Assembly (NCBI GenBank): GCA_965232465.1 | Contig: OZ246977.1 | Location: 1,348,649 to 1,412,648 of the forward strand | Reading direction: 5' to 3' | DNA from: Alphaproteobacteria bacterium | Lineage (GTDB): Bacteria; Pseudomonadota; Alphaproteobacteria; JAQWUY01 | DNA: 64,000 bases | Shown here: piece by piece, positions 1 through 64,000 of the stretch | How positions within the stretch are numbered: position 1 is the first letter of the stretch | Layout: every line of letters begins with the position of its first letter | The notes under the pieces: generated by a model | The model's input: the letters and a program-made list of their open reading frames with translations, nothing else | Databases searched by the model: none | What the model was told of the DNA's origin: nothing | Program-made: the position numbers and the translations under genes

Positions 1-235
1 CCATACTATATTTTGTTATTATCTGTTCAGTTAGCACAAAAAACAAGTATAAACAACATCCTTTGTGCTTAATAAATGGGGTGTTGTAGAAGATAACTTG
101 GAACTTGATCATACTAAACATAGGGTTTATTCAAATGCTCATTGTGCATAGGAGCATTTAAATAAGGCTTATATGCGTTTATAGTGTGGACATGGTTCTT
201 ATTAACTTATAATGACATAAAGGAAAAATTTATCA

Positions 236-1734
236 TGTTTTCACAAAATACGGATAAGCCTCTGGTTTATCTATCTTTTATGGTGTTGCTTGCTATAGTA
301 ATACCGATTGTTGTTCTGCCTGAAGCTTCTGGTCGTGTTATCGATTGGGCATTTGGCGTGGTAACTGCCAAATTTAGCTGGCTGTTTTTATTGGCGGGGT
401 TTGGATTTGTTGGGACATTGCTCGTCATTGCGTTCAGTAAATATGGTAGCATCCGCATGGGTGCAGATAAACCCCAATATTCAGACTTTTCTTGGTTTGC
501 CATGTTGTTTACAGCTGGTGTGACCGCTGCGATTATTTATTGGTCGGTTATTGAATGGGGATATTATATCGACGGTCCACCTTTAAATATTGCAGCCCGC
601 ACACGAGAGGCAAAAGAATGGGCATTAGCATATGGTATATTTCACTGGGGTCCCACTGGATGGGCGTTTTATACGGTGTTATCCTTGCCATTTGCATATA
701 TGTTATTTGTCAAAAAACAATCCCATTGTGATATGTTAAACTTATGCAAACCAGCACTGCCAAGCATTGGTAATAGTTGGGGAATGGTATTTAACTTACT
801 GTTCGTGGTTAGCTTACTGGCGGGTGTTGCCACTAGCCTTGGACTGGGCACGCCATTATTAACAGAAATTGCGAATCAGCTAATGGGAACAGGTAATGGC
901 TATGATATACAATTGGCGGTTATCATCGCCATTACAGTCGTATTTTCTTGGTCTGTGTATAGTGGATTAGATAAGGGCATTAAAAATCTTAGCAAAATTG
1001 CCACGATTATGATATTGGTATTATTGATGTATACTCTAATTTTTGGTCCAACTATTTTTATACTAGAAGCATTTTCAAATTCCTTAGGTTTGATCTTAGG
1101 CAACTTTATTGAAATCAGTCTATGGACGGATGTGACCAATGCAAATGCCAAATTTACCCATTGGTGGACAGTATTTTATTGGGCTTGGTGGGCTGTATAT
1201 GGTCCATTTATGGGTATGTTTATCGCCCGTATTTCCCAAGGTCGTACCATACGCCAAATGGTATTTGGTGCGTTGGGATATGGTACACTAGGTTCGGCTG
1301 TATGTTTCAGCATCTTTGGTGGATATGCTATGAATCTGGAGTTAAGTGGTGTATTAGAAGTTACCAAAGTTATGAAAGACAGCGGTGACCCCATGGCAAT
1401 TGCCCAAGTGTTTGCATCCTTACCAGCTGGCAAATTGGTATTGGTATTCTTGGGGGTTGCAGCATTGATTATGTTGGCAACAACATTTGATTCCGCATCT
1501 TATACTTTGGCGATGATTTCTTCCAAGGATTTAAAACCTGGTGTCGACCCAGATCGTAATTTACGCTTGATATGGTGTTTTGCAATAGCCATCTTGCCCA
1601 TTGGATTATTGTTCTTGGGGGGATTAGGACCATTAAGAACCGTATCGATTGTTATGGGATTGCCCATGTTGATATTATTAACATTGGGATTAAAATCTTT
1701 CCTAAACATGGTAAATAAAAAATTATTATCTTAA
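236..1734 (+). CDS. BCCT-family transporter (betaine/carnitine/choline type)
   Basis: Polytopic membrane protein with the BCCT signature WTVFYWAWW. The track ORF starts at GTG 184; ATG 236 follows an AGGAAA ribosome-binding site and is the likelier start. Confidence 0.85.
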
Positions 1735-1746
1735 AATATGCACAAA

Positions 1747-1778
1747 AAAACCACAGCCAGTAGAAGGCTGTGGTTTTT
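1747..1778 (+). terminator. Rho-independent terminator downstream of the BCCT gene
   Basis: Perfect 8-bp stem ccacagcc/ggctgtgg with a 7-nt loop, followed by a T-run. Confidence 0.7.
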
Positions 1779-1849
1779 AAATTATAAATAAAGTCATGCG
1801 GATTATTTATTGAATAATAAGAGGTATGATAGGAACGATATTGTTGTGT

Positions 1850-2140
1850 TTAAGAGCTAATAAATTGTAATATTTCAAAGCCAGTATAAAAAATTAAGAA
1901 TGCACTAGCTATCAATAATTGATACTTATATTCTTTGAGTACGCCAAACTGTTCGCTATCGTGTTTTAATATTTGAATACTAAAATCTATTGACGATAAA
2001 AGAGCTACTATTAAAAAATATACTTGAATATAAGTATTTTGCTCGGAAGGAATGATAAAAACAGCAAAGGGAATAAAAGCAATAGTACTTAGAATGAATG
2101 TTTTACTTAAAGTATCAAGATTTTTAATTTTTTTAATCAT
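1850..2140 (-). CDS. Hypothetical small membrane protein (96 aa, about 3 TM segments)
   Basis: Open frame with hydrophobic segments; no recognisable family. Confidence 0.35.
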   Translation of the reverse strand: MIKKIKNLDTLSKTFILSTIAFIPFAVFIIPSEQNTYIQVYFLIVALLSSIDFSIQILKHDSEQFGVLKEYKYQLLIASAFLIFYTGFEILQFISS

Positions 2141-2154
2141 GATATCATTTTTTA

Positions 2155-2289
2155 GAAGATATCAAATACACGATAGCACCAGCCAATACCGCACCAACAA
2201 GTACAGCATTTAATGTGGCAATACTGATCCCTGCAATAGTGGCACCTGTGGCGGCACCTGTAGCTGTGTTTTTTAATTGTGGATTCATA
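2155..2289 (-). CDS. Hypothetical 44-aa glycine-zipper membrane peptide
   Basis: Not in the ORF track (below 60 aa). ATG at 2289 is preceded by AAGGA. Product: MNPQLKNTATGAATGATIAGISIATLNAVLVGAVLAGAIVYLISSK. Confidence 0.35.
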
Positions 2290-2536
2290 TAATTTATCCT
2301 TTAAAATAAAAAGTGTACATATGTCTGTGCAAGTAACACGATGTTTATTATATAAGGTTTAAAACAAAAATACAAGTAGATAGTTTTTTATGGAACCAGT
2401 AGCAGGCTGTGATTTTTTAATTATAAAAATCATTTAGAGTTGAATTTTTCTATATTATAGTATATGGTGTAATCGATATATGTTTAAATGTCGCATAATG
2501 AATATTATGTTAAATGGTATGATAAGGAATTGTAAA

Positions 2537-3334
2537 ATGAAATTTTTAAAATTGATGTCTATTATATTTGTTGCAATCAGCACATTTATGCGTCCTGTAT
2601 ATGCACAAAGTGTTATTGAAGAAATTGTCAAACGCGGAACATTACGGGTTGGATTCAGTACATTTAAACCGTGGGCGTTTTTGAATAAAACCGGTAATTG
2701 GGTAGGATATGAAATAGATGTTTCCAAAAAACTTGCCGAAGACTTAGGGGTTAAATTGGAACTGATACCCACCGCTTGGGATGGTATTATCCCTGCCCTG
2801 AATGCGGGTAAATTTGATATGATCATCGGGGGTATGAGCTTAACCACCAAACGCAATTTAACTGTAAACTTTTCCAATCCTTATGGAGGTATGGAATATG
2901 TGGTGCTGGCATCCATTAAGCACAAAGATGTGAAAATTGTTGACATTAACACCCGTAAATATCAATTTACCGCCCGTCGTGGGGCAATTCCAGCCACACT
3001 GACAAAGAAAACTTTTCCACAAGCAAAGCTATTACAATTTGATGATGATGGTGTATCTGCACAAGAAGTCATTAATGGTAAGGCGGATTTTACAGTGACC
3101 ACAGGCATAGATGCTGCGGATCATATTGATGAATATCCTGAAAATGTCGTACTATTAGAAAATGGTAAATCCTTATCTTACACACCCGCATCTATTGCCC
3201 TACGTAAAGGCGACATTGATACCTTGAATGTCATAAACAACTGGATTTTACTAAACAAAAACAGTGGCTGGTTACAAGAAAAATCTGATTATTGGTTTAA
3301 AACCAAAAAATGGAAAGATCAACTGCCAAAATAA
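2537..3334 (+). CDS. Polar amino-acid ABC transporter substrate-binding protein (family 3 SBP)
   Basis: Signal peptide MKFLKLMSIIFVAISTFMRPVYAQ. Family-3 SBP motifs such as GTLRVG, GYEIDV and IIPALNAGKFDMIIGGMS. AAGGA ribosome-binding site before ATG 2537. Confidence 0.8.
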   Translation: MKFLKLMSIIFVAISTFMRPVYAQSVIEEIVKRGTLRVGFSTFKPWAFLNKTGNWVGYEIDVSKKLAEDLGVKLELIPTAWDGIIPALNAGKFDMIIGGMSLTTKRNLTVNFSNPYGGMEYVVLASIKHKDVKIVDINTRKYQFTARRGAIPATLTKKTFPQAKLLQFDDDGVSAQEVINGKADFTVTTGIDAADHIDEYPENVVLLENGKSLSYTPASIALRKGDIDTLNVINNWILLNKNSGWLQEKSDYWFKTKKWKDQLPK

Positions 3335-3339
3335 CATTT

Positions 3340-3843
3340 TTAATATGCCTTAAATCCTTCGGCAATACTGTAAAGAATGCTGTAATCATAAGTGTTGGGG
3401 TTAAATCCTCCGGTTGTTGCAGTGCTGGCAACAACCACACAGCCCAGTTCATTTAAAACTTGTGTTACCTGTGGCAATGCCCGAATACCCCCCAATGGAC
3501 CAGGGGCGGCTGCCATTAACATGGTGTGTTTGCCTGATAATGGTGTTTGTTTTTTACCGCCAGAAAAATTTCCTGTTGTGGAAATCCAATCCAGTACATT
3601 TTTACCATATGAGGAAAAAGTACTATTATATTCGGGCGTAGCAAATATAACTTTATCAGCGTTCAGAATTTTATCACACAACGATTGTAAGCCTGCGGGT
3701 TCTTCCATACCAACTTGAAACAAAGGGAAATCCACTTGTTCAAAGGGGATACTTTCCCCACCAATATAATTCAAAACAGTTTCCAATGCTATACGATTAA
3801 TGCTGTTGGGATTATTAGATAAGGTTATGCCTATTATATTCAT
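3340..3843 (-). CDS. NAD(P)H-dependent FMN reductase (flavodoxin-like fold)
   Basis: The N-terminal MNIIGITLS..., the internal KVIFATPEYNSTFS segment and the GKHTMLMAAAPGPLGG glycine-rich segment are typical of SsuE/ChrR-type FMN reductases. GAGGA ribosome-binding site. Confidence 0.75.
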   Translation of the reverse strand: MNIIGITLSNNPNSINRIALETVLNYIGGESIPFEQVDFPLFQVGMEEPAGLQSLCDKILNADKVIFATPEYNSTFSSYGKNVLDWISTTGNFSGGKKQTPLSGKHTMLMAAAPGPLGGIRALPQVTQVLNELGCVVVASTATTGGFNPNTYDYSILYSIAEGFKAY

Positions 3844-3961
3844 GTTTTCCTCGCTCAGTAAAATAGTTACACTTAAAATATATATTTAATTTTAGAAAAA
3901 TATGTAAAAATATGTTATAAGCACATTAACATAATATGTCATAAAAAGGGAGTCCAAATAA

Positions 3962-6211
3962 ATGGAAAAGAAAAGCATTAAACAAGAAGCCTTACATTTT
4001 CACGCACAAGGCAAACCGGGTAAATTAGAAATTTCCCCCACGAAACCCTTAACCACACAGTGGGATTTATCGTTGGCATATTCCCCTGGGGTGGCACATC
4101 CATGTACAGAGATTGAAAAAAATCCCCTACTGTCTTATGAATATACGAATCGTGCCAATATGGTTGCGGTTATTTCCAATGGTACTGCCGTTTTGGGGTT
4201 AGGTAATATTGGGGCATTGGCATCAAAACCTGTTATGGAGGGTAAATGCGTTTTATTCAAGAAATTTGCCGATGTGGATGCCATTGACTTAGAACTTGCA
4301 ACCGAAGATATAGATTCGTTTATCGATGCTGTATCACTGATGGGACCTAGTTTTGGTGGGATTAACCTTGAAGATATCAAAGCACCTGAATGCTTTATAA
4401 TTGAACAACAATTAAAGCAAAAAATGGATATTCCTGTATTTCATGACGATCAACATGGTACAGCTATTGTAGCTGCCGCTGGGCTTATTAATGCGGCCCA
4501 TATCGTCGGTAAAAATTTTGCCCATATGAAATTGGTGGTAAATGGTGCTGGGGCCGCATCCATATCTTGTGTGGAATTGGTAAAATCCATGGGTATCAAA
4601 GACGAAAATGTTATCTTATGTGACAGCAAAGGCGTGATTTACCAAGGGCGTAAAGCAGGCATGAACCAATGGAAATCAAAACATGCGGTAAAGACTGATG
4701 ACCGTACCCTAAGTGATGCAATCAAAGGGGCGGATGCTTTCTTTGGACTGAGTATCAAGGATGCATTAAACAAGGATATGATTGCGTCTATGGCAAAAGA
4801 CCCGATTATTTTTGCCATGGCAAATCCAGACCCTGAAACCACCCCGGACGAAGTGGCAAAAATTCGTAATGATGCCATTGTAGCCACAGGACGGTCTGAT
4901 TATGTCAACCAAGTCAACAATGTACTGGGTTTTCCATTTATATTCCGTGGGGCATTGGATGTACAAGCCACCAAAATTAACGAAGAGATGAAAATCGCAG
5001 CCGCACATGCAATTGCTGAACTGGCCCGTTTACCTGTACCAGCGGAAATATTACAATCGTATGGGTATGAACAAATTAATTTTGGGAAACAGTATATTAT
5101 TCCCATGCCATTTGATTATCGTTTAATCAGTGTGGTATCCCCTGCGGTGGCAAAGGCGGCAATGGATACAGGCGTTGCACAAAAACCCATTCAAAATATG
5201 GATGCATATGTGCAATCATTAAAGAATCGCTTGGATCCAACCGCAAATGCCATGCAGGCCATATTTAACCGCTTAAAGCAACAGCCAAAACGGGTAGTGT
5301 TCGCCGAAGGAGAAAACGAACACACTATTATGGCCGCCAGTGCATATCAAGAGGCGGGATATGGAGATGCTATTTTAATTGGTAATGTGGGGTATGTACA
5401 AAATAAATTGAAGGAAATGAATATTGCCACTGACTTAACAATTGTCGATGCAGCCAGCACCCCTGATATTGATAATATGATTGATAATATGTATCAATCC
5501 ATGTGGCGTAAGGGATTGTTAAAAAGAGATATTAGCCGTTTAATGAAAACAGACAGAAATGTATTTTCAGTGGCGTATATGCGGGCGGGTAAGGCGGATG
5601 CTATGATAACCGCATCTAGTCGTACATATACTTCTAACTTGGATATGGTGGCAGAATTTATCCCCCCTGCCCCCAACAAAACCCCCATTGGAATTATGAT
5701 GATAATATCCAAAGGGCGGACAGTATTTTTGGCGGATGCATCGATTCACAAACGCCCAACAGCGGAACAACTGGCCGAAATTGCAAAATCTGCCGCCTTG
5801 TTTGCACACCGTATGGGACACACACCAAGGGTAGCATTTGTATCCTTTTCCAGTTTTGGCAGTCGCCCAGGGCGCACCCACGATTGTATACAACAAGCAC
5901 GGTATATTTTAAATATTGAACAAGTATCATTTGAACACGATGGGGAAATGTTGGCACATTTGGCATTAAATTATGATGTGTTGCAACAATATTATCCACA
6001 AACGAATCTGTCCACATCGGCAAATATTCTGGTTGTGCCAGATTTAACCACCGCTTCTGTTGCTAGTCGTATTTTACAAGAATTGGGGGGCGGACATGTT
6101 ATGGGTCCCCTGTTAACAGGGTATGAAATTCCTGTGCAAATTCCACAAATTACCACATCTGCCAACGATTTAATAAACTTGGCAGTGTTATCGGCTTATG
6201 ATAGTATATAA
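3962..6211 (+). CDS. maeB: NADP-dependent malic enzyme with C-terminal phosphotransacetylase-like domain
   Basis: 749 aa with malic-enzyme N-terminal motifs (AYSPGVA, NGTAVLGLGNIG) and a PTA-like C-terminal half. Confidence 0.9.
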   Translation: MEKKSIKQEALHFHAQGKPGKLEISPTKPLTTQWDLSLAYSPGVAHPCTEIEKNPLLSYEYTNRANMVAVISNGTAVLGLGNIGALASKPVMEGKCVLFKKFADVDAIDLELATEDIDSFIDAVSLMGPSFGGINLEDIKAPECFIIEQQLKQKMDIPVFHDDQHGTAIVAAAGLINAAHIVGKNFAHMKLVVNGAGAASISCVELVKSMGIKDENVILCDSKGVIYQGRKAGMNQWKSKHAVKTDDRTLSDAIKGADAFFGLSIKDALNKDMIASMAKDPIIFAMANPDPETTPDEVAKIRNDAIVATGRSDYVNQVNNVLGFPFIFRGALDVQATKINEEMKIAAAHAIAELARLPVPAEILQSYGYEQINFGKQYIIPMPFDYRLISVVSPAVAKAAMDTGVAQKPIQNMDAYVQSLKNRLDPTANAMQAIFNRLKQQPKRVVFAEGENEHTIMAASAYQEAGYGDAILIGNVGYVQNKLKEMNIATDLTIVDAASTPDIDNMIDNMYQSMWRKGLLKRDISRLMKTDRNVFSVAYMRAGKADAMITASSRTYTSNLDMVAEFIPPAPNKTPIGIMMIISKGRTVFLADASIHKRPTAEQLAEIAKSAALFAHRMGHTPRVAFVSFSSFGSRPGRTHDCIQQARYILNIEQVSFEHDGEMLAHLALNYDVLQQYYPQTNLSTSANILVVPDLTTASVASRILQELGGGHVMGPLLTGYEIPVQIPQITTSANDLINLAVLSAYDSI

Positions 6212-6239
6212 ACAATGTTTTAGAAAATATAAAATAAAA

Positions 6240-6268
6240 AACAGCCCTGTAAAGGCTGTTTTTTTTAT
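6240..6268. terminator. Bidirectional rho-independent terminator (maeB / tRNA-Ser)
   Basis: acagcc-ctgtaaa-ggctgt hairpin with an A-run before and a T-run after. Confidence 0.7.
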
Positions 6269-6272
6269 ATCT

Positions 6273-6360
6273 GGCGGAGAGACCGGGACTTGAACCCGGG
6301 CATCAGTTTGACCCGATGACGGATTAGCAATCCGCTGCATTACCACTCTGCCACCTCTCC
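6273..6360 (-). tRNA. tRNA-Ser (anticodon GCU), long variable arm
   Basis: The reverse complement folds as a cloverleaf: GGAGAGG acceptor, anticodon loop GGATTGCTAATCC, long extra arm, T-arm GGTTCAAGTCC, 3' CCA. Confidence 0.9.
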
Positions 6361-6431
6361 AAATATTTCACCCATTTATAAGGCGTGTCGATATATTTGT
6401 CAATTAAAAAAAGTATATATTAGATATAATT

Positions 6432-8393
<1,962 letters not shown>

Positions 8394-8423
8394 CTAAAAG
8401 TATGCGTTTTTTAGTGTGTATGT

Positions 8424-8801
8424 TTACTCGTTTGTCATATTACGCAATTTTTGTAATCTTGCCAATATATTTTCCACATCTTTTACCAATGTATGTGTTG
8501 TTTTTGTCATATCCTTGGATATATCCAAATTACCTTGTCGAAACGCTTTTATTCCATGTATCTTAATTAACCTTAACACCCCTTGTGTAGTGTATCCTTC
8601 GTTTTTTAGATAATGGTGAATGCGTTGTAAATAAGCAATATCATCGCTTGTATATAAGCGATTATGTCCATCAATTTTCTTCGGATTTAAATATGGAAAT
8701 TTTTTTTCCCAGAACCTAAGCGTGTGGATTCCCACACCAACAATATTTGATACATCCCTTATGCCTTTATATACAGGTTCAGTCATAAGGATAATATACA
8801 C
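8424..8801 (-). CDS. MerR-family transcriptional regulator
   Basis: MerR HTH segment (IRDVSNIVGVGIHTLRFWEKKF). Its position after ihfA is the usual alphaproteobacterial arrangement. Confidence 0.7.
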   Translation of the reverse strand: MYIILMTEPVYKGIRDVSNIVGVGIHTLRFWEKKFPYLNPKKIDGHNRLYTSDDIAYLQRIHHYLKNEGYTTQGVLRLIKIHGIKAFRQGNLDISKDMTKTTHTLVKDVENILARLQKLRNMTNE

Positions 8802-8807
8802 AAAAAA

Positions 8808-9098
8808 TTATATTTTTTCCACCTTATTTTTCAATTGGTTGCTCACCCGAAATGAAACCACTCTGCGGGCGGAAATAACGGCTTCTTCCTTGGTCTTGGG
8901 ATTACGACCTATGCGTTCAGACTTTTGCCGCACAGAAAAAGTACCAAAAGAAGAAATCTTGACTTGATTACTTTCATTTAACTCTTCTGTTATAATATCC
9001 ATCAAGTCCGCAACAACATCAATAATCTCCTTGCGGGGGATACCAGTCTTTGCATGAATATCTTTAACTAAACCCGCTTTTGTCAAAGGATTGGTCAT
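8808..9098 (-). CDS. ihfA: Integration host factor subunit alpha
   Basis: 96-aa HU/IHF-fold protein with GIPRKEIIDVVADLMDII... and GRNPKT. Confidence 0.85.
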   Translation of the reverse strand: MTNPLTKAGLVKDIHAKTGIPRKEIIDVVADLMDIITEELNESNQVKISSFGTFSVRQKSERIGRNPKTKEEAVISARRVVSFRVSNQLKNKVEKI

Positions 9099-9186
9099 TT
9101 TTTATCTCCTAACAATTAATTATTTGTATACCTACACGCCACTTTATACCAAAAAGAATATGGTAATGCAAGTAAAATAACGCATG

Positions 9187-10143
9187 TTACCATTTTAATA
9201 AAGCTGACCCCCAACTGAATCCTGCACCCATAACAGTTAAAGCAATTATATCATTGGCTTTAAACATTTCTTTTTGTACCGCTTGGTGCATGGCAACAGG
9301 CACAGTCGCCGCCGAAATATTGGCATGATTTTGTAATGAAACAATAATCTTATTCATGGGAACTTGTAATTGATTGGCAACGGCTTTAATAATCCGCAAA
9401 TTTGCCTGATGTGGTACCACCCAATCCACATCGGATAATGCTATATTATTGTGGACAAGGGCGGTTTCAATCGCCGTCGACATGGCGTTTATTGCAAATT
9501 TATACACAGACTTGCCATCCATATGAATACCCTGTATGCTACCGGTGGGGTCGTTTGGCTTGGTGTGGGCAATTAAATCGTGCGTATACGCCCCATCAGA
9601 AAACAAATGGGTCGACAATATCCCTTGTCTATCCGATTGTTCGACAACCACCGCCCCCGCCCCATCACCAAATAACACACAAGTGTTGCGATCAGACCAA
9701 TCGAGCATACGGGAAAACAAATCGACCCCGATAACCAATATGCGTTTGGCTTGGGACAGCATAATCATATTATGGGCATTATTCAGGGCAAATACAAACC
9801 CTGCACATGCGGCCGCCACATCATATGCAGGCACAGCAATACGCATTTTTTGTGCCACACTGGTGGCAACAGATGGAAAGGAATAATCCCCTGAAACAGT
9901 GGCAACAATAATTGCGTCTATGTCGGAAAATTGTAATCCTGCATTAGCAATGGCAATGTTGCCAGATTCAAATGCCAAATCTGCACAAGTTTCGTCTTCC
10001 ACTATATGGCGGGTACGAATACCAGTACGGCTGATAATCCAATCATGATTTGTGTCGACCATCTTGGATAAATCATCGTTAGTGATAACCTTGGGTGGTA
10101 AATAAGACCCTACACCTGTGATACATGCATTTTTTAATTCCAT
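9187..10143 (-). CDS. fabH: 3-oxoacyl-ACP synthase III
   Basis: 318 aa; N-terminal ITGVGSYLPPKVITNDDL and the thiolase-fold catalytic region. Confidence 0.9.
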   Translation of the reverse strand: MELKNACITGVGSYLPPKVITNDDLSKMVDTNHDWIISRTGIRTRHIVEDETCADLAFESGNIAIANAGLQFSDIDAIIVATVSGDYSFPSVATSVAQKMRIAVPAYDVAAACAGFVFALNNAHNMIMLSQAKRILVIGVDLFSRMLDWSDRNTCVLFGDGAGAVVVEQSDRQGILSTHLFSDGAYTHDLIAHTKPNDPTGSIQGIHMDGKSVYKFAINAMSTAIETALVHNNIALSDVDWVVPHQANLRIIKAVANQLQVPMNKIIVSLQNHANISAATVPVAMHQAVQKEMFKANDIIALTVMGAGFSWGSALLKW

Positions 10144-10152
10144 AACATACTC

Positions 10153-11199
10153 TTATTCATTTTCATAATGCAATGCATTACTTTTTTCTAGTTCGTGTTG
10201 CAAAGAAGTAATAAAATCTTGTTCCACTAAGTTAATGGCAATTTTTATGGCATTGGAAAACCCAAAAGCATTTGTTGCCCCATGTGATTTTATGGCAATA
10301 CCATTTAAGCCTAACATGATTGCCCCATTATATAGGGAAGGATCCAAGCGTTTTCTTAATCGTAAAAACACAGGAAGTGCACACACCATGCCTAATATCC
10401 CGAACACAGACGAAAGAATTGATTTTTTTAAAATTTTACTGATTAAGCGTGCTGTACCTTCCATAGATTTTAGGGCGATATTGCCACTGAAACCATCGGT
10501 TACAACCACATTGACAGTGCTTTTCATAATATCATCACCTTCGACAAAACCATGATAATTTACCAATGCATGACTGGATAAAAGATTTGCTGTTTGATGT
10601 AATTCTGGGTGTCCTTTGGTATTTTCTGCCCCCACGTTCAAAACGCCAACAGAGGGATTTTTTATGCGATGCAGAAGGGTAAAGAACAACGACCCCATGA
10701 TACTGAATTGTACCAAATTTTTCGCATCGACACTGATATTTGCCCCCAAATCCAAAATAGAAGTGGGTCCATTTTGTGTGGGAATACTGGTACATAAAGC
10801 AGGTCGGCTTACACCCTTTATCAATCGTAAAGTAAACATTGATAACGCCATTAGTGCTCCTGTATTTCCCCCAGAAACCGCACAATGGGCGGTACCTTCT
10901 TTGACTGCTTGGAATACTTGGGCCATGGAACTGTCCCGCCCTGTGCGTAATACAGCACTCGGCTTTTCGCCCGCTTTAATCACACGGTCTGTGTGGACAA
11001 CTTCCAACCGGTCTTGCAGGCGTTTGTATTTTTTTAATTGAATCTGTATGGGTGCGGATTTGCCATATACGATAAAGCGTACATTTTTGTGCGTTTTTGC
11101 GACCAAATTAGCCGCACCGATGACAACGCCAACACCTTTGTCACATCCCATAGCGTCTAACGCCACAACTATTGTATCTGTACTTTTTTGTTTTAACAT
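10153..11199 (-). CDS. plsX: Phosphate acyltransferase
   Basis: 348 aa; N-terminal IVVALDAMGCDKG. Upstream of fabH as usual. Confidence 0.9.
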   Translation of the reverse strand: MLKQKSTDTIVVALDAMGCDKGVGVVIGAANLVAKTHKNVRFIVYGKSAPIQIQLKKYKRLQDRLEVVHTDRVIKAGEKPSAVLRTGRDSSMAQVFQAVKEGTAHCAVSGGNTGALMALSMFTLRLIKGVSRPALCTSIPTQNGPTSILDLGANISVDAKNLVQFSIMGSLFFTLLHRIKNPSVGVLNVGAENTKGHPELHQTANLLSSHALVNYHGFVEGDDIMKSTVNVVVTDGFSGNIALKSMEGTARLISKILKKSILSSVFGILGMVCALPVFLRLRKRLDPSLYNGAIMLGLNGIAIKSHGATNAFGFSNAIKIAINLVEQDFITSLQHELEKSNALHYENE

Positions 11200-11203
11200 T
11201 ATA

Positions 11204-11734
11204 TTATTTCTCTTTTAAGGTCCGTAACACATCAAATGGACTATGTTTTTTGTTTTTTAGCATTATATCTTTTTTGGGATTAGGTGTATATTCGAACCAT
11301 GCTCCCTGTTTTACTGGGTTGGTTGGTAATGCCAACAGTAATTCTTGAATACAAGATTCATAAATGTCGATAGTACCATTTTCAATAGGTTCAGGCAACA
11401 AATATGTTTCGTCTGTATTTTCGTCACTGTGCATGTTATATCCATAATCCACTTCCATGGGGGCGTTTATATCCATTTCGAACACATCACTACTCAGCCC
11501 ACAAACAACCATAATAGTCGCCCGAATATCACCGCTCAGACGGTACATATCATGCGTTGCTAGTAAGGGTTTCAGACACATTCTGGCAGAATACGCCTTT
11601 ATCTGCGTATCCGCAGGCATGCGTTCACTATTTAATTGTGCCAATTCATATTCTTGACACACCCACTCATAAAACTGTCCTTTTGTAGGAATATCCTGGA
11701 CAATAATGCGTTTTGATAAAGTTACTTTTGCCAT
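11204..11734 (-). CDS. YceD/DUF177-family protein
   Basis: 176-aa acidic protein directly upstream of plsX, where yceD usually sits. The family call rests mainly on position and size. Confidence 0.55.
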   Translation of the reverse strand: MAKVTLSKRIIVQDIPTKGQFYEWVCQEYELAQLNSERMPADTQIKAYSARMCLKPLLATHDMYRLSGDIRATIMVVCGLSSDVFEMDINAPMEVDYGYNMHSDENTDETYLLPEPIENGTIDIYESCIQELLLALPTNPVKQGAWFEYTPNPKKDIMLKNKKHSPFDVLRTLKEK

Positions 11735-11737
11735 GTA

Positions 11738-11956
11738 TTATTTGTGGCGAAAGGTAATTCGCCCCTTGGTTAAGTCATAAGGGGTCATTTCCACATCCAC
11801 TTTGTCCCCCACCATAACACGAATGCGGAATTTACGCATTTTACCAGCTGTATGTGCGATGATTTCATGTCCATTTTCCAATCGCACACGAAAAGTGGCA
11901 TTTGGTAAATTTTCAATGACTGTACCGCTAAATTGAATCAATTCTTCTTTTGCCAT
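11738..11956 (-). CDS. infA: Translation initiation factor IF-1
   Basis: [72 protein letters not shown] is canonical IF-1. The track ORF carries 8 extra N-terminal residues. Confidence 0.9.
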
Positions 11957-12047
11957 GTAGTATCCTTTTTTGTTACACATATACTGAGATTTTCATTGAT
12001 GGCTCATTTATGCCTTATTTAGATAAAAAAATCAATATATTTTCTTG

Positions 12048-13016
12048 CTATTTTCCTGCTACTTTCCCGAAAACATAATATAAAAAGGCTTTTTTTGTAT
12101 TATGCAACAGATTTTTTACCTGTGCCTTTCCTATGCACACCTGTATTAAATTGGCAAAAAAACATTTTATAGATTCTGATGCCATGGGATATTTTTGCAT
12201 ATGAGGGGCATACATATAATTCCCCATATCGTACCTTGTTGACAATATCCGACTAATTTCATGTATCCGCCAACCCGTCATATGTAAATCTAAACTGCCA
12301 ATACATTGTGCACGCTTATATTGTTGACAAGCAATAGTGGCAAATCGTACATAGGCAAAAACTGTCCAATACTGCAATCGATATGGGCATATCCGTATTT
12401 TAGTTCGGCGGGTATATTCCGATAAAAAGTATTGTTTTTGAAATTCTGTTAAAGTACCATTATGCCATATATCCAATATAAACCATGCTAAGTCTTCGTG
12501 TCTGTCGCCCATGTGGGCAAATTCCCAATCCAAAACAATGCCTGTATCAAGCACATTATCACACTTATAATCACCATGGACAGCCACTGGAGTAAAATCA
12601 GGAATATTATGTAACAACCATGTAAGGGCTGTTTGTAATGGTGGATATAACATGTGGGTATCTTGTAATACTTTTTTATATGTCGATAATCGCTGTGCTG
12701 TGTCCACATAAGGAATGGGTAATTTCAAACTGTGTATACGCTGTATATAATATGACAAATACCTTATACACACATTGTCCAATGCTTGGTATGTAAATAT
12801 ACTGCCCTTGTGGTATTTTAAATATATTATCGTGTTATCAATGTGTAAAACCGATGGGGCGTGATCGCCTTGTAATGCCATATAAACCGAAAATTCTTCA
12901 CAGGGGGTTAAGGTATCGACAATATCCATTTGTCCAAACATATGGCGGGGGTAACGGGCAACCATACCACTTTGTTTAATATGCGTATGCAAAGCCCCCC
13001 CATACAAACGAGTCAT
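12048..13016 (-). CDS. APH/ChoK-fold phosphotransferase, possibly a type II (Pseudomonas-type) homoserine kinase
   Basis: 322 aa with the Brenner catalytic motif HGDYKCDNVL. Family membership is solid; the substrate is inferred. Confidence 0.55.
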   Translation of the reverse strand: MTRLYGGALHTHIKQSGMVARYPRHMFGQMDIVDTLTPCEEFSVYMALQGDHAPSVLHIDNTIIYLKYHKGSIFTYQALDNVCIRYLSYYIQRIHSLKLPIPYVDTAQRLSTYKKVLQDTHMLYPPLQTALTWLLHNIPDFTPVAVHGDYKCDNVLDTGIVLDWEFAHMGDRHEDLAWFILDIWHNGTLTEFQKQYFLSEYTRRTKIRICPYRLQYWTVFAYVRFATIACQQYKRAQCIGSLDLHMTGWRIHEISRILSTRYDMGNYMYAPHMQKYPMASESIKCFFANLIQVCIGKAQVKNLLHNTKKAFLYYVFGKVAGK

Positions 13017-16000
13017 GCCCTATCCCCAATAACCATATGTGCCAATTCCCTTAAAATAGATTCTGTTCCTTTTATGCGTTGGGACAATGATTTCCAAGAT
13101 TTCACAACAACCAATTTTTGATCAGGGCGTAACTTTACCATACCTTTACTTTGTGAAATATAGGCAATCAGCTGTTCTGGTTTGGTAAAATTATTTTTAT
13201 AAAAGCTGATAACAATACCTTTGTTACCCACATCCACTTTGTCGATACCTGCATGTATACATAAAATTTTTAGGTGTACAATTTTTAATAAATTATGTAC
13301 AGTTTCTGGGATTGTACCAAATCGATCACCCATTTCAATGGTTATTTCATCACATTCTTGACGGTTTTCTACTCGACTTAAACGGCGATAAAACGATACT
13401 CTTTCGGATAAATCAGCAATATAGTCTTCGGGTATATAAATTGCCATACCGATTGATATTTTTGGGCTAAGTGTGTCCTCGACTGGGGGGGGATCATTAT
13501 CTGTACATTGTTGGCGTTTTAAGATTTCTTGTTCCAACATGCGTTGGTATAATTCCACGCCAACTTCCTGTACATGTCCCGATTGTTCCGCCCCCAATAG
13601 GTTCCCTGCCCCACGAATATCCAAATCGTGACTGGCAATATTAAACCCACAGCCCAAAGTATCCAAGCTGGCGATAACTTGCAGGCGTTTTTTTGCGTTT
13701 TCGTTTAATTTTTTATGCATATCTGTTGTCAAATAACAATACGCACGGATTTTGCTACGCCCAATCCGTCCCCGTAATTGGTAAAGTTGGCTCATACCAA
13801 ACATATCCGCCCGATAAATAACCATAGTATTTGCCGTTTTTACATCGATACCGCTTTCGATAATATTGGTGGAAATCAATATATCATAATTGCCATTGAT
13901 AAAATCCTCCATAAGGGTATCCAGTTCTTTGGCAGGCACCCCTCCATGGGCAATAGCAATGCGTAAATCAGGCACAAGGGCGGATACCTTTTTATATACT
14001 TCTCGTAAATCGGATACCCGTGGACAAACAAAATATGATTGTCCCCCCCGCCAGCGTTCACGCATCAAGGCTTCTTTAATAATCATACTGTCATATGTCA
14101 TGTTAAAGGTACGAATGGGCAATCGATCTAGGGGCGGTGTGGTCATAATGGACATGTCCCGTATCCCTGTTAAAGCGGTTTGTAAAGTACGGGGAATGGG
14201 GGTAGCGGATAAGGATAACATATGTACATTTTGTTTAATGCGTTTTAAGGATTCTTTTTGGGCAACGCCAAAACTTTGTTCTTCGTCAATAACAACTAAA
14301 CCAAGTTTTTTAAATTGTATAGTGCGGGCAAACAACCCGTGTGTACCGACGACTATGTCTAATGTACCATCCGCCAATTGCTGTTTAACCCTGTTGTTAT
14401 TTTTCGTGCCGGTCAATCGGGATAATTGTTCCACATTGATGGGCAATCCCTTAAATCTGTTACATAAAGTATTATAATGTTGTCGTACCAACAATGTGGT
14501 GGGGGCAACAATGGCGACTTGTGTATTGTTCATAATGGCACAAAATATTGCTCGCATGGCAACTTCGGTTTTACCAAAACCCACATCGCCACAAATCAAC
14601 CTGTCCATTGGTGTGCCACGGATTAAATCATCCAATACATCATCAATGGCACAGGCTTGGTCATCAGTGGGGATATATGGAAAAGATTCACAAAATTCAT
14701 CATATAGCCCTTGTGGTGCGGGAAATCGATCGCCCTTTTTTAAGTTCCGCTCCGCCGCCACCGCAATTAACGCATCCGCCATTTTTCCCAAACGGTCCTG
14801 CAAGCGTTTTTTGCGGGCATTCCATGCCCCTCCGCCCAATTTGTCTAATTGCACCGTATCGCTTGCTTCGCCATATCTGGACAATATATCGATATTTTCC
14901 ACAGGTACAAATATGGCGTCACCTCCTGCAAATAATATTTTAACACAATCATGTAACATCCCATTAATGCTAAGGGTCTCCAGCCCTTCATATCGTCCAA
15001 TACCAGAAGTGGCATGCACGATCAAATCACCTGATTCCATAGTAGTATAATCTGTAATAAAATTGGCATTACGGCGACGACGGGCATTTTTCAAAATTTT
15101 TTCGCCTAATATATCTTGTTGCGATATAAGGGTATAGTTTTTCGACTCAAAACCTGCACCAATAGGAATAACCCCAACGCCTATGCCTTTAATATGTGGA
15201 ATTTCATTTACACTTTGAATCTCTGTCACCTTAAAGCCAAAATCGGTTAAATATGCACCAATGCGTTCCATTTCCCCCATGCTGTTACATGCCACAATGA
15301 TGGGTTTTTTATGTGCAATAACATAATCTTTAAAGACCTGCCACACCCCATCCCCCTGCACACGGGTAGTGGTAAAATCCATACTGGTACCAATGGGTAG
15401 ATTTTGCCCCTTAGGCACAGGCGATTGATGACATCTGATGATTGTACGGTTGTGCATGTATCGCCCCATAGTATTCCCGTCGATATACATATCTGTGGCG
15501 GGTACAGGACGGTATACCCCTTCCATATCTATATTGTGTGTTTTGTATTGTTGTAAACGGCTGGTATAATATGCGGAAATATCATCATAACGGTTGTATA
15601 ACGCAGATTCCGCATTATTGGCAAATACAACCGGACTAGCAATAGGGATATAATCAAACAAAGTCTCCAATTTATCGTAAAACATGGGCATCCAGTGTTC
15701 ATATCCTTTATATGGCATGCCACGGCTAATGGAATCATATAAGGGATCGTTCATTACTTGGATACCAAAGGCAGAACGATATTTTTTACGAAACGATTGT
15801 ACAGTGTCGTCGTTAATAAGGATTTCGCTGGCGGGACAGAGGATACATTCCTTCACAGATTGTAATGATTTTTGACTCATCACATCAAAGGTACGGATAC
15901 TTTCCAAATCTGTATCAAATAAATCCAAACGAAACGGATGCGGATAATGGGGTGGGAATATATCAATAATTCCCCCACGAATGGCAAATTCCCCCTGTTC

Positions 16001-16459
16001 ATGTACAGTGGGAGTGTTACGAAATCCATTATTTATCAAAAATAAATGTAACTGTTGGACATCGACGGTATCCCCTGTTTGTATGTACTTTACTTTGTCT
16101 TGAAGGATATATCGGGGCATAAGCCGTTGGGTCAAGGCATCAACCGTTGTCAAAAGTATATGTTTAGCAGTACGGTCACCAATAAGATGGGATAAAACAC
16201 TACATCGATTAGCACTGATACACGAGGATGGTCCGACCCGATCATAAGGCAGACAATCCCAGCTATCGAACCGTAAAACAGACACCCCTTGTGTATTAAA
16301 AAATTCCAGCGTTTGTTCTATGACTGTAATTTCTTTCGCAGAAGTTCCTACAAACAATGTTGTTTCGCCTGTGTTATGGTACACATCCAGCAATACTTGT
16401 GGCACATAAGATGGCAACACTCGTCCCAGTGCCTGATCAGTATTCGGGAAAATTTTCAT
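13013..16459 (-). CDS. mfd: Transcription-repair coupling factor
   Basis: 1148 aa with UvrB-homology N-terminus, RNA-polymerase-interaction domain, superfamily-2 helicase motifs (GDVGFGKTEVA, DEEQSFGV) and TRCF C-terminus. Confidence 0.95.
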   Translation of the reverse strand: MKIFPNTDQALGRVLPSYVPQVLLDVYHNTGETTLFVGTSAKEITVIEQTLEFFNTQGVSVLRFDSWDCLPYDRVGPSSCISANRCSVLSHLIGDRTAKHILLTTVDALTQRLMPRYILQDKVKYIQTGDTVDVQQLHLFLINNGFRNTPTVHEQGEFAIRGGIIDIFPPHYPHPFRLDLFDTDLESIRTFDVMSQKSLQSVKECILCPASEILINDDTVQSFRKKYRSAFGIQVMNDPLYDSISRGMPYKGYEHWMPMFYDKLETLFDYIPIASPVVFANNAESALYNRYDDISAYYTSRLQQYKTHNIDMEGVYRPVPATDMYIDGNTMGRYMHNRTIIRCHQSPVPKGQNLPIGTSMDFTTTRVQGDGVWQVFKDYVIAHKKPIIVACNSMGEMERIGAYLTDFGFKVTEIQSVNEIPHIKGIGVGVIPIGAGFESKNYTLISQQDILGEKILKNARRRRNANFITDYTTMESGDLIVHATSGIGRYEGLETLSINGMLHDCVKILFAGGDAIFVPVENIDILSRYGEASDTVQLDKLGGGAWNARKKRLQDRLGKMADALIAVAAERNLKKGDRFPAPQGLYDEFCESFPYIPTDDQACAIDDVLDDLIRGTPMDRLICGDVGFGKTEVAMRAIFCAIMNNTQVAIVAPTTLLVRQHYNTLCNRFKGLPINVEQLSRLTGTKNNNRVKQQLADGTLDIVVGTHGLFARTIQFKKLGLVVIDEEQSFGVAQKESLKRIKQNVHMLSLSATPIPRTLQTALTGIRDMSIMTTPPLDRLPIRTFNMTYDSMIIKEALMRERWRGGQSYFVCPRVSDLREVYKKVSALVPDLRIAIAHGGVPAKELDTLMEDFINGNYDILISTNIIESGIDVKTANTMVIYRADMFGMSQLYQLRGRIGRSKIRAYCYLTTDMHKKLNENAKKRLQVIASLDTLGCGFNIASHDLDIRGAGNLLGAEQSGHVQEVGVELYQRMLEQEILKRQQCTDNDPPPVEDTLSPKISIGMAIYIPEDYIADLSERVSFYRRLSRVENRQECDEITIEMGDRFGTIPETVHNLLKIVHLKILCIHAGIDKVDVGNKGIVISFYKNNFTKPEQLIAYISQSKGMVKLRPDQKLVVVKSWKSLSQRIKGTESILRELAHMVIGDRA

Positions 16460-16716
16460 TTTATCAAGCTATCTGTATACTTTATCAATTTATCGACTAT
16501 GTCTTGAAATTTTGGATGTGGGCATTGTTGATACCGCACCATATACAGTATATTTTGGTCGGTCAGTTCCAAAAATTCCAGTAACAGGTTCAATTCTGTA
16601 TCACTAGCATTGGGGACAAAGTGTGCAGAAAAACCCTGTAACAATTGGTTACCCTCAAGCGTACCACGATATTTAGCTTTGTAAAGAATTTTTTTTTGTA
16701 CATCTGACTTTTGCAT
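16456..16716 (-). CDS. sdhE: FAD assembly factor SdhE (succinate dehydrogenase assembly factor 2, DUF339)
   Basis: Small protein with the conserved RGxxE motif (YRGTLEGNQLL). Immediately upstream of mfd and divergent from recG, the usual alphaproteobacterial arrangement. ATG 16716 preferred over the longer track start. Confidence 0.6.
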   Translation of the reverse strand: MQKSDVQKKILYKAKYRGTLEGNQLLQGFSAHFVPNASDTELNLLLEFLELTDQNILYMVRYQQCPHPKFQDIVDKLIKYTDSLIK

Positions 16717-16763
16717 GTATAATATATACACTAAAAATATAAATGATACAAGGATGGGCACAT

Positions 16764-18830
16764 ATGCGACCAGAATCTTTATTTGGATTATTCAGCCCTA
16801 TTACCGCCTTAAATGGCGTTGGGCAAAAGACGGCGGATGCGGTGGGCAATCTGTGTGGCAATCGAGTCATAGATGTTTTAAAACATATTCCAAGGGATTA
16901 TATCACCCGCACCCACTTCGATAATATCGCCCTTGCAATATTTGGGGATATACCCATATTACAAGTTACTATACAAAGACACATCGTTCCCCCCCGACAC
17001 AGCAAATCTCCATATCGCTTGGTAGTGGGCGATGATACAGGCACATTAGACCTGATATATTTTAAAGCAGGCGAATCCTATATGAAAAAAAATTATGCTG
17101 TTGGTGATTCGGTTTTTGTGTCCGGACGGTTGGAAATCCACAACGATTGTAAACAGATTATCCACCCAGATTATGTGGAAAAAGACATTTTAAAAATTCC
17201 TTTGTGTTCGCCCATATATACGCAATCTGCACGGATTTCTTCAAAAATGATTCATAAAATTGCTTTGCAATGTTTACAAAAAATATCCCCCTTAGACGAA
17301 TGGATTGACCCTACATTGATACAAAAATATACCTTTATGCCATTTGGACAAGCATTGCACACCTTGCACAATCCTCCTGATACTTCCCTTATTGAACCCG
17401 CCCGCCGCCGCTTAGCCTATGACGAAATGCTATCATCACAAATTACCATTACTCTGTCACGCAACAGACGGCAAAAAAATATGGGGATGGCTGTGCAAGG
17501 GGATGGGCATTTACGTAAAAAATTGACAAACGCCCTACCCTATGATTTGACCAATGCCCAACACCAATCATTACAAGATATTTATACAGATATGGCACAA
17601 TGTGTTGCCATGAATCGCCTATTACAAGGGGATGTGGGTGCGGGTAAAACTTTGGTTGCCCTGATGGCGATGTTGAATACAGCGGAATGTGGGTATCAAT
17701 CGGTTATTCTCGCCCCTACCGAAGTATTGGCAGATCAACATTATCATAATATACAAAATTTAATACGCCAAGCCAACCTGCCATTAAGCATTGGGGTTTT
17801 AACAGGGCGTATCAAAGGAAAGATCCGTACAGAAATTTTAAAAAATTTGCAATCGGGACAGATTCATATCCTAATTGGTACCCATGCGTTGTTCCAAGAT
17901 GGGGTCAACTATAATAATTTGGCGTTATGTGTGATTGATGAACAACATCGTTTTGGTGTCGAACAACGGGCATCATTGATGGCAAAAGGCAATCATCCAC
18001 ATGTATTAAGCATGACGGCAACACCGATTCCTCGCACTTTGTTAATGACCGCTTTTGGTGATATGGAAACATCCCAATTATATGAAAAACCTGTGGGACG
18101 ACATGCCATTGATACACGGGTGATTCCCATTGCAAAAATCGATGACATTGCCTGTGCATTGCATCGGGTAATACAAAACGATAACCAAATATATTGGGTG
18201 TGCCCATTGGTGGAAGAATCAGAAAAACTCGATGTAACAGCTACAGAAAACAGGTACGCATATTTATGTCGTATATTTGGCAATGACATGGTAACAATGG
18301 TACATGGCAAAATGAAATCGGTGGAAAAACAACATGCTATGAAATTATTTAATCAAGGTATGGCAAAAATTATGGTGGCGACCACGGTTATTGAAGTGGG
18401 TGTGGATGTACCAAATGCCACAGTCATGATTATTGAACAAGCGGAACGATTCGGGCTGAGCCAACTGCACCAATTGCGGGGACGTGTTGGACGGGGACAG
18501 GATAAATCATCTTGTATCTTAATATATAAAACATTAAATTCTGTATCACAAAATCGACTCAGAGTTATCAGAAACACAGACGATGGATTTGAAATTGCTG
18601 AGCAAGACTTAAAATTACGGGGACCAGGGGATATATTAGGCACACAACAAAGCGGTATTCCCACCATGGCGTATGCGGATATGATCAGGGACAACGACCT
18701 ATTAGAAACTGCCCGCAAAGATGCTCAATATATTTTAAACAAAAATCCAAATTTGGTCGACAATATGGGTATGCAAATTCGAAATTTGTTGTATATTTTT
18801 GAAATGGAAAAATCGCTTATTGGCATTTAA
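16764..18830 (+). CDS. recG: ATP-dependent DNA helicase RecG
   Basis: Wedge domain plus SF2 helicase motifs (GDVGAGKT, DEQHRFGV, QLRGRVGRG). ATG 16764 (MRPESLF) has an AAGGA ribosome-binding site. Confidence 0.9.
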   Translation: MRPESLFGLFSPITALNGVGQKTADAVGNLCGNRVIDVLKHIPRDYITRTHFDNIALAIFGDIPILQVTIQRHIVPPRHSKSPYRLVVGDDTGTLDLIYFKAGESYMKKNYAVGDSVFVSGRLEIHNDCKQIIHPDYVEKDILKIPLCSPIYTQSARISSKMIHKIALQCLQKISPLDEWIDPTLIQKYTFMPFGQALHTLHNPPDTSLIEPARRRLAYDEMLSSQITITLSRNRRQKNMGMAVQGDGHLRKKLTNALPYDLTNAQHQSLQDIYTDMAQCVAMNRLLQGDVGAGKTLVALMAMLNTAECGYQSVILAPTEVLADQHYHNIQNLIRQANLPLSIGVLTGRIKGKIRTEILKNLQSGQIHILIGTHALFQDGVNYNNLALCVIDEQHRFGVEQRASLMAKGNHPHVLSMTATPIPRTLLMTAFGDMETSQLYEKPVGRHAIDTRVIPIAKIDDIACALHRVIQNDNQIYWVCPLVEESEKLDVTATENRYAYLCRIFGNDMVTMVHGKMKSVEKQHAMKLFNQGMAKIMVATTVIEVGVDVPNATVMIIEQAERFGLSQLHQLRGRVGRGQDKSSCILIYKTLNSVSQNRLRVIRNTDDGFEIAEQDLKLRGPGDILGTQQSGIPTMAYADMIRDNDLLETARKDAQYILNKNPNLVDNMGMQIRNLLYIFEMEKSLIGI

Positions 18831-18879
18831 ATAAAAATGTCTTGTATTTTTATCGCATACCATGTATATGTGGTGTACT

Positions 18880-19338
18880 ATGTTAATAAAAAAATTTACT
18901 ATTTTAGCCATTGCTGCATTCACTTTATCTGGATGCATTTTCAGTTCGATTACCGAAAATAATATTGAAGCCCATGGATATGTACCCAATATTGATCAAA
19001 TTCAGTCTATGCGTACAGAACAACCCACTAAGCAGCAGGTACAATCTGTACTTGGAAAACCTTTTGTGGTCGACATATATGATAATAATTATTGGTATTA
19101 TCTGTTTTACAGAACCAAACAATATGGATTTTCCGCCAAAAAAATTATGGATTTTAAACTAGTGGAAATATCATTCAACGAAGAACAGGTACAATCTGTT
19201 ACCGAATATAATCAATCCATATTACAAGATATTGACTATAATACATCACAAAGTGAAACAGGTGGTAAAACATTGGGTATTATTGAACAGGTTGTCGGCA
19301 ATATTGGTAAAGTCCGCACCCAACAAAAACAACGATAA
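18880..19338 (+). CDS. bamE: Outer-membrane lipoprotein, BamE/SmpA-like
   Basis: Lipobox LSGC after a signal peptide. Conserved stretch VQSVLGKPFVVDIYDNNYWYY resembles BamE. Confidence 0.6.
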   Translation: MLIKKFTILAIAAFTLSGCIFSSITENNIEAHGYVPNIDQIQSMRTEQPTKQQVQSVLGKPFVVDIYDNNYWYYLFYRTKQYGFSAKKIMDFKLVEISFNEEQVQSVTEYNQSILQDIDYNTSQSETGGKTLGIIEQVVGNIGKVRTQQKQR

Positions 19339-19483
19339 TACACAATAAACATAAAATTACCCACACCCACTCTTTGGGTGTCGGGGGGTGTATCCATAGG
19401 TAATATGGTGCTCGATGCCATTAACAAAATCGGTATAGGTTGTTGATATATACAATTAAATAAGCAATACTTTACAACTTATA

Positions 19484-19511
19484 AAGGGGCTGTAAAAAGC
19501 CCTTTTTTATT
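19484..19511. terminator. Bidirectional rho-independent terminator between bamE and ftsA
   Basis: gggct-gtaaaa-agccc hairpin flanked by A- and T-runs. Confidence 0.65.
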
Positions 19512-19554
19512 TCCCTGTCACGAAGTCGTTTGTGGCAAACCCAAACATTACAAA

Positions 19555-20769
19555 TTATTTTATAACCCATTGCCAAATACGGCAGATCTTGGTGCCTGTG
19601 TATTTTTTGTTATATGATAGGTTTTCCAATGATATGTGGTGAGCACTATATTTTATCAACCCCACCAGTGCAGCACTTATAAAATTAGAATCGCTATGAT
19701 TCTTTAATACTTTTTTTGGGAGGATCCCAATACGCACATTGGCATCCATGACAGTGCTTACCAAATCGGTGATTCCATCGGTTTGCGAACCGCCTCCGGT
19801 CAGAACAATGCGTTTTATATGTCCGAACTGCTTGGGAATGTTATGTTTGATATTTTCGAACATTTTAGTATATTCTTGTGCCATAATTTTACTAATTTGT
19901 CCTAGCGTAATATAATATTCTTTATTTTGTTCCCCCATACGATTATATGCCATAGGACGGTTGGCATCCATATGGGGTAAGTCCGCCACCCACACCGTAC
20001 CTTGTTTTATAAATTTTTCGGTACATTCCCGACGCATAGCAGTTTCCCCCTCAATCCGCTTGATAATATCACCCGCCCCAAATACAAAGTCTTTACACCA
20101 CACCAATGCCCCTTGATAAAACAAACTGACCGCCATGTTTAAATGCCCTATATCGATACACATGACATAATCTAAGTCAAATTCCTGTTCATTCAACACA
20201 GCCAATGCGGACATATACCCATTCACAGCAATACGGTGTATGTTTACATCCAAATCTTCAAACACCGAATGGATATTCTTTAATATAGCTGAATCCCCAC
20301 GGCACACCAAAACATAGACCGTTAAGTTTTTTCCCGCCAATTTATGCGGTTTTTTTGTAAGGATAGTATCGACAATATATGTAAAGGGTGCAATATGCAA
20401 AAAATCCCTATGGTTGTCCCTATTATCTTGTTCGAAAACTTTTATACACTGACCGATAACCTTGTTTATATCATTTGGTGTTACATGTCCACTGTCGATA
20501 TGTACAGTGGATTTTTTCCATGTGCTGATTGTTTTTAAACCCGATACAGTACACCATACTTTAATATATTTTTTCCGCGTTTTTTTGCGAATTTGTTGCA
20601 ATATTTTCGATACAGTACACACCGCCATATCATGGTCAGTAATCTGTCCATTTTCAAAGCCCTTTGATTCTATCATAGATGCAGTCTCTATAACCACATT
20701 GCCATTTTTATCGACCATACCAATGGCACACGATATCTTATATGCACCTATATCAATCGCCAATATCAT
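19555..20769 (-). CDS. ftsA: Cell division protein FtsA
   Basis: Actin-fold ATPase with N-terminal ILAIDIGAYKISCAIG. Confidence 0.9.
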   Translation of the reverse strand: MILAIDIGAYKISCAIGMVDKNGNVVIETASMIESKGFENGQITDHDMAVCTVSKILQQIRKKTRKKYIKVWCTVSGLKTISTWKKSTVHIDSGHVTPNDINKVIGQCIKVFEQDNRDNHRDFLHIAPFTYIVDTILTKKPHKLAGKNLTVYVLVCRGDSAILKNIHSVFEDLDVNIHRIAVNGYMSALAVLNEQEFDLDYVMCIDIGHLNMAVSLFYQGALVWCKDFVFGAGDIIKRIEGETAMRRECTEKFIKQGTVWVADLPHMDANRPMAYNRMGEQNKEYYITLGQISKIMAQEYTKMFENIKHNIPKQFGHIKRIVLTGGGSQTDGITDLVSTVMDANVRIGILPKKVLKNHSDSNFISAALVGLIKYSAHHISLENLSYNKKYTGTKICRIWQWVIK

Positions 20770-21596
20770 GCGGATTTATCCTCGCACTGTTTCTTAAAAC
20801 ATATACTCACCCGCCCTTCAATGCGTAAATCAATGGTGTCAATCGAGCGGGCAAGTAAATCCTTTTTCTGTACAAGTTGCCCCAATAATACCCACGCCTG
20901 TTTGGGGTTTTTCGCTGGCAAGTGCACCCGAATGTCCCCTTGTAAGATAACATCCCAACGGCGTTTTGATATGTATTCAGCCGATTGTACAATCGGTTTT
21001 AAATTTGTGTCGGTGTTTATGAAATCAAAAAATGTGGACACCTGTGTTTCCACATCTTCGCCTAACAATACTTTTAGGTGAGAAAATTGATCAATATTGT
21101 CTTGACCGATATGCATACCTTCGCCATCAATTAAGGTAAATGTCCCTTTGCGTTGTAATACAGCAACTGGTATGCGTTCGGTTATATGCACATACAAAGT
21201 ATCAGGGTAAGTCCTTGATATTCTTACATTTTTGACCCAGCCAAGATGGGCAATGCGCTGTTGCATAGCAGATATATCCACCATAAACATAGACATTTTT
21301 GTATCTTGCAGACCGATCGCCCGCATTATTTCCGCTTGGTTGGTGTATTTTCTGCCTTCCAGCATTAAGTTTTGCACTTGCAATCCTGTTTTTTCTATGA
21401 ACTGGGATGCCAACTTTTTTGATATGGCATTCAAGTATGGAATATACAACACAGCAACACAGATGATAATAAAGGTCACCCCCACCCCCCACTGCCAAGG
21501 TTTTAGGCGACCATATACCCACCGTAATATAAACAAAATCCCCATATATTTTAAGAGTATTTGTACGATTTTGATTATTTCTGACACTTTTTGCAT
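20766..21596 (-). CDS. ftsQ: Cell division protein FtsQ (POTRA domain)
   Basis: Single TM then a POTRA-like periplasmic domain. Sits between ddl and ftsA. Confidence 0.7.
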   Translation of the reverse strand: MQKVSEIIKIVQILLKYMGILFILRWVYGRLKPWQWGVGVTFIIICVAVLYIPYLNAISKKLASQFIEKTGLQVQNLMLEGRKYTNQAEIMRAIGLQDTKMSMFMVDISAMQQRIAHLGWVKNVRISRTYPDTLYVHITERIPVAVLQRKGTFTLIDGEGMHIGQDNIDQFSHLKVLLGEDVETQVSTFFDFINTDTNLKPIVQSAEYISKRRWDVILQGDIRVHLPAKNPKQAWVLLGQLVQKKDLLARSIDTIDLRIEGRVSICFKKQCEDKSA

Positions 21597-22552
21597 CCAT
21601 CCCCCTGTGCATTGGTTTGTACATCTGTTTTTGCCATTTGTAATATTTTTAACAATAACTGTAAAAACGACATACCTGTTGCCTTGGCTTGTTCAGGTAA
21701 CAACGAAAGATTCGTCATTCCTGGGTGGGTATTAGTTTCCAAAGTGGCAATATACCCTGTATCTGGGTCATAACGAAAATCCGTTCGTGATACCCCACGG
21801 CACCCCAACAATGTATGTGCCATAAGGGCATACGATTTTAAAGCATCCACCACCTTATCATCAACGGATACCCCATTACACATATGCACAGTTTTTCCAT
21901 CTGTATATTTTGCTTCATAATCATATACGCCACTGTGGGGTATAAGTTCCGTAATGCCAATTGGGTGGTCATCGACAACAGATACTGTTAATTCAGTACC
22001 TGATATAAATTTTTCCACCATAATATCCCCATATTGCCAATCGGTAAAATCGGGTATATCAGTGGGTTTATGCACAATATACAGCCCTACACTGCTTCCT
22101 TGTTTGGCGGGTTTTATTACATAAGGCATGGGAAATGGCAAGGAATTTGGATTAAAATCTTCTGCGTGCATCCGCACAGATGGAGCAACGGGTATGCCCG
22201 CATATTGAAACCTGCGGATGGTTTGTGGTTTATCCATGGCAATTTTTGATGCCCTGTATCCACTGTGCGTATATGGAATTTGCAAATTGTTTAAAATCGC
22301 CTGTATTCCCCCATCTTCGCCAAAAGTCCCATGCAACGCATTAAATACTATATCAGGGGCAGGGGTTAATTGTTTACAAATTATATCTGTATTATCTGTA
22401 TCAATAACAATGCGTAATACCATATATCCTGATTGTTCCAAGCAATCGGCAATCGCCTTTCCACTGTCCATGCTGATTTCACATTCGGCGGAGATACCCC
22501 CCATAACAACAGCGATAATCGTTTGTTTATCAATATGTATAGTGTTGCTCAT
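21575..22552 (-). CDS. ddl: D-alanine--D-alanine ligase
   Basis: ATP-grasp ligase; N-terminal IAVVMGGISAECEISMDSG. Confidence 0.9.
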   Translation of the reverse strand: MSNTIHIDKQTIIAVVMGGISAECEISMDSGKAIADCLEQSGYMVLRIVIDTDNTDIICKQLTPAPDIVFNALHGTFGEDGGIQAILNNLQIPYTHSGYRASKIAMDKPQTIRRFQYAGIPVAPSVRMHAEDFNPNSLPFPMPYVIKPAKQGSSVGLYIVHKPTDIPDFTDWQYGDIMVEKFISGTELTVSVVDDHPIGITELIPHSGVYDYEAKYTDGKTVHMCNGVSVDDKVVDALKSYALMAHTLLGCRGVSRTDFRYDPDTGYIATLETNTHPGMTNLSLLPEQAKATGMSFLQLLLKILQMAKTDVQTNAQGDGCKKCQK

Positions 22553-23460
22553 GCGGTGTCTCCTATGATTTTTATTTCTGGTATTAAGGACACTTTGTGT
22601 GTATCATATACTTTTTGTTGTGCCATGTGTACCAGTTTTTCCAAATCAGCGGTGGTTGCCGTGCCTGTGTTAATTAAAAAATTACAATGTGTTGGCGATA
22701 TATGTGCCCCCCCGACCGCATACCCCCGCAACCCCACAGAATCAATCAATTTCCACGCTTTATATCCTTTGGGATTACGAAAAGTCGACCCCCCTGTTGC
22801 CGATTTGACAGGTTGGGATTCGATACGATTTTTAATAATCATATCCATATTTTGGGCAATATCATCCTTGGGTGTTGGTATGCCCTTAAATACCGCTTGG
22901 GTAAATATCAATCCTTGTGCCACCTGACAATGGCGATATGCCAAGCCCATATCTGATATGGTAAAATCCAACTGTTCCCCATGTCTGTTCAGGGCCGATG
23001 CAGATACCAATACATTTTTTATTTCGCTATTATATGCCCCCGCATTCATGGCAAGTGCCCCGCCCACTGCCCCAGGTATGCCAATCATAAATTCCAAACC
23101 GGACAATCCATGTTGTAACGCAGTTTTTGCCACTTTGGCATCACTGACACCTGCTTGTGCAATAACCATATCGCCATTTACTTGTATATAGTTTAATGCT
23201 GTCATGCGAATAATAACCCCTTTATATCCGCCATCACGCACCAATACATTAGACCCCAGCCCCAATGGATATATGGGGATATTGGCTGGTATATTTTGTA
23301 AAAAATCCTGTAAATCATCCATATCCGCAGGGGTAAATACACACGCTCTTCCACCCGTGCGAAACCAAGTTAGTTTATCCATATCAAGCACCTGTACCCG
23401 TCCCCGCACAGGGGGTATTTTGCCTGATATGGTTTGTATGGACATATTGTTATCCGCCAT
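22549..23460 (-). CDS. murB: UDP-N-acetylenolpyruvoylglucosamine reductase
   Basis: FAD-binding MurB motifs (WFRTGGRA, GLGSNVL). Confidence 0.9.
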   Translation of the reverse strand: MADNNMSIQTISGKIPPVRGRVQVLDMDKLTWFRTGGRACVFTPADMDDLQDFLQNIPANIPIYPLGLGSNVLVRDGGYKGVIIRMTALNYIQVNGDMVIAQAGVSDAKVAKTALQHGLSGLEFMIGIPGAVGGALAMNAGAYNSEIKNVLVSASALNRHGEQLDFTISDMGLAYRHCQVAQGLIFTQAVFKGIPTPKDDIAQNMDMIIKNRIESQPVKSATGGSTFRNPKGYKAWKLIDSVGLRGYAVGGAHISPTHCNFLINTGTATTADLEKLVHMAQQKVYDTHKVSLIPEIKIIGDTA

Positions 23461-24890
23461 TATACTTTTCCGACACCCGCATTATGGGCGTAGGTGGTAA
23501 TGTCCCCTGCCCCCATATAAATCACCATATCATCAGCAGTTACCATATGCGATACCTTATCATACACGCCTTGAAAATCGTCCACTACCTGTACATGATT
23601 ATGCCCTGATGCGGAAATGCCCATTGCCAACGATTCATGGGTTATGCCATCTATGGGTGATTCCCCAGCAGGATATATGGGGGTAATAATCACACAATCC
23701 GCTTCGTTAAAACAGGTACAAAAATCTTCGAACAAGATTTGTAAGCGGGTATAACGATGGGGTTGTACCACCGCATATAGTTTGCCTTCACAGTTGGCTC
23801 TGCCCGCTTCTAATACCGCCTTTATTTCCACAGGATGGTGGGCATAATCGTCTATGACTTTTGCACCATTGATGTACCCTGTATGGGTAAATCGGCGTTT
23901 TACCCCTTTGAAATCCATATAAAGGGATGCCATTTTATCAATATCAATCCCCACTTCCAACGCCACCGCCACCGATGCCAACGCATTTTGAATATTGTAG
24001 GTACCCCTTAATGGCAACACCAAACCCATAATATCCCCATGCGGTGTGATAACATCTAATGTGGTTCCCATAGGTGTATTTTTAATATTTACCCCCCGAA
24101 TATCCACTTGGGGATTTAAACCATAAGTCACAATACGACGATTGGTAATTTGCATTGCCATTTTTTGGACTTCTGTGTGATCGGCACACAAAATAGCACA
24201 CCCATAAAATGGTATATTTTCCACAAACTGTAAAAAGGCGGTTTTTATATGATCATAGGATGTATAAAAATCCATATGTTCCGCATCCATGTTGGTAACC
24301 ACCGCAATTGTCGTTGGTAAACGGGTAAACGACCCATCCGATTCGTCCGCTTCCGCCACAAACCAATCCCCTGCCCCAAAGGTGGCGTTGCTACCCAAAT
24401 TATTTAAAATCCCCCCATTTACCACAGTAGGGGCAACTCCCCCATTTATCAACGCATGGGCAACCAAAGAAGTCGTCGTCGTTTTACCATGTGTACCCGC
24501 AATGGAAATGGATACTTTTAACCGCATAATTTCCGCTAACATTTCCGACCGATGGACAATGGGAATTCGATGTTTTGAGGCGTATACATATTCAGGATTA
24601 TCTGATTTAATAGCCGTCGATACAACAATCGCATCCGCCCCATGTACATTTTTTCCACAATGTCCGATACAAATATGTGCCCCAAGCGTTTGCAATCGGG
24701 TGGTAATATCGGATTTTTTTATATCAGATCCACTGATAACACAGCCCATACTCAGCAAAATTTCGGCAATACCACTCATACCAATACCGCCAATACCGAC
24801 AAAGTGTAAGCGTCCTAGATTGAAACCTTGCTGAGGTAAGGTGACATTAAAAATATCAGCCATACGTTTTTGTGTCTGTTTTTGTGTCAT
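23460..24890 (-). CDS. murC: UDP-N-acetylmuramate--L-alanine ligase
   Basis: Mur ligase with HFVGIGGIGMSGIAE and GTHGKTTTTS. Confidence 0.9.
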   Translation of the reverse strand: MTQKQTQKRMADIFNVTLPQQGFNLGRLHFVGIGGIGMSGIAEILLSMGCVISGSDIKKSDITTRLQTLGAHICIGHCGKNVHGADAIVVSTAIKSDNPEYVYASKHRIPIVHRSEMLAEIMRLKVSISIAGTHGKTTTTSLVAHALINGGVAPTVVNGGILNNLGSNATFGAGDWFVAEADESDGSFTRLPTTIAVVTNMDAEHMDFYTSYDHIKTAFLQFVENIPFYGCAILCADHTEVQKMAMQITNRRIVTYGLNPQVDIRGVNIKNTPMGTTLDVITPHGDIMGLVLPLRGTYNIQNALASVAVALEVGIDIDKMASLYMDFKGVKRRFTHTGYINGAKVIDDYAHHPVEIKAVLEAGRANCEGKLYAVVQPHRYTRLQILFEDFCTCFNEADCVIITPIYPAGESPIDGITHESLAMGISASGHNHVQVVDDFQGVYDKVSHMVTADDMVIYMGAGDITTYAHNAGVGKV

Positions 24891-26005
24891 GTGGTGTTAC
24901 TCGTAAAATATGTCTGTACCATATGGGCAATTTTATATTCCGCTTGGGGTACAAAAAACTGTTTACCCTGTGCGGATAAATCCATTCTCCGTGTGTATGC
25001 ATCCATATCCAGTATAAGCAAATCAAGTTGTTTTTGCAAAAGATTTTGTAAATCTTGTGTTTCTGTAACAACCACACCACCTGTGAACTGAATAGCGTTG
25101 TAGTATTGGTGATTGTCAGCGGCGTATTTATATGGGACAAACACGGTGGGAACTCCCGCACACGCATTTTCCATAACCGTGCCTGCACCACTACGTGCTA
25201 TGGCAATATCCGCCCATTGTAATGCTGATACCATGTCTTCAATAAATGGGGTAACAGTAGCAATTATGCCAGCTTGTTTATAAAATTGGGACACAGTGTC
25301 CAGCTGTTTCATCCGTACCTGTTGCATCACTTGTATGGTATTTGCATATTTTATCAGCAGCTGTGGCACCACTTCGCCAAATACTTTTGCCCCCTGTGAG
25401 CCCCCGGTTATCAACACACGGATTTTATCCGCATCTGCTGTATAAGGTATATCGTATATGGATGCAATGTCTGTACGAATGGGATTACCAGTATAAGTGC
25501 ATATATCCCGTGCCAATCCACGGGTATCAGAAAATGACACTGCCACCCGTTTTGCCCACTTGGAAAATAACCTATTGACTCGTCCCGCATAAGCGTTTTG
25601 TTCATGCAAAAACACAGGCACCCCCCACGCCACACAAGCAAACAGCACCGGCACTGATGCGTATCCACCAAAACCAATGACCGCATCAGGCTTTAAACGG
25701 TTTATATGTCGAAGTGCTACAAAAAAACCCCATAAAATAATCAGTAATGATATTATCTTGAACGCAACACTCTGTCCCACGACCGCACGGCTGGGAATGG
25801 CAATAATATTTTTGAGGGTATCCACACCGCTGGTATCACACCACTTCACCCCCCGTGTATCTGTAAATATATGGATGGTATTGCCCATATTATGCAAATG
25901 TGCACCGGTTTTAATGGCGGGGTACATGTGTCCACCTGTTCCACCTGTGGTAATAATGATTGTTTTTTTCATACTATACCCCTTCATATTTTCTGCGTCG
26001 GGCAA
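24887..26005 (-). CDS. murG: UDP-GlcNAc:lipid I GlcNAc transferase
   Basis: GT28 family; ITTGGTGGHMYPA. The real start may be the internal MKKTII. Confidence 0.9.
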   Translation of the reverse strand: MPDAENMKGYSMKKTIIITTGGTGGHMYPAIKTGAHLHNMGNTIHIFTDTRGVKWCDTSGVDTLKNIIAIPSRAVVGQSVAFKIISLLIILWGFFVALRHINRLKPDAVIGFGGYASVPVLFACVAWGVPVFLHEQNAYAGRVNRLFSKWAKRVAVSFSDTRGLARDICTYTGNPIRTDIASIYDIPYTADADKIRVLITGGSQGAKVFGEVVPQLLIKYANTIQVMQQVRMKQLDTVSQFYKQAGIIATVTPFIEDMVSALQWADIAIARSGAGTVMENACAGVPTVFVPYKYAADNHQYYNAIQFTGGVVVTETQDLQNLLQKQLDLLILDMDAYTRRMDLSAQGKQFFVPQAEYKIAHMVQTYFTSNTT

Positions 26006-27122
26006 ATGCCATAAACAGCCCTAAGCTACCCGCTACCGCCACATAAGACGATCCCCCCATAGAGATAAGCGGCAAAGTCATACCTTTGGCGGGAATAAGC
26101 CCAATAGTAGACGCAATGTTAATCGCCGTCTGCATGGAAAATTGTGCACAAATCCCCACCATTGCTAGCATGCTAAATACATCATTTTTATGCCATATCA
26201 ACCACAACATACGGGCAATAATTGCCCCAAATAATAATAATATGGCTATGGTAACTATTAATCCGCCTTTTTCTGCGTACACGACAAAAATAAAATCTGT
26301 ATGTAGCTCTGGTACCGCTTTTATAATGCGACCATTGCCAACCCCTTGTCCAAAAAATCCGCCTTCTTGAAATGCTTCGAGAGATTTTTTAACTTGATAG
26401 CCTCCATTTAAAAAATTTTCCCAACGGGTACTGACATGGGGAAATATCAAATACGCAATCAGTATCAGCAACATCACCAATATCCCAATCACTATTAACC
26501 ATAAATGTGCCAATCCAGCCATGTATAATTGTGATACCCAAATTCCTGTCAATAACAAAGTTTGTCCAAGATCTGGTTGTATTATAAATAGTATGGCAAA
26601 CACCGCAAAAATTCCAAAACTGATCCCCACTGCGGGAATGTTCACAGTGTCAAAACGAGCGGATAAAAACCATGCGGACACCACCGCAAATATAGGTTTG
26701 GCAAATTCACTGGGCTGTACAGAAATACCATCAATTTGTATCCAACGGGTCGCCCCTTTACTGGATTCACCCAAAAATAGTAATAATATTAACGCCACAA
26801 TCAATACAAACGCCAAAACTACACACAAAATGCGAATCCATTTTAAAGGTAATGCGGATGTAATAAAAAATACGATAAACCCCAGGGCAGAAAAAATTAA
26901 AAATCTCATATTAATAATCTTATCTTCCATAATATTTAACCGTGTATAATTGGAACTAGGCACAGAAAAACTGGTCATAATACCTACAATAAATAATATA
27001 CATATCAATCTAAGTAGCATTTTATCCAATGATCGCCACCAATTTTTAATCCCGCCGATGGATATATAAGAAAACAATCGTGTTATCATGTACGCCCCCC
27101 CTGTGTATACAGTTGTACACAT
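25974..27122 (-). CDS. ftsW: Cell division / peptidoglycan glycosyltransferase FtsW (SEDS family)
   Basis: 10-TM SEDS protein within the dcw cluster. Confidence 0.85.
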   Translation of the reverse strand: MCTTVYTGGAYMITRLFSYISIGGIKNWWRSLDKMLLRLICILFIVGIMTSFSVPSSNYTRLNIMEDKIINMRFLIFSALGFIVFFITSALPLKWIRILCVVLAFVLIVALILLLFLGESSKGATRWIQIDGISVQPSEFAKPIFAVVSAWFLSARFDTVNIPAVGISFGIFAVFAILFIIQPDLGQTLLLTGIWVSQLYMAGLAHLWLIVIGILVMLLILIAYLIFPHVSTRWENFLNGGYQVKKSLEAFQEGGFFGQGVGNGRIIKAVPELHTDFIFVVYAEKGGLIVTIAILLLFGAIIARMLWLIWHKNDVFSMLAMVGICAQFSMQTAINIASTIGLIPAKGMTLPLISMGGSSYVAVAGSLGLFMAFARRRKYEGV

Positions 27123-28375
27123 TCGATAAACACATCACCCCGGTGGGCAAAATTGTTAAATTGGTCCCAAGATGCACACGCAGGCGATAATAATACAACA
27201 TGTGCCATTTGCCCAGCCGTTTGTTGTATGCATGCGTATACATCAGAAACAGCTTGCTGCATATGTCCACTAATTATATAGGGTACATGGTGGGTATCCA
27301 AAAAATTGGCAATATTTTGTGCCCCTTCACCAATCAAATACGCATATGATATACGATGCAAATATGGGATAATGTCCACATATCCATCCCCTTTTTCTTG
27401 CCCACCGGCAATCCAATGAATGTTTTCATAACACCCCAATGCCATTATAGTGGATTGTACATTGGTGGCTTTGCTGTCATTGATAAAAATCATATTTTCG
27501 TCTTGATACACCACTTGTTGACGATGTTTTAAACCTTGAAAGGTGGTACAAGCATTTAAAATATCGGTTTTATCAATACCCAATTTTTCACATATTGCCA
27601 CCGCAACGGATATATTTTGGCGGTTGTGGTTGCCTTTAAGATATATTGTTTCCTCTGCATTCTTATAAGACACCGTATGCACATCACAGCCTCTGTTTTG
27701 TAAAATTTCTGTAACATAATTGCCCATATCATCGTCTGTGCATATGACCGCCCCATCGTTCATATTGTCAAAAATCCGCATCTTTGCGGTCACATAATTT
27801 TCCATATTACCATGCCATGTCAAGTGATCAGGGCTGATATTTAATAATCCCGCCACATCAAAACGCATACCATTGATACGGGTTAACATATACGATGACA
27901 TTTCCATCACATACACGCCCCCCATCCCTAAGTTGGGCAAGGCAACAGCGGGGGTGGTAAAATTCCCCCCCACCGCATGGGGTATGCACACGCTGTTTAA
28001 AATGTGTGCCACCAACGCAGTAGTGGTTGATTTCCCATTTGTACCCGTAATACCGACATAAGTCGCTTGTGGGGACAAATCATAGCGCAATTTAACCTCC
28101 CCCACCAAAGGAATACCGCATGCCAACGCCTTTTTACATATGGGATGGGTATCTGGGATACCGGGACTGGCAACGACAAAATCCAAATTCTGCATATCCA
28201 TATGCTGCATATTACATAGCTGAACACAGGGCATATTTCGTACCTGATAACAGGCGGATTCTGTATCATCCCACGCATATACTATTGCCCCTAGTTCCAC
28301 CAAAATGCGGGTACTATGTATACCAGCAACCCCCAAACCTAAGACAGCAATATGTTTTCCTTGATACATATACAC
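27086..28375 (-). CDS. murD: UDP-N-acetylmuramoylalanine--D-glutamate ligase
   Basis: Mur ligase; GITGTNGKSTTTAL. Confidence 0.9.
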   Translation of the reverse strand: MYMYQGKHIAVLGLGVAGIHSTRILVELGAIVYAWDDTESACYQVRNMPCVQLCNMQHMDMQNLDFVVASPGIPDTHPICKKALACGIPLVGEVKLRYDLSPQATYVGITGTNGKSTTTALVAHILNSVCIPHAVGGNFTTPAVALPNLGMGGVYVMEMSSYMLTRINGMRFDVAGLLNISPDHLTWHGNMENYVTAKMRIFDNMNDGAVICTDDDMGNYVTEILQNRGCDVHTVSYKNAEETIYLKGNHNRQNISVAVAICEKLGIDKTDILNACTTFQGLKHRQQVVYQDENMIFINDSKATNVQSTIMALGCYENIHWIAGGQEKGDGYVDIIPYLHRISYAYLIGEGAQNIANFLDTHHVPYIISGHMQQAVSDVYACIQQTAGQMAHVVLLSPACASWDQFNNFAHRGDVFIECVQLYTQGGRT

Positions 28376-28376
28376 C

Positions 28377-29453
28377 TTATCGTAATTTTAATGTAGACAA
28401 CCCGATAATCGCCAAAATTATAGCACATATCCAAAATCGAACGACAATTTTACTTTCGGGTAAGCCCTTTTTTTCATAATGGTGATGCAATGGTGCCATG
28501 GCAAAAACCCGCTTGCCCGTCAGACGAAAACTGATAATTTGAATCATAACGCTAAGGGCTTCAATAACAAAAATACCGCCAATGACCGATAAAATAATCT
28601 CATTTTTAGTCAACACCGCTAATGCCCCGAGTGATGCCCCCAAACATAATGACCCTGTATCCCCCATAAATACCGATGCAGGCGGGGCGTTAAACCATAA
28701 AAATCCCAGAGTTGCACCAACAATAGCCGATGCCACAATGGTCAATTCCCCAACCCCTGCCACATAAGGAATAAATAAATACTGGGCATATACCACATTA
28801 CCAACCAAATAGGCAATGGCACCATAACACGCCGCCGCAATAAAAATTGGCACACCTGCCAGTCCGTCTAATCCATCGGTCAAATTAACCGCATTGCTGG
28901 ATCCAACAATAACAAGTATGGCAAATGGTACAAAAAATACCCCTAAGTCAAACATTGTGTTCTTGACAAATGGCAATACCAATACAGATGACAAATCATC
29001 CCCCACCCTATATTGAAACCAAATAACTGCTACTAAGGCAATAACACATTGTAGCAAAAACTTTGTACGGGAACGCATATCACGATTTTTTAATTTACCA
29101 TAATCATCCATAAAACCAAGTAAACCATATCCCAAAATTACAAATATCATAATCCACACATACGCATTGGTAATATCCGTCCACAGCAATATGGAAAGCA
29201 ACACAGATGCCAATATCATAACCCCACCCATGGATGGCGTACCATGTTTTTTCTGGTGATTTTCAGGCGTATATGCCCGTACATTTGATGCCCCATTTTG
29301 CAACATGCGTAATATATTAATAATGCGATTACCAAATAACAAGCACAATATCAATGCGGTTATCATTGCCCCTGCGGAACGAATGGTAATATAGCGGAAT
29401 ATATTAAAAATTTGAAAAATATCTTCATATTGTGGTAATATGTTATATAACAC
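28377..29453 (-). CDS. mraY: Phospho-N-acetylmuramoyl-pentapeptide transferase
   Basis: Polytopic membrane enzyme with NAVNLTDGLDGLA. Confidence 0.9.
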   Translation of the reverse strand: MLYNILPQYEDIFQIFNIFRYITIRSAGAMITALILCLLFGNRIINILRMLQNGASNVRAYTPENHQKKHGTPSMGGVMILASVLLSILLWTDITNAYVWIMIFVILGYGLLGFMDDYGKLKNRDMRSRTKFLLQCVIALVAVIWFQYRVGDDLSSVLVLPFVKNTMFDLGVFFVPFAILVIVGSSNAVNLTDGLDGLAGVPIFIAAACYGAIAYLVGNVVYAQYLFIPYVAGVGELTIVASAIVGATLGFLWFNAPPASVFMGDTGSLCLGASLGALAVLTKNEIILSVIGGIFVIEALSVMIQIISFRLTGKRVFAMAPLHHHYEKKGLPESKIVVRFWICAIILAIIGLSTLKLR

Positions 29454-29467
29454 TTGTTTGCTACTTT

Positions 29468-30871
29468 CTAATCTGTTTTAATTGTCATTTGCTGTAATAA
29501 AATATCCATCCGCATACCCCTTGACCCCTTGACCAACACCACATCGTTATCTTGCAAACAATCCAGTACTAATGGACATAATTGTTGTATACTTGCCCCC
29601 CAAAATACGTGTTTTTTATCAGGAATGCAACCATATAAATAACGCATCTGTTGCCCACATAAAAATATCATATCAATAGTATTGAAATACGCAGGATCAT
29701 ATATATCTTGGTGTAACTGTATACTGGATTGTCCCAATTCCAACATATCACCAATAACTGCGATACGACGATTTTTTGTCGGCATATCCACCAAAACCTG
29801 TAACCCTGCCCGCAACGATACGGGGGAACTGTTATAAGTTTCATCAAATACAGATACAGATATTGTATGTCCATTATCTTTATATACCTGATACGCATCT
29901 ATCTGTCCCCGTGCAACAGAAGGGGTATGATGTGTAAGCACATCCACCGCTTTGGTAATGGATAATCCCAAAGCATATACTATGTGCAACACTCCCACTG
30001 CATTCAACACCCGATGTGTACCCAACATCGGCAATACAATCTGATATGTATTGCCTGCAATATTAACCGATGTGGATTGCCATCCATATTCTTGTATTGC
30101 ACAAGATATAATATTTTTTTTTGTGTATACGAATGTTATATTTGCGTATGTATCCGCGCCTTGCTGTAAAATTTCTGGGTGCAGGCTATCACCATTATAT
30201 ATGGCAATTTTATCGCCTTTTTTATTCTCTGTCAGTCCTTCAAAAATTTCTGATTTTGCCTTTGCAATGCCTGCAACATTTTTGAATGATTCCAAATGTG
30301 CCATATCGACGGCGGTTACAATCGCCACATGTGGACGGACAATTTGGGTCAAATGGCGGATTTCACCGCCAGCAGACATACCCATTTCAATCACCGCATA
30401 TGCACAATCAGCATGAATTGCCAACAATGACAATGGTACGCCCAGATGATTATTTAAGTTACCCACAGTTGCTTGGGTCTTGCCAAAATTTAATAATATG
30501 GCGTTTAAAGTATCTTTGACACTGGTTTTACCCACCGACCCTGTAACGCCTATGACTGTACCCTTAAATTGCGTGCGGGCATATATTCCCATATCTGTTA
30601 AGGCCTGAAGGGTATCGGATACGACAATTTGCGGTATGGCAATATTATCACACTTATGATGTACCAATACGCACACCGCCCCTTTATCAATTGCTTGTTG
30701 TATATATGCATGCCCATCGTTTGTATCGGTTTTTAAAGCGATAAACATATCACCTTGTTTCGTCTTGCGACTGTCAATAGTAAATGAATATACCCATATG
30801 GTATTATTCCCATATACCTGCCCCTGGCAAGCATCGGCTAAGGTTTGTATATGCCAAGCATGTGTATTCAT
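29468..30871 (-). CDS. murF: UDP-MurNAc-tripeptide--D-alanyl-D-alanine ligase
   Basis: Mur ligase; GVTGSVGKTSVK. Confidence 0.9.
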   Translation of the reverse strand: MNTHAWHIQTLADACQGQVYGNNTIWVYSFTIDSRKTKQGDMFIALKTDTNDGHAYIQQAIDKGAVCVLVHHKCDNIAIPQIVVSDTLQALTDMGIYARTQFKGTVIGVTGSVGKTSVKDTLNAILLNFGKTQATVGNLNNHLGVPLSLLAIHADCAYAVIEMGMSAGGEIRHLTQIVRPHVAIVTAVDMAHLESFKNVAGIAKAKSEIFEGLTENKKGDKIAIYNGDSLHPEILQQGADTYANITFVYTKKNIISCAIQEYGWQSTSVNIAGNTYQIVLPMLGTHRVLNAVGVLHIVYALGLSITKAVDVLTHHTPSVARGQIDAYQVYKDNGHTISVSVFDETYNSSPVSLRAGLQVLVDMPTKNRRIAVIGDMLELGQSSIQLHQDIYDPAYFNTIDMIFLCGQQMRYLYGCIPDKKHVFWGASIQQLCPLVLDCLQDNDVVLVKGSRGMRMDILLQQMTIKTD

Positions 30872-32337
30872 GTTCTCATATCCTGTATAATTTGTGTGAT
30901 AGTTTGCACATCACTGTGTGGATATATGGTATCGCCAATTATTTGTCCTGTTTCATGTCCTTTGCCTGCCACCAATACAATATCCCCCTGCTCAGCCGTA
31001 TGCAAGGCATGGGCAATAGCATCAATGCGATTGCCTGCATCGACACACTTCATACGATTACCTTTTATAATCTGCTTACGAATAGTTGCGGGATTTTCAT
31101 GACGCGGATTATCATCAGTAACAAAAACAGCATCAGCATAATCACAAGCAATTTTACCCATTTTCGGGCGTTTGTCGTTGTCCCGATTACCCCCACATCC
31201 AAACACGATTATCAAACGATTTTGCGTATGTTCCCGTAACGCCTGTAATGCGGTCTGCAACGCATTAGGCGTATGGGCATAATCCAAATAAATATCCGCC
31301 CCAAGAGGGGTTTTTACCACAAACTGCATGCGACCACATACAGGGGTTATATGCGACAAATGGGGCATAATATCGCTTATATTTAATCCATTTTGTAATA
31401 CCAAACCGAGGGCACATAAGACATTTTCCAATTGAAACGCCCCAATTAAGGGAATATGTGTACAGATCCTTTGTTTCATAATGGTCATATGTACATAAAA
31501 TCCCGTTTCTGTAGTGGATAAAGCGTACACATGAATATCTGGCACCCCCACCATTTTTTTACCCACAACCCCATACGATATTACCCGAATGTCCCGTGCC
31601 AAACATATGTGTTGCAAATGACAAAATTCCTTAGTACCAGCGTTTAAAACAGCGGTACTTTGGGGGGGAAGTACATGGGAAAACAACCGAGATTTTGCCT
31701 TAAAATACGATGCCATATTCCCATGATAATCCAAGTGGTCGTGGCTAAGATTGGTAAATGCCCCTACTTGCACTGACAAACCGTCTAGCCGACACATATT
31801 TAATCCATGTGAAGATGCTTCCAAGCACGCATATTCCACATTATGCTGTGTGTGTGCATCATATAATATTCGATGTAAATCTGCTGGTTCGGGCGTAGTC
31901 AGGGAAATACTGTCATCCTGTATGGCGCCTTGCACCCCCATCGTGCCCACAGAAATAGCTGATTTACCACATTTTTGTAATAATTGCGTAGCAAAATTGG
32001 CAACACTAGTTTTCCCATTGGTACCTGTTACCATCATAATATATCTGGGTTTTGGCATATAAAAAACATTACACATTTGTGCATATACTCGACGGGGGTT
32101 TTTACAATATATCACTTGTATGGTATTGGGAATATCCGATAAACTGTCTTGTATATCCATATGGGTGATAATCACTTGTGCCCCATTTTCAATGGCATCA
32201 TAAATGAAATCTGTTCCATTCATTACTGTACCCCGCACCGCCAAAAATGCCATACCTGTTTTGACCATACGGCTGTCGCTGGTTAAACCGGAAATAAAAT
32301 AAGATGTATCATTGTATATAATAGTTTTGTATATCAT
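30868..32337 (-). CDS. murE: UDP-MurNAc-L-Ala-D-Glu--2,6-diaminopimelate ligase
   Basis: Mur ligase; MVTGTNGKTSVA. Confidence 0.9.
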   Translation of the reverse strand: MIYKTIIYNDTSYFISGLTSDSRMVKTGMAFLAVRGTVMNGTDFIYDAIENGAQVIITHMDIQDSLSDIPNTIQVIYCKNPRRVYAQMCNVFYMPKPRYIMMVTGTNGKTSVANFATQLLQKCGKSAISVGTMGVQGAIQDDSISLTTPEPADLHRILYDAHTQHNVEYACLEASSHGLNMCRLDGLSVQVGAFTNLSHDHLDYHGNMASYFKAKSRLFSHVLPPQSTAVLNAGTKEFCHLQHICLARDIRVISYGVVGKKMVGVPDIHVYALSTTETGFYVHMTIMKQRICTHIPLIGAFQLENVLCALGLVLQNGLNISDIMPHLSHITPVCGRMQFVVKTPLGADIYLDYAHTPNALQTALQALREHTQNRLIIVFGCGGNRDNDKRPKMGKIACDYADAVFVTDDNPRHENPATIRKQIIKGNRMKCVDAGNRIDAIAHALHTAEQGDIVLVAGKGHETGQIIGDTIYPHSDVQTITQIIQDMRT

Positions 32338-34469
32338 GAGGTCTTTTTCCTGCGGGCTTTGCGTTTCTCATAACTCAGTATTTTTAAATCCTGTACTTGT
32401 TGGCTGTTTTCATCCACAGGTATAATTCCCAATACTGGGGCAATTCGTTTTACAATATTATGTACTGTGGGTGCGGCCACCTGCCCACTGGTTAATTCCC
32501 CCGATTTTGGGGCATCGACCATCACATACACCACATACTTAGGGGCGTGCATAGGAAAACCCGCAATATAAGACAAAATTACCGTGTCTTCATCGTATAC
32601 GCTGTTCTTAACTTGATTGGCGGTTCCCGTTTTACCCCCCAAAACAAACCCTTTAACAGCGGACTTTCTGCCCGACCCCTCCAGCGTATTTAACCGCATC
32701 AATTTACGGATAGCATCGGAAGTTTTCGTCGATACTACACGGTGGGCATCATGTATTTGATTGCCATCAGATTTAATAAATTTAGGCGTATGGTACATTC
32801 CCCCGTTAATCAAAGACGCCACGGCAGCAGTTAAATGCAAAGGTGTTACAGAAATACCATGCCCATACGCAATGGTCATTGTTTCCACCTGACGCCACTG
32901 TGAAGGATATAAGGGTTTTGCTTTTTCAGGTAGCACAATTTGCAATTGATTCAAAAAGTTCAGTTTTTCCATCATCTGTTTTTGCTTTTTTGTCCCAACC
33001 TTTTTCGCCATAAGTGCCGCCCCAATATTAGACGAATAAATAAAAATTTCGCTAACATCTAGGACACGGTTTTTTGCATGATAATCCTTAATGATATGGT
33101 GATTTATCCGCAATGGTTTGCGGGCATCAAATGTATCGCTAATTTTTACCAATCCACTTCCCAGTGTCATAGCAGAATTAATAATTTTAAAAGTGGAACC
33201 CAGTTCATACAGCCCCATAGTTGCACGGTTAAATTTAGATAATGCGTCTGATTGTTGCACATGATTGGGATTAAAATCTGGCATCGACACCATGGACACC
33301 ACTTCACCATTTGTTACATTCATAACAATTGCCACGCCCCCAGTGGCATCAGTAGCTTCAATTATTTTGGACATTTCCGATGTAACAATATGCTGTACAC
33401 CCGTATCCATAGTTAAATGTAAGGGCTGTTTATCGACCTTTAACAAAGTATTTTTGGATTTTTCAATCCCACTGATACCATTATTATCCACATCCACATA
33501 CCCCAATACATGGGAAAATAATGCCTCTTGTGGATATATACGCATATAGCGATCTTGCGTTTTATCGAATGTAATCGCTGGATCACCGATGGCATTAACA
33601 TCATATTGCTGTTGCGGAGTGGTACGGCGTTTTATCAATACATACTCCAACTTTTTCTCCACCTTTTGTAAAATATCTTCGTACGACATTTGGGGAAATA
33701 TATTTAATAATGCTTTGCTTAATCCCTTAGAATCTGTAACTTGACGGGGTTTTATATAAACATATTTTTTATCAGAAAAACTGAATAATTCCTTATACAA
33801 TTCGCTAATCACTTTTAAGGAATTCCATTCGCTAGTGTTCAAATTATCTGTTAGTAGCACTTTGCCTATGCCATTTTGTAATGTATTGTATATTTGGTCA
33901 TACGATATATTTGTAAAAATTTTGGCAAGTACATCAACAATTTCCCCCATATCTGTAATTTTATCTGTGTCCACATATACATAAGTTTTATTGTCCACAA
34001 CCACCGCCTCCTGCCCATATGTATCCCCCAAGGCAATCAGGGCATGGTATTGCACACTATCAATATGTTTTTGTAACAAAACACGACTGGATTTTCGGGT
34101 TACTTTATCATACATATCCGCATATGGTACATCTGAAAATATAGCTACAAGGCTGCGGGTTAATTTTTTCGCATTTTTTACTACACTGGGATTTACAATC
34201 ACCCACTCGGTACTCAGCATACCGGCAATCAGTACGCCTTTTGCATCATAAATATTGCCCCGCACATCATTGTTAATATCAGAGCGTGTACCATTGCTAT
34301 TTTTTCGCACATCAGACAAACTGATAAAGAAAATTTTTATCAATAATATGACATATACAACACCAATTATTCCACTAATTAGCCATACTCTGGGTCGTAA
34401 AATGCTTTTTACCGCACTTTCCCCCACTTGCATAGGTATCATAAGGTTATATTTTTGTATCATCAGCAT
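32334..34469 (-). CDS. ftsI: Peptidoglycan D,D-transpeptidase FtsI (PBP3), unusually long at 711 aa with a triplicated N-terminal module
   Basis: TM anchor, PBP dimerisation region and a transpeptidase with STFK and KTGTA motifs. The internal repeats are described in the findings. Confidence 0.85.
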   Translation of the reverse strand: MLMIQKYNLMIPMQVGESAVKSILRPRVWLISGIIGVVYVILLIKIFFISLSDVRKNSNGTRSDINNDVRGNIYDAKGVLIAGMLSTEWVIVNPSVVKNAKKLTRSLVAIFSDVPYADMYDKVTRKSSRVLLQKHIDSVQYHALIALGDTYGQEAVVVDNKTYVYVDTDKITDMGEIVDVLAKIFTNISYDQIYNTLQNGIGKVLLTDNLNTSEWNSLKVISELYKELFSFSDKKYVYIKPRQVTDSKGLSKALLNIFPQMSYEDILQKVEKKLEYVLIKRRTTPQQQYDVNAIGDPAITFDKTQDRYMRIYPQEALFSHVLGYVDVDNNGISGIEKSKNTLLKVDKQPLHLTMDTGVQHIVTSEMSKIIEATDATGGVAIVMNVTNGEVVSMVSMPDFNPNHVQQSDALSKFNRATMGLYELGSTFKIINSAMTLGSGLVKISDTFDARKPLRINHHIIKDYHAKNRVLDVSEIFIYSSNIGAALMAKKVGTKKQKQMMEKLNFLNQLQIVLPEKAKPLYPSQWRQVETMTIAYGHGISVTPLHLTAAVASLINGGMYHTPKFIKSDGNQIHDAHRVVSTKTSDAIRKLMRLNTLEGSGRKSAVKGFVLGGKTGTANQVKNSVYDEDTVILSYIAGFPMHAPKYVVYVMVDAPKSGELTSGQVAAPTVHNIVKRIAPVLGIIPVDENSQQVQDLKILSYEKRKARRKKTS

Positions 34470-34484
34470 AAATATTTCTTTACA

Positions 34485-34838
34485 TTATTGCCCTGTATAA
34501 ATACGCAACGACACATTGTTGCCAACCGATACGGTTTCAAAATCGCCCACCATATGAATGCTATCAATATGCACCATATTCTTAGCACTTGTAAATTGTT
34601 CTTTGGGAAGCAGCATCTGACTCAATCTTTCAATGCGTTTTGGGGTAGTCAAATACGCCCATTCCATATCCAAAGTCGCCGATTCCGATGTACTAACATG
34701 TATAGCGGATTGTACTTTTTGTATTTGGGTATTTAAAATATCGACTTGTCGAGCGTTATATATCCATCCACTCCCCAAGAACACAACCGATAATATCAAA
34801 AACACTGTCAAAGGTGTCATTAAAATATTTTGTTTCAT
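34485..34838 (-). CDS. ftsL: Cell division protein FtsL (alphaproteobacterial type)
   Basis: 117-aa bitopic protein between rsmH and ftsI. Confidence 0.65.
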   Translation of the reverse strand: MKQNILMTPLTVFLILSVVFLGSGWIYNARQVDILNTQIQKVQSAIHVSTSESATLDMEWAYLTTPKRIERLSQMLLPKEQFTSAKNMVHIDSIHMVGDFETVSVGNNVSLRIYTGQ

Positions 34839-34882
34839 CTTATTTATCCTTTATCTTTACATATATTTTCCAACCCCACACA

Positions 34883-35815
34883 TCATATGTGGTGTGTACG
34901 AACCGCCGTTCGTAATTTAGCCGATCTTGCCCTAGGGTTTACCAAGGCTTCTGCATCTGTACAGACAATTGCCTTGTGATTTTTCACCCTAAATAAAGCG
35001 GGACTTTGCTGTAATATCGGCATATGACGATTGCCTGTGTGTTGCCCTGTGCTATCCTTAATAAAATGTTTCACAATGCGGTCTTCCAATGAATGAAACG
35101 ATACCACAGTTAACCGCCCTTGATCTGACAATAAATGTACGGATGCCTGCAATGCCCGTTGCAATTCGCCAAGTTCATCGTTTACCGCAATGCGGATACC
35201 CTGAAAAGTACGAGTAGCCGGGTCAATTTTACTCTTTTTATTGTGCACAACACTACGCACAATATCCGCCAATTGCCCCGTGGTTTTAATCGGTTTTTTT
35301 TCCCGTTGTCGCAAAATTTCTGATGCCACTTTGCCCGCCATTTTTTCTTCGCCATAGTGTTTAATAATATGTGCTAATGGTCCGTGTTCATAATTATTAA
35401 CAATATCATACGCACTGATACCAAATTGTGACATACGCATATCCAATGGTCCATCTTCTTTAAACGAAAATCCCCGATTTATTTCGTCTAATTGGGGGGA
35501 GGATACCCCCACATCCAATACAATAGCATCGACCTTATCCACCCCTACATTTTTAAGCAGATCTTGCATGTCCCCAAAACACCCATGTAACATATAAAAT
35601 CGTTGGGGGTATTGCTGTTTTAATATTTGTGCATGGGCAACTGCATCTGGGTCACGATCAATACCATATACAGTACAATCGTTGGATTCTAATATGGCAC
35701 GGCTGTATCCACCCGCCCCAAAAGTTCCATCGACAATCACATCCCCCCGCTGTACATCCAAGGTCTGCAACACTTCGCATAACATCACGGGAATATGCAC
35801 AGACTTTATATTCAT
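34883..35815 (-). CDS. rsmH: 16S rRNA (cytosine1402-N4)-methyltransferase
   Basis: SAM-dependent methyltransferase motifs (VDGTFGAGGYS); follows mraZ. Confidence 0.9.
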   Translation of the reverse strand: MNIKSVHIPVMLCEVLQTLDVQRGDVIVDGTFGAGGYSRAILESNDCTVYGIDRDPDAVAHAQILKQQYPQRFYMLHGCFGDMQDLLKNVGVDKVDAIVLDVGVSSPQLDEINRGFSFKEDGPLDMRMSQFGISAYDIVNNYEHGPLAHIIKHYGEEKMAGKVASEILRQREKKPIKTTGQLADIVRSVVHNKKSKIDPATRTFQGIRIAVNDELGELQRALQASVHLLSDQGRLTVVSFHSLEDRIVKHFIKDSTGQHTGNRHMPILQQSPALFRVKNHKAIVCTDAEALVNPRARSAKLRTAVRTHHI

Positions 35816-35820
35816 AATGG

Positions 35821-36276
35821 TTACCCCTGACTTGGTTTCTTAATTTTTAAACCAGATTTAACAAATCCTTCCCGATGCCCTTTAAACAATTTTTCGTACA
35901 AGTCAGGTTGCCATATCTGAAAATGCCAACCACTGCCAACAAACACCGCTTTATCCGAAATACCTGCAAACTGTGCCAATTCTTCGGGTAATACAAACCG
36001 CCCTGTCATGTCATAACTTATCAAACGGGCATTTGCCATAATGTAATTTAAAATATGTTCGTCTTCGGAAAACATTGGGGCATTTTCCGCCATACTGTTA
36101 ACAATAAGATCCATTAAATCCTCGCTTCCTGCCTCTAAATAATCAGTTCTGGGCGATGGAAAGGCACAAAAATCTGTTGCAGAAGTCTTTTCCAAAACAT
36201 CACGAAATGCTGAAGGCAAAGAAACTCTACCTTTTGTATCAACTTTATTCGTATATGTACCAACAAAATATTTCAC
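35821..36276 (-). CDS. mraZ: Transcriptional regulator MraZ
   Basis: 151 aa; N-terminal KVDTKGRVSLPSAFR. First gene of the dcw cluster. Confidence 0.9.
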   Translation of the reverse strand: MKYFVGTYTNKVDTKGRVSLPSAFRDVLEKTSATDFCAFPSPRTDYLEAGSEDLMDLIVNSMAENAPMFSEDEHILNYIMANARLISYDMTGRFVLPEELAQFAGISDKAVFVGSGWHFQIWQPDLYEKLFKGHREGFVKSGLKIKKPSQG

Positions 36277-36563
36277 TTAAATACACCTTTAAAAACGATA
36301 CCCTTATAAAATAATAATCATAGTATAAAATGGAAAAGTATGGTTGTCAATGGTTTTTTGTAGTATTTTATGGTAAAACATGGATATTATACACAAATAC
36401 TATGCTACACCCCTTGTTTTTAAAAGATTTCAGAGTATATAAGACAAAAAAATAATTCTTTTTTTATTTCATTAAAACAACATGATACATAAAATATCTT
36501 GCACATCCCCCTCCCTCCCATAAATTACAATCTATGGTGTTATATTATTATGGTTTTTAATAC

Positions 36564-36593
36564 TTGAAAAAAAAAAAAAATCCTCTGTATACT
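36564..36593 (+). promoter_or_regulatory. Putative sigma-70-type promoter of the adhesin gene with an A14 homopolymer in the spacer
   Basis: TTGAAA (36564-36569), an 18-bp spacer made of 11 A's plus tcctctg, then TATACT (36588-36593). The A-run spans 36567-36580. Confidence 0.4.
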
Positions 36594-36662
36594 TATATTG
36601 TGGTGCCTGTTTGGGCGGGTGCCGAATTAAACTGTAATATTAAGATATTGAGGATGAAACAC

Positions 36663-39600
36663 ATGAAAAAATCTTTATGGGCAACGGCTAGTGTTATTGT
36701 GCTGGCATATACAACACCTGTATTCACCGATGACACGGACAAAGTGGTCAATGCCACGGGGAATATGTTTATGGATAGCATAAACAGAACAGGGTTTTTT
36801 GAATGGATAAGCGGCGGGGTCGGCTATACAGATAAAACCCTAAATTGGGATATTACCGCTTTTAGCAACCTGTCGGAAACAAAAGACACGGTTACATATT
36901 TGCAAACTTCTTATAATCGTCAAAAGTCAGTGAATCGATTAAACTTGGGGTTGGGGTATCGGAAGCGTATTGATACAACTGCTACCCCATTAATTGTTGG
37001 GGTCAATGCGTTTTTTGATAGCAAGGACGGGACAAAGAATATACTTGCTTTTAAGGCATCGGACAATTTCCAACGGTTTAGTGTGGGGGCGGAACTGAAA
37101 ACCGCACGGTTTGACATGGCGGCAAACCTATATCGTCGCATTGGCAATACCATTATCGACGATAAGAAAGTATTACAAGGCTGGGATATCACCGCTAAGG
37201 GCAATATCCCCAATTATGAACAGGTGTCTGTGGGGGTGGGGACCTATAGATTCGATGGGGTTGAGGATACAGTTGTTAGGGGCAATAAATTGATTGCCGA
37301 ATTTACCCCCAATGCGGTGGTAACAGTGCGGGGCACATATGACAAACCCAATGGCGAATCGGCACAGACCGATATATCGGTCGATTTTAAATTGGCATTC
37401 GACAAAAGTATACAAGACCAATTAAAATCCGCCCCTGTATCCGGTACAGATGCCGTATGGCACAAACGCTATGACAAGGTCGAACGGCACTATGATATTA
37501 AAACAGCGGAGGCACAGTCCACCCCCACATTAGGCACCGCTATCAGCAGTGCAGATTTGGCAACAAATAACATCAGTTCTGGCGATGGGACAACAGAACA
37601 ATCTGCATACGCCTTACAAAACAGCCAAAACTATGAGATACTAAACTTTGCTGGCACAATCGATAGTACTGATACTATTGAGGTCACTGTTGCAAAAGTG
37701 AGTGGCGATGGGGTGAAAGGCACGGACTTTCAGTTATACGCAAGCGATGGGACAACTGTTATTGCATTAGCGGATGTAACCGCAGATAGCAAGTTCGAAG
37801 ATAAAGCGGGGGGCAGAGAAGCCACCTTACAATTTACTTTTAGTGCGGATGGATTTAAAGACCGGGTGGTATTCGTTAAAACCAACAGCACTTTCACCGG
37901 TACTTTAACAATGGCAGATCTTGTTCTCCCCTATGCGTCTGGGACTGTAACGGTTAGCACCGCCGATATATTGGGTAAATTAACTGTATCCGGCAGCCAA
38001 ACACAAAAATCCGATTGGACAATTAAGAGCCTAACAGACACAGATAGTCATGCGAATCTTACGGTGAATGGCAAGACTCTGACTGTATCCGGGACAATCG
38101 GGTCCCCTACCACTGTAACCGCTGTATTCGAACATCCTGAGTATGCGGATCAGACCAAAACCTTCGAACTGTCCACAGGTGCCGGTACATTGGGGGGAAC
38201 GCCTACGGGGTTATCGGGTAAATGGGGCAAAACCTTTGCTGTGGATTATAAACTAAAAACTTCTGATACGGTGGGGGATGTAACAGTATCGTTTGATACA
38301 GGTGCCGATTTCAGCTTTAAGATTTTACCCCGTACTGATGGCAGTAAGGGAGGTAAGACCGCCACCACCGCAGGTATTATTGACACATCAAAAACAGCGA
38401 TTAACGCCAGTACTGGGGCAATTAATGGGGCAGCACTGACCAAATCGGGAACCTTGTTAGTGGAAATAGTCCGTGCCGCCAAAGGCGGATTGCCAGAGCT
38501 AACAGTATATGAAAATATTACGGTGAATAAACAAGTACTGGGTACAGATGTAACCACTATCCCGACCATATCGTTAAACAGTGGCGACAATAAGTGGAAA
38601 ACAGGGAATAGCAAATTTGACCTAAAATATACCAACCTGCCCGGCGGTCTGGCGGCGAATGCGTTTTCGTGGGCGGTTGCCAAAAAAACAGGGGCGGCAC
38701 CCAGTGGTACGGTCCGAATCGATAATGATGGTAAAATCAGTGGAGCAACCTCCGCTGGTACAGTGGTTATCACCTTAACCGCCAAAGGGGATAAATACAG
38801 TGGTAGTTTAACCTTAGCGGACTTTGCCATTGCCAAGCAAACAACGACAGATACGCTAACTATGGCGGATCTTGTCATATCCTATTCAGATGGGGATGGA
38901 AATAAAGTGGTAAGCACCGCAGAGATACTGGGGCAATTGTCCGTATCCGGGGGGCAAACACAAAAATCCCAATGGACACTGGTAAGCGTTGCCGACACGG
39001 ATAACAATGGCGATCTTGCTGTAACGGGTGGTGGCAAAACCCTAACCATATCCGATGAGATTAAAACCAAAACAACGGTTACCGCCACATTGTCGCATCC
39101 TGCGTATGAAAATAAGACGGCGACATTTGAATTGTCGACGGAGCCATCGAAGATAAGTACAACGGCACCCAGTGGGTCAGGTAAGTGGGGTAAATCGTAT
39201 ACTACGAATTATAATTTAAGACGTACGGTGGGGAGTGTAACATTTACTAATGCAGATTACACCTTCTCTATTGTGCCAACGGGCGATGATGGCAGTGGTA
39301 AGACACCCACCACCTCAGGTATTGTTGCCAGTGGGCAAAATGCTATAAGTAACCCCAGAACCGGGGCGATTGATGCCAGCAAATTAACCAAATCGGGTAC
39401 CTTATTGATAAAAATTGTCCGTGCGGCAAAAGGTGCTGGTGCCGCCCGAGTAGATGCGGTAACTGAATACCAAAACTTTACGGTGAGCAAACAGGACAGC
39501 ACAGACCACACCGGCTTTACTGTGTCCGCTGGGGCTATTGCATGGGCAACGGCAAGTACAGCGGTTACATATACCCTAACGAATGGTCCTGCGGGTATTG

Positions 39601-41924
39601 GCACCGCCACATACGCCTTGACAGCATCGGGGACAACGGCGGGTACGACCACAGGAGCTAGTGCTATCACCGTAGCGTCGAGCGATGGTAAGATTGGCAA
39701 AACCACTAAGAGTGGGGTGGTAAAAGTCAAGGTTACCTATGCCGCCAACGACAAATATGAAACGATGACCCGGGATGTGGATGTAACCATCAATAAGCAA
39801 GCGGGCACAGGGGCATTAACTATGGGGAACCTTGTGATACCGTATGGGGGGTCTGGGGATACAAAAGTAAGCACCGCCACCATAACAGGGAAATTGGGTG
39901 TACCCAGTGCCGGTGGTTTAGGGGCAAAATCGGATTGGACCTTAAAAAGCCTAGCGGATACGGATAGTAATTCGAATCTTACTGAAACGGATAGTGGCAA
40001 GACTTTGACCATATCCGGAGCAATCACCACCAGTACAACGGTTACCGCCACCTTCGAAAGTGATAAATACACGGATAAGTCCGCCACCTTTGAACTATCG
40101 ACTGGTGCCGGGGCAATGAGCACCGGCGATACCCGGACGGGACTATCCGGTAAATGGGGTATAGGGTTTAGCACAGCGGCGGATTATAAATTAAAACTGT
40201 CTGATAGTGTGGGCGATACGAGCGTAACCTTTACAAAAGGTGCCACCTCAACGCCGGGCGATTATACCTTCTCTATCGTTACGGGGAATGTGCCAAGTGA
40301 TGCACCGTCGGGGGCAAAAGCGACCACCACCAGTATCCTTGACACATCGAAAACGGCGATTAACGCCAACACTGGGGCTATTAATGCGGCGGCACTGGTC
40401 AAATCGGGCGACCTGTTGGTAAAAATCGTCCGCAAAGCCAAAAGCGGATTGCCCGCATTAACAGATTATGAAAATATTACCGTAACCAAACAGGATAGCA
40501 GCGACCACACCGGATTTACTGTATCGGCTGGGGCGATTACATGGAACGCCAATAGCCAAACGGTTTCGTATACAGAAAATGCCAGCAAACCTGCGGGTAT
40601 TGGCACCGCCACATATGCCTTAATAGATACAGGTACAACCGCCGGTACTGTAGCGGGCGGTAAAGGCACTATCGAAGTAACTTTGAGCAATGGTAAAATT
40701 GCAAAAACTGTCCGTAGTGGGGTGGTAAAAGTTAGGATTACCTATGCAGCCAACGATAAATACGCACAAATGACCCGAGATGTGGATGTACCCATCAATA
40801 AACAAACGGCAGCAGGGACGCTTAGTATGGCAAATCTTGTTGTACCCTATACATCCGGCAATAAAACAGTAAGCACCGCCGATATACTGGGGCAAATGAC
40901 TGCTCCAACAGGAACACAAAAAGCCGATTGGACCCTAAAAAGCCTAGCAGATACAGATAGTAATGGAAACCTTGCCATTGATGTGGGTGGAAAGAGTATA
41001 ACCATATCGGGGACAATACCCGCAGGGACAACAGTTACCGCTGTATTTGAAAGTGTCAAATATAATGATAAAACCGGTATAACCTTTGAACTATCCACAA
41101 GCAAAGGGACAATGAGTTCTGGCACCCGTACGGGATTATCGGGTAAATGGGGTACAGGCTTTACTAGTTCTACGAATGTGGATTATAAGTTAAAACTTTC
41201 TGATACAGTTGGGGATACAACAGTAACCTTTACAAAAGGTACAACAACGAATGCCGGCGATTACACCTTTACTATTTTACCCACCAGTGCTGGCAGTAAA
41301 GGGGGTAAAGACGCTACCACCTCAGGTATCGCATTAACCGGGGCAATTAACGCTAATACAGGGGCTATTGATGGGACAAAACTGACAAAATCAGGGAAAT
41401 TGTTAGTAAAAATTGTCCGTAAAGCCAAAGGGGGATTATCCGAAATCACCGATTATGAAAATATTATTGTGACGAAACAAGTACTAACACCAGCGGTTGC
41501 TTCTTCTGTAAAATCAGTCCAAGCTCCTGGAGCACTTCATACCATGACGCAAGCGGGTACGGCAAGTGATCCCTTTGCAACAGCATCACGGCAACTATAT
41601 CCGATCAGCAAATTAATATCTGTACCCAGTGGATTAGGCACACCAACTGTTACAGTAACTTGGACTGAATCGGGCAATTTGCAAACACAAGGATTAGGTG
41701 TTAGTGTCATTAACGACAGACTAGGAGCCCCAGATTTTAATATAATGAACAGCAATAAAGGGACAACAATTCCTAACGCATTACAAAGAAATATTTTTGA
41801 TTTTTTCAATAGGGACGCAACAAATACTGTACAACTTATCTTTACCTTTACCAACCCTGATACAGATAAGTACGATCTAACACAATCGGTTATTAATGTA
41901 TATATAAAAGGAAATGCCGGATAA
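36663..41924 (+). CDS. Giant surface protein, putative inverse autotransporter (intimin/invasin-type beta-barrel plus bacterial Ig-like repeats)
   Basis: Signal peptide MKKSLWATASVIVLAYTTPVFT. The N-terminal ~250 aa align by eye with the intimin beta-barrel. About 1400 aa of Big_2-like Ig modules follow in four ~1-kb tandem units, then a unique ~150-aa C-terminus. ATG 36663 has a GAGGA ribosome-binding site 10 nt upstream; ATG 36654 is an alternative. The track start at 36564 is a TTG running through the poly(A) and is rejected. Confidence 0.65.
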   Translation: MKKSLWATASVIVLAYTTPVFTDDTDKVVNATGNMFMDSINRTGFFEWISGGVGYTDKTLNWDITAFSNLSETKDTVTYLQTSYNRQKSVNRLNLGLGYRKRIDTTATPLIVGVNAFFDSKDGTKNILAFKASDNFQRFSVGAELKTARFDMAANLYRRIGNTIIDDKKVLQGWDITAKGNIPNYEQVSVGVGTYRFDGVEDTVVRGNKLIAEFTPNAVVTVRGTYDKPNGESAQTDISVDFKLAFDKSIQDQLKSAPVSGTDAVWHKRYDKVERHYDIKTAEAQSTPTLGTAISSADLATNNISSGDGTTEQSAYALQNSQNYEILNFAGTIDSTDTIEVTVAKVSGDGVKGTDFQLYASDGTTVIALADVTADSKFEDKAGGREATLQFTFSADGFKDRVVFVKTNSTFTGTLTMADLVLPYASGTVTVSTADILGKLTVSGSQTQKSDWTIKSLTDTDSHANLTVNGKTLTVSGTIGSPTTVTAVFEHPEYADQTKTFELSTGAGTLGGTPTGLSGKWGKTFAVDYKLKTSDTVGDVTVSFDTGADFSFKILPRTDGSKGGKTATTAGIIDTSKTAINASTGAINGAALTKSGTLLVEIVRAAKGGLPELTVYENITVNKQVLGTDVTTIPTISLNSGDNKWKTGNSKFDLKYTNLPGGLAANAFSWAVAKKTGAAPSGTVRIDNDGKISGATSAGTVVITLTAKGDKYSGSLTLADFAIAKQTTTDTLTMADLVISYSDGDGNKVVSTAEILGQLSVSGGQTQKSQWTLVSVADTDNNGDLAVTGGGKTLTISDEIKTKTTVTATLSHPAYENKTATFELSTEPSKISTTAPSGSGKWGKSYTTNYNLRRTVGSVTFTNADYTFSIVPTGDDGSGKTPTTSGIVASGQNAISNPRTGAIDASKLTKSGTLLIKIVRAAKGAGAARVDAVTEYQNFTVSKQDSTDHTGFTVSAGAIAWATASTAVTYTLTNGPAGIGTATYALTASGTTAGTTTGASAITVASSDGKIGKTTKSGVVKVKVTYAANDKYETMTRDVDVTINKQAGTGALTMGNLVIPYGGSGDTKVSTATITGKLGVPSAGGLGAKSDWTLKSLADTDSNSNLTETDSGKTLTISGAITTSTTVTATFESDKYTDKSATFELSTGAGAMSTGDTRTGLSGKWGIGFSTAADYKLKLSDSVGDTSVTFTKGATSTPGDYTFSIVTGNVPSDAPSGAKATTTSILDTSKTAINANTGAINAAALVKSGDLLVKIVRKAKSGLPALTDYENITVTKQDSSDHTGFTVSAGAITWNANSQTVSYTENASKPAGIGTATYALIDTGTTAGTVAGGKGTIEVTLSNGKIAKTVRSGVVKVRITYAANDKYAQMTRDVDVPINKQTAAGTLSMANLVVPYTSGNKTVSTADILGQMTAPTGTQKADWTLKSLADTDSNGNLAIDVGGKSITISGTIPAGTTVTAVFESVKYNDKTGITFELSTSKGTMSSGTRTGLSGKWGTGFTSSTNVDYKLKLSDTVGDTTVTFTKGTTTNAGDYTFTILPTSAGSKGGKDATTSGIALTGAINANTGAIDGTKLTKSGKLLVKIVRKAKGGLSEITDYENIIVTKQVLTPAVASSVKSVQAPGALHTMTQAGTASDPFATASRQLYPISKLISVPSGLGTPTVTVTWTESGNLQTQGLGVSVINDRLGAPDFNIMNSNKGTTIPNALQRNIFDFFNRDATNTVQLIFTFTNPDTDKYDLTQSVINVYIKGNAG
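37899..41480 (+). repeat. Four diverged ~0.95-1.0-kb tandem coding repeats inside the adhesin gene
   Basis: Unit starts near 37899, 38851, 39808 and 40811; each begins T/ALTMADLV-type and ends ENITV(T/N)KQ. Units 2 and 3 carry an extra ~100-aa Ig-like sub-module. Confidence 0.8.
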
Positions 41925-41940
41925 TACTTTTAAATTTATA

Positions 41941-41963
41941 AAGGGGCTTAGCCCCTTTTTATT
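41941..41963 (+). terminator. Rho-independent terminator after the adhesin gene
   Basis: aggggc-tta-gcccct hairpin followed by a T-run. Confidence 0.7.
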
Positions 41964-42000
41964 GTTCATATATTGACAAAATACATTACGATATAATTAC

Positions 42001-42271
42001 TTGATTCAATATATAGTCAATTCGGCATAAAATGATTCACCATAATTATACTGCACATTTTATTTTGTTGGTTATATGGTGAATCTAAGGGGCTAACGCC
42101 CCAGCTTCTCTGTACATTCTTGCGTTTAATGTGGATTTACCCATGCTTTGCATGACAAAAACCCACACATGTTCACCCCACTTTGCACCCCGATCGGACA
42201 CCACAATGCCACTATGGGGCAGGCGGTTGCAACCGCATTTTGTCAATCAAATTATATTTGATTGACTATAT
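42001..42271. mobile_element. MITE-like non-coding repeat, copy A (271 bp), with 11-bp terminal inverted repeats ATATAGTCAAT
   Basis: Left end atatagtcaat (42001-42011) and right end attgactatat (42261-42271). Internal 25-bp perfect palindrome gtcaatcaaattatatttgattgac (42242-42266). The ~80-bp left module is repeated at 50155-50240. TA dinucleotides flank both ends. Confidence 0.5.
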
Positions 42272-42427
42272 GATATGCTTTACAATCAGGATTGATTTCT
42301 GATTGTGTAGTATGTGATCTCCTGCTTCTTTTCGTCATAAGTAAGTCTCCTTAGTGTTAAATGTGGTATATGCTGAATATAACACATAGGGTAATAAATA
42401 ACACTTACACAAATTTCATGACAGACT

Positions 42428-45058
42428 CTACAATTTTTCAAGGACTAATTTAGTTTTTTTCACAATTTGCTGGGCATCTGCCAAAGATTTTTTATCTTTT
42501 TCGATGATATGGGTGGGGGCTTGGGATAAGTATCCTGCGTTGCTTAATTTTCCCGAAAACTTTTTCACATCGCCTTGGGCTTTTTTCAATACTTTGCTTA
42601 GCCGTGTGATTTCTGCATCTGTATCAATGGCACCATCGAAAGGGATAAACACTGTGGCACCATCTTGTAAGAATTGCCCCGCCCCTTGAATCGGTGTATC
42701 AATCTGTATAATCGGGTTGGTTTTTGCCAGTTTTTGTATCAAATCTGCATGCGTTTGCAATGCTTGATGCCGATCAGTGTGTACACCCATAACTTTTACA
42801 TCAATAGTATTTTGGGCGGGAATGTTCATTTCTATGCGGATTGAGCGTAATTTTGTAATAAAGCGTTTGATATAATCAATTTCATCTTGGGCAACCTTAT
42901 CTGTATTATCCGCTGATTGTTGTAACCACCCTGCCCCGATAAGAGCTGTATCTTTGGTACCAAACTCTGTCCATAATTCTTCGGTAATAAAGGGAATCAT
43001 TGGGTGCAGAAGTTTTAAAATATGTTGATACACCCAGCCCATTGTATGGCGGGTTTCGATAATAATATTATCGTTTTCTGATCGATATAAAGACTTGGAA
43101 AATTCTACATACCAATCACAAAATGTCCCGCGGACAAAATGATATAATACATTGGAAGCTTCCGAAAAACGATAAGATTCGATGGCTTTTTCGAAATTGT
43201 CTTTTGCTTGTATTAAATCAGCAATAATCCAGCGGTTAATAGGGCTATTTGGACTGGCTATATCAAAGTCCTTGGGGGCATACGCTTTGTTTATTTCACA
43301 AAACTTGCCCGCATTCCAAATTTTGGTTAAGAATCCTTTTGAACCTTCGACCCGTGATGTACTGAATTTAATGTCTTTTCCTGGTGTAGAAAGGCTAGAT
43401 AATGTAAACCGTAAAGCATCCGTTCCATATTGTTTAATCAAGATTAGAGGATCGATAACATTGCCTTTTGACTTGGACATTTTTGCCCCTTTTTCATCCA
43501 ATACTAAGGCATGTACGACCACCGTATGAAAGGGTTCAACCCCCATAAAGTGAATTCCCATCATCATCATACGGGCAACCCAGAAAAACAAAATATCAAA
43601 TCCTGTTACCAAAATATCATTTTGATAATATCTGTCTAATTCAGGGGTATTTTCTGGCCAGCCCAATGTGGAAAACGGCCACAAGGCGGATGAAAACCAA
43701 GTGTCCAAAACATCACTGTCTCTTTTCAATACCACATCATCACCAAACTGTACTTTTGCCTGTGTATACGCATCTTGTTTTGTATCCGCCACAAATACAG
43801 TGCCATCTGGTGCATACCAAGCGGGAATCTGATGTCCCCACCACAATTGACGGGAAATACACCATGGTTGGATATTATCCATCCAGTCAAAATATGTTTT
43901 TGTCCAATTTTCGGGAATAATTTTTGTACATCCTGATTTAACCGCTTCAATGGCGGGTTGTGCCAATTTTTCTGCATCCATATACCACTGATCGGTCAAA
44001 AAGGGTTCAATCGGCACCCCCCCTCTGTCCCCATAAGGTACTGTGTGGGTATATTCTTCCACATGATTTAAATATCCAAGTACTTCCATATCTTCAACCA
44101 CTTTTTGACGACAGATAAACCTTTCGAGTCCTCTGTATTTATTTGGTACATTATCATTCATATACCCATTTTTGGTTAAGATATTGATACTTTCCAAGTC
44201 TTGGCGTTTGCCCACTTCAAAATCATTAAAATCATGGGCGGGTGTTATCTTTACCGCCCCTGTGCCTTGTTGGGGATCGGCATATGCATCGGCAACAATG
44301 GGAATATACTTACCCGTAAGCGGTTGAATACACATCTTACCCACCAAATCTGTATACCGTTCGTCATCAGGATGCACAGCAACACCCGTATCACCAAGCA
44401 TGGTTTCCGGGCGAGTGGTACCCACCGTAATAAAGGTGTTTTCAAGCCCTACAATAGGATAGTTAAAAAACCACATATGTCCATTGACTTCTGTTTGAAT
44501 CACTTCTAAGTCAGAAATTGCTGTTTCCAGTTTTACATCCCAATTCACCAGCCGTTTGTCACGGTATATAAGCCCTTGGTTATACAATTCGACAAAAACT
44601 TTGACAACCGCCTTACTCAGCCCTTCATCCATGGTAAAGCGTTCATGATTCCAATCGGTGGAATTGCCCAATCTGCGTTGTTGTTGGACAATCTGTCCGC
44701 CAGATTGGCGTTTCCATTCCCACACTTTTTCCAAGAACCTATCCCGTCCCAAATCATGGCGTTTAAGTCCTTGTTTATTGAGCATCCTCTCGACCACCAT
44801 TTGTGTGGCAATACCCGCATGGTCTGTCCCTGGTACCCACAAAGTGTCAAAACCTTGCATGCGCTTATACCTTATAATAATATCTTGCATAGTATTATTT
44901 AACGCATGACCCATATGTAAATTGCCTGTTACATTAGGGGGGGGAATGACCACAGAAAATGGTGTCCCCACACCAGAAGGGGTAAAATATCCCCCTTGTT
45001 CCCATTTGTCATATATATCTTGTTCCCGATTCGCATGCAAAAAGGTTTTGTCTAACAT
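42428..45058 (-). CDS. valS: Valine--tRNA ligase
   Basis: 876-aa class I aaRS with HMGHALNNTMQD (HIGH) and KMSKSKGN (KMSKS) motifs and a C-terminal coiled coil. Confidence 0.95.
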   Translation of the reverse strand: MLDKTFLHANREQDIYDKWEQGGYFTPSGVGTPFSVVIPPPNVTGNLHMGHALNNTMQDIIIRYKRMQGFDTLWVPGTDHAGIATQMVVERMLNKQGLKRHDLGRDRFLEKVWEWKRQSGGQIVQQQRRLGNSTDWNHERFTMDEGLSKAVVKVFVELYNQGLIYRDKRLVNWDVKLETAISDLEVIQTEVNGHMWFFNYPIVGLENTFITVGTTRPETMLGDTGVAVHPDDERYTDLVGKMCIQPLTGKYIPIVADAYADPQQGTGAVKITPAHDFNDFEVGKRQDLESINILTKNGYMNDNVPNKYRGLERFICRQKVVEDMEVLGYLNHVEEYTHTVPYGDRGGVPIEPFLTDQWYMDAEKLAQPAIEAVKSGCTKIIPENWTKTYFDWMDNIQPWCISRQLWWGHQIPAWYAPDGTVFVADTKQDAYTQAKVQFGDDVVLKRDSDVLDTWFSSALWPFSTLGWPENTPELDRYYQNDILVTGFDILFFWVARMMMMGIHFMGVEPFHTVVVHALVLDEKGAKMSKSKGNVIDPLILIKQYGTDALRFTLSSLSTPGKDIKFSTSRVEGSKGFLTKIWNAGKFCEINKAYAPKDFDIASPNSPINRWIIADLIQAKDNFEKAIESYRFSEASNVLYHFVRGTFCDWYVEFSKSLYRSENDNIIIETRHTMGWVYQHILKLLHPMIPFITEELWTEFGTKDTALIGAGWLQQSADNTDKVAQDEIDYIKRFITKLRSIRIEMNIPAQNTIDVKVMGVHTDRHQALQTHADLIQKLAKTNPIIQIDTPIQGAGQFLQDGATVFIPFDGAIDTDAEITRLSKVLKKAQGDVKKFSGKLSNAGYLSQAPTHIIEKDKKSLADAQQIVKKTKLVLEKL

Positions 45059-45147
45059 AAATATTTCCTTATTATATCAAACTGTTTTATCAACGCTTTA
45101 ATTTTAAAAATCGTTACATATGCGTTTCTTTAAATCCAGAGAATATA

Positions 45148-46416
45148 TTATAAATCGCTAAATTTATCAACCGTCATGTTACCTGTTATGGTTAATATAT
45201 CGACAATTGCCAAAGCGTATTGTTTTAATCCTGTCACATATTGTTGGGTGGCATTGATTTCGGCTTCTATTTTTTCCAACAATGCATCAGAGGTGGATTG
45301 TCCTGCGTTATATTTCACCTGTTCCGTCTCAACCGCCACTTTGTTTGCTTGTACAGTGATTAAATTGGCATCCAACAGATTTTTTTGTGTCACATACACC
45401 TGCCAAAATTGCCGTAAGGTATTACGGACTGTGTTTTGTTCTACTTTTAGGCGAATGGCATTATTGCCCAGATTCAAGGTGGTTTTTTCAGTCTTTAGGC
45501 GGTTACTTTTGTTCACATCAAATGTTATGTTGTATTGAAGGTTAATTGTATTGTTTAATTCCCCCCCATCGATGATATTTTTACGGCTTGATGCGGATAA
45601 AGTAACCGTACCTTTGCGTTCCGCATGTTCGGATGCAAGGGTATTTTTCAGTTTATCCCTATTATTAATAAGGATTTTTAAATCCGGATTGTGAACAAAT
45701 GCCTGTTCGATGGCCATATCAAGGCTAGCAGGCAATGATACTTTCGACAAATCAGGAATCGGCAAGTTTTCAGGAGCTTTAAACCCAACAATCCGTTCGA
45801 ATTCTTGTTCGATATTACTTAATTGCACTTCTAAGCCAATACGGGTGGCTTTAATGCGGGCAAATTTTGCCTGTGAATTCAATTTTACAGATTCGGACAA
45901 AGTGCCATTTTGAAAATTGATATTATCGCGTATCATCGCAGATTCAGCGGATTTTTCGCTCTGTAGTTGCGTTTCATATTGCCGTCTTAATTCGATAAGC
46001 GAAAAATAAGTATTTATAATTGTTTTAATGACCGAAGTTTCTGTTTTATAATATGTCAAGTCCGCATTTTTTTCGTCGATGAGTGCATTTTCATAAGCTA
46101 ATTCTTCACGTCCAAATGTGTATGCCGTCCAGCGCCCCGATAAGGTTGCAGAAGATGCATTGCCATCACGATTTACAGATTCCAATCCACCTGTAAATCG
46201 GTTGCTGGCATCCACAGATAGCGACAATGTGGGTTTAAGTTCCGCCACCAATCGTTCTGTATCCAGCTTAGTCGTGTCCCGTACCGCCCGTGCCAAATTA
46301 ATTTCATCCAATGTATTTAATGCCAAATTTAAGGCATTATAAAATGTAACCGGCTGTGCATAAGACACCCCCAAAAAGGTAAATATACCCATGCTGATAA
46401 GTTTCGTTTTTAACAT
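45148..46416 (-). CDS. TolC-family outer membrane efflux channel
   Basis: Signal peptide followed by two tandem TolC-like helical/barrel repeats. Confidence 0.75.
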   Translation of the reverse strand: MLKTKLISMGIFTFLGVSYAQPVTFYNALNLALNTLDEINLARAVRDTTKLDTERLVAELKPTLSLSVDASNRFTGGLESVNRDGNASSATLSGRWTAYTFGREELAYENALIDEKNADLTYYKTETSVIKTIINTYFSLIELRRQYETQLQSEKSAESAMIRDNINFQNGTLSESVKLNSQAKFARIKATRIGLEVQLSNIEQEFERIVGFKAPENLPIPDLSKVSLPASLDMAIEQAFVHNPDLKILINNRDKLKNTLASEHAERKGTVTLSASSRKNIIDGGELNNTINLQYNITFDVNKSNRLKTEKTTLNLGNNAIRLKVEQNTVRNTLRQFWQVYVTQKNLLDANLITVQANKVAVETEQVKYNAGQSTSDALLEKIEAEINATQQYVTGLKQYALAIVDILTITGNMTVDKFSDL

Positions 46417-46560
46417 GATAATCTCACTATTTGATAAATAATTGTCTACAGAATAATATGTCCCATTGTACTATATTTTTGCCATTCTAACAACATTATT
46501 TTAAAATAAAGGCTTGACCTGTTATGGGATTTTATTGTACAAGAAAACACAATTTAACAA

Positions 46561-46634
46561 GGCGCGGTGGCGGAGAGGCTACGCAGAGGACTGCAAATCC
46601 TCGTACACCGGTTCGAATCCGGTCCGCGCCTCCA
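46561..46634 (+). tRNA. tRNA-Cys (anticodon GCA)
   Basis: GGCGCGG acceptor, anticodon loop GGACTGCAAATCC, T-arm GGTTCGAATCC, 3' CCA. Confidence 0.9.
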
Positions 46635-46659
46635 AATATCCCCCCCTATTTTAACCGAT

Positions 46660-48294
46660 TTACAAAGTACCTTGTTTAATATGCGTAGGCAGTGATAGTA
46701 TCGTATTGTGTATTTCGTATATGTTTGAAACAGTTTTAAGGTGCATGTTGCTGGAATGGGCGGTGACTGTGTCGCCGACTGATAGGCGTTTTAGGTGGCG
46801 GTGTAGGCTTTTTTGATAATTGCCCTGCATAATCTGTTGTTGTTTGGTAATTTCGTCCGTTTGGGTATCACCCCCACGATTGCCCATCAACACATCAAAC
46901 ATCAACAGCGTACCCTGTCGCAGTTGTTCATACATGACCTTAATTTCTTGCCAGCCTTTTTCTGAAAATAATATCTTATTGGTGTACTTTTCCTTTGCCA
47001 AATCCATAAATACCCCTGATACCAACTCAGATGCCTTGCTTAATTCCACCGCATACGATATGTATTCCCGTATCTTCCTTGCCTCATCCTTGGTGAGTGT
47101 CCCTTTGGGAATGTCCGTATAAAACTGTTTTAAATCCTCAACCCGTTGCTGAATATTGGTATGGGATTTTTGCATACATTCGGTGATATTCGTGTTGTAA
47201 TTACGGTACGACTCTTCCACCAAACTGACGCTGTTTGCCAAGGTGTCTAGGATAAATAAAATTTCCTTGCTCACATACCCATGAATCGTCACACTGTCCA
47301 CACCCTCCCGTTGGGCTATGGATAAAATACCATTGGTATCTGTCTGTGTATCAATGGGATTGTCATAGTGTTGTGCTATATTGATAATCTTGGGGATAAA
47401 TGGTATCCATACCATTAAGGCAAAGTTAAATACCATATGCGTATAAATAAGCGATTGCTCCTGCAACCCAAACAAATATGCCTGTACCGTATCGGGGGCA
47501 TATCGTACTATGCCGATTAACACAAGTACACACATAACCGCCATTACACCCCGTAGTATCATGATAAGTTTTGGGACTGTGCTTTCGTCTTTTTCCCCAC
47601 CCCGTGTCATCCAGTAGGCTATAAACGCACTGCCCAAGTTTGCCCCTAGTATAAACGCTATTCCTGGAACAGCGGATAAGCTACCCGTATGTACGAGGGT
47701 TACCAAGGTTAAAATAGACGCCACACTGGAATGCATGGCAAAAGTAAGCACCGCCCCCACGATAAATGCCAACAATAAATCAGATTCAAAATAATAGACA
47801 ATATCCACAAACAACGGCATACTTGCCACCGGGGCAATAGCGGATTTTAACATTTGTAGGGACAGAATAATCAACCCCATACCAAACAAGATATGTCCGA
47901 TGTGTTTACGGTGGGCACTGTCAGACTTCAAATGCATCCACCCGCCAATGGCTAGCAACACAGGAATGAACCCAGATATATCAAAGGTAAGCACCCGAAG
48001 CACAATAGCCGAGCCCACATCCGCCCCTATGGCAACGGCAAGAGCAATGGCAAGCGGAATAATCCCTGTTGCCACCAACCCAGAGGTCAACACGATCACC
48101 GCCGTAGCCCCCTGCATGGCGATGGCAAGCACCGCCCCCAATGCAACTGCCCGTATATTACCATACTTGGTCATAAGTACATTGGCAATCAAACCACCAT
48201 ACGCTTTCTTAACAGACGACCGAACCATGTTAATCGATACCAACATCAACATCACACCCGCCATCAACGAAAATATAAATTCTAATAATATCAT
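46660..48294 (-). CDS. Na+/phosphate cotransporter family protein (NptA/YjbB-like, with PhoU-like C-terminal domain)
   Basis: Two Na/Pi-cotransporter repeats (N-terminal MILLEFIFSLMAGVMLMLVSINMVRSSVKKAYGG) and a cytoplasmic PhoU-like C-terminal half. Confidence 0.75.
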   Translation of the reverse strand: MILLEFIFSLMAGVMLMLVSINMVRSSVKKAYGGLIANVLMTKYGNIRAVALGAVLAIAMQGATAVIVLTSGLVATGIIPLAIALAVAIGADVGSAIVLRVLTFDISGFIPVLLAIGGWMHLKSDSAHRKHIGHILFGMGLIILSLQMLKSAIAPVASMPLFVDIVYYFESDLLLAFIVGAVLTFAMHSSVASILTLVTLVHTGSLSAVPGIAFILGANLGSAFIAYWMTRGGEKDESTVPKLIMILRGVMAVMCVLVLIGIVRYAPDTVQAYLFGLQEQSLIYTHMVFNFALMVWIPFIPKIINIAQHYDNPIDTQTDTNGILSIAQREGVDSVTIHGYVSKEILFILDTLANSVSLVEESYRNYNTNITECMQKSHTNIQQRVEDLKQFYTDIPKGTLTKDEARKIREYISYAVELSKASELVSGVFMDLAKEKYTNKILFSEKGWQEIKVMYEQLRQGTLLMFDVLMGNRGGDTQTDEITKQQQIMQGNYQKSLHRHLKRLSVGDTVTAHSSNMHLKTVSNIYEIHNTILSLPTHIKQGTL

Positions 48295-49091
48295 TGGCGT
48301 AATAATATATGTTGTAATCCTGTGTCGTTATGGGCAAGTACATGCATTGGGGTGTATAAAAATTCTGATAAGGTGCCATTATAATACCCTTTGCCCCCTG
48401 CTTCTTCAACAATGATTAAGCCTGCTAGTACATCCCAAATGCTGACCTCGTATTCATAATACATTTCTGCTTGTCCCATTGCCACACATGCCAATGAATA
48501 GGATGCACAGCCGAAAAAGCGATATACCATATGCACATCTTCTATACGGCGGATAGTGTCGATATAATCGTCTATTTTCCATCTTACAGAACGGCTAAAA
48601 ATAGCCTTTGCCCTGTTGAATTCTGTTTCTTTTGATACGCATATGGGGGTATCATTCATGTATGCCCCATGCCCTTTGACCGCCCATAATAACATATTTA
48701 ACATAGGATAATATAGCATGCCCATAACCGCTTCGCCTTGGTCAATATAAGCAACGGATATACCCCATAACGGTATACCTGATACAAAATTACTGGTACC
48801 GTCAATAGGATCAAGCACCCATATACCCATTGTATTGGTATTGGTCTGTTTTGCAAACGCCTCCCCTTCTTCGGTCAGCATACGATCGGTTTTAAATGTT
48901 TCTGCTACCTGTGTCCGCCACAAATCGTCAATTGCCTTATCCGCCATGGTCACAAAATCTTGTTTGCGTTTTTCTTCGACAAAATTATCCGTATGCTCAG
49001 CTCGCATGCGGTGTGCCATTTCACCTGATTGTAATATGAGGTCTTTGGCGAAATCTAATCGGTGTTGAATATGTTGGGCGATATGTGTCAT
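48291..49091 (-). CDS. Inositol monophosphatase family protein (SuhB-like)
   Basis: IMPase motif WVLDPIDGTSNFVSGIPLWGISVA. Confidence 0.8.
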   Translation of the reverse strand: MTHIAQHIQHRLDFAKDLILQSGEMAHRMRAEHTDNFVEEKRKQDFVTMADKAIDDLWRTQVAETFKTDRMLTEEGEAFAKQTNTNTMGIWVLDPIDGTSNFVSGIPLWGISVAYIDQGEAVMGMLYYPMLNMLLWAVKGHGAYMNDTPICVSKETEFNRAKAIFSRSVRWKIDDYIDTIRRIEDVHMVYRFFGCASYSLACVAMGQAEMYYEYEVSIWDVLAGLIIVEEAGGKGYYNGTLSEFLYTPMHVLAHNDTGLQHILLRQ

Positions 49092-50149
49092 GGTTTCCTT
49101 TTCCTAGTTGTTTTACGATATACAGGCTGTATTTGTTGAAATCTTGTCCTGTACGTTATATGCTTTGTTTCACAATGTCCTTCGATAAAATGCAAAGCAC
49201 TGCGGGCTTGTTCAGATAAATTTTCTTCGATAGTCGAAAGTTGTACACTTGTAAGATTGCTCTCATTTTTATTATCGAATCCTAATATTTGTACATCTTT
49301 GGGGACTTTTATATGTATATCTTTTAAACTTTCAAGTACGGCAATACTCCACCTATCAATAACACCGAAAATACTGTCTAATTCGTTTAGGTCTTGCTTA
49401 ATTTTATAGGCAAGATTATAAAAGTCTTGATAATAATCCTTTTTGGCTTCATAGATCACCAATTCATATCCCTGTGATACCACATAGCTTTGAAATATCT
49501 CCATACGGCTACGGATGGTCAAGGACATGTCTTCTGCACAGGATAAAACCCCTATTTTTTTATGTTTCCGGGGGGATAGCATTTTTAACGCCAATCGGGC
49601 AACCGCCATAGGACTGTCACATACATGATACGCATCTTGAATACTAGGGTTGCGTTGCATCAGTACCATAGGGATATTGTGATCTTTGCATTCCTTAACC
49701 ATTTCAAGACTGGGATCTTCGGCTGTGCAAATAATGCCCTTTACCCGATAAGCAATAAATTGACGAATAAGCATATCAATACCCTGTTGCTGTTGTACAG
49801 GCATAATCAAAGGGTGCATGTTTTGTAAAATAGTTTCTTGTATCACCGAATATAAACGGGAACTAGCAAGCGGGGCTAGGTTGGTGGCAAACATATCAGT
49901 ATTATTTTCATTGTAATTGGGGTTGGTGGAGGCGACAATACCGATTAAATTTGAATGTTTGCTAAAAAAACCGCTGTTTATATAGTTGGTACGATACCCC
50001 AAAGTATTTGCCGCATCAATCACCTTTTTACCGACACTTTCTGATATATATGCCCCCTCAACAAATGCCCGTGACACAGTCGACTGGGATACGCCCGCCA
50101 ACCGTGCCACATCCATAGAGGTAATGCGATTGCCTAATTTTCTTGTCAT
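49088..50149 (-). CDS. LacI-family transcriptional regulator
   Basis: N-terminal HTH ITSMDVARLAGVSQSTVSRAF plus a periplasmic-binding-protein-like effector domain. Confidence 0.85.
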   Translation of the reverse strand: MTRKLGNRITSMDVARLAGVSQSTVSRAFVEGAYISESVGKKVIDAANTLGYRTNYINSGFFSKHSNLIGIVASTNPNYNENNTDMFATNLAPLASSRLYSVIQETILQNMHPLIMPVQQQQGIDMLIRQFIAYRVKGIICTAEDPSLEMVKECKDHNIPMVLMQRNPSIQDAYHVCDSPMAVARLALKMLSPRKHKKIGVLSCAEDMSLTIRSRMEIFQSYVVSQGYELVIYEAKKDYYQDFYNLAYKIKQDLNELDSIFGVIDRWSIAVLESLKDIHIKVPKDVQILGFDNKNESNLTSVQLSTIEENLSEQARSALHFIEGHCETKHITYRTRFQQIQPVYRKTTRKRKP

Positions 50150-50154
50150 GCCAT

Positions 50155-50288
50155 ACTATAGTTGATTTGGTATAAAATGATTCGCCATATTTATTATACT
50201 ATACATTTTATTTTGTTGGTAAGTTTAAGGGGCTAACGCCTCTCGCTCAGTATTATAAGTCAATCAAAGTATATTTAATTGACTATAT
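50155..50288. mobile_element. MITE-like repeat, copy B (134 bp), same family as 42001-42271
   Basis: Left actatagttgat and right attgactatat terminal inverted repeats. The shared module ggtataaaatgattcgcc...ttaaggggctaacgcc is followed by the near-palindrome gtcaatcaaagtatatttaattgac (50259-50283). The element overlaps the ugpQ stop codon and ends 6 bp from the lacI-family start. Confidence 0.5.
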
Positions 50289-51105
50289 TTCTAAAATCAC
50301 TGATACATTTTAATTCATCTGTTTGAAACACCCGAACGCCCATATCAAAAAGACGTCCCCAAATAGCACTGGGATTTTCCAAGCCTGCATCATCATGATA
50401 CCCTTTGATGCCATGGGAACACATCAAAGTGTTTACCCATATTTTTATATCATGTTCCTTAAAATATGTATAAACATGGGATAAAGTATCGAGGCTGTCA
50501 TATTTAGATTCCACCACCACTGCATCCATATAGGTTGCCAAGGCACAATATTGTTGCCAGTTATCTTTGTTAAAATGTAAAATGGGCATACCCAAACACC
50601 CTATAGTATCAGATATAGCCTGTAAATCTTGTATGCTTTGCACATCAGCTACATTATTTTTGATATCCACGAAATCTTGTGTATCTGTGCGTTTTATGAC
50701 CTCTGTAATATGGGGGAGTAAATGTCGATATTTAGCATCTAAGTCCAGATACACTTTCCCCCGTGCCATATCCACAAATTCTTCTAAGGTTGGTATAATC
50801 TGTTCCGTAATATGGGTATCTCTGCCGTCTGCGTATTTCAGCCGAAACTTTTTAAGATCTTGCATGGTTAACGATTGTGGGTCAATATCCACCCCCACCA
50901 TACGCAATAAACTCTTATCATGCATAACAAACAATACGCCATCGGCACTTTGTTGAATATCCACCTCCACAATATCATAACCATTATCAATACAGTGTTG
51001 CAGGGACAGCAACGAATTTTCAGGGGCATTACGCCACGCCCCACGGTGGGCAACAATGCCAAAAGTATTATCGAGTGATTTTATAAAATCCGTATAAGTC
51101 ATCAT
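50275..51105 (-). CDS. ugpQ: Glycerophosphodiester phosphodiesterase
   Basis: GDPD family; HRGAWRNAPENSLLSLQHCIDNGYDIVEVDIQQSADGVLFVMHD. Confidence 0.85.
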   Translation of the reverse strand: MMTYTDFIKSLDNTFGIVAHRGAWRNAPENSLLSLQHCIDNGYDIVEVDIQQSADGVLFVMHDKSLLRMVGVDIDPQSLTMQDLKKFRLKYADGRDTHITEQIIPTLEEFVDMARGKVYLDLDAKYRHLLPHITEVIKRTDTQDFVDIKNNVADVQSIQDLQAISDTIGCLGMPILHFNKDNWQQYCALATYMDAVVVESKYDSLDTLSHVYTYFKEHDIKIWVNTLMCSHGIKGYHDDAGLENPSAIWGRLFDMGVRVFQTDELKCISDFRNIVN

Positions 51106-51137
51106 AAATCCTTTTCTTAATATATGCCTTTATATTT

Positions 51138-52205
51138 TTATATGCGGGCGTGTGTATGTTTATTGAAAAAATGTAAGTCCTCAGCCAAGCAGGATATATA
51201 GATGGTATCACCCGCCGATGGCACCGTATTTTCAAATATGGATATATACATATCTACCCCATTACACACCACACGCATGGTGCTATATGCCCCCATATTT
51301 TCCACAAAACTTACTTTTGCTACGATTGTATTATCCATGGGCATATCGCTTATAATGATTTTTTCTGCCCGCATGCCCAATAAAACATCATCTGCTGTTA
51401 TATTGTGTGTATCACAAACAGATTGCCAATTTATGAGTACGCTACCTAAACCTTGTACAGCAGATAAAGGCACTATGTTCATCGCAGGGGTACCAATAAA
51501 CTGTGCCACAAATACAGATGCAGGACGATTATAAATCATTTCTGGTGTATCATATTGTTCGACAACACCATTGTTTAAAATCATAATTTTATCAGCTAAT
51601 GTCATGGCTTCTATTTGATCGTGGGTTACAAAAATGGAAGTTGCCCGAATATCATGATGTAAATCGGTTAATTCCACCCGCATTTCATGGCGTAATTTTG
51701 CATCCAAATTTGACAAAGGCTCATCGTATAAAATCACCTTGGGCTTTCGTACAATGGCACGGGCAATTGCCACCCGCTGTTGTTGTCCACCAGACAACTG
51801 TGAGGGACGGCGATCCAGTAAATGGGACAAGTCAACAATTTTTGCCACCTCAGCAATACGGGTGTGCCGTTCTGCTTTTTTTACCTTTGCCACTTTCATA
51901 GCATATCCAATATTATCGGCAACCGTCATATGCGGATATAAGGCATAATTTTGAAATACCATCGCCAGTCCCCGCTTTTTCGGTTCTTGGTCTTGTACTG
52001 CCGCCCCGTCGATATAAATTTCGCCACCGGTTACGGTTTCAAGCCCGGCAATCATATTCATTAAAGTGGACTTTCCACAGCCACTGGGTCCTAAAATAAC
52101 CGTAAACGCATTCTTATCAAAACTGACATTTAAGTTTTTAATAACCGCACCCGATCCATAATCTTTGGTGACATTTTTTAATTCAATATATTTTTTTTGT
52201 GTCAT
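51138..52205 (-). CDS. ugpC: ABC importer ATP-binding protein (UgpC/MalK family)
   Basis: Walker A GPSGCGKST, signature LSGGQQQRVAIARA, Walker B ILYDEPLSNLD and a MalK-type C-terminal regulatory domain. Confidence 0.85.
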   Translation of the reverse strand: MTQKKYIELKNVTKDYGSGAVIKNLNVSFDKNAFTVILGPSGCGKSTLMNMIAGLETVTGGEIYIDGAAVQDQEPKKRGLAMVFQNYALYPHMTVADNIGYAMKVAKVKKAERHTRIAEVAKIVDLSHLLDRRPSQLSGGQQQRVAIARAIVRKPKVILYDEPLSNLDAKLRHEMRVELTDLHHDIRATSIFVTHDQIEAMTLADKIMILNNGVVEQYDTPEMIYNRPASVFVAQFIGTPAMNIVPLSAVQGLGSVLINWQSVCDTHNITADDVLLGMRAEKIIISDMPMDNTIVAKVSFVENMGAYSTMRVVCNGVDMYISIFENTVPSAGDTIYISCLAEDLHFFNKHTHARI

Positions 52206-52472
52206 ATATATATCCTCCTTATATTATATCTTTAATCCACGGGAAATAATCCGATGATTAAGCATGATAATAATCAGCGGAATAACCGTTATCATAAGCC
52301 CTGCGGTCATAATCAATGTATAATCTGTAAGCCCTTCATAAGGGTCTTCTCTTAGGGAATTTAACCCAACCAATGCTGGCTGTATTTTTGGATTGTTGGA
52401 GGCAATTAACGGTCAAAAGTACTGATTCCATCCCCCCGTAAATAAAATTAAAAATAATCCTAGATAGTGTAG

Positions 52473-52847
52473 TCACGAGATTTTTGTCCATAATGCGATG
52501 CATCTGATTTGTACAGCGGCGAGAAATGAAGTGGTGTTTTTAGCGTATCTTGTTGCAATACCACGCCATCGTTTTAGGTGTAGAAACGCATTTTCCACTA
52601 AGCACCGCCAATGATACAGGTGTTCATCATACTCCCTTTGTTCTTTGCGATTCTTTCTTGGGGGAATAACAGGCTCTATACCTTGTTGTTTTGCTAGGTG
52701 TATGATATGCTCACTATCATATCCCTTATCTGCCAACAAATACTCTGCACTGATGCCTTCAATCAATCTGCCTGCTTGTGTGCAATCAGCCGTGGTACCG
52801 TTCGTAATAAGTATTCTGACCGGCATACCATGCGCATCCACGGCCAA
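52473..52847 (-). CDS. IS5-family transposase, C-terminal DDE ORF (orfB), reached by a -1 shift near AAAAGGGGG
   Basis: The frame upstream of the annotated start reads ...GLNTKIHLAVDAHGMPVRILITNGTTAD, the conserved DDE_Tnp_1 core. It overlaps orfA by 85 nt. Confidence 0.75.
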   Translation of the reverse strand: MAVDAHGMPVRILITNGTTADCTQAGRLIEGISAEYLLADKGYDSEHIIHLAKQQGIEPVIPPRKNRKEQREYDEHLYHWRCLVENAFLHLKRWRGIATRYAKNTTSFLAAVQIRCIALWTKIS

Positions 52848-53236
52848 ATGTATCTTCGTGTTGAGCCCCCTTTTGTGCGGCTCATATCTTGATTACCGCC
52901 TAGTGCACCAGATGCATGAGGATGCACCTTACAATGACTAGCGTCTATTATTAACCATTCATAATCCGGATCTGTAACTAAAATTTCCAACAACTTTTCC
53001 CATATCCCCTTATCACGCCAGCGGATAAAACGACGGTGCGTGTTACTCCAATCCCCTAAATCAGGCGGTAAGTCACGCCAAGGGGCACCTGTGCGTATAA
53101 TCCAAAATACCGCATTGATAAATAAACGGTTGTCTTTCGCTATACCACCCCATGTGCCTTTACGACCCGGTAAGTGTGGCTCTAATAATTCCCATGTTTT
53201 ATCACAAATATCATGGCGTCTGTGTGCTAATGTCAT
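52763..53236 (-). CDS. IS5-family transposase, N-terminal ORF (orfA)
   Basis: MTLAHRRHDICDKTWELLEPHLPGRKGTWGGIAKDNRLFINAVFWIIRTGAPWRDLP is the canonical IS427-group N-terminus. Confidence 0.8.
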   Translation of the reverse strand: MTLAHRRHDICDKTWELLEPHLPGRKGTWGGIAKDNRLFINAVFWIIRTGAPWRDLPPDLGDWSNTHRRFIRWRDKGIWEKLLEILVTDPDYEWLIIDASHCKVHPHASGALGGNQDMSRTKGGSTRRYIWPWMRMVCRSEYLLRTVPRLIAHKQAD

Positions 53237-53987
53237 CTCAATGTCCTTTATAATAGTGTTAATATCAAAAATACTATAACATAGTTCTTACCTCATGACT
53301 ACACTATTTAGTATAGTAGGCTTAGATTGAGGAATTAAAATATCCACTAAGAAGCGAAAGGGACCTGCTCCATCCATTTGTGCAGCCTTTACCATAGAGG
53401 GTGGAATCGTACGGAAGTACTGTACAAATACCAAAGTACCACCGGCTTCAATCATTAACGGCAAACTCATCCCCCCATAGGAGTTTAAAATATTAAACCG
53501 CATATCCAATGAATAGCCAAATATAAATGTCCACAAACCCCCTAAGTTTGCAATGGTATTTATGGGTAAAAAGATATTGGATGCCACTTGATACATAACA
53601 ATGGTTAGGGTATCCCCTGGTACCAAAATAATAACTATTACACACCCATACATCAGTTTGCGGATAAAATTGCCAAAAAACACGATGGTATAGGCAGCCA
53701 ATATGGCAAATAATATGCCCCCGCCACCAATCAATACACCTAAAATGGCACTGTTTAAAATTTGTCGTGGAATAAGTGTTTCTGTGCTAACCGTATATAG
53801 GTTTTGCCATAAATGTGTACCAAGTACCAACTGTAATTCCCCACCATTTTGTACAAAATCTGCATATGAAGTACTTGCAGTGGTTAAAATAATATACAAT
53901 GGCGTAAGTATATATATGCACCCCAATATCAAAACTGCATACGCAGTAATGTTTATGGAGCGGGTGTTTTCTATCATATTCATATCA

Positions 53988-54939
53988 TTATCTTTCATAT
54001 TTTATATGCTTACCAAGCAACAGAAATTGTAACCCTGCGATAGTCAATCCGATGATTAAAATAATAATGGTTTGTGCCGCCGCCCCCGATAAATCGAGTC
54101 CCACAAACGCATCCTGATATAATTTGTATATAATCAATGTGGTTTCCCCACGGGGATTACCTTCGGTCATAATGTTAATTAACGCAAATGATGATGTTAA
54201 ACCTTGGTTAATTTCCAATAACATGGTGATAAATAATTGTGGCGTAATAAAGGGCAACTGCATATCCCATAACCGTCGCCATGCCCCCGCACCATCCATA
54301 GCCGCCCACCGGAGTTACACTACCAATTGCAGCAGATAACCGTCGCCATGCCCCCGCACCATCCATAGCCGCCGCCTTATGCAAAGTATTTGGAATAGCC
54401 TGTAAACCGGCGAGTATAACCACAAAATTAAAGGGAATATTGCCCCATATACTGGCAATATAAATCATAATCCATGCGTGTAAAGTGTTGTCCCGTGGAC
54501 TCCATAGTTCGGGGTACTTATCGGCAAATCCCGCTAAAAACCCCATTTGTGGGTCAAGTATAAATACAAACACCACACCAGCACTAGCCGCTGCAAACGC
54601 CTTTGGCCAAATAAATACACTGCCAATATGACGGGTGCCACGCACACCTCTGTCCACTGCTAAAGCCAATATTAAAGATATGGAAATTGCCAAAAACGAA
54701 GAGATCATCATGTATATGATTGTCCGTATAACAACTGTGATAAATTCCCCATCGCTCAGCAATTCTATGAAATTATCAAACCCCACATATTCTGTACTGC
54801 CCCCAAATGGGGATTCCAAATGAAACGCCCAATAAAACGATACCAATATGGGTGTAAAGAAAAATAACATTACTAATATAAGGCAGGGGGAGGCAAATAG
54901 CATAGCATGTAAAGTATTATGAAAGTATCCTTGTCGCAT
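53988..54939 (-). pseudogene. ugpA: ugpA-like ABC permease pseudogene (frameshifted by a 67-bp insertion/duplication)
   Basis: The 36-bp sequence aaccgtcgccatgcccccgcaccatccatagccgcc occurs at 54271-54306 and again at 54338-54373, separated by 31 bp. MDGAGAWRRL is therefore encoded twice and the frame breaks. Both flanking frames are MalF/UgpA-like. Confidence 0.75.
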
Positions 54940-55015
54940 GTTTTTAAACTCTCTATCTCATTATTTATAGTCTGGGACGGTATATAACCGTCACAGACTA
55001 ATATTTAAAAATAGA

Positions 55016-56317
55016 TTATGGTAATTTCTTGCCTTTGTGGACTTTTTCAAACCGTCTTAACAGTTTGTTACCTTCGGATTGCGTGTGCCGTAATGCTTCT
55101 GCCACTGTTTTTTTACCATCGACAGCCTTGGCAATTTCCACTTTGAACACATCACGGAACTGCGGGTAAAATCCTAAGCGGATACCACGACTGTTTTCAC
55201 CTGTAGGGGCGTTTAAGGCGGTAAGTCCCATTTCCACCGCACCAAATTCTGGTTTTTCAGTTGCCCCTGTTTTTTGTAATTCCACAACCACATCATTGGT
55301 CATGGGCATATACCCTGTTGCCTCTGTTACCAAAATTTGCCATTCAGGTTTACGGATAAAATCTAAGAATGCTTTAATACCTTCGGCTTTATCTGCGTGT
55401 CCTTTCATCACCCAAATAGCACCGCCACCGATGAATTGGTTATGCCGTTTATATCCTTCGTACATCGGTGCCAATCCAACCATGAGATTATCACCCAGTG
55501 CATCGAATGCCTTTCTATACCCCCCTGTGGAGGCTTCAATCATGGCACAATCCCCCGCATCAAAGGCTTTTCCATAGTGGTTTTGTTTCAGATCTTTATT
55601 GACACTTACAAGACCTTGTTTACGCCATTCTAATAAATTGGTCAGGTGTTTTTCAATCAAACCGCCAGTAATTTTATATTCGGCATCCAGCCCACCATAA
55701 CCATTATTATTTGTCGCTAATGCTGTGTTGTGTCTGGCACCAAATTGTTCTATTACACGCCATGGGTGTAAATCAGTGGAAAAAATACACTGTTCACCAT
55801 TGGTCTTTAGCTTTTTACCTATCCGTACCAATTGTTCCCAAGTTTCGGGTAATTTTGTTTCCCCAACGGAAGCTAATTTTGTTTTGTTACCATAAAACAG
55901 AAAGGTGGAACCATTATAAGGTTGTCCCCATAAATTATCATTTGAATCTTGGTAATACGACTTTGACCCATTGGAATATGATGCCCAATCTGCATCTGTG
56001 GCAACTTGATAGGCTGGTATAACAGCCCCAGACATTAACATATCAGCTGTGCCCGCATCATAAAACAATATCATTTCTGGATGGTTTTTTGCCCGATATG
56101 CGGCAATTGCCTTGGTCACAATATCCCTATAAGACCCTTGTGCTATACAAGAAACTGCGTACTTATCCTGCGACTCATTAAACGCATCACAGGCTTGTTC
56201 TGTGGCAGGAAACAATGTTTTATGACTCGATGTCCAAAAAGTCAACTGGGTTTTGGTTGCTAATGCAGGGGTAGACAACATCCCCAACATTATAAGCGAT
56301 GATATAATTTTTTGCAT
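55016..56317 (-). CDS. ugpB: ABC transporter substrate-binding protein (family 1, UgpB-like)
   Basis: Signal peptide MQKIISSLIMLGMLSTPALA with an AGGAGA ribosome-binding site; SBP_bac_1-type periplasmic protein. ATG 56317 preferred over the track start at 56446. Confidence 0.75.
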   Translation of the reverse strand: MQKIISSLIMLGMLSTPALATKTQLTFWTSSHKTLFPATEQACDAFNESQDKYAVSCIAQGSYRDIVTKAIAAYRAKNHPEMILFYDAGTADMLMSGAVIPAYQVATDADWASYSNGSKSYYQDSNDNLWGQPYNGSTFLFYGNKTKLASVGETKLPETWEQLVRIGKKLKTNGEQCIFSTDLHPWRVIEQFGARHNTALATNNNGYGGLDAEYKITGGLIEKHLTNLLEWRKQGLVSVNKDLKQNHYGKAFDAGDCAMIEASTGGYRKAFDALGDNLMVGLAPMYEGYKRHNQFIGGGAIWVMKGHADKAEGIKAFLDFIRKPEWQILVTEATGYMPMTNDVVVELQKTGATEKPEFGAVEMGLTALNAPTGENSRGIRLGFYPQFRDVFKVEIAKAVDGKKTVAEALRHTQSEGNKLLRRFEKVHKGKKLP

Positions 56318-56782
56318 AACTATTCTCCTTATAATATAAATTTCTCTAAATGCAATGTGTATAAAAAATGTGATGCATATACCAACATACACATTAATTA
56401 TGAAAAAAATTATATTGTAAAAAATAGTACAAATCAATATAAGCAAATTGCGTCAGTATATATACCCACACAAAAATATTTTTTATATCATATTGAAAAA
56501 TAACAATATTTATAATATAATGCGATTGTTAAAAAAATCTAAAAAACACAATCCCCAAAAAATATGTGAATATTTACCCACATTATAAGAATAATTACCC
56601 ATAATAGATTCTAAATCTTAAAATACTTATGCATACAACCTGAAAAACATACTGCAAAACTAACCCATATGGCAGCATTTTTTATTCTTAGCCATCTGAA
56701 ATCTCTGATTAGCTGATAAACAAAGAATGCTGGGTGACCACACCCCAATAATTGTCCCACTTTTAGGTTAATGCTTTTTGTC

Positions 56783-56814
56783 ATATTGTCAATGATAAAT
56801 ATCATTGACAATAT
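56783..56814. repeat. 32-bp perfect palindrome ATATTGTCAATGATA-aa-TATCATTGACAATAT, two terminal-repeat-like arms of the MITE family placed back to back
   Basis: 15-bp arms around a 2-nt centre. The arm matches the MITE terminal repeat ATATAGTCAAT at 10 of 11 positions. Confidence 0.5.
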
Positions 56815-56829
56815 TTTGTGTTTTGGCAC

Positions 56830-56920
56830 TTGTGGGTTGTATCCTAATGCACTGTGTGAGTGGATGTGGTTGTATTCGTATTGCCACTGTCCTATGATTA
56901 CTTGTGCTTCTGATAGTCTC
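56830..56920 (-). pseudogene. Remnant of the C-terminus of an rve-integrase-type (IS3/IS481-like) transposase
   Basis: [32 protein letters not shown] matches the conserved C-terminal box (W..YNH.RPHSALGY.TP) of DDE-integrase transposases. No other transposase sequence lies nearby. Confidence 0.45.
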
Positions 56921-56923
56921 ATT

Positions 56924-57100
56924 TTGTCCGCCGGTATTATTGACCCAGCAAAAATCGTTCGCTGTGCCATTCAAGATGCCGCATCCATTGTTGGTTTGTT
57001 AATCACCACCGAAACCATGGTGGCTAATGAGCCTGTGGATCCTGCTGCAGCACCTGCTATGCCAACGGGTGGAACAGGCGGTATGCCAAGCATGATGTAA
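56924..57100 (+). pseudogene. groEL: groEL 3'-terminal fragment (last ~59 codons only)
   Basis: [58 protein letters not shown]-stop is the Cpn60 C-terminus, including the Gly/Met-rich tail. The upstream part of the gene is absent. Confidence 0.7.
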
Positions 57101-57333
57101 AATTTTTTGGTTTTAACCTTCAACATGTTCTTGAAAAACTCTCTTTAAAAACTCCTTTATTTAGGAAATTTCTTATTTTGTCTTAACTTTAAGATGAAAT
57201 TTTTTTGTTGCTTTTTTATTTTTTATAATGGTATAACTACTTGGATATTAACTACAGTAGTGAATCACATTTTGAATCTTAATGCAACACTTTTATGGGT
57301 TCACTGCCTAAATTACAATGAGGGAGAATTTAA

Positions 57334-58620
57334 ATGTCTGATAAGTATCAAGAGGATTATGCTGTTTCTGTTATTCCACGGGATAAAAGGCGGTCTTTAT
57401 TAAGTCTAACATTAGTATGGACCGCAACTGTTATCACTGTATCTGGGTTGGTTGTCGGATCATTTTTGGTGGCGGGAATGTCCTTGCAAGGGGCATTTAC
57501 TGCGGTTATACTTGGTAACATTTTACTAACTGTTATTGGTGGTATCATCGGTACCATGGGGGCCCGTCAAGGGGTTGGCTCTGCCATGCTTGCCCGTCAT
57601 ACATTTGGACGGCAAGGGGCAAAAATCATTGCTATTTGTGTTGCGATTGTTATGCTTGGATGGTTTTCTTTCCAAATCGATGTATTTGGTAAAACCTTAA
57701 ATGCTATGTTCCCCAATGGTGGATTTATCTTTAGTCCACAGGTGGCTGCTATTTGGGGCGGTGTGTTAATGACCTTAACCGCTTATATGGGATACCGTGG
57801 GTTATCCATGTTAAGTACAGTTGCCGTACCTGTTTTGGTGGTTCTGGCACTGGTTGGGGTGATGACTGTTATTGGCAAAGATGGTGGCTTTGGGGTTATT
57901 GCTTCTTATGTACCTGAGGGGACTATGGCAATGGCTGTGGCGATTGACATTGTTGCTGGTGCGGTGATTGCTGGTGCGTGTGTACAAGCGGACATTATGC
58001 GGTATGCAAAATCCGATAAGGATGTGTGGATTTCCACCGCTATTGGCTTTATGATTGCCAATGCGTTTATGATGATGGTCGGTTATATGCTGTCTGTTTC
58101 TAGTGGTACTTGGGACTTACCAGCGGCGATGGTTGGCTTAGGCTTGGGTATTCCGGCATTGTTGGTGTTGGTATTGGCACAATGGACAACCAACGACAGC
58201 AACTTGTACTGGTCGTCTTTGAGTTTTGCCAACATTGTCAATGTGGAAAAACGCAAAATTGTACTAGTATGTGGTGCATTGGGAATTTTGGCAACATTAT
58301 TGGGTATTGCTGATAACTTTGTATCCTTCTTATTGGTATTGGGTAAAACCATTCCACCGATTGCAGGTATCTTTGTTGCCGATTATTTCTTTGTTTCCAA
58401 AGGACAGTACATATATGGTAAAGGCACCAAGTACAGCCAATGGCAAGTGTCCGCACTTATTGCATGGGTAGTGGCGATTGTCGTTGGATTTAAAGTCACT
58501 TGGGGTGTTAGTGTAATTAACGCCCTTGTCGTATCGTTTGTAGTGTATTTCGTCTTAGCCAAAGTGTTAAACCAGAAAATATCTGTGGGCGAATACGAAG
58601 AACAAGACAACGGGTTTTAA
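57334..58620 (+). CDS. NCS1-family nucleobase/hydantoin-type permease (CodB/PucI-like)
   Basis: 12-TM protein; the N-terminal region (SLLSLTLVWTATVITVSGLVVG, GARQGVGSAMLARHTFGRQGAK) is typical of cytosine/allantoin/hydantoin permeases. GAGGGAG ribosome-binding site. Confidence 0.75.
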   Translation: MSDKYQEDYAVSVIPRDKRRSLLSLTLVWTATVITVSGLVVGSFLVAGMSLQGAFTAVILGNILLTVIGGIIGTMGARQGVGSAMLARHTFGRQGAKIIAICVAIVMLGWFSFQIDVFGKTLNAMFPNGGFIFSPQVAAIWGGVLMTLTAYMGYRGLSMLSTVAVPVLVVLALVGVMTVIGKDGGFGVIASYVPEGTMAMAVAIDIVAGAVIAGACVQADIMRYAKSDKDVWISTAIGFMIANAFMMMVGYMLSVSSGTWDLPAAMVGLGLGIPALLVLVLAQWTTNDSNLYWSSLSFANIVNVEKRKIVLVCGALGILATLLGIADNFVSFLLVLGKTIPPIAGIFVADYFFVSKGQYIYGKGTKYSQWQVSALIAWVVAIVVGFKVTWGVSVINALVVSFVVYFVLAKVLNQKISVGEYEEQDNGF

Positions 58621-58644
58621 TTCCATATTGTAAGGTACAAACAC

Positions 58645-59724
58645 ATGGGCATGCAACACTTAACCTTGGCGGATATAGAAGCCCTACGGGTTGGCACATG
58701 GGTCTTGGGTACGGGGGGCGGTGGCAACCCGTATCACATGGCTTTGGGGGCAACATTATTAGCCAAACAAACAGCCAAAAATGCACACTTGATACAAGTG
58801 GACGATTTAGCAGAAGATGCCTTGGTGGCAATGGTGGCGTTCATTGGGGCACCTCTCGTGTGTTTGGAAAGGTTACACGATTATGAACAATCGTTAAGAC
58901 CTATTCGTATCTTAGAACAAAAAATGGGCAAAAAAGTCGACGCTTTATTGCCTTTGGAAATTGGCGGTGCCAATGGTATGTATGCATTCCCCATCAGTGT
59001 GGCAACAGGGATTCCTGTTGTCGATGCGGACTGTATGGGGCGGGCGTACCCAGAATTACAAATGATAACCCCCGCCATAAATAATGAACCTTGCCCCCCT
59101 GCGGTTATGAGTGATATTCGCAATTCCGATGTGTATTTTCCCAATTTTGAATCATGGGATTGGGGCGAACGCTTAATGCGGGTTACCTGTGCGGAAATGG
59201 GGGCAGTGGCGTGTATGGGGTTTGCACTAACTGGTGAACAAGTAAAGCAAAGTTCCATTCATGGTACCATTACCCAAGCCAAAAATATTGGCAATGCGTT
59301 AATTTCAGCAAACAAAAATAACCAATGCCCGATTCAAGCATTACAGGACACCACCCCCAGTAAATTTTTATTTGAAGGTAAAGTGGTGGATGTAAACCGC
59401 CGTATTGAAAGGGGATTTTTAAAAGGAAAATTAACCATTAAAGGTACGGGAAATTACACAGAGGATGAACTGTTAATCCATTTCCAAAATGAATTTTCTG
59501 TTGCCCTGTTAAATAATGAAGTATTGGTGACAACCCCCGATTTAATCTGTGTACTCGACACGGTAAGCGGTGACGGTGTGGGAACAGATGCGGTGCGATA
59601 TGGACAACGGTTGTCTGTGCTTGCATTACCCACAGACCCGATTTATTTATCAAAAGGTGGATTAAAAGCCGTATCGCCAAGGGCGTTCGGTTTTGATATG
59701 GATTATAAATCTGTATTTGTGTAA
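58645..59724 (+). CDS. DUF917-family protein
   Basis: 359 aa; GTGGGGNPY near the N-terminus and overall length fit DUF917 (PF06032), a family commonly adjacent to hydantoinase/oxoprolinase-family genes. Confidence 0.6.
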   Translation: MGMQHLTLADIEALRVGTWVLGTGGGGNPYHMALGATLLAKQTAKNAHLIQVDDLAEDALVAMVAFIGAPLVCLERLHDYEQSLRPIRILEQKMGKKVDALLPLEIGGANGMYAFPISVATGIPVVDADCMGRAYPELQMITPAINNEPCPPAVMSDIRNSDVYFPNFESWDWGERLMRVTCAEMGAVACMGFALTGEQVKQSSIHGTITQAKNIGNALISANKNNQCPIQALQDTTPSKFLFEGKVVDVNRRIERGFLKGKLTIKGTGNYTEDELLIHFQNEFSVALLNNEVLVTTPDLICVLDTVSGDGVGTDAVRYGQRLSVLALPTDPIYLSKGGLKAVSPRAFGFDMDYKSVFV

Positions 59725-59748
59725 AATTTATGTAAGGAAAGACAAATT

Positions 59749-61287
59749 ATGAAAACTATCGGCATAGATGTAGGCGGTACAAATACGGATGCAGTTTTGG
59801 TGGAAAATGGCAAGGTATTACAGTCGTGTAAAACTTTGACCACAGAAGATGTTATTACTGGTATCAAAAACGCCCTAACCCATATATTGGAATCCGCAGG
59901 TGAACAGGCAAAAGGGCTTGGGGCGGTTATGATTGGCACCACCCATTTTGTCAATGCGGTTATCCAACGCAAATGTATTTCAAAGGTTGCCACCTTGCGA
60001 ATTTCCGCCCCCGCATCGACAAAACTGTATCCCACTTGCGATTGGTCCGAAGATTTGGCACAGTGTGCAAATGGGGGACATTATATGATTGAGGGGGGCT
60101 TTGAATTTGATGGACGGGAAATTGTGCCGTTAAATGAAGATATGATTCATTATGCCATTCGACAGATTAAAGCCGATGGGATAAACTGTATCGCCATATC
60201 GTCCGCATTCGCCACCATTCGCAACGACCATGAAAAACGAGCGTTGAAAATCGTACAACAACACATGCCCAATGTGCTTGTAACCCTGTCCAGTGATATT
60301 GGCAAAGTGGGGCTGTTAGAACGGGAAAATGTAACAATTTTAAATTCTGCCTTATTACCACTATCCCACAAAACAATTGATTCCTTTGAACAGGCGTTGC
60401 AAAGCATTAACCTAGATGTACCTTTATATATTACGCAAAATGACGGTACTATTACCACTGCGGATGTCGCCCGCAATCGTCCCGTATTCAGTTTCGCATC
60501 GGGACCGACCAACAGTATGCGGGGGGCGGTGTTCTTGTCCGGGGTTGACGAAGCGGTGGTTTGCGATGTGGGGGGAACGACCTCTGATTTGGGATATGTA
60601 AAAAATGGCTATCCGAGGGAAGCAAACAATGTAGTGAAAGTGGGCGGTGTACGGACGCTGTTTCGTATGCCTGATGTGTTCAGTATCGCCCTTGGCGGTG
60701 GCACCATGGTACACAAAGACAGTGCCGTTGGACCTTTAAGTGTGGGGTATAGATTATTTGAAGACTCCATCAGTAATGGCGGTACTGTGTTAACCACCAC
60801 CGATATTATGGTGGCAACCGATGTATTAGATATTGGCGATAAAGTACAATTAAACCACTTGTCAAACGATTATATCCAATCTGTACTTAACAATATAAAA
60901 GGTATGGTAACCGATGCGGTAGATCAAATAAAATCTGACAACCGTGCCGTACCATTATTAGCCGTTGGCGGTGGGGCATGCCTTATTCCCGATAAAATCG
61001 AAGGCATATCCCAAGTCATTAAAGTGGAAAACGCCGGCGTCGCCAATGCGGTCGGGGCGGCAATTGCCCAAATCAGCGGATATGTGGATTGTGTCATCAG
61101 CGATATGAACCGTGAAGATGCTCTGGCAAAAGCCACCGCATACGCCAAACAAGATGCGGTACAAAAAGGGGCAGATGAACGCACCTTAGAGGTCATAGAA
61201 ATCGAAGACATTCCCATGAATTATATGCCAGGAAACAACCTACAAATAAAGATAAAAGTGGTGGGCGATATTAAAGGTTTTGTATAA
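59749..61287 (+). CDS. Hydantoinase/oxoprolinase-family protein (HyuA-like, A-subunit type only)
   Basis: N-terminal IGIDVGGTNTDAVL (Hydant_A_N) and an ATPase-fold middle region (VVCDVGGTTSD). No HyuB partner is present. Confidence 0.75.
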   Translation: MKTIGIDVGGTNTDAVLVENGKVLQSCKTLTTEDVITGIKNALTHILESAGEQAKGLGAVMIGTTHFVNAVIQRKCISKVATLRISAPASTKLYPTCDWSEDLAQCANGGHYMIEGGFEFDGREIVPLNEDMIHYAIRQIKADGINCIAISSAFATIRNDHEKRALKIVQQHMPNVLVTLSSDIGKVGLLERENVTILNSALLPLSHKTIDSFEQALQSINLDVPLYITQNDGTITTADVARNRPVFSFASGPTNSMRGAVFLSGVDEAVVCDVGGTTSDLGYVKNGYPREANNVVKVGGVRTLFRMPDVFSIALGGGTMVHKDSAVGPLSVGYRLFEDSISNGGTVLTTTDIMVATDVLDIGDKVQLNHLSNDYIQSVLNNIKGMVTDAVDQIKSDNRAVPLLAVGGGACLIPDKIEGISQVIKVENAGVANAVGAAIAQISGYVDCVISDMNREDALAKATAYAKQDAVQKGADERTLEVIEIEDIPMNYMPGNNLQIKIKVVGDIKGFV

Positions 61288-61495
61288 AAAGCTATAAACG
61301 CTTAAAACCAAAAAAAATCGAATGTAATCATTTTATACGAATTTAACTATAATTTTTTTTGGCTGTAATTTTTTTAAAAAAAGCCTTGCATGGCGATTGA
61401 ATGGGAAGTGAATTTTACTTTATCATTTATTGGATATGTAGTATATATTATATATTAGGTGTCATAGGCTATCAAATATATAAAAGAATGTGTTA

Positions 61496-62093
61496 TATGA
61501 AATTGGATATAAACCCACATTTTGAACAGGCTTTGCGGATCATGGAAAATACCTGTCAGCATCTGTTTATTACGGGCAAGGCGGGGACGGGGAAGTCTAC
61601 TTTGTTGGAATGTTTTTGTGCCAATACCCATAAACAAGTGGTGGTGTTAGCACCCATGGGCGTATCAGCACTGCATGTTAAGGGACAGACCATTCACAAG
61701 TTTTTTAACTTTTATATTGATGTGACCGTTGAACAAATTGAATATGGAGAAATCGTTTCAAGGAATCCCGAAATATATAAAAGTATTGATACCATCATTA
61801 TCGACGAAGTATCCATGGTGCGGGCGGATTTATTGGATTGTATCGATGCGTTTATGTCCGCATATGGTCCGCAACAAGACACACCTTTTGGCGGGGTGCA
61901 AATGGTGTTTATTGGCGACTTGTACCAACTGCCCCCGGTGGGCAAAGGGGAAAGACAGGTATTTCGGGACTATTATACATCACCCTATTTTTTCAGTGCG
62001 GATGTTATGAACGATATATCACTGGATATTATCGAACTGGAAAAGGTCTATCGACAAAAAGATGCGGACTTTATCAAAATAAACAGCAAATAA
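61496..62093 (+). pseudogene. Truncated Pif1/RecD-like DNA helicase (N-terminal ~200 aa only)
   Basis: Walker A FITGKAGTGKST, Walker B IIIDEVSM and the Pif1 signature KVYRQKD.DFI are followed directly by a stop. The C-terminal helicase domain is missing and recO follows. Confidence 0.6.
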
Positions 62094-62199
62094 ACCAAAA
62101 AGTCTATCTTAACTTTAACAGTTAGTGGTCCAAACGATGGGGTCCACTTCTAATATCCTTTTATACTTAATATAGGTGGGGATATTTAACTATTTATAG

Positions 62200-62949
62200 T
62201 CAAATATTGGTTGTATCAATACGATTATAAAACCAGTTCTGCAGCCTTATGCGGGTGTCGGGCAAATGGGTTTTACCACAATCGTACAGAAATTTTTTAA
62301 TGAAATAAGCGGATAAAGACAGGCTGTCATAATAGTGTTGGTATGATGGTCTGCAATCCATATTAGGGGTATTTTGCAATAAAAAAGGCGGTAAAGGTAA
62401 TAATTTTTTCTTATATGTCTGCCCCGCCCCCCAGCTAACAGCACGCCCCGATTTTGGGGATACGAATACCAAATTTTCGGTGGTATTAGTGGCGGCACAT
62501 TTCGATAAATCCAATCCATACCCCATAACAGTTAATAAAGACACTTCCCATTTGCAATATGCATATGCCCAATAATCGCTATCGAGTATCACAAAAAGAT
62601 TTAATATATCGTCAAACAATCCCACATACGATTGCCCCATTACTGTAACCATATCCACCAACGACAACGCACTATTAAATGCCAGTAATTTATCTGATTG
62701 TGATAAAAAAGGCACAGCATGTGGGCGTATTAAATCGATTTTAAAGCGTCCCAGTTGCCCTTCGGTCCGCACCCGATAAAAAACGCTTATGGCGTTGCCT
62801 ATTTCAAGGGTTGGGCGATGGCGTTTGGAATACGCCCCTTTTACGACACCATTTATTTTACCGTGGTTTTGGCTGTATACAGTCACCACAGCGTCATATT
62901 CGCTAAGCCGTATAGTTTTTAAAACTATTGCTGTATCTTGCCATTCCAT
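62200..62949 (-). CDS. recO: DNA repair protein RecO
   Basis: 249 aa; N-terminal OB fold (WQDTAIVLKTIRLSEYDAVVTVYSQNHGKINGVVKGA) and a C-terminal RecO helical domain. Confidence 0.85.
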   Translation of the reverse strand: MEWQDTAIVLKTIRLSEYDAVVTVYSQNHGKINGVVKGAYSKRHRPTLEIGNAISVFYRVRTEGQLGRFKIDLIRPHAVPFLSQSDKLLAFNSALSLVDMVTVMGQSYVGLFDDILNLFVILDSDYWAYAYCKWEVSLLTVMGYGLDLSKCAATNTTENLVFVSPKSGRAVSWGAGQTYKKKLLPLPPFLLQNTPNMDCRPSYQHYYDSLSLSAYFIKKFLYDCGKTHLPDTRIRLQNWFYNRIDTTNI

Positions 62950-62955
62950 AAAGGA

Positions 62956-64000
62956 TTATCCACTGTATGTATCGTCATTGCGTAATACATGAATTTTTAC
63001 AGTGGTTTTTTTGCCTGTTTTTTGTAATATTGCCTTACGCATGGCACTTCGCACCTTTTCAACCACTTTGTTGTCCTGCATAATGTCTTTATTGGACAAT
63101 TTTTCCACCGCTTGTATTACCAAATCAATCAAAGCGGTATGGTCCGCTTCATCAGGCATATGCAATCCTTCGATTTGAATTTGCGGTTCACACAATAAAC
63201 TGCCATATGTATCCAATGCAATGGACACCATAGCCAACCCAGTAAACGCCATTTTTTTACGTTGCCTGATGGCACTGTTATCAGACGCAGTTATTTGCGT
63301 ACCATCCAATACCCATTCCCCTGTATGCACTTTGCCAACACACAATGCCCCCTCAGCCGAAAGCGACATTAAATCCCCATTTTTTAATACAAATGCCTGT
63401 TCGACCCCACATTCCATTGCCAGTTGTGCATGGCGATATAAGTGTATGTTTTCCCCGTGCATAGGAATGGCATATTTGGGCTTTAAGTGGGTATATAATT
63501 CGGCAATTTCCACCCCTGACCCATGTCCCGACGCATGTACAAACGCATCGGAAGTATTGATAATTTCCACCCCATTTTCCACAAATAACGATTGAATATA
63601 CCCAACCGATACTTCATTGCCGGGGATACAACGGGCGGAAAATATAACCGTATCACCCTTGCCCAATTTTACATCACGGTGTTCGTTGCGGGCAACACGG
63701 GCAAGCCCCGCCCGCCATTCGCCCTGTGACCCTGTACAAATATACAACAGTTTTGATTTACAAATATCTCTGACTGCATCCGCTTCATAGACTTGCGGAA
63801 TATCCTGAAAATATCCAGATTTTTTGGCACAATCCAACATGCGCCATAAGCTTTTGCCAACAAATACTACCTGACGATTACATTTTCGTGCCGCTAACAA
63901 AAAACTTTCCAACCGTGCCAAATTCGATGCAAAACAAGTTACCGCCACACCCCCCGCCAGCCCTGCCAGCACCTCCATAATAGAATCCCGTACATCCCCT
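62956..64000 (-). CDS. rnj: Ribonuclease J (beta-CASP metallo-beta-lactamase RNase), 5'-partial at the window edge
   Basis: Beta-CASP and C-terminal domain motifs (SGHGSGVEIAELYTHLKPKYAIPMHGE). The frame stays open to the end of the window, so the N-terminal MBL domain lies outside. Confidence 0.75.
   Translation of the reverse strand, partial: GDVRDSIMEVLAGLAGGVAVTCFASNLARLESFLLAARKCNRQVVFVGKSLWRMLDCAKKSGYFQDIPQVYEADAVRDICKSKLLYICTGSQGEWRAGLARVARNEHRDVKLGKGDTVIFSARCIPGNEVSVGYIQSLFVENGVEIINTSDAFVHASGHGSGVEIAELYTHLKPKYAIPMHGENIHLYRHAQLAMECGVEQAFVLKNGDLMSLSAEGALCVGKVHTGEWVLDGTQITASDNSAIRQRKKMAFTGLAMVSIALDTYGSLLCEPQIQIEGLHMPDEADHTALIDLVIQAVEKLSNKDIMQDNKVVEKVRSAMRKAILQKTGKKTTVKIHVLRNDDTYSG

What the first reader, a model, noticed from the sequence alone, without database searches (positions are those of the whole stretch)
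36564..36593. A14 homopolymeric tract in the promoter spacer of the adhesin gene, a candidate phase-variation switch
Fourteen consecutive A's (36567-36580) lie between a TTGAAA -35-like hexamer and a TATACT -10-like hexamer, giving an 18-bp spacer. Slipped-strand mispairing would change the spacer length and so the promoter strength. Several pathogens phase-vary adhesins in this way through poly-A, poly-C or poly-G tracts in promoters. The tract is upstream of the start codon, so it cannot act through a frameshift.
Basis: partly seen in the sequence, partly recalled or inferred. Interest (0 to 1): 0.6.

Follow-up and report, generated by a model that had tools for sequence, protein, structure and literature searches.

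The report
Poly-A tract in adhesin promoter spacer
A run of 14 A's sits inside the predicted promoter of a giant surface-adhesin gene, and the same layout recurs upstream of four related adhesin genes elsewhere, so it is probably a known kind of slippage-driven expression switch in a new host and gene family, though actual switching was not shown.

Summary
A14 lies at 36567-36580, between TTGAAA (36564-36569) and TATACT (36588-36593), giving an 18-nt spacer. It is 69 nt upstream of the start codon of a 1753-aa inverse-autotransporter (intimin/invasin-type) protein. It is the only A/T run of 10 or more in the 64 kb.

The strongest new evidence is comparative. Four related inverse-autotransporter genes lie in other genomic contexts on metagenome contigs from related uncultured Alphaproteobacteria. 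All four carry the same block: CTTG, an uninterrupted A12-A16, 4-7 nt, then a TAnAAT-like hexamer. The block persists even where the flanking DNA is no longer alignable. In 149 kb of DNA from this clade, these five tracts are the only A/T runs of 10 or more. The nominal spacers are 15, 15, 17, 18 and 19 nt. In the paralogs, stop codons lie between the tract and the ATG, so the tract is non-coding.

The best reading is a homopolymer in the promoter spacer that sets promoter strength by slippage, as in Mycoplasma hyorhinis vlp or Neisseria opc. I could not test length heterogeneity at a single locus, the transcription start, or the effect on expression. It is a new member of a known kind and of moderate interest.

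The parts
36564..36569 (+). -35-like hexamer TTGAAA (preceded by C, giving CTTGAA); its last three A's are the first three of the tract
   Evidence: CTTG is invariant in all five tract-bearing paralog promoters.
36567..36580 (+). Uninterrupted A14 homopolymer, the proposed slippage-prone element
   Evidence: It is the only A/T run of 10 or more in the window. Paralogs carry A16, A14, A14 and A12 at the same position.
36570..36587 (+). 18-nt promoter spacer, made of 11 A's plus TCCTCTG
   Evidence: The linker after the tract differs among paralogs: TCTCTG, TCTG, TATCTG, GTACTT.
36588..36593 (+). -10-like hexamer TATACT
   Evidence: Paralogs have TATAAT, TATAAT, TACAAT and TATAAT.
36600..36662 (+). 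Predicted 5' UTR. The inferred start is near G36600, 7 nt after the -10. It holds a possible 5'-terminal hairpin at 36601-36625 and the Shine-Dalgarno GAGGA at 36650-36654.
   Evidence: Inference from promoter geometry. Folding of 36600-36680 gives -18.8 kcal/mol, z = -2.7. The UTR is nearly identical in L044. The transcription start is not mapped.
36663..41924 (+). Inverse-autotransporter (type Ve, intimin/invasin-like) adhesin gene, 1753 aa: signal peptide, beta-barrel, and four ~320-aa repeats of Ig/cadherin-like beta domains
   Evidence: PF11924, E 1e-26. (invasin barrel 4e1t, E 1.6e-3). (repeats). (AF2 pLDDT 74, Foldseek matches to tandem cadherin/Ig arrays).
36507..36541 (+). Conserved upstream block: the C-rich stretch CCCCCTCCCTCCC (36507-36519) and the motif CAATCTATGGTGTT (36528-36541, ending 22 nt before the TTG). 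This is a possible regulator site or UP-like region; its function is unknown.
   Evidence: Sequence comparison of the window with L001, L044 and L045.
35821..36350 (-). Divergent neighbour: mraZ (35821-36276), the first gene of the dcw cluster, with its own promoter-like site TTGACA-17-TATACT (36350..36322). It is not part of the switch but bounds the intergenic region.

Best explanation
The A14 tract is the variable part of the spacer of the sigma-70-type promoter (CTTGAA - 18 nt - TATACT) that drives a large inverse-autotransporter adhesin gene. Gain or loss of an A during replication (slipped-strand mispairing) changes the -35/-10 spacing by one base pair and rotates the two hexamers relative to each other. 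A13 would give the optimal 17 nt. The present A14 (18 nt) should be sub-optimal but active. A11 or fewer, or A16 or more, should be nearly silent. Expression would therefore switch or be graded heritably and reversibly in a fraction of cells. The organism and its relatives carry several such adhesin genes, each with its own tract, so the combination of adhesins displayed could vary from cell to cell. Shown here: the anatomy, the non-coding position, the recurrence and conservation of the block, and its exclusive association with these genes. Inferred: that this is the functional promoter, that the tract length varies at appreciable frequency, and that expression follows spacer length.
For: 1. 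The anatomy is exactly as described.
2. The same block, CTTG + uninterrupted A12-16 + 4-7 nt + a TAnAAT-like hexamer, lies upstream of four other IAT genes in different gene neighbourhoods. These are L044 (A16, spacer 19), L001 (A14, spacer 15), L045 (A14, spacer 17, scored 10/12 by the scan) and L003 (A12, spacer 15).
3. The flanks of the window versus L045 and L003 are at or below shuffled-baseline identity, yet the block persists. The distance from the -10 to the ATG ranges from 60 to 157 nt. So the block, not its surroundings, is what is conserved.
4. In 149 kb of DNA from this clade, the only A/T runs of 10 or more are these five. All lie on the coding strand just upstream of an IAT gene, and the next longest run is 9.
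5. Nominal spacers of 15, 15, 17, 18 and 19 nt have a mean of 16.8. The organism's best non-tract promoters use 17 nt: mraZ TTGACA-17-TATACT and the tract-less IAT paralog L002 TTGACA-17-TATACT.
6. The tract is non-coding, because in-frame stops lie 3-33 nt upstream of the ATG in all four paralogs.
7. No known RNA family is present in the region.
8. There is precedent. Indels in the -35/-10 spacer switch vlp, maa2 and vmm in mycoplasmas (PMC2268961). A poly-C tract in the opc promoter does so in Neisseria (PMC3960869). A/T tracts next to -35 elements act as rheostats in H. pylori (PMC4081817).
Against: No data exist on tract length in reads or strains of the same locus. The source genome and its reads could not be reached, and public genome and JGI metagenome scans found no further copies. 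The transcription start is not mapped, and hexamer matches alone are at chance frequency in this AT-rich DNA. The comparison contigs have 1.8-4x coverage and visible frameshift errors, so their tract lengths, and therefore the 15-19 nt spread, are unreliable. Homopolymers near promoters are not always switches: the T-tract at the M. agalactiae vpma promoter was shown experimentally to play no role in phase variation (PMC2268961). One close paralog (L002) has no tract, and a noisy one (L050) has only A7. An 18-nt spacer is still functional, so the effect may be graded rather than ON/OFF.
Confidence: 0.6

Rival explanations
1. The tract is a static architectural element. It is a conserved, rigid A-tract that shapes the promoter, or it is the binding site of an AT-tract-binding silencer or regulator. 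It is kept for that reason, and slippage is rare noise rather than a used switch.
For: The block is conserved across paralogs, which argues for function but not specifically for variability. Three of five tracts are nominally A14. The vpma T-tract precedent shows that a promoter homopolymer can be non-switching (PMC2268961). A further conserved motif lies upstream (36507-36541), suggesting trans-acting regulation.
Against: Tract lengths differ (12, 14, 16) and the nominal spacers span 15-19 nt, so no fixed geometry is preserved. An uninterrupted run of 12-16 identical bases is intrinsically slippage-prone, so some variation in spacer length is hard to avoid. A regulator site would not need a perfectly pure homopolymer.
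Confidence: 0.25
2. The tract is transcribed. The real promoter lies further upstream, and the A-run is part of the 5' leader, for example a site of RNA polymerase slippage, S1 binding or mRNA-stability control.
For: Weaker promoter-like matches (9/12) exist upstream at 36429-36456 and 36524-36551. The transcription start is unmapped.
Against: Those upstream matches are not conserved in the paralogs, whereas CTTG and the TAnAAT hexamer flanking the tract are. The distance from the tract to the ATG varies from about 80 to 170 nt, which does not suit a translation-linked leader element.
Confidence: 0.08
3. The tract is a coding-region frameshift switch. Translation starts at the TTG at 36564, the tract encodes a lysine run in an extended signal peptide, and slippage shifts the frame.
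For: The mechanical ORF 36564..41924 begins with the TTG and reads through the tract in frame with the ATG at 36663.
Against: In L044, L001, L045 and L003 there are in-frame stops 3-33 nt upstream of the ATG, and the TTG is out of frame in three of the four. A GAGGA Shine-Dalgarno sits 8 nt before ATG 36663, and a canonical signal peptide starts there.
Confidence: 0.02
4. The tract is a chance or neutral product of AT-rich intergenic DNA, or an assembly artefact, with no function.
For: The intergenic DNA is AT-rich, and long-read assemblies miscall homopolymer lengths.
Against: The iid expectation is 0.002 per window. Five independent occurrences were found in independent assemblies, always at the same position relative to an IAT gene and nowhere else in 149 kb. 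The tract remains pure where the flanks have diverged to baseline.
Confidence: 0.03

Closest known systems
Mycoplasma hyorhinis vlp genes (poly-A tract in the -35/-10 spacer); also M. arthritidis maa2 and M. mycoides vmm
   Same: A homopolymeric tract lies inside the promoter spacer, and indels in the spacer turn transcription ON or OFF (PMC2268961, citing Citti and Wise 1995). It is a multigene family of surface proteins in which each gene has its own tract, allowing combinatorial expression. The proteins are built of internal repeats. That the vlp tract is specifically poly-A is from my own knowledge.
   Different: The host is a Gram-negative alphaproteobacterium, not a mollicute. The products are outer-membrane inverse autotransporters, not lipoproteins. 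The genes are dispersed rather than clustered, with five different neighbourhoods. Switching has not been demonstrated here.
Neisseria meningitidis opc (poly-C) and porA (poly-G) promoter tracts
   Same: Homopolymer length in the core promoter sets the transcription level of an outer-membrane adhesin or porin (opc: PMC3960869; porA from my own knowledge).
   Different: Those tracts are G/C, which are usually more mutable per unit length. Each is a single gene rather than a paralog family.
Helicobacter pylori sabA T-tract rheostat
   Same: An A/T homopolymer at an adhesin promoter. Its length varies during infection and gives multiphasic promoter output. Other H. pylori genes with A- or T-tracts behave in the same way (PMC4081817).
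   Different: [quoted passage not shown] Here the tract starts inside the -35 hexamer and fills the spacer, so it changes the -35/-10 distance itself.
Intimin/invasin-type inverse autotransporters (type Ve secretion)
   Same: N-terminal signal peptide plus IAT beta-barrel (PF11924; weak match to the Yersinia invasin barrel 4e1t), followed by a long passenger of tandem Ig-like beta domains.
   Different: There is no LysM domain and no Pfam Big-domain match. Only 13 relatives were found among 5.8 billion clustered proteins, all from ENA metagenomes or the source genome. The literature searches found no report of SSR-controlled promoters for this protein family.

Membership tests
SSR-mediated transcriptional phase variation (homopolymer in the promoter spacer) | Uninterrupted simple-sequence repeat long enough to be slippage-prone | tested here: met
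   A14 at 36567-36580. It is far outside the run-length distribution of the window, where the next longest run is 9.
SSR-mediated transcriptional phase variation (homopolymer in the promoter spacer) | The repeat lies between the -35 and -10 elements of the promoter that actually drives the gene | tested here: inconclusive
   It is met at consensus level (TTGAAA-18-TATACT, 10/12) and supported by conservation of both hexamers in four paralogs. No transcription start is mapped, and hexamer matches alone are at chance frequency.
SSR-mediated transcriptional phase variation (homopolymer in the promoter spacer) | Repeat length is polymorphic within a population or among strains at the same locus | not testable with these tools
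   No reads or second strains were available. The source genome was unreachable. The genome contigs and JGI scans were empty or gave only chance hits. Only between-paralog differences were seen (A12, A14, A14, A14, A16), on low-coverage contigs.
SSR-mediated transcriptional phase variation (homopolymer in the promoter spacer) | Expression level changes with repeat length, reversibly and at high frequency | not testable with these tools
   This needs reporter fusions or single-cell expression data.
SSR-mediated transcriptional phase variation (homopolymer in the promoter spacer) | The controlled gene encodes a surface-exposed, host- or environment-facing product | tested here: met
   Signal peptide, IAT_beta barrel and an Ig/cadherin-like repeat passenger.
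vlp-like multigene contingency family | Several paralogous surface-protein genes, each with its own promoter tract | tested here: met
   Five of seven clade IAT genes examined carry the tract (window, L044, L001, L045, L003). L002 has none and the noisy L050 has A7. Four paralogs come from a single sample (ERZ26168041). A second paralog, P0125, exists in the source genome.
H. pylori sabA-type rheostat | [quoted passage not shown] | tested here: not met
   The tract begins inside the -35 hexamer and extends downstream into the spacer.
Inverse autotransporter (type Ve) adhesin | N-terminal signal peptide followed by the IAT beta-barrel domain | tested here: met
   The N-terminus is MKKSLWATASVIVLAYTTPVFT. 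PF11924 covers aa 63-277, E 9.9e-27, 94.6 bits against a cutoff of 22.3.
Inverse autotransporter (type Ve) adhesin | C-terminal passenger of tandem Ig-like domains | tested here: met
   There are four ~320-aa repeats. The AF2 model is all-beta with three domains per repeat, pLDDT 74. Foldseek's best hits are tandem cadherin/Ig ectodomains at E about 5e-7, with low TM-scores because of inter-domain angles. There is no Pfam Big match.
Inverse autotransporter (type Ve) adhesin | Demonstrated binding to a host or surface ligand | not testable with these tools
   'Adhesin' is an inference from the family and its architecture.

The most novel reading that the evidence does not exclude
An uncultured, probably host-associated alphaproteobacterial lineage (2.6-Mb genome, 40% GC) runs a vlp-like combinatorial surface-variation system built from dispersed giant inverse-autotransporter adhesins. 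Each gene is gated independently by a poly-A tract in its promoter spacer. As far as the literature searched here shows, this would be the first SSR-promoter-controlled inverse-autotransporter family, and an unusual case of A/T-tract contingency loci in Alphaproteobacteria.
Probability: 0.45. Interest if true: 0.55.

Novelty: new member of a known kind. Interest (0 to 1): 0.42.

Why it matters
If the tracts do switch, they mark these inverse autotransporters as contingency genes. That would imply strong, fluctuating selection on the cell surface, such as host immunity, phage or changing attachment substrates, in an alphaproteobacterial lineage known only from metagenomes. It would extend promoter-spacer homopolymer switching, best known from mycoplasmas and Neisseria, to a new secretion-system family and a new bacterial class. 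It would also provide a simple sequence signature (CTTG-An-N4-7-TATAAT upstream of IAT genes) for finding such loci. In practice, tract length in metagenome reads could serve as a culture-free readout of population heterogeneity.

Tried and rejected
1. Strain-level comparison failed. Exact-protein look-ups of the window's MraZ and RsmH, and of the 100%-identical P0005 and the same-genome paralog P0125, returned nothing.
2. A genome-contig scan with the IAT N-terminal alignment gave 54 pattern hits, none a relative.
3. A JGI metagenome DNA-pattern scan (GTTTTTAATACTTG-N8-26-TCTGTATA) gave four chance matches, none with a poly-A.
4. The orthologous position in relatives holds no adhesin upstream of mraZ in L004 or L005. 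In L043 a CRISPR array sits there. The gene is therefore lineage-specific at this site and no orthologous promoter could be compared.
5. Coding-tract hypothesis: rejected by the stop codons in the paralogs.
6. Terminator hypothesis for the T14 on the minus strand: no terminator-like site was found, and no convergent gene is present.
7. Known RNA element in the region: only a sub-threshold RT-6 match (20.5 bits against a gathering score of 46.7) at 36331-36384, away from the tract.
8. UP-element reading for a hypothetical downstream promoter (TTGGGC-18-TAATAT): rejected. The match is weak (7/12) and the tract would lie about 67-80 nt upstream of that start, outside the UP-element range. This rests on the sequence and on my own knowledge.
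9. DNA-level tandem repeats in the gene: none found.
10. The distant IAT in L051 (27% identity) has no tract, so the feature is restricted to this subfamily.

Full report
**1. Observation**

The sequence at 36564-36593 reads TTGAAAAAAAAAAAAAATCCTCTGTATACT. It contains exactly fourteen A's (36567-36580). TTGAAA is at 36564-36569 and TATACT at 36588-36593, with an 18-nt spacer. The consensus scan reports this pair at 10 of 12 matches, the best + strand candidate in the intergenic region.

The tract is a clear outlier. A and T run lengths in the window decline geometrically to 8-9, with nothing between 9 and this 14. The iid expectation for an A run of 14 or more is 0.002 per window.

The promoter-like match alone is not significant. 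Six sites were found in 35800-37000, against 5.5 +/- 1.9 in shuffles.

**2. What the tract sits in front of**

- The ORF list gives 36564..41924 starting at the TTG.
- The real start is almost certainly ATG 36663. A GAGGA lies 8 nt upstream, and the product begins MKKSLWATASVIVLAYTTPVFT, a canonical signal peptide.
- The 1753-aa protein has a Pfam IAT_beta domain (inverse autotransporter barrel) at aa 63-277, E 9.9e-27. It also matches the Yersinia invasin barrel 4e1t weakly.
- The passenger has no Pfam match. It consists of four divergent repeats of about 320 aa, starting at aa 415, 732, 1052 and 1387.
- An AlphaFold2 model of one repeat (pLDDT 74) is all-beta with three domains. Its best Foldseek matches are tandem cadherin/Ig-like ectodomains.
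- 'Adhesin' is therefore a reasonable label by architecture, though binding is untested.
- The gene is the only + strand gene in a run of - strand genes. It lies between mraZ-rsmH-ftsL-ftsI (the dcw cluster) and valS, and is more G+C-rich (0.44-0.48) than its surroundings (about 0.40).

**3. Organism**

- RsmH from the window is 100% identical to a protein on a 2.63-Mb contig (P0005), but that record could not be opened.
- The nearest named relatives are uncultured Alphaproteobacteria MAGs at 61-66% RsmH identity.
- Relatives at 71-75% identity are metagenome contigs.
- None of the relatives inspected has an adhesin next to mraZ.

**4. Comparative evidence**

This is the core of the case. The IAT N-terminal domain has very few relatives: 4, then 13 with a profile, among 5.8 billion clustered proteins. 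All come from ENA metagenome assemblies, apart from one fragment on the source genome itself. Their contigs show the following upstream regions.

| Locus | Protein identity to window | Upstream gene or context | Promoter block | Spacer |
|---|---|---|---|---|
| window | - | mraZ (divergent) | CTTG-A14-TCCTCTG-TATACT | 18 |
| L044 | 93% | Peptidase_M42 | CTTG-A16-TCTCTG-TATAAT | 19 |
| L001 | 87% | CoA-transferase | CTTG-A14-TCTG-TATAAT | 15 |
| L045 | 78% | IAT of >3657 aa | CTTG-A14-TATCTG-TACAAT | 17 |
| L003 | 46% | different sample | CTTG-A12-GTACTT-TATAAT | 15 |
| L002 | 80% | - | no tract; TTGACA-17-TATACT (11/12) | 17 |
| L050 | 45% | very noisy 2x contig | A7 only | - |
| L051 | 27% | distant IAT | no tract | - |

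Four results make this more than a resemblance.

- **Exclusive association.** In 149 kb of DNA from this clade, the only A/T runs of 10 or more are these five tracts. All are on the coding strand just upstream of an IAT gene.
- **Conservation of the block alone.** The 60-nt flanks of the window versus L045 and L003 align no better than shuffled sequence. CTTG, an uninterrupted A-run and the -10-like hexamer persist all the same. The distance from the -10 to the ATG varies from 60 to 157 nt. The block itself is what is maintained.
- **Non-coding position.** In-frame stop codons lie 3-33 nt upstream of the ATG in all four paralogs. The open frame from the TTG at 36564 in the window is therefore incidental.
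- **Spacer lengths around the optimum.** The nominal spacers (15, 15, 17, 18, 19; mean 16.8) scatter around 17 nt, the length seen in this organism's best tract-less promoters (mraZ; L002).

**5. Mechanism**

The best-supported reading is a promoter-spacer homopolymer. Slippage of the A-run changes the -35/-10 spacing in single-base steps, and with it promoter strength.

- In the window, A14 gives 18 nt, which should be sub-optimal but active.
- A13 would give 17 nt, the optimum.
- Two or three steps either way should silence the promoter.
- Several dispersed paralogs each carry their own tract, so the set of adhesins expressed could vary combinatorially.

Precedents exist.

- Spacer indels switch vlp, maa2 and vmm in mycoplasmas (PMC2268961).
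- A poly-C tract in the opc promoter does so in Neisseria (PMC3960869).
- A/T tracts next to -35 elements act as rheostats in H. pylori (PMC4081817).

There is also a caution. The T-tract at the M. agalactiae vpma promoter was shown not to switch (PMC2268961).

**6. What is not shown**

- I could not obtain reads or other strains of the same locus.
- The transcription start is unmapped.
- The comparison contigs have 1.8-4x coverage with evident frameshift errors. Their tract lengths, and so the spread of spacers, may be off by a base or two.
- The main rival therefore remains open at about 0.25: a static architectural or regulator-binding A-tract.
- Minor rivals are a transcribed leader element (0.08), a coding frameshift switch (0.02) and chance or artefact (0.03). 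argue against these.

**7. Comparison and novelty**

The mechanism would be a textbook one. What is new is the setting: inverse autotransporters, for which my literature searches found no SSR-controlled promoter, in an uncultured alphaproteobacterial lineage, organised as a dispersed multigene family reminiscent of vlp. I class it as a new member of a known kind. Interest is 0.42. Confidence in the promoter-spacer switch reading is 0.6.

Noticed in passing
L043 3906-7190 (ERZ26858540 ctg224779, 30x, 2.97-Mb contig; RsmH 71% identical to the window's): At the position where the window has the adhesin, this relative has a CRISPR array upstream of mraZ. The array has about 13 copies of the 36-nt repeat GTCGTAGAACCCCCCTGTATTGGGGCAAAGTGCGGC with ~30-nt spacers. 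Next to it is a 764/772-aa ORF with no Pfam hit that carries two RxxxxH motifs (RNYYAH near the N-terminus, RNKCLH near the C-terminus). It looks like a compact Cas13b/Cas13bt-like effector. A C15 tract (7174-7188) follows the last, degenerate repeat.
   Followed up: no
window 36507-36541: A C-rich stretch CCCCCTCCCTCCC and the motif CAATCTATGGTGTT lie upstream of the -35 element. Versions recur in L001, L044 and L045 (CAAYYTATRGTRT). The motif ends 22 nt before the TTG in three loci and 35 nt before it in L045. This may be a regulator site.
   Followed up: partly
window 36601-36625: A possible 10-bp hairpin (UGGUGCCUGU/GCGGGUGCCG, with several G-U pairs) lies at the very 5' end of the predicted mRNA. 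The region 36600-36680 folds with z = -2.7. The sequence is nearly identical in L044 but absent from L001, L045 and L003.
   Followed up: partly
window 36322-36390 (- strand) and L043 7440-7520: CCAT repeats recur at 10-bp (once 20-bp) spacing, overlapping the mraZ promoter TTGACA-17-TATACT. They are conserved in the relative L043 (CCATAAAATC CCATAAAATC CCATTGACAA CCAT...). They look like an MraZ operator array.
   Followed up: no
window 36663-41924: The adhesin gene is a compositional island (GC 0.44-0.48 against about 0.40). It is the only + strand gene between the dcw cluster and valS, and it is absent from this position in relatives. That suggests a lineage-specific insertion or a duplicated paralog.
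   Followed up: partly
L045 6347-12396 and L001 10400-12537: Paralog contigs encode very large products (>3657 aa and >3705 aa, both running off the locus). The IAT family in these organisms therefore includes giant members. Many gene calls on these 2-4x contigs are split by apparent frameshift errors.
   Followed up: no
L002 5470-5525: The tract-less paralog has AAAAAATTGACACGATAAAACAAATCTTATATACT at the homologous position. This is a consensus TTGACA-17-TATACT promoter flanked by short A-runs. It could be a 'locked' derivative of the poly-A promoter, or the ancestral form.
   Followed up: no
L050 4770-4945: Runs of G12-15 interrupt the IAT reading frame on this 2x contig. They are most likely sequencing or assembly artefacts, so the A7 seen at its promoter should not be trusted.
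   Followed up: no
window 36331-36384: A sub-threshold Rfam match to RT-6 RNA (20.5 bits against a gathering score of 46.7, E 0.047) overlaps the mraZ promoter region. It is probably chance.
   Followed up: no

What the first reader, a model, noticed from the sequence alone, without database searches (positions are those of the whole stretch)
36663..41924. Giant intimin/invasin-type inverse autotransporter encoded divergently from the cell-division (dcw) cluster
A Sec signal peptide opens the protein. The next ~250 residues align by eye, block for block, with the intimin beta-barrel: GWDITAKGNIPNYEQVSVGVGTYRFDG against intimin GFDIRFNGYLPSYPALGAKLIYEQYYGD; LIAEFTPNAVVTVRGTYDKPNG against ATVGVNYTPIPLVTMGIDYRHGTG; ISVDFKLAF against LYSMQFRYQF. 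After the barrel come ~1400 aa of Ig-like (Big_2-like) modules, for example ATYALTASGTTAG...VVKVKVTYAANDKYETMTRDVDVTI. Type Ve adhesins are described mainly in enteric Gammaproteobacteria. A 1.75-k-aa member in an AT-rich alphaproteobacterial-like genome, directly next to mraZ, would be a prime candidate host-cell attachment factor.
Basis: partly seen in the sequence, partly recalled or inferred. Interest (0 to 1): 0.75.

Follow-up and report, generated by a model that had tools for sequence, protein, structure and literature searches.

The report
Mosaic inverse-autotransporter adhesin, one of sixteen
The gene really does encode a giant intimin/invasin-type (type Ve) surface protein in an unnamed alphaproteobacterium, and it is one of at least 16 patchwork paralogs that may be switched by a poly-A tract in the promoter and reshuffled by recombination.

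Summary
Window 36663-41924 (+) is an intact 1753-aa gene. It opens with a Sec-type signal peptide. An IAT_beta barrel follows (Pfam PF11924, 98.9 bits against a cut-off of 22.3), and a family profile hits only the invasin and intimin barrels in the PDB. After the barrel come 12 beta-sandwich modules (E-A-B-D-A-B-C-A-B-C-A-B) and a 147-aa tip. AlphaFold2 models E-A-B-D at pLDDT 92 as four Ig-like domains. Pfam detects no Big_1, Big_2, Invasin_D3, Intimin_C or LysM; the C/D modules link to Big_2 only indirectly, through other proteins.

1. The gene is one of at least 16 paralogs (974-3757 aa, about 3.7% of a 2.63 Mb genome). They are assembled from the same module set with different tips. The modules occur in only 35 of 1.84 billion representative proteins.
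2. An A14 run, the longest homopolymer in the window, sits in the 18-nt spacer of the best promoter match. A distant relative has the same arrangement.
3. A near-identical strain carries this passenger joined to the 5' end and upstream flank of paralog P0012, with the crossover inside the conserved barrel-coding region.

Membership of type Ve is solid. Phase variation and passenger swapping are inferred. The ligand and host are unknown.

The parts
36564..36593 (+). Sigma-70-like promoter match, TTGAAA-18 nt-TATACT
   Evidence: Best + strand match in 36200-42450, 10 of 12. The same geometry is found in L082 (TTGAAA-18-TATAAT) and in the distant relative L081 (TTGACA-18-TATACT). It is a consensus match only; the transcription start has not been mapped.
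36567..36580 (+). A14 homopolymer inside the promoter spacer (it overlaps the -35 hexamer); a candidate slipped-strand switch
   Evidence: It is the longest homopolymer in 64 kb; the next longest is 9. L082 has A14, L081 A14, L084 A15, L085 A9 and L083 A8. In L081, L082 and L084 the tract upstream of the IAT gene is by far the longest homopolymer in the locus; in L085 it ties at 9, and in L083 longer G and C runs of 9 exist.
36594..36662 (+). 5' leader conserved among paralogs, with the Shine-Dalgarno GAGG at 36650-36653
   Evidence: It aligns with few changes to the leaders in L082 and L085, although the DNA further upstream is unrelated. The GAGG lies 9 nt before ATG 36663.
36663..41924 (+). 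Coding sequence of the 1753-aa inverse autotransporter (stop codon included)
   Evidence: ORF listing. Exact protein on record as P0020.
36663..36728 (+). Sec-type signal peptide (residues 1-22, MKKSLWATASVIVLAYTTPVFT|DD)
   Evidence: Charged n-region, 13-residue hydrophobic core, V-F-T at -3 to -1, and no Cys, so it is not a lipoprotein. Feature-based inference.
36849..37493 (+). IAT_beta outer-membrane barrel domain (residues 63-277)
   Evidence: PF11924, E 5e-28, 98.9 bits against a cut-off of 22.3. The family profile hits only invasin 4E1T (1.3e-11) and intimin 4E1S (5.3e-9) in the PDB.
37458..37499 (+). Linker motif WHKRYDKVERHYDI, aligned to intimin RYDLVQRNNNI and invasin RYNLVDRNNNI
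   Evidence: HMMER alignments. W266, K268, R269, Y270, D271, V273 and R275 are invariant across the family.
36511..36965 (+). Zone that diverges from strain contig L082 (about 60 mismatches); the crossover lies at its 3' edge, inside the barrel-coding region
   Evidence: L082 against the window: 2 mismatches over 36966-45408, about 60 over 36511-36965, and unrelated DNA upstream (rimP-nusA-infB instead of mraZ). The first 112 aa of L082 are 100% identical to P0012. The window protein is 100% identical to P0012 over residues 81-280.
37533..37886 (+). Module E (membrane-proximal beta-sandwich; 0-3 copies among paralogs)
   Evidence: HMM mapping. AF2 model residues 1-120, block pLDDT 74-94.
37899..38840 (+). 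Super-repeat 1: modules A (37899-38183), B (38196-38534) and D (38547-38840)
   Evidence: HMM mapping. AF2 pLDDT about 90-98, all-beta. Ig-like/cadherin-like matches.
38850..39800 (+). Super-repeat 2: modules A (38850-39143), B (39165-39494) and C (39513-39800)
   Evidence: HMM mapping. The C and D HMMs converge, so the two are homologous.
39810..40805 (+). Super-repeat 3: modules A (39810-40109), B (40128-40493) and C-type (40494-40805)
   Evidence: HMM mapping. 58-65% identical to super-repeat 2.
40815..41480 (+). Partial super-repeat 4: modules A (40815-41102) and B (41121-41480)
   Evidence: HMM mapping.
41481..41921 (+). C-terminal tip domain (147 aa, class III); the presumed ligand-binding end
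   Evidence: No Pfam or PDB match. Its only relatives are the C-terminus of P0029 (33.5% identity, E 1e-11) and an internal stretch of P0027. It shares the last two-strand motif (...KY...Y) with the other tip classes. The AF2 model failed at pLDDT 44.
41940..41958 (+). Intrinsic-terminator-like hairpin AAAGGGGCTTAGCCCCTTT followed by a T-rich tail
   Evidence: it starts 16 nt after the stop codon.

Best explanation
The gene encodes a working type Ve (inverse autotransporter) surface protein.

Proposed mechanism. Most steps are inferred from homology; only the sequence and fold features are shown.
- The Sec system exports the precursor.
- Residues of about 23-280 form an intimin/invasin-type outer-membrane barrel, and the conserved RYDKVER linker occupies its pore.
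- The cysteine-free passenger is threaded out and folds into a chain of 12 Ig-like beta-sandwich modules. At a typical Ig-domain length of about 4 nm (from memory), this gives a stalk of several tens of nm.
- The stalk presents a 147-aa variable tip that carries the binding specificity.

The gene is one of at least 16 paralogs in a 2.63 Mb genome. All are built from the same module set (barrel, then 0-3 E modules, then repeats of A-B plus one or more C/D modules) and end in at least three tip classes.

Two features suggest that the family is a variable repertoire and not 16 fixed adhesins. First, an A14 tract sits in the 18-nt promoter spacer, so gaining or losing one A would retune or switch transcription. 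Second, there is patchwork identity between paralogs, and in one strain this passenger sits behind another paralog's promoter and 5' end.

My probabilities: type Ve membership about 0.95; adhesin-like surface stalk about 0.8; recombinational shuffling between paralogs about 0.6; poly-A-mediated phase variation about 0.4.
For: - Intact ORF and start codon.
- Signal-peptide features and zero cysteines in 1753 aa.
- IAT_beta at 98.9 bits against a cut-off of 22.3. The only NCBIfam hits with E <= 1e-6 are to inverse-autotransporter models. The family profile hits only the invasin and intimin barrels in the PDB and includes the linker motif.
- The passenger (E-A-B-D) is modelled at pLDDT 92.1 as four all-beta domains. 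These match tandem cadherin/Ig chains, an RTX-adhesin repeat, S-layer domains, intimin D00-D0, FdeC and Lig domains.
- Sixteen paralogs lie on the same 2,630,883-bp contig, with shuffled module orders and variable tips.
- The modules are lineage-restricted: 35 hits in 1.84 billion representatives.
- A14 is the longest homopolymer in the window and lies in the spacer of the best promoter match. The same layout is conserved in an unalignable distant relative.
- Mosaicism and the strain-level junction.
- A terminator follows directly after the stop codon.
Against: - The 12-strand topology therefore rests on homology.
- Pfam Big_1, Big_2, Invasin_D3, Intimin_C and LysM are all absent.
- The tip fold is unknown, so binding function is inferred only from its position and variability.
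- No length polymorphism of the A-tract at a single locus was observed. The window, L082 and L081 all have A14, which fits a fixed promoter feature equally well. In L085 the shorter tract is compensated by an alternative -10 hexamer.
- The recombinant junction rests on one metagenomic contig at 2.5x coverage, which could be an assembly chimera across a roughly 600-bp identical tract. No reciprocal product was found.
- Nothing indicates a host.
Confidence: 0.8

Rival explanations
1. It is a classical intimin/invasin-like host-cell adhesin or invasin. A lectin-like tip binds a receptor on animal or protist cells.
For: It has the same secretion architecture and barrel as intimin and invasin. The stalk is long and Ig-like. 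An ankyrin-repeat protein lies next to the homolog in L081, which is a weak hint of eukaryote interaction.
Against: No Intimin_C, Invasin_D3 or C-type lectin signal was found. The tip has no cysteines, whereas the intimin and invasin tips are, from memory, disulfide-bonded lectin-like domains. The tip model failed. The window's other genes are ordinary housekeeping and uptake genes of a non-reduced genome. Organism and habitat are unknown.
Confidence: 0.2
2. It is a surface stalk for non-host functions, such as autoaggregation or biofilm formation, attachment to particles or algae, or cell-cell recognition. The many paralogs provide different specificities and not immune evasion.
For: Large inverse autotransporters such as E. 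coli YeeJ promote biofilm formation (title and abstract of PMC5595812). The structural matches include S-layer, SusE-like and RTX ice-binding-type adhesin repeats. The gene context looks free-living.
Against: There is no direct evidence either way. The variable tips, the mosaicism and the promoter A-tract are features usually tied to changing selective targets.
Confidence: 0.35
3. The extras are not a variation system. The A-tract is a fixed structural element of a family-specific promoter, and the rimP-linked copy in L082 is an assembly chimera. On this view the paralogs are simply old duplicates.
For: The tract has the same length, A14, in the window, L082 and L081. L082 comes from a 2.5x-coverage assembly. 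The chimera point coincides with a tract that is 100% identical between two paralogs, which is exactly where assemblers mis-join. No reciprocal product was seen (one search shows one member for the P0012 cluster).
Against: Runs of 14-15 A are intrinsically prone to slippage (general knowledge). Such a run is conserved in the spacer across unalignable promoters. Independent of L082, the patchwork of 100%, 90% and 40% identity blocks between paralogs within one finished genome requires gene conversion or recombination.
Confidence: 0.35
4. The gene is a decaying or non-functional repeat-rich ORF, or an assembly artefact.
For: Some paralogs are truncated or fused: P0010 lacks the barrel's N-terminus, P0014 has a broken barrel, and P0022 continues past an internal tip.
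Against: This copy is intact over 5.3 kb, with a promoter, an SD sequence, a signal peptide, a complete barrel, in-frame modules, a tip and a terminator. An independent assembly is identical over 8.4 kb apart from 2 mismatches and a few indels.
Confidence: 0.03

Closest known systems
Intimin (EaeA, E. coli) and invasin (InvA, Yersinia): type Ve secretion, Pfam IAT_beta PF11924, barrels 4E1S and 4E1T
   Same: N-terminal Sec signal. N-terminal barrel that is homologous over about 210 residues, including the RYDxVxR linker. C-terminal passenger of tandem Ig-like beta-sandwiches ending in a distinct tip. The passenger stays attached to the barrel (by homology).
   Different: No LysM domain. No Big_1, Intimin_C or Invasin_D3. 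Modules A, B and E have no Pfam or PDB sequence relatives. The tip is cysteine-free, unrecognised and could not be modelled. The source is an alphaproteobacterium, whereas the family was described as almost exclusively gammaproteobacterial (PMC4943183). There are at least 16 paralogs per genome.
Large E. coli, Salmonella and Yersinia inverse autotransporters (YeeJ, FdeC, SinH, YchO, YrIlm, Ilp)
   Different: All NCBIfam scores are far below the family cut-offs (29-49 bits against 508-1125), so the protein is an ortholog of none of them. The repeats belong to different sequence families.
Big_2 (PF02368) bacterial Ig-like domains, as in Leptospira Lig proteins and many surface proteins
   Different: Pfam Big_2 does not score this protein at E <= 1, so the modules are highly diverged. 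Module B contains a long structured insertion. Module A instead resembles unannotated repeats in BspA-type LRR proteins.
Promoter-spacer homopolymer switches: Mycoplasma hyorhinis vlp poly-A, Neisseria porA and opc poly-G/C (recalled from memory; the vlp reference is listed in PMC11868660)
   Same: A long homopolymer lies between the -35 and -10 hexamers of surface-protein genes that belong to a multigene family.
   Different: No length variation or ON/OFF correlation was shown here. The host is a Gram-negative alphaproteobacterium, and the cargo is a type Ve autotransporter.
Recombinational surface-protein repertoires such as Mycoplasma pulmonis vsa and M. agalactiae vpma (the promoter plus 5' coding end is moved onto other genes) and Anaplasma msp2 (PMC4534519)
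   Same: A conserved 5' coding block is shared by family members. In one strain the promoter plus the 5' end of one member is joined to the variable body of another.
   Different: Every member here appears to carry its own promoter and barrel, so there is no single expression site. No recombinase or inverted-repeat sites were identified, and the exchange looks like plain homologous recombination in an identical tract of about 600 bp.
Brucella BigA and BigB
   Same: Alphaproteobacterial outer-membrane adhesins with a bacterial Ig-like domain of the invasin/intimin family (PMC7697752).
   Different: No sequence relationship was tested or seen here. Our family is confined to a small unnamed lineage.

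Membership tests
Type Ve inverse autotransporter (intimin/invasin family) | N-terminal Sec signal peptide | tested here: met
   MKK, then a 13-residue hydrophobic core, then VFT|DD, with no lipobox. Paralog N-termini are conserved. Judged from features only; no SignalP-type tool was available.
Type Ve inverse autotransporter (intimin/invasin family) | IAT_beta barrel domain (PF11924) above the curated threshold | tested here: met
   98.9 bits against 22.3, E 5e-28, residues 63-277, profile positions 64-279 of 279.
Type Ve inverse autotransporter (intimin/invasin family) | Inverted order: barrel N-terminal, passenger C-terminal | tested here: met
   The barrel spans residues 63-277 and the passenger modules span 291-1753.
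Type Ve inverse autotransporter (intimin/invasin family) | Conserved linker that plugs the barrel pore (RYDLVQRNNNI in intimin) | tested here: met
   WHKRYDKVERHYDI aligns to the intimin and invasin linker. The motif is invariant across the family.
Type Ve inverse autotransporter (intimin/invasin family) | 12-stranded beta-barrel fold | not tested
The fold is inferred from homology over about 210 residues to 4E1S and 4E1T.
Type Ve inverse autotransporter (intimin/invasin family) | Passenger of tandem Ig-like domains | tested here: met
Type Ve inverse autotransporter (intimin/invasin family) | BAM-dependent insertion and surface display of the passenger | not testable with these tools
   Needs experiments.
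Intimin or invasin in the strict sense | Big_1 repeats plus a C-type-lectin-like tip (Intimin_C or Invasin_D3), and for intimin a LysM domain | tested here: not met
   None of these Pfam families is detected even at E <= 1. The NCBIfam equivalog scores are far below their cut-offs. The tip model was uninformative.
Big_2 (PF02368) for modules C and D | Match to the Big_2 profile | tested here: inconclusive
   The direct Pfam scan is negative. The link exists only indirectly: the family profile hits Big_2 proteins with whole-library E-values of 6.7e-15 to 8.4e-4, at coordinates that coincide with their Big_2 domains.
Phase-variable contingency locus (promoter simple-sequence repeat) | Hypermutable repeat placed where its length sets the -35/-10 spacing | tested here: met
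   A14 lies in the 18-nt spacer of TTGAAA...TATACT, and the arrangement recurs in L082 and L081.
Phase-variable contingency locus (promoter simple-sequence repeat) | Repeat-length polymorphism at the same locus within or between populations | tested here: inconclusive
   Only different loci could be compared (A14, A14, A14, A15, A9, A8). The metagenome scan for the leader gave only chance hits.
Phase-variable contingency locus (promoter simple-sequence repeat) | Expression state correlates with repeat length | not testable with these tools
   Needs reporter or transcript assays.

The most novel reading that the evidence does not exclude
An uncharacterised alphaproteobacterial lineage runs a combinatorial surface-variation system built on type Ve secretion. 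It has sixteen or more inverse autotransporters with lineage-specific Ig-like modules and interchangeable tips. Each is individually switched by slippage of a poly-A tract in its promoter spacer. Their passengers are exchanged between expression sites by homologous recombination in the conserved barrel-coding 5' block. This would be analogous to the mycoplasma Vlp and Vsa systems, but it has not been described for inverse autotransporters.
Probability: 0.3. Interest if true: 0.75.

Novelty: new variant of a known kind. Interest (0 to 1): 0.55.

Why it matters
Inverse autotransporters have been studied almost entirely as single virulence adhesins of enteric Gammaproteobacteria. Here the same secretion scaffold appears in a little-known alphaproteobacterium, expanded to about 3.7% of the genome. 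Its passenger modules have essentially no relatives outside the lineage, and it carries the hallmarks of a variable repertoire: a promoter homopolymer, mosaic paralogs and diverse tips. If this is confirmed, it would extend phase and antigenic variation to the type Ve system. It would also provide new, well-folding Ig-like modules (pLDDT above 90) for display engineering, and it would point to strong, changing selection on what this organism sticks to.

Tried and rejected
- A whole-protein self-BLAST returned only the identity hit. I replaced it with windowed queries.
- The genome-contig scan with the barrel found no relative. The source genome is not in that collection, and the ValS scan placed it only as a deep alphaproteobacterium, 71% to an unnamed MAG. 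That MAG's valS neighbourhood has no giant ORF.
- Exact look-ups of the window protein, P0001 and P0029 were not on record, so the other paralog loci of the reference genome could not be read.
- Profiles of modules C/D, B and A against PDB sequences gave only spurious hits to designed proteins, or nothing.
- Alignment A7 (module B plus tips) was misaligned by MAFFT and discarded.
- The tip model from A8 failed at pLDDT 44 and was not used for fold search.
- The metagenome scan for the promoter/leader pattern was too permissive.
- I considered and rejected the longer ORF from TTG 36564, because that TTG is the -35 hexamer, and the ATG at 36654, because the SD sequence abuts it.
- I looked for silent cassettes in the window; the module HMMs hit only this gene.
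- LysM, Big_1, Invasin_D3 and Intimin_C are absent.
Full report

Yes. A single long ORF runs from 36564 to 41924 on the + strand.

The start at 36663 is well supported. A GAGG at 36650-36653 lies 9 nt upstream of it. The paralogs begin MK(L)KKSLW. The upstream TTG at 36564 is the -35 hexamer of a promoter match, not a start codon. A terminator-like hairpin at 41940-41958 follows the stop codon.

The neighbours are as stated. mraZ (35821-36276, minus strand) is divergent across a 386-bp intergenic region, and rsmH and ftsI lie behind it. valS and a TolC-type OEP lie downstream on the opposite strand. GC is about 40%, rising to 44-48% inside the gene. That rise fits the Thr, Gly, Ala and Ser-rich passenger, which is 17% Thr.

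**2. The N-terminal part**

Residues 1-22 (MKKSLWATASVIVLAYTTPVFT|DD) have the n-, h- and c-regions of a Sec signal peptide and no lipobox. This is a judgement from features only.

Pfam places IAT_beta (PF11924) on residues 63-277 with E 5e-28, 98.9 bits against a gathering score of 22.3. The only NCBIfam hits with E <= 1e-6 are to inverse-autotransporter models (YchO, SinH, Ilp, YrIlm, Inv). All score far below their equivalog cut-offs, so the protein is an ortholog of none of them.

A profile of ten family barrels (A9) hits exactly two PDB sequence families at E <= 0.01. These are the invasin barrel 4E1T (1.3e-11) and the intimin barrel 4E1S (5.3e-9, query 73-279 against chain 30-239 of 242).

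The linker motif is too: WHKRYDKVERHYDI against intimin RYDLVQRNNNI and invasin RYNLVDRNNNI. The motif is invariant across the family.

There is no LysM domain; only about 40 mature residues precede the barrel. I did not model the barrel, so the 12-strand topology is inferred.

**3. The passenger**

Windowed self-comparison shows four super-repeats of about 320-335 aa. Iterated HMMs resolve the protein into barrel-E-A-B-D-A-B-C-A-B-C-A-B-tip. The HMM labels the third C-type module D, because the C and D models converge; the two module types are homologous.

Pfam finds no Big_1, Big_2, Invasin_D3, Intimin_C or fn3, even at E <= 1. Profiles of modules A, B and C/D find nothing credible among PDB sequences.

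An AlphaFold2 model of E-A-B-D (residues 291-726) was built with a 37-row alignment of repeat copies from the paralogs. It reached mean pLDDT 92.1 and shows four all-beta domains.

It has no cysteine at all, which fits translocation in an unfolded state.

**4. Are the modules Big_2?**

I ran an exhaustive HMMER search with the E-A-B-D profile against 1.84 billion representative proteins. It found only 35 proteins at E <= 1e-3 and 23 at <= 1e-30, so the module set is confined to a very small lineage.

The weak outliers are informative. P0044, P0047, P0051 and P0053 are Pfam Big_2 proteins. My C/D HMM aligns to them at coordinates that coincide with their Big_2 domains: P0053 640-710 against 638-711, P0047 102-170 against 110-175, and P0044 1104-1162 against 1108-1165.

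C/D, and more weakly B, are therefore highly diverged Big_2-type domains. Module A resembles unannotated repeats in BspA-type LRR proteins (P0049, P0050). P0045 is a more distant IAT (barrel 32% identical) with 13 C/D-like modules.

**5. The tip**

The last 147 aa have no Pfam or PDB match.

Among the paralogs the C-terminal 130-170 aa fall into at least three classes:
- class I, ending ...KKYNAFD..IY.V;
- class II, ending ...DG(R/K)Y......YWR;
- class III, the window protein's own class.

Class III has two relatives: the C-terminus of the 4161-aa P0029 (33.5% identity, E 1e-11) and an internal stretch of P0027. All three classes share the last two-strand pattern around an invariant Tyr.

The AF2 model of the tip failed at pLDDT 44, so the fold and the ligand are unknown. 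That the tip is the binding end is inferred from its position and its variability.

**6. A multigene family**

A search of 5.8 billion proteins returned only 16 clusters. With the cluster members, 16 proteins of 974-3757 aa map to the same 2.63 Mb contig. They total 32,528 aa, about 98 kb or about 3.7% of the genome.

Their architectures follow one grammar, barrel-E(0-3)-[A-B-(C/D)1-4]n-tip, but differ in length and order. Some are truncated or fused: P0010, P0014 and P0022. Related assemblies hold even larger versions of up to 6813 aa.

The window protein is a patchwork. It is 100% identical to P0012 over residues 81-280 and then only 38-55% over the next three 40-residue bins. It is 78-98% identical to P0009 over residues 281-440, which include module E. 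Each downstream module has its best match (74-91%) in a different paralog. Within one finished genome, this pattern requires gene conversion or recombination between paralogs.

**7. A strain-level junction**

A metagenomic contig, L082 (ENA ERZ26168041, 2.5x coverage), carries the same passenger and the same valS flank. Over window 36966-45408 it shows only 2 mismatches and a few indels. The preceding 450 bp or so carry about 60 mismatches, and the DNA further upstream is unrelated: rimP-nusA-infB instead of mraZ.

The first 112 residues in L082 are 100% identical to paralog P0012 and only 95.5% identical to the window protein. The simplest reading is a crossover in the barrel-coding tract that the two paralogs share identically. 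That crossover places this passenger behind P0012's promoter and 5' end.

The caveat is that a low-coverage assembly could mis-join exactly there. No reciprocal product was seen.

**8. A poly-A tract in the promoter**

The best + strand promoter match is TTGAAA(36564)-18 nt-TATACT(36593). Its spacer is filled by an A14 run at 36567-36580. This is the longest homopolymer in the 64 kb window; the next longest is 9.

The leader from the tract to the ATG is conserved in the paralog loci L082 and L085, although the DNA further upstream is unrelated.

The related loci compare as follows:

| Locus | Relationship | Promoter match and A-tract |
|---|---|---|
| L082 | same gene body, other strain | TTGAAA-18-TATAAT, A14 |
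| L081 | relative at 44% protein identity, flanks unalignable | TTGACA-18-TATACT, A14 in the spacer |
| L084 | paralog | A15, no clean hexamers |
| L085 | paralog | A9, with an alternative -10 (TATATT) that restores an 18-nt spacing |
| L083 | paralog | A8 only |

In L081, L082 and L084 the tract upstream of the IAT gene is by far the longest homopolymer in the locus. In L085 it ties at 9, and in L083 longer G and C runs of 9 exist.

An 18-nt spacer is one above the optimum, so gaining or losing one A should change promoter strength. This layout is known from Mycoplasma hyorhinis vlp (poly-A) and from Neisseria porA and opc (recalled from memory).

I could not show length polymorphism at a single locus. 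The metagenome scan meant to find it returned only chance matches. Phase variation therefore remains a hypothesis, at about 0.4.

**9. Context and lifestyle**

The module HMMs hit nothing else in the window, so there are no silent cassettes nearby.

The other genes are ordinary: the dcw cluster, gyrB, mfd, recG, plsX and fabH, a BCCT transporter, an ABC sugar-uptake system, GDPD and hydantoinase. Nothing indicates an obligate host association.

The organism could not be named. Its genome is absent from the searchable collections, and its ValS is 71% identical to an unnamed alphaproteobacterial MAG and 51-59% to Rhodospirillales-type and other alphaproteobacterial genomes.

**10. Comparison with what is known**

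The protein works like intimin and invasin, and it passes every tested defining feature of type Ve: signal peptide, IAT_beta, inverted domain order, linker motif and Ig-like passenger. It is not an intimin or an invasin in the strict sense, because it lacks Big_1, the lectin-type tip families and LysM.

Heinz et al. 2016 describe the family as almost exclusively gammaproteobacterial, with scattered groups in Chlamydiae and Cyanobacteria (PMC4943183). An expanded alphaproteobacterial family with lineage-specific modules is therefore unusual but not unprecedented in kind.

The repertoire features resemble mycoplasma surface-variation systems (PMC4534519) more than anything described for inverse autotransporters.

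**11. Verdict**

I rate it a new variant of a known kind, with interest 0.55. The most novel reading not excluded is a phase-variable, recombination-shuffled IAT repertoire, at probability about 0.3.

Noticed in passing
Similar A14-A15 tracts precede related genes in L081, L082 and L084.
   Followed up: yes
window 36511-36965 compared with L082 5745-6200: A near-identical strain contig breaks synteny here. It has rimP-nusA-infB upstream instead of mraZ, and the first 112 codons are identical to paralog P0012. This is either recombination or an assembly chimera.
   Followed up: yes
window 36322-36350 (minus strand): A near-consensus promoter match, TTGACA-17-TATACT (11 of 12), faces mraZ. The 386-bp intergenic region therefore seems to hold two divergent promoters.
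   Followed up: partly
window 32334-34469 (minus strand), FtsI residues of about 88-306: The FtsI/PBP3 homolog is long (711 aa). It carries three tandem copies of a roughly 73-aa segment in its N-terminal non-catalytic region (18-31% identity). The Pfam PBP_dimer match is stretched over 259 residues for 121 profile positions.
   Followed up: partly
L083 19327-22694: Beyond the giant paralog in this locus lies a DUF4096 transposase remnant, followed by a passenger fragment without a barrel (modules D-C-A-B-D-C). In the reference genome the same paralog (P0022) continues past an internal tip into further modules. This is either a silent cassette or a gene broken by an insertion sequence.
   Followed up: partly
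L081 5391-5789: An ankyrin-repeat protein (a weak Ank_5 match) lies directly upstream of the distant family member P0015. It is a faint hint of interaction with eukaryotes.
   Followed up: no
L084 11298-11910 and L085 15603-16756: Paralog loci are flanked by mobile or addiction elements: a Gp49/HTH toxin-antitoxin-like pair, and an IS with an rve integrase.
   Followed up: no
window 46561-46631 (+) and 6275-6360 (-): Two tRNA genes are the only Rfam matches in the window.
   Followed up: no
window 54208-54939 (minus strand): A 243-aa ORF between ABC-transporter components has no Pfam family at E <= 1e-6.
   Followed up: no
window 36588-36599: Two overlapping -10-like hexamers, TATACT and TATATT, lie 6 nt apart. 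In L085 the A-tract region is 6 nt shorter, which brings the second hexamer to the same 18-nt spacing.
   Followed up: partly

Follow-up and report, generated by a model that had tools for sequence, protein, structure and literature searches.

The non-coding, hairpin-rich DNA downstream of valS raises the question of whether it is inert spacer, a set of regulatory sites, a structured RNA or a unit that has moved. We addressed this within a window of 64,000 nucleotides (the whole stretch of DNA that was analysed), which belongs to a 2,630,883-bp replicon. Most proteins of this replicon are singletons when clustered at 90% identity, and its ValRS is 71–79% identical to that of its relatives and 56–58% identical to that of Rhodospirillales-type alphaproteobacteria. 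The answer that we hold with moderate confidence is that positions 42011–42271 are one copy, here called copy A, of a dispersed, non-autonomous, non-coding MITE-like repeat family (Table 1). A discrete and dispersed non-coding element that has terminal inverted repeats (TIRs), and whose conservation ends at TA, fits a MITE. A preliminary description of this DNA had arrived at the same reading, which holds for the dispersed non-coding element, its inverted ends and its TA boundaries, but was incomplete in that it missed the modular build, the orientation bias, the IS256 neighbour and the likeness to the Correia element of Neisseria. With no match in Rfam or in the literature, the family is previously undescribed, and it is of a well-known kind, unusual only in its Correia-like ends.

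Extent and modular build of the repeat

Copy A starts at 42011 and is 261 bp long; the unit that had been proposed is real, but not its length of 271 bp from 42001. Its sense strand is the minus strand, in the same direction as valS upstream. The 11-mer ATATAGTCAAT at 42011–42021 has its exact reverse complement, ATTGACTATAT, at 42261–42271, so that the 11-bp TIRs reported for this unit match at 11 of 11 positions. With up to one mismatch allowed, the window contains 10 occurrences of the 11-mer where 2.75 are expected, and none of 100 shuffles reached 10. The accompanying statement that each 11-mer is flanked by TA does not hold, as the neighbours of the 11-mer are AT before it and GA after it. 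Flanking TA appears only when the element proper is taken as TAGTCAAT...ATTGACTA, with the TA forming the outer part of the repeat itself. The same is seen across copies, whose conservation runs out on either side with a TA dinucleotide that is not separable from the TATAGT terminus of the repeat. Homology between copies ends exactly at TATAGT.../...ACTATA, while the flanks are unrelated in every copy. The TIRs match at 8 of 11 positions in a second copy in the window (copy B) and are imperfect, with an indel, in a copy outside it (copy D); their consensus is TATAGTYRAT. From the sequence, we infer insertion of the copies, putatively with duplication of a TA.

Alignment of copies A, B, D and E with two tandem arrays from a related genome resolves a common build, which, read on the strand of the upstream gene, runs from a terminal hairpin through a core and a GC hairpin to an AT-rich arm. 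Module 1 consists of the terminus (A/C)TATAGTCAAT and a hairpin with an 11-bp stem, the element beginning TA-TAGTCAAT. In copy A this hairpin had been described as a perfect 25-bp palindrome (42242–42266); the hairpin is there, but it is built as 11+3+11 around a central TAT that is not self-complementary. Module 2, the core, comprises 125–150 nt in three hairpin domains and is present zero, one or several times per element. It contains the invariant GCGGTTGCAACCGC, whose 3′ half forms pairs with an invariant GUGGUG on the far side of a variable capped hairpin, followed by a long stem, GUGUGG...CCACAU, that is capped by a second variable hairpin. All of these parts are found in copy A, with the palindrome GCGGTTGCAACCGC at 42223–42236; its core has 52% GC, compared with 28% in the arms, and carries a 15-nt insertion relative to D. 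Module 3 is the hairpin GGGGCGUUAGCCCC. Module 4 is the AT-rich arm, with an invariant TATAAT (42045–42050 in A) and the end ...ACTATA. The hairpin-capable module noted earlier is present, with the arms GATTCACCATA (42034–42044) and TATGGTGAATC (42075–42085) in module 4 and GGGGCTAACGCCCC (42089–42102) in module 3. Copies A and D contain all four modules, copy B contains only modules 1, 3 and 4, and the arrays repeat modules 2 and 3; the copies measure 133, 246 and 261 bp. That the unit is non-coding was borne out for the family at large (133–261 bp, below the ~500 bp that is usual for MITEs), in which the ORFs lack Pfam domains. A small peptide gene of 16–19 codons in the arm (MIHHNYTAHFILLVIW in A and MIRHIYYTIHFILLVSLRG in B, separated by an in-frame indel) was considered and rejected, as it is not conserved in E.

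Table 1. Features located in the window. Strand is that of the sense orientation; percentages are those of the comparison named.
Feature	Position	Strand	Evidence
Copy A, whole element, 261 bp	42011..42271	−	11/11 TIR; 88% to D full-length; 100% in contig L011
5′ terminal module of A: terminus (A)TATAGTCAAT and 11+3+11 hairpin (42242–42266)	42237..42271	−	Also in B (93%), D and the L016 array head
GC-rich structured core of A	42103..42236	−	Homologous to D, E and the 127–129-bp units of L016/L027; absent from B
GC hairpin, sense strand GGGGCGUUAGCCCC	42089..42102	−	In every copy, including B
AT-rich 3′ arm, terminus ...ATTGACTATAT	42011..42088	−	A/B/D/E arm alignment and nhmmer profile
Copy B, 133 bp, shell form without core	50156..50288	−	BLAST against A; arm profile
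Fragment C, last ~30 nt of 3′ arm only, GTAATCATTTTATACGAATTTAACTATAA	61323..61352	+	BLAST, 88% over 26 nt against B
IS256-family left-end remnant, not a family member	42284..42426	−	82% to L015:3949–4099

Dispersed copies, tandem arrays and synteny breaks

The related copy that had been noted at 50155–50288 was recovered as copy B, with its start moved by one nucleotide. BLAST aligns A and B at 77% over ~90 nt of the left arm (E=4e-14) and at 93% over the terminal 30 nt, and the sequences flanking the two are unrelated. The right end of B is ATTGACTATAT (50278–50288), while its left end, CTATAGTTGAT, is degenerate (8/11). Copy B reaches into its surroundings on both sides: the GDPD gene takes its final four codons and its stop from the 5′ end of B, and the ATG of a LacI-family gene (50149) lies 6 nt from the 3′ end of B. 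Fragment C, 38 nt past the stop codon of a hydantoinase gene, matches B with E=0.003 in a search within the window and falls below significance for the arm profile.

In a second strain of the species, represented by a metagenomic contig (L011) with 99.4% overall identity, copy A is found with 100% identity. Outside the window, a further contig of this species (L024) carries copies D and E on either side of ilvD. Copy D (L024, 10701–10947) lies 3′ of ilvD and aligns with A over its full length at 88% (E=4e-79), while copy E (L024, ~8476–8712) ends 14 nt 5′ of the ilvD start codon and lacks a clear 5′ terminus, module 1 not being recognisable. Together, ~96 kb of sequence from this species contains four full copies and one fragment (A, B and C in the window, D and E on L024). 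These copies lie in unrelated contexts, as do the two arrays of the related genome. At about one copy per 20–25 kb, the genome would hold ~100 copies if this sample is representative.

Other candidates in the window did not join the family. The palindrome at 56783–56814, which the preliminary description had listed as a reduced form, is built as 15+2+15 with arms that match the 11-mer at 10 of 11 positions, and immediately follows the remnant of an IS3-family transposase, by which a groEL fragment is truncated; membership of the palindrome is unsupported, as the terminal-hairpin profile does not recover it. The site at 19206–19241 falls within coding sequence and was judged a chance match. The left-end pattern TATAGTNNANTNNGNATAAAATGATT matches three times in the window, and a scan of genome, metagenome and viral contig collections with it returned AT-rich chance matches and one ‘Verrucomicrobia’ MAG repeat, a result that says nothing on copy number because the collections do not include the source genome. 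Patterns for the core and for the MAG repeat returned nothing relevant from viral contigs, a plasmid collection gave no significant match to A or to the IS3/palindrome region, and a literature search for the element’s own sequences found none.

In a relative with a 2.97-Mb genome (79% ValRS identity), the core has a second mode of existence. Between smpB and rpoZ (L016), a homologue of the core is repeated as 129 bp x 3.9 in an array that opens with a hairpin resembling the A/B terminus and that ends before rpoZ. Directly after the terminator of a BCCT-transporter gene (L027), the core is repeated as 127 bp x 5.2, here with neither terminal hairpin nor arm. The core can thus exist and amplify without inverted repeats, being a structured unit that is single inside a transposon-like shell in one species and forms tandem arrays in another. 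No copy was found in ~27 kb of a 2.58-Mb relative, or in more distant LacI-bearing contigs.

Because one array has no inverted ends, the main rival to the MITE-like reading is amplification of a REP/BIME-like core. According to this rival, the GC-rich core with GCGGTTGCAACCGC is the selfish or functional unit, its hairpin having spread via a Y1/RAYT enzyme or by slippage and recombination, and the TATAGT ends are secondary or incidental. The head-to-tail 127–129-bp arrays speak for it, as does the invariance of GCGGTTGCAACCGC while the adjacent stems co-vary, which would suggest a protein-binding site. The 3′/intergenic positions, co-oriented with transcription, are also those of E. coli BIMEs. 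More generally, the family resembles REP/BIME and ERIC/IRU sequences as an intergenic hairpin repeat that would be co-transcribed with flanking genes and is biased in position and orientation, with arrays as in BIMEs and internal insertions and deletions as in ERIC. Even so, we judge this rival unlikely. In copy B the two termini and the arm are present and the core is missing, making the shell a unit in itself, and conservation ends at the symmetrical TATAGT/ACTATA termini. REP/BIME sequences are imperfect 20–40-nt palindromes with a conserved 5′ tetranucleotide, in alternating arrays and with a RAYT gene in the genome, whereas the units here are ~4x REP length, stand head to tail in a single orientation and have defined TATAGT termini; a Y1 transposase or RAYT gene is absent from the gene tables of the loci examined.

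The gene order of relatives places the MITE-like copies at breaks in synteny. In three related contigs (L016, L017 and L026), a comF-like gene follows valS by 0–13 nt and is itself followed by dprA, ilvD and tRNA-Ser, while in a fourth (L025) ilvD lies 39 nt after valS. As valS is followed directly by other genes in relatives, the DNA at 42011–42271 is not ancestral spacer; this, together with the copies outside the window, runs counter to the possibility, raised with the preliminary description, that the sequence has no other copies and is ancestral intergenic DNA. Copies D and E occupy positions where relatives have dprA-ilvD-tRNA-Ser, and in the window species the valS block is broken after valS (by the IS256 remnant and A), before ilvD (E) and after ilvD (D). 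Similarly, the LacI-family gene is upstream of an ABC operon in relatives and downstream of it in the window, where it is preceded by B. The copies therefore sit at rearrangement junctions, in a genome that is rearranged and IS-scarred. The comparable loci of relatives are all rearranged, with no true empty site among them, and there is no presence/absence polymorphism, A being identical in the two strains that can be compared. As the family marks rearrangement junctions and alters the end of the GDPD gene, it merits annotation and should not be passed over as anonymous spacer.

RNA structure, strand asymmetry and promoter-like sites

The core appears to be maintained as a structure. Pairing is kept in hairpin 1 through the stems TGCCAC/GTGGCA, TGCGAC/GTCGCA and GGGC/GCCC in different copies, and in hairpin 2 through CATGC/GCATG, CGCAC/GTGCG, CGTGC/GCACG and TGCAC/GTGCA, while the neighbouring 14-nt palindrome GCGGTTGCAACCGC is invariant across species. 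The test used seven sequences, four of them from one array, and an RNAalifold structure built on the very alignment that it served to judge. Of the 35 pairs in this structure, 7 have changed on both sides, and the proportion of paired cells is 96.3%, compared with 90.5% in shuffles and 42–56% in slid controls; none of 500 shuffles reached the covariation score. The sense strand folds 10–15 kcal/mol better than the antisense strand in all five copies tested, because of conserved G-U pairs. Orientation shows a matching asymmetry, with 7 of 7 loci co-oriented with the upstream gene (two-sided binomial P ~0.016) and none between divergent genes. Three loci end just 5′ of a start codon, namely B (LacI-family gene), E (ilvD) and the L016 array (rpoZ), while A and D each lie between convergent genes. 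Selection acting on RNA is suggested by the orientation bias and by the strand asymmetry that depends on G-U pairs, and a DNA transposon that is purely selfish has no need of such selection. The co-varying, sense-biased, array-forming core may, with low probability, represent a new structured-RNA class.

These observations lend themselves to a reading in which the copies are functional structured RNAs (cis leaders, 3′-UTR stabilisers or sRNAs) that are under selection and were duplicated by rearrangement rather than by mobility. The compensatory changes with conserved G-U pairs, the more stable sense strand, the uniform co-orientation and the three loci that end before a start codon would all be expected of it. 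We nonetheless hold it to be improbable. Neighbours are unrelated in function (valS, ilvD, LacI-family, rpoZ, BCCT and hydantoinase genes), with no common regulatory logic apparent, the core has no dedicated promoter or terminator, and the L027 array starts right after the terminator of another gene. None of 4227 Rfam families matches the window at gathering threshold, with only chance-level matches at copy A (best E=0.096, on a neighbouring terminator) and nothing at E≤1 against the L016 array; ARAGORN likewise reports nothing at the element. The 2.58-Mb relative has no copy in ~27 kb, and the inverted termini and solo end fragments are transposon-like.

The AT-rich arm adds a second potential function to the MITE-like copies. 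TATAAT is invariant in the arms of A, B, D and E while its surroundings vary, and because of this invariance we infer a putative outward promoter in the arm. The clearest case is copy B, in which a promoter-like site, TTACCA-18-TATAAT (50222->50193), lies 43 nt from the ATG of the LacI-family gene, is aimed at that gene and scores 10/12 as a sigma-70 promoter. Only B passed the promoter scan; in A, D and E the -35 element is weak and matches at 3 of 6 positions. The family may thus drive relocated genes (the LacI-family regulator and ilvD). For copy A, between convergent genes, there is probably no present effect beyond the hairpins added to the 3′ end of valS.

A further proposal is that GTCAAT-N-ATTGAC palindromes are operators that recur in promoter regions, the ‘element’ being no more than shared regulatory DNA. 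Here, TTGTCAAT-N(6-16)-ATTGAC is found at two sites (three matches with both strands of the 56786–56811 palindrome counted) against 0.01 matches expected, copy B lies upstream of a LacI-family regulator gene, and an extra ATTTTGTCAAT half-site stands 30 nt outside A. This proposal is nevertheless very improbable: homology between copies extends over 130–260 bp, far longer than an operator, no promoter is called for between the convergent genes that flank A and D, and neither E nor the L027 array contains the palindrome. LacI-type operators also differ in form from the GTCAAT-N-ATTGAC palindrome. Finally, coincidental similarity, or a single local event that duplicated intergenic DNA, which could appeal to there being only two full copies in the window and to the ease with which AT-rich DNA gives short inverted repeats, has next to no probability and is already refuted by the E values (4e-14 for A vs B and 4e-79 for A vs D), the sharp common boundaries, and the copies on separate contigs and in a second species.

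Likeness to Correia elements and the search for a mobilising enzyme

The closest known element is the Correia element (CREE, or nemis), and the present family works like a Correia-type MITE without being a CREE. The Correia repeat sequence begins TATAGTGGATTAAATTTAAAT (PMC5039591; PMC9778887). When this 21-mer of the alpha repeat was scanned against 162 kb of lineage sequence on both strands (324,000 positions), the top matches were the 5′ termini of the family, in register (D 18/21, L016 array head 17/21, B 16/21 and A 16/21), and only two unrelated positions reached 16; this likeness extends over ~20 nt only and came to light post hoc. The two families consist alike of small dispersed non-coding elements whose inverted ends open with TATAGT, and the first 21 nt of the alpha-type Correia repeat agree with the 5′ termini of the present family at 16–18 positions, with TATAGTnnATTAAATTTAA in common. 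Each has TA at both boundaries, exists in a long and a short form set apart by an internal block, is frequently found immediately 5′ of genes and carries sigma-70-like hexamers close to its ends, and both are tied to rearrangement points with no transposase known for either (PMC2649163; PMC10969869).

In other respects the two part ways. The host of the present family is an alphaproteobacterium, whereas Correia elements have been reported only from Neisseria, where their cognate transposase is not known (PMC2649163). The repeats diverge after ~nt 21: published searches for CREE use 26–28 nt at both ends with ≤3 mismatches, and the best terminus of the family, that of D, shows ~10 mismatches over 28–29 nt. 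Sizes are 133/246/261 bp here compared with 104–108/153–157 bp in CREE, and the interior here is a multi-hairpin core able to form tandem arrays, which appears to differ from the CREE interior. Orientation is strongly biased here, while CREE is nearly symmetrical, and no IHF site was recognised in the present family. DUS and USS motifs were not found in the window sequence, and a Neisseriaceae or Pasteurellaceae host was rejected on that count and then by the ValRS homologues.

Which enzyme could have moved such a shell was approached through the insertion sequences nearby. The preliminary description had seen no parent transposase in the window, which is correct in that none has matching ends, but transposases as such are present, in an IS5-family IS and in IS3 and IS256 remnants. 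The IS5-family element (~52459–53312) is full-length, with orfA and orfB readable, and lies inside an ABC-transporter operon; its ends, TAGTGTAGTCAYGAG, share only T[G/A]TAGTCA with the family, out of register, and it was rejected as a parent. The IS5 transposase family is widespread. The IS256 remnant, between the valS stop and copy A, retains an inverted repeat, a Shine-Dalgarno sequence and the first 19 codons from an ATG at 42338, and its truncated ORF runs into A and stops in the hairpin of A; in the homologue on L015, the ORF continues as the N-terminus of a mutator-type transposase. IS256 was rejected as well, as its 143-bp left-end homology stops 12 nt short of A. The ends of the IS5, IS1595, IS3 and IS256 elements seen all differ from the family termini, and the proposed search for an IS with the same termini returned none in ~340 kb of related sequence.

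MITEs derived from IS630/Tc1, such as RUP of Streptococcus pneumoniae and Nezha of cyanobacteria, are short inverted-repeat elements with presumed insertion at TA and mobilisation in trans. The present family is alike in its short inverted-repeat form, but no IS630-family gene or matching inverted repeat was found in the window or in the related loci examined. Among the repeats of host-restricted bacteria, Rickettsia palindromic elements are placed in frame within genes, an arrangement not observed in the present family. What these elements and QMITE1/2 of Coxiella burnetii (PMC5896051) have in common with it is a genome with IS remnants, pseudogenes and rearrangements, together with promoter-like hexamers and altered gene ends (GDPD in the case of B).

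We propose that the shell, comprising TIR and TA, would have been spread by a TA-inserting transposase acting in trans, as has been proposed for the Correia element, and that the core would have been gained, lost or amplified via recombination or slippage. The copies may since have served as recombination junctions among IS remnants, or may simply mark them. They would now be fossil-like, a look that they owe to the 7–25% divergence between copies and to the identity of A in two strains. Those that persist would be transcribed with the upstream gene as structured 3′-UTR or intercistronic RNA, and the TATAAT in the arms of B and E may provide a promoter for a gene (the LacI-family gene and ilvD, respectively) that rearrangement has cut from its own.

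To our knowledge, the mechanism of Correia mobility has been open since 1986–88. The presence of such termini in an alphaproteobacterium would give a first indication that this type of end is not confined to Neisseria. A doubtful extension of our proposal is that the shared terminus TATAGTnnATTAAATTTAA reflects descent of the family and the Neisseria Correia element from the same TA-targeting transposase lineage, or recognition by it. If this were true, an autonomous partner might still be carried by the alphaproteobacterial lineage or by an unrelated MAG (L003–L005), in which a multi-copy repeat has a 23/26-identical terminus, and such a partner could reveal how Correia elements move. The terminus motif offers a concrete handle with which to hunt the mobilising enzyme.

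The inverse-autotransporter gene and its upstream region

The inverse-autotransporter gene encodes a product of 1.7 kaa, and the region 36276-36656 covers both its likely start and a 14-nt A/T homopolymer, which could be a phase-variable tract. Upstream of 36511, the window carries mraZ, whereas the other strain of this species, compared through its metagenome contig (L011:8820-9040), carries rimP-nusA; this difference is a strain-level rearrangement at the inverse-autotransporter gene. Within the gene (38000-41500), self-hits in the comparison of L011 with the window reveal internal repeats of ~1 kb with 64-70% identity, which are presumably tandem Ig-like domains.

Features of the window and of contigs from a 'Verrucomicrobia' MAG
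Feature	Position	Strand	Remarks
A/T homopolymer	36567-36580		14 nt; ~80 nt upstream of inverse-autotransporter likely start (about 36656)
Truncated IS256 transposase, small ORF	42252-42338	minus	good Shine-Dalgarno, ATG at 42338
IS256-family left-end remnant	42284-42426		just after valS
valS	42428-45058
TolC-like OEP	45148-46416
tRNA-Cys	46561-46634
IS5-family IS	52459-53312	minus	DUF4096 orfA + orfB; inverted repeats TAGTGTAGTCAYGAG; flanks CTAA/CTAG
ORFs neighbouring IS5-family IS	53288-53998, 53988-54299, 54208-54939
Palindrome	56783-56814		15+2+15; next after IS3-family remnant
IS3-family transposase C-terminal remnant	56815-56935	minus	rve_3, E=2e-5
groEL 3' fragment	about 56925-57100	plus	encoded C-terminal end GGMPSMM*
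PIF1-like helicase ORF	61401-62093	plus	230 aa only
Multi-copy repeat, 'Verrucomicrobia' MAG	L003:1-73 (PSRL01000196), L004:4409-4474 (PSRL01000074), L005:1-70 (PSRL01000003)

The valS block and its flanks

The block of tRNA-Cys, TolC-like OEP and valS is kept in all relatives; in the window species it is rearranged on both flanks. On the valS side, the truncated IS256 transposase ORF comprises 28 codons and now runs into copy A, the MITE-like repeat, with its stop within the terminal hairpin. For the Na/Pi-cotransporter gene (46660-48294), a paralogue with 95% identity exists at another place in the genome (L015:2308-3944), where a GDPD gene is followed directly by the paralogue and then by an IS256 remnant. 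The borders of homology between the two copies coincide with the ends of the ORF.

Other mobile and degraded elements

The IS5-family IS is placed within an ABC-transporter operon whose permease genes look broken when judged against the 293/304-aa versions in relatives, and the closest plasmid-borne relatives of this IS occur in intracellular symbionts (Bandiella, Cardinium, Simkania). Further along, the IS3-family transposase remnant abuts the groEL 3' fragment. Fragment C, a 3'-arm end of the MITE-like family, lies just upstream of the PIF1-like helicase ORF, which is probably a gene fragment.

A multi-copy repeat in a 'Verrucomicrobia' MAG

Three contigs of this MAG break within one multi-copy repeat, of which 73 nt only are visible. 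Its terminus, TATAGTTAATTCAGTATAAAATGATTACAG, begins exactly at TATAGT and agrees with copy A's left end at 23 of 26 positions. Such a match could be due to chance, or could mark a related element that has a full-length partner.

Follow-up and report, generated by a model that had tools for sequence, protein, structure and literature searches.

The E. coli operon ugpBAECQ encodes an importer for sn-glycerol-3-phosphate and glycerophosphodiesters together with the phosphodiesterase UgpQ. Its genes are arranged in the order substrate-binding protein (SBP), two permeases, ATPase and glycerophosphodiester phosphodiesterase (GDPD), and in its permeases the BPD_transp_1 fold includes an EAA loop. 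Insertion sequences (IS) of the NF033580-type within the IS5 family have short terminal inverted repeats and a small target duplication at CTAG (YTAR-type) sites. An IS5-family element of the ~0.85 kb class is found on plasmid pSn of Simkania negevensis, with a DUF4096 + DDE_Tnp_1 transposase of about 254 aa. In the multiple-hit pseudogenes of niche-restricted bacteria, a single dispensable transport system has taken several independent lesions. Integration of spacers at ectopic sites by Cas1-Cas2 ('neo-CRISPR') is described by Nivala et al. 2018, cited here through PMC7054753, PMC6698737 and bioRxiv 10.1101/148544.

The window analysed here is a 64-kb stretch of DNA from a low-GC alphaproteobacterium. 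ValS of this host shares 79% identity with that of two genomes and 58% with sequences from Rhodospirillales and Sneathiella. The window contains a seven-gene Ugp-like importer operon, in which both membrane subunits have, with high confidence, been knocked out by three independent mutations. The genes are listed in operon order.

55016..56317, minus strand: UgpB-like periplasmic substrate-binding protein gene, intact ORF (Pfam SBP_bac_8 + SBP_bac_1)
53988..54939, minus strand: UgpA-like permease pseudogene with a 67-bp frameshifting insertion
53312..53998, minus strand: UgpE-like permease pseudogene, 5' part, codons 1-229 (translation, Pfam BPD_transp_1)
52224..52460, minus strand: UgpE-like permease pseudogene, 3' part, codons 231-308 and TAA stop (translation)
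51138..52205, minus strand: UgpC-like ABC ATPase gene, intact ORF (Pfam ABC_tran + TOBE_2, full-length orthologue match)
50275..51105, minus strand: glycerophosphodiester phosphodiesterase gene (GDPD + DUF4996), intact ORF (Pfam domains, orthologue match)
49088..50149, minus strand: LacI-family regulator gene, intact ORF (orthologue match, NCBIfam)
48291..49091, minus strand: inositol-monophosphatase-family (IMPase) gene, intact ORF (orthologue match, NCBIfam)

The operon thus runs from the binding protein through permease A, permease E, the ATPase, the glycerophosphodiesterase and the LacI regulator to the IMPase-family phosphatase. All seven genes are intact and in identical order at the locus of a relative (L002), with protein identities of 55-76%. 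In tblastn searches with the L002 orthologues, only the two permease genes were found interrupted in the window and the other five were intact ORFs. The UgpB-like protein (433 aa, ATG at 56317) matched its L002 orthologue over the full length with 70% identity. A scan of the locus for promoters and terminators gave counts not above shuffled background. Further IS and gene remnants are located directly upstream of the operon.

The gene order from SBP to GDPD and the permease fold are shared with ugpBAECQ. By contrast, the permease-E clade to which this gene belongs has an extra loop of ~30 residues, the operon adds the LacI regulator and the IMPase-family phosphatase, and both permeases of the window are dead. 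Best NCBIfam matches were UgpB for the binding protein (228 bits, equivalog cut-off 411), UgpA for permease A (188 bits, cut-off 335) and UgpE for permease E (169 bits, NF008210 cut-off 297), whereas the ATPase scored above the threshold of the UgpC subfamily (445 bits, cut-off 432). The operon context of the permease-E gene, with UgpB-, UgpA- and UgpC-like partners and a glycerophosphodiesterase, agrees with UgpE. The name 'ugpE' given in the sequence-only reading therefore stands as the best match but misses the equivalog level. It is approximate, and 'UgpE-like' is used here because of the score under the cut-off. Given the sub-threshold UgpB, UgpA and UgpE scores, the extra loop and the LacI and IMPase additions, the operon may have served another phosphodiester or polyol phosphate; the IMPase-family and LacI genes beside the transporter would be a hint at such a variant substrate.

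The UgpE-like gene was read on the minus strand from 53998 to its natural stop, TAA at 52224-52226. The span of 52265-53998 proposed earlier is correct at its right edge and lies slightly inside the gene at its left. Codons 1-229 (53998-53312) translate to ...DILIPQSKPTI and end directly past the EAA-loop motif (KAAQMDGAGPFRFLVDILIPQSKPTI). Against the L002 orthologue, identity is 65% for this 5' part (orthologue residues 6-227) and 60% for the 3' part (orthologue residues 229-306). Pfam BPD_transp_1 (PF00528) was matched with 46.5 bits (cut-off 26.4) with the EAA loop present, and sequence matches in the PDB were AlgM2 (4tqu_N, E = 4.6e-9) and SugB, with the WNxYFW motif aligned. The product is accordingly classed, by its sequence, as a type I ABC importer permease (BPD_transp_1, CUT1-type). 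Intact orthologues have 304-306 aa. Relative to these the frame is disrupted and essential parts are lost, so that the gene qualifies as a pseudogene with probable loss of function.

The break between the two parts is caused by an insertion sequence with the following features.

52464..53308, minus strand, same orientation as the operon: IS5-family insertion sequence, 845-bp core (terminal inverted repeats, Pfam, NCBIfam)
53309..53311, TAG on the plus strand, CTA on the gene strand: target-site duplication, gene-proximal copy (read from the sequence)
52461..52463, TAG on the plus strand: target-site duplication, distal copy (read from the sequence)
52763..53236, minus strand: IS orfA, 157 aa, DUF4096 domain (ORF, Pfam)
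52473..52847, minus strand: IS orfB, DDE catalytic domain (Pfam DDE_Tnp_1)
52866..52874, minus strand: slippery run A AAA GGG GG for the -1 frame shift of the transposase (motif shared with the Simkania copy)

An 852-bp IS at 52460-53311, splitting the gene after ...DILIPQSKPTI, had been recognized from the sequence alone; the present analysis bears this out and refines the core to the 845 bp given above. The terminal inverted repeats ATAGTGTAGTCACGAG (52464-52479, plus strand) and ATAGTGTAGTCATGAG (53292-53307, minus strand) are identical at 15/16 positions, with 0.04 matches expected by chance. When one duplication copy was kept, the reconstructed empty target site was CTAG with 3 bp duplicated, as is found at YTAR-type sites, and the gene read in frame as ...PTI-LG-LFLILF..., gapless against ...PTIYGLYLLMF... 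of the orthologue. Short terminal repeats and a small CTAG duplication are as in other NF033580-type elements. The transposase scored 284.9 bits with NCBIfam transpos_IS5_3 (NF033580, cut-off 110) over 244/254 residues, and the fused chain was end-to-end 81% identical to single-chain, annotated IS5-family transposases of 253-257 aa. By the curated threshold the element is assigned to the IS5 family, which agrees with the family named before (DUF4096 and DDE domains, NF033580 at 285 bits, 81% transposase identity). We take its layout to be that of the IS427-like group.

In domain content and size the transposase resembles that of the pSn element, and the A AAA GGG GG motif is identical. The slippery motif (ACAAAAGGGGGCTCAACAC, AAAAGGGGG) and the two-frame layout are both present in the Simkania copy, where they are annotated as one 761-nt CDS. 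The transposase is thus predicted to be made by -1 frameshifting across two overlapping frames, as is typical of the subgroup. Its DNA shares 68-70% identity with IS5-family copies carried by plasmids of Cardinium, Bandiella and Simkania. The IS is regarded as a distinct element since its transposase is at most 81% identical to entries of the protein collection and its DNA ~70% identical to the plasmid copies. No second copy was found within the 64-kb window. The 2.63-Mb contig has records of this exact orfA as well as of a second variant of 157 aa; with more than one orfA variant there, the IS is probably multi-copy. It appears intact and is probably still active.

A second lesion is found in the 3' part of the same gene.

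52413..52415, minus strand: premature TGA in place of conserved Trp codon 246 (translation, alignment, orthologue codons)

The frame 3' of the IS reads LFLILFTGGWNQYF-stop-PLIAS..., with the TGA 16 codons beyond the IS break. The frame quoted earlier, 'LFLILLILFTGG', had the TGA right but contained a small transcription slip. Alignment with intact homologues, proposed at that time as a check, was run: the empty-site reconstruction was gapless and the Trp was conserved, being present in this column in 13/13 aligned homologues. The matching codon is TGG in all four orthologous loci (L002-L005). The independent TGG-to-TGA nonsense codon of the sequence-only reading is thereby substantiated. As no other in-frame stop interrupts the 308 codons of the reconstructed frame, and as this one is located at a near-invariant residue, the TGA is not due to chance. 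It arose separately, by the change of one base in a conserved Trp codon, TGG.

The third lesion, which had been overlooked before, is located in the UgpA-like gene.

54269..54373, no strand assigned: 67-bp lesion in the UgpA-like gene, with perfect 38-bp repeats at 54269-54306 and 54336-54373 and unique filler at 54307-54335

In tblastn, the intact 294-aa orthologue was matched in two frames, -2 for residues 1-201 and -3 for residues 191-294. In silico deletion of 67 bp, the spacing of the 38-bp repeats, restored a 294-aa UgpA-like ORF. The filler is the 29-mer CTGCTGCAATTGGTAGTGTAACTCCGGTG. The 38-bp repeat is the only short-range direct repeat of at least 22 nt in the 64-kb window. Neither secondary structure in the duplicated 38-mer and the 29-bp filler nor a palindrome in the 38-mer was detected.

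The three lesions are located within 1.8 kb, and the rest of the window is densely packed with long intact ORFs. In the proposed course of events, the IS5-family element would have transposed into the CTAG site of the permease-E gene and duplicated 3 bp, so that the C-terminal helices are cut off from the EAA loop and transmembrane helices 1-4. A G-to-A transition would have turned the near-invariant Trp-246 codon of this gene into TGA, and the 67-bp insertion (38-bp target duplication and 29-bp filler) would have shifted the frame of the permease-A gene. Each lesion alone is expected to abolish the permease dimer. As any single lesion would suffice for this, the other two would have been neutral after the first and free to accumulate, in an order that is not recoverable.

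With the three lesions removed, both frames are fully open (308 and 294 codons). In a relative-rate test, unique changes in the window versus the L002 lineage were 29 vs 37 for permease E and 19 vs 24 for permease A, neither being significant. Tested in this way, long-term relaxed selection was not significant for permease E, permease A, the SBP or the ATPase. The decay thus looks young, given the open frames and the lack of rate acceleration. The perfect duplication flanking the IS, the perfect 38-bp repeat, the intact IS transposase and the five intact ORFs likewise indicate young lesions. Since the nearest orthologue is 64% identical, a short neutral period is not measurable, and the evidence for 'relaxed selection' is the lesion count only. 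The earlier view of relaxed selection and true pseudogenisation is strengthened by the third lesion, with the qualification that the period must be short, as no further lesions and no rate acceleration were found. As in the multiple-hit pseudogenes of niche-restricted bacteria, several independent lesions have hit a single dispensable transporter, with an IS that is intact and probably multi-copy. Unlike in those cases, most genes in the remainder of the 64-kb window are intact and closely packed; this genome is not heavily degraded. The locus is a case of ordinary, recent pseudogenisation.

Readings in which at least one of the lesions is not real were weighed against this. Because a TGA at the exact position where every homologue has Trp is a classic sign of TGA-to-Trp reassignment in reduced, low-GC genomes, the TGA of the UgpE-like gene might be read as Trp under genetic code 4, or be a recoding or read-through site, so that the IS would be the only damage. 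Stop and Trp codon usage identified TGA as a true stop: it ends 15/53 ORFs of at least 150 aa in the window, including the long housekeeping genes mfd and ftsI and mur-cluster genes, and every Trp in these ORFs is encoded by TGG, whereby code 4 is excluded. UgpB, UgpC and ValS have no in-frame TGA. Moreover, read-through would be no rescue since the IS already splits the gene 16 codons upstream. We consider a functional TGA extremely improbable. There is somewhat more room, yet still very little, for the assumption that at least one lesion is an artefact of sequencing or assembly, or else a minority variant, and that the gene works in the population. This might concern the base call at 52413, an IS copy that was collapsed or misplaced, or the local duplication of 67 bp. 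Assemblers err at multi-copy repeats, which the IS probably is, small duplications can arise in long-read consensus, so that the 67-bp lesion could in principle be of this kind, and no independent sequence of the operon locus was found. The same-species metagenome contig L007 (identified via ValS, 99.4% identical) stops short of the operon; the gene-position index contained no exact match to the UgpC, GDPD, UgpB or IMPase protein or to the truncated UgpE ORF; no match to the TGR site turned up in JGI metagenomes, and a scan of species-representative genomes for the locus gave one irrelevant Clostridia match only. However, misassembly would not create a clean 3-bp duplication at CTAG whose IS can be removed with exact restoration of the frame. 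The TGA is a substitution and not a homopolymer indel, and 29 bp of the 67-bp insert occur nowhere else in the window, so that it is no simple consensus stutter.

The loss itself might have been selected instead of neutral, with inactivation of the importer being advantageous and the multiple hits reflecting repeated or reinforced selection. The cell might, for example, have escaped a toxic substrate, lost a receptor used by phages or bacteriocins, or saved needless expression in a host niche. Damage to both permease genes next to five intact flanking ORFs, the recent date of all lesions, and the IS and gene remnants directly upstream would fit this, and selection for loss of the transporter would give the same overall pattern. 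But one null mutation suffices for selected loss, and extra hits in a dead complex are what neutrality predicts. We therefore regard selected loss as unlikely, though less so than an artefact. It is compatible with neutral accumulation in an already dead complex and differs from it for the first hit only.

For annotation, both permease genes should be treated as pseudogenes, the IS should be entered as a single element whose transposase is frameshifted, and metabolic reconstructions of the host alphaproteobacterium should leave the transporter out. As this locus illustrates, stop-codon usage needs to be checked genome-wide before a TGA in place of a conserved Trp is read as code reassignment. 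The organism has probably ceased, in recent times, to need or to tolerate the uptake of a glycerophosphodiester-type substrate, which is a small clue to its niche.

The 38 + 29 + 38 bp geometry of the insertion in the UgpA-like gene is a minor curiosity of the locus. Where repeats are ~36 bp long, 67 bp is a typical length for a repeat-plus-spacer unit, and no other integration reaction is known to us in which so short an insert is bracketed by a staggered duplication of such length. With a 29-bp spacer-sized insert and a 38-bp repeat-sized perfect target duplication, the lesion is alike in geometry to ectopic integration by Cas1-Cas2. The resemblance is, however, in geometry only, with neither an array or cas gene in the window nor a protospacer. 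No CRISPR array was found within the 64 kb, and no cas gene among the annotated ORFs of the window. No source of the 29-bp filler was found in the window, the fetched loci, IMG/VR viral contigs, JGI metagenomes or GenBank phages. That the lesion arose when Cas1-Cas2 naturally inserted a CRISPR spacer off target, in a gene of the chromosome, is thus a long shot; if true, it would be a one-unit 'neo-CRISPR' caught while inactivating a gene.

Seven co-oriented minus-strand genes at 48.3-56.3 kb of the window were assigned with Pfam and NCBIfam.

Genes of the Ugp-like operon
55016-56317, minus strand, periplasmic binding protein (Pfam/NCBIfam)
minus strand, two permeases, A and E (BPD_transp_1)
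51138-52205, minus strand, ABC ATPase with TOBE domain (Pfam/NCBIfam)
50275-51105, minus strand, GDPD-family glycerophosphodiesterase with DUF4996 domain (Pfam/NCBIfam)
49088-50149, minus strand, LacI-family regulator (Pfam/NCBIfam)
48291-49091, minus strand, inositol-monophosphatase-family protein (Pfam/NCBIfam)

The top NCBIfam matches of the four transporter parts were UgpB, UgpA, UgpE and UgpC. UgpC (445 bits, cut-off 432) was the sole part above threshold. UgpB (228 vs 411), UgpA (188 vs 335) and UgpE (169 vs 297) were below it, and the system is therefore termed Ugp-like, not Ugp. The closest full-length homologue of reconstructed permease E (P0002, 64% identity) is encoded on an ENA metagenome contig (L002), on which all seven operon genes are intact and ordered as in the window. 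When the L002 proteins were searched against the window by tblastn, single full-length matches were obtained for the binding protein (70%), ATPase (63%), GDPD protein (62%), LacI regulator (55%) and IMPase (59%). Just two of the seven gave split matches: permease A, with residues 1-201 in one frame and 191-294 in another, and permease E, with residues 6-227 on one side of the IS and 229-306 on the other. At 1-2704 of L002, a second ABC transporter (ATPase and two permeases) was called as six short fragments, reflecting either decay there too or indel errors in a 2x-coverage long-read assembly.

The minus-strand frame of permease E starts with ATG at 53998 and runs for 229 codons to ...DILIPQSKPTI, where the IS follows. 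Translation and the IS ends confirmed this split, which had been proposed in the sequence-only reading. The ends read ATAGTGTAGTCACGAG at 52464-52479 and, as reverse complement, ATAGTGTAGTCATGAG at 53292-53307; at up to 2 mismatches, these were the only matches to the end sequence in the window (0.04 expected by chance). TAG (CTA on the gene strand) is located directly outside both ends (52461-52463 and 53309-53311). With one TAG copy retained, the empty site is CCT ACT ATA CTA GGA TTA (PTI-LG-L), in frame and alignable without gaps to PTIYGL of the nearest orthologue, and the IS target is thus the tetranucleotide CTAG. 3' of the IS, the frame continues as LFLILFTGGWNQYF-TGA-PLIASNN... and is open on to TAA at 52224-52226. 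The earlier description of permease E was correct apart from a slip in the post-IS peptide and a left boundary set slightly inside the gene.

Within the IS, the overlapping orfA (52763-53236, DUF4096) and orfB (52473-52847, DDE domain) are fused by a -1 shift at A AAA GGG GG (52866-52874) to a 254-aa protein. This transposase aligned end to end, at 81% identity or less, with IS5-family-annotated transposases of 253-257 aa and scored 285 bits on NCBIfam transpos_IS5_3 (cut-off 110), in agreement with the family originally named. A copy on a Simkania negevensis plasmid (70.5% DNA identity) has the same slippery motif and two-frame layout and is annotated as a single CDS whose 761 nt are one fewer than a multiple of three. 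Members of this IS group thus normally have a split transposase, which is no mark of decay, and the window element seems intact. The truncated ORFs of this locus come from a single 2,630,883-bp contig, on which orfA is recorded both in its exact form and as a second 157-aa variant, which suggests several IS copies in the genome; a second copy was not found within the 64-kb window.

The in-frame TGA of permease E (52413-52415) falls on a column that is W in all 13 other aligned homologues (motif GGWNxY(F/L)WPL), and TGG was present in four of the four orthologous loci readable at the DNA level. Because the genome has 40% GC and the TGA coincides with a conserved Trp, genetic code 4 (TGA = Trp) was considered and tested. 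TGA terminates 15 of the 53 window ORFs of at least 150 codons, including mfd, ftsI and several mur/fts genes, and all Trp codons inside these ORFs are TGG. Code 4 was thereby ruled out; TGA is a stop, and in permease E it arose by one G-to-A nonsense substitution. The separate TGG-to-TGA lesion claimed earlier is borne out by the alignment, the four TGG loci and the stop usage.

Multi-hit damage had been recognized but understated, as the adjoining permease A is damaged too. This gene falls into 243-aa and 103-aa ORFs, both containing MDGAGAWRRL, because of an insertion of 67 bp: 29 bp of unrelated filler (54307-54335) now separate two perfect copies of a 38-bp direct repeat (54269-54306 and 54336-54373). 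Since 67 is not divisible by three, the frame shifts; excision of one repeat plus filler yields a 294-aa protein collinear with the orthologue. The 38-bp pair is the sole short-range direct repeat of at least 22 nt in the whole window, and notable secondary structure was found neither in the duplicated segment nor in the filler. The 38+29+38 geometry is akin to a repeat-spacer-repeat unit, and the lesion resembles an off-target product of Cas1-Cas2, with a spacer-sized insert inside a repeat-sized perfect target duplication. Experiments in E. coli have shown such integration (Nivala et al. 2018, cited by PMC7054753, PMC6698737 and bioRxiv 10.1101/148544). A CRISPR array was not found within the 64-kb window, and the 29-mer had no match in the window, the fetched loci, IMG/VR, JGI metagenomes or GenBank phages. 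Ectopic spacer integration, argued from geometry, is considered very improbable.

The transporter has undergone ordinary pseudogenisation, recent and by several hits. With the three lesions removed, both frames are completely open, and neither the IS target duplication nor the 38-bp repeat contains a mismatch. In a relative-rate test of the window against L002, with the orthologous locus L003 as outgroup, unique changes numbered 29 vs 37 in permease E (p = 0.33) and 19 vs 24 in permease A, and the binding-protein and ATPase genes, which are intact, gave similar results. Nothing in these counts points to a long neutral period in the window lineage; a short one would be invisible at this divergence. 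Relaxed constraint on the permeases was inferred from the clustering of three independent lesions in 1.8 kb, in a window otherwise intact and densely packed with genes. The earlier claim of true pseudogenisation was strengthened by the third lesion; the accompanying claim of relaxed selection draws on the lesion count.

Each lesion alone would be sufficient to destroy the UgpA/UgpE-like membrane dimer, and the first would have done so. The IS would separate the C-terminal transmembrane helices of permease E from the EAA-loop part, the TGA would cut off its last 62 residues, and the frameshift in permease A would remove everything past the EAA motif. Once the first lesion was present, later ones in either gene would presumably be unseen by selection. 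Alternatively, the first lesion may itself have been favoured by selection, rather than being a neutral loss.

About 30 extra residues (...FLPINTIANLGGLWTFIFGYSLDMRF...; alignment columns ~188-217, reconstructed residues ~147-176) are common to window permease E and the six homologues closest to it (P0002-P0007). Neither annotated UgpE nor other sugar permeases have them, which makes the group a distinct CUT1 subfamily. Partner genes vary among relatives: GDPD+DUF4996, LacI and IMPase in the window (48291-51105) and L002 (12036-14702), and histidine phosphatase, metallophosphatase, ADP-ribosylglycohydrolase and adenosine deaminase in the orthologous loci L003-L005 (L003 8115-12902). Plain glycerol-3-phosphate is probably not the substrate; for the window operon, glycerophosphoinositol-like compounds are a guess.

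Directly upstream of the binding-protein gene (56611-57100), an IS3-type integrase C-terminus fragment (rve_3, E = 1e-5, minus strand) adjoins a GroEL C-terminus remnant (~55 aa, ...GGMPSMM, plus strand, E = 4e-3), so the operon upstream region is scarred too. Apparently, a chaperonin paralogue was destroyed by an IS, which then decayed itself. A perfect 14-bp-stem palindrome within this region (56783-56814, ATATTGTCAATGAT-AAAT-ATCATTGACAATAT), followed by a T-run, could be a terminator, operator or IS end. At 61401-62093, a PIF1-like helicase ORF has just 230 aa, which cover the P-loop half and no more; the gene may be truncated.

The host is a low-GC alphaproteobacterium, with ValS identities of 79% to two genomes of 2.6-3.0 Mb and ~58% to Rhodospirillales, Sneathiella and Minwuia. 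A metagenome contig of the same species (L007, ENA sample ERZ26168041) is 99.4% identical across window 36511-45408 and ends ~350 bp past valS, short of the operon. The shared stretch includes a 1786-aa invasin-like inverse autotransporter (36564-41924, IAT_beta domain; 3487-8753 in L007), whose internal repeats, four or five of ~1 kb each, have diverged. Beyond this gene, the flank is rimP-nusA in L007 and mraZ-rsmH-ftsI in the window, which suggests either a rearrangement between strains or a chimeric contig.
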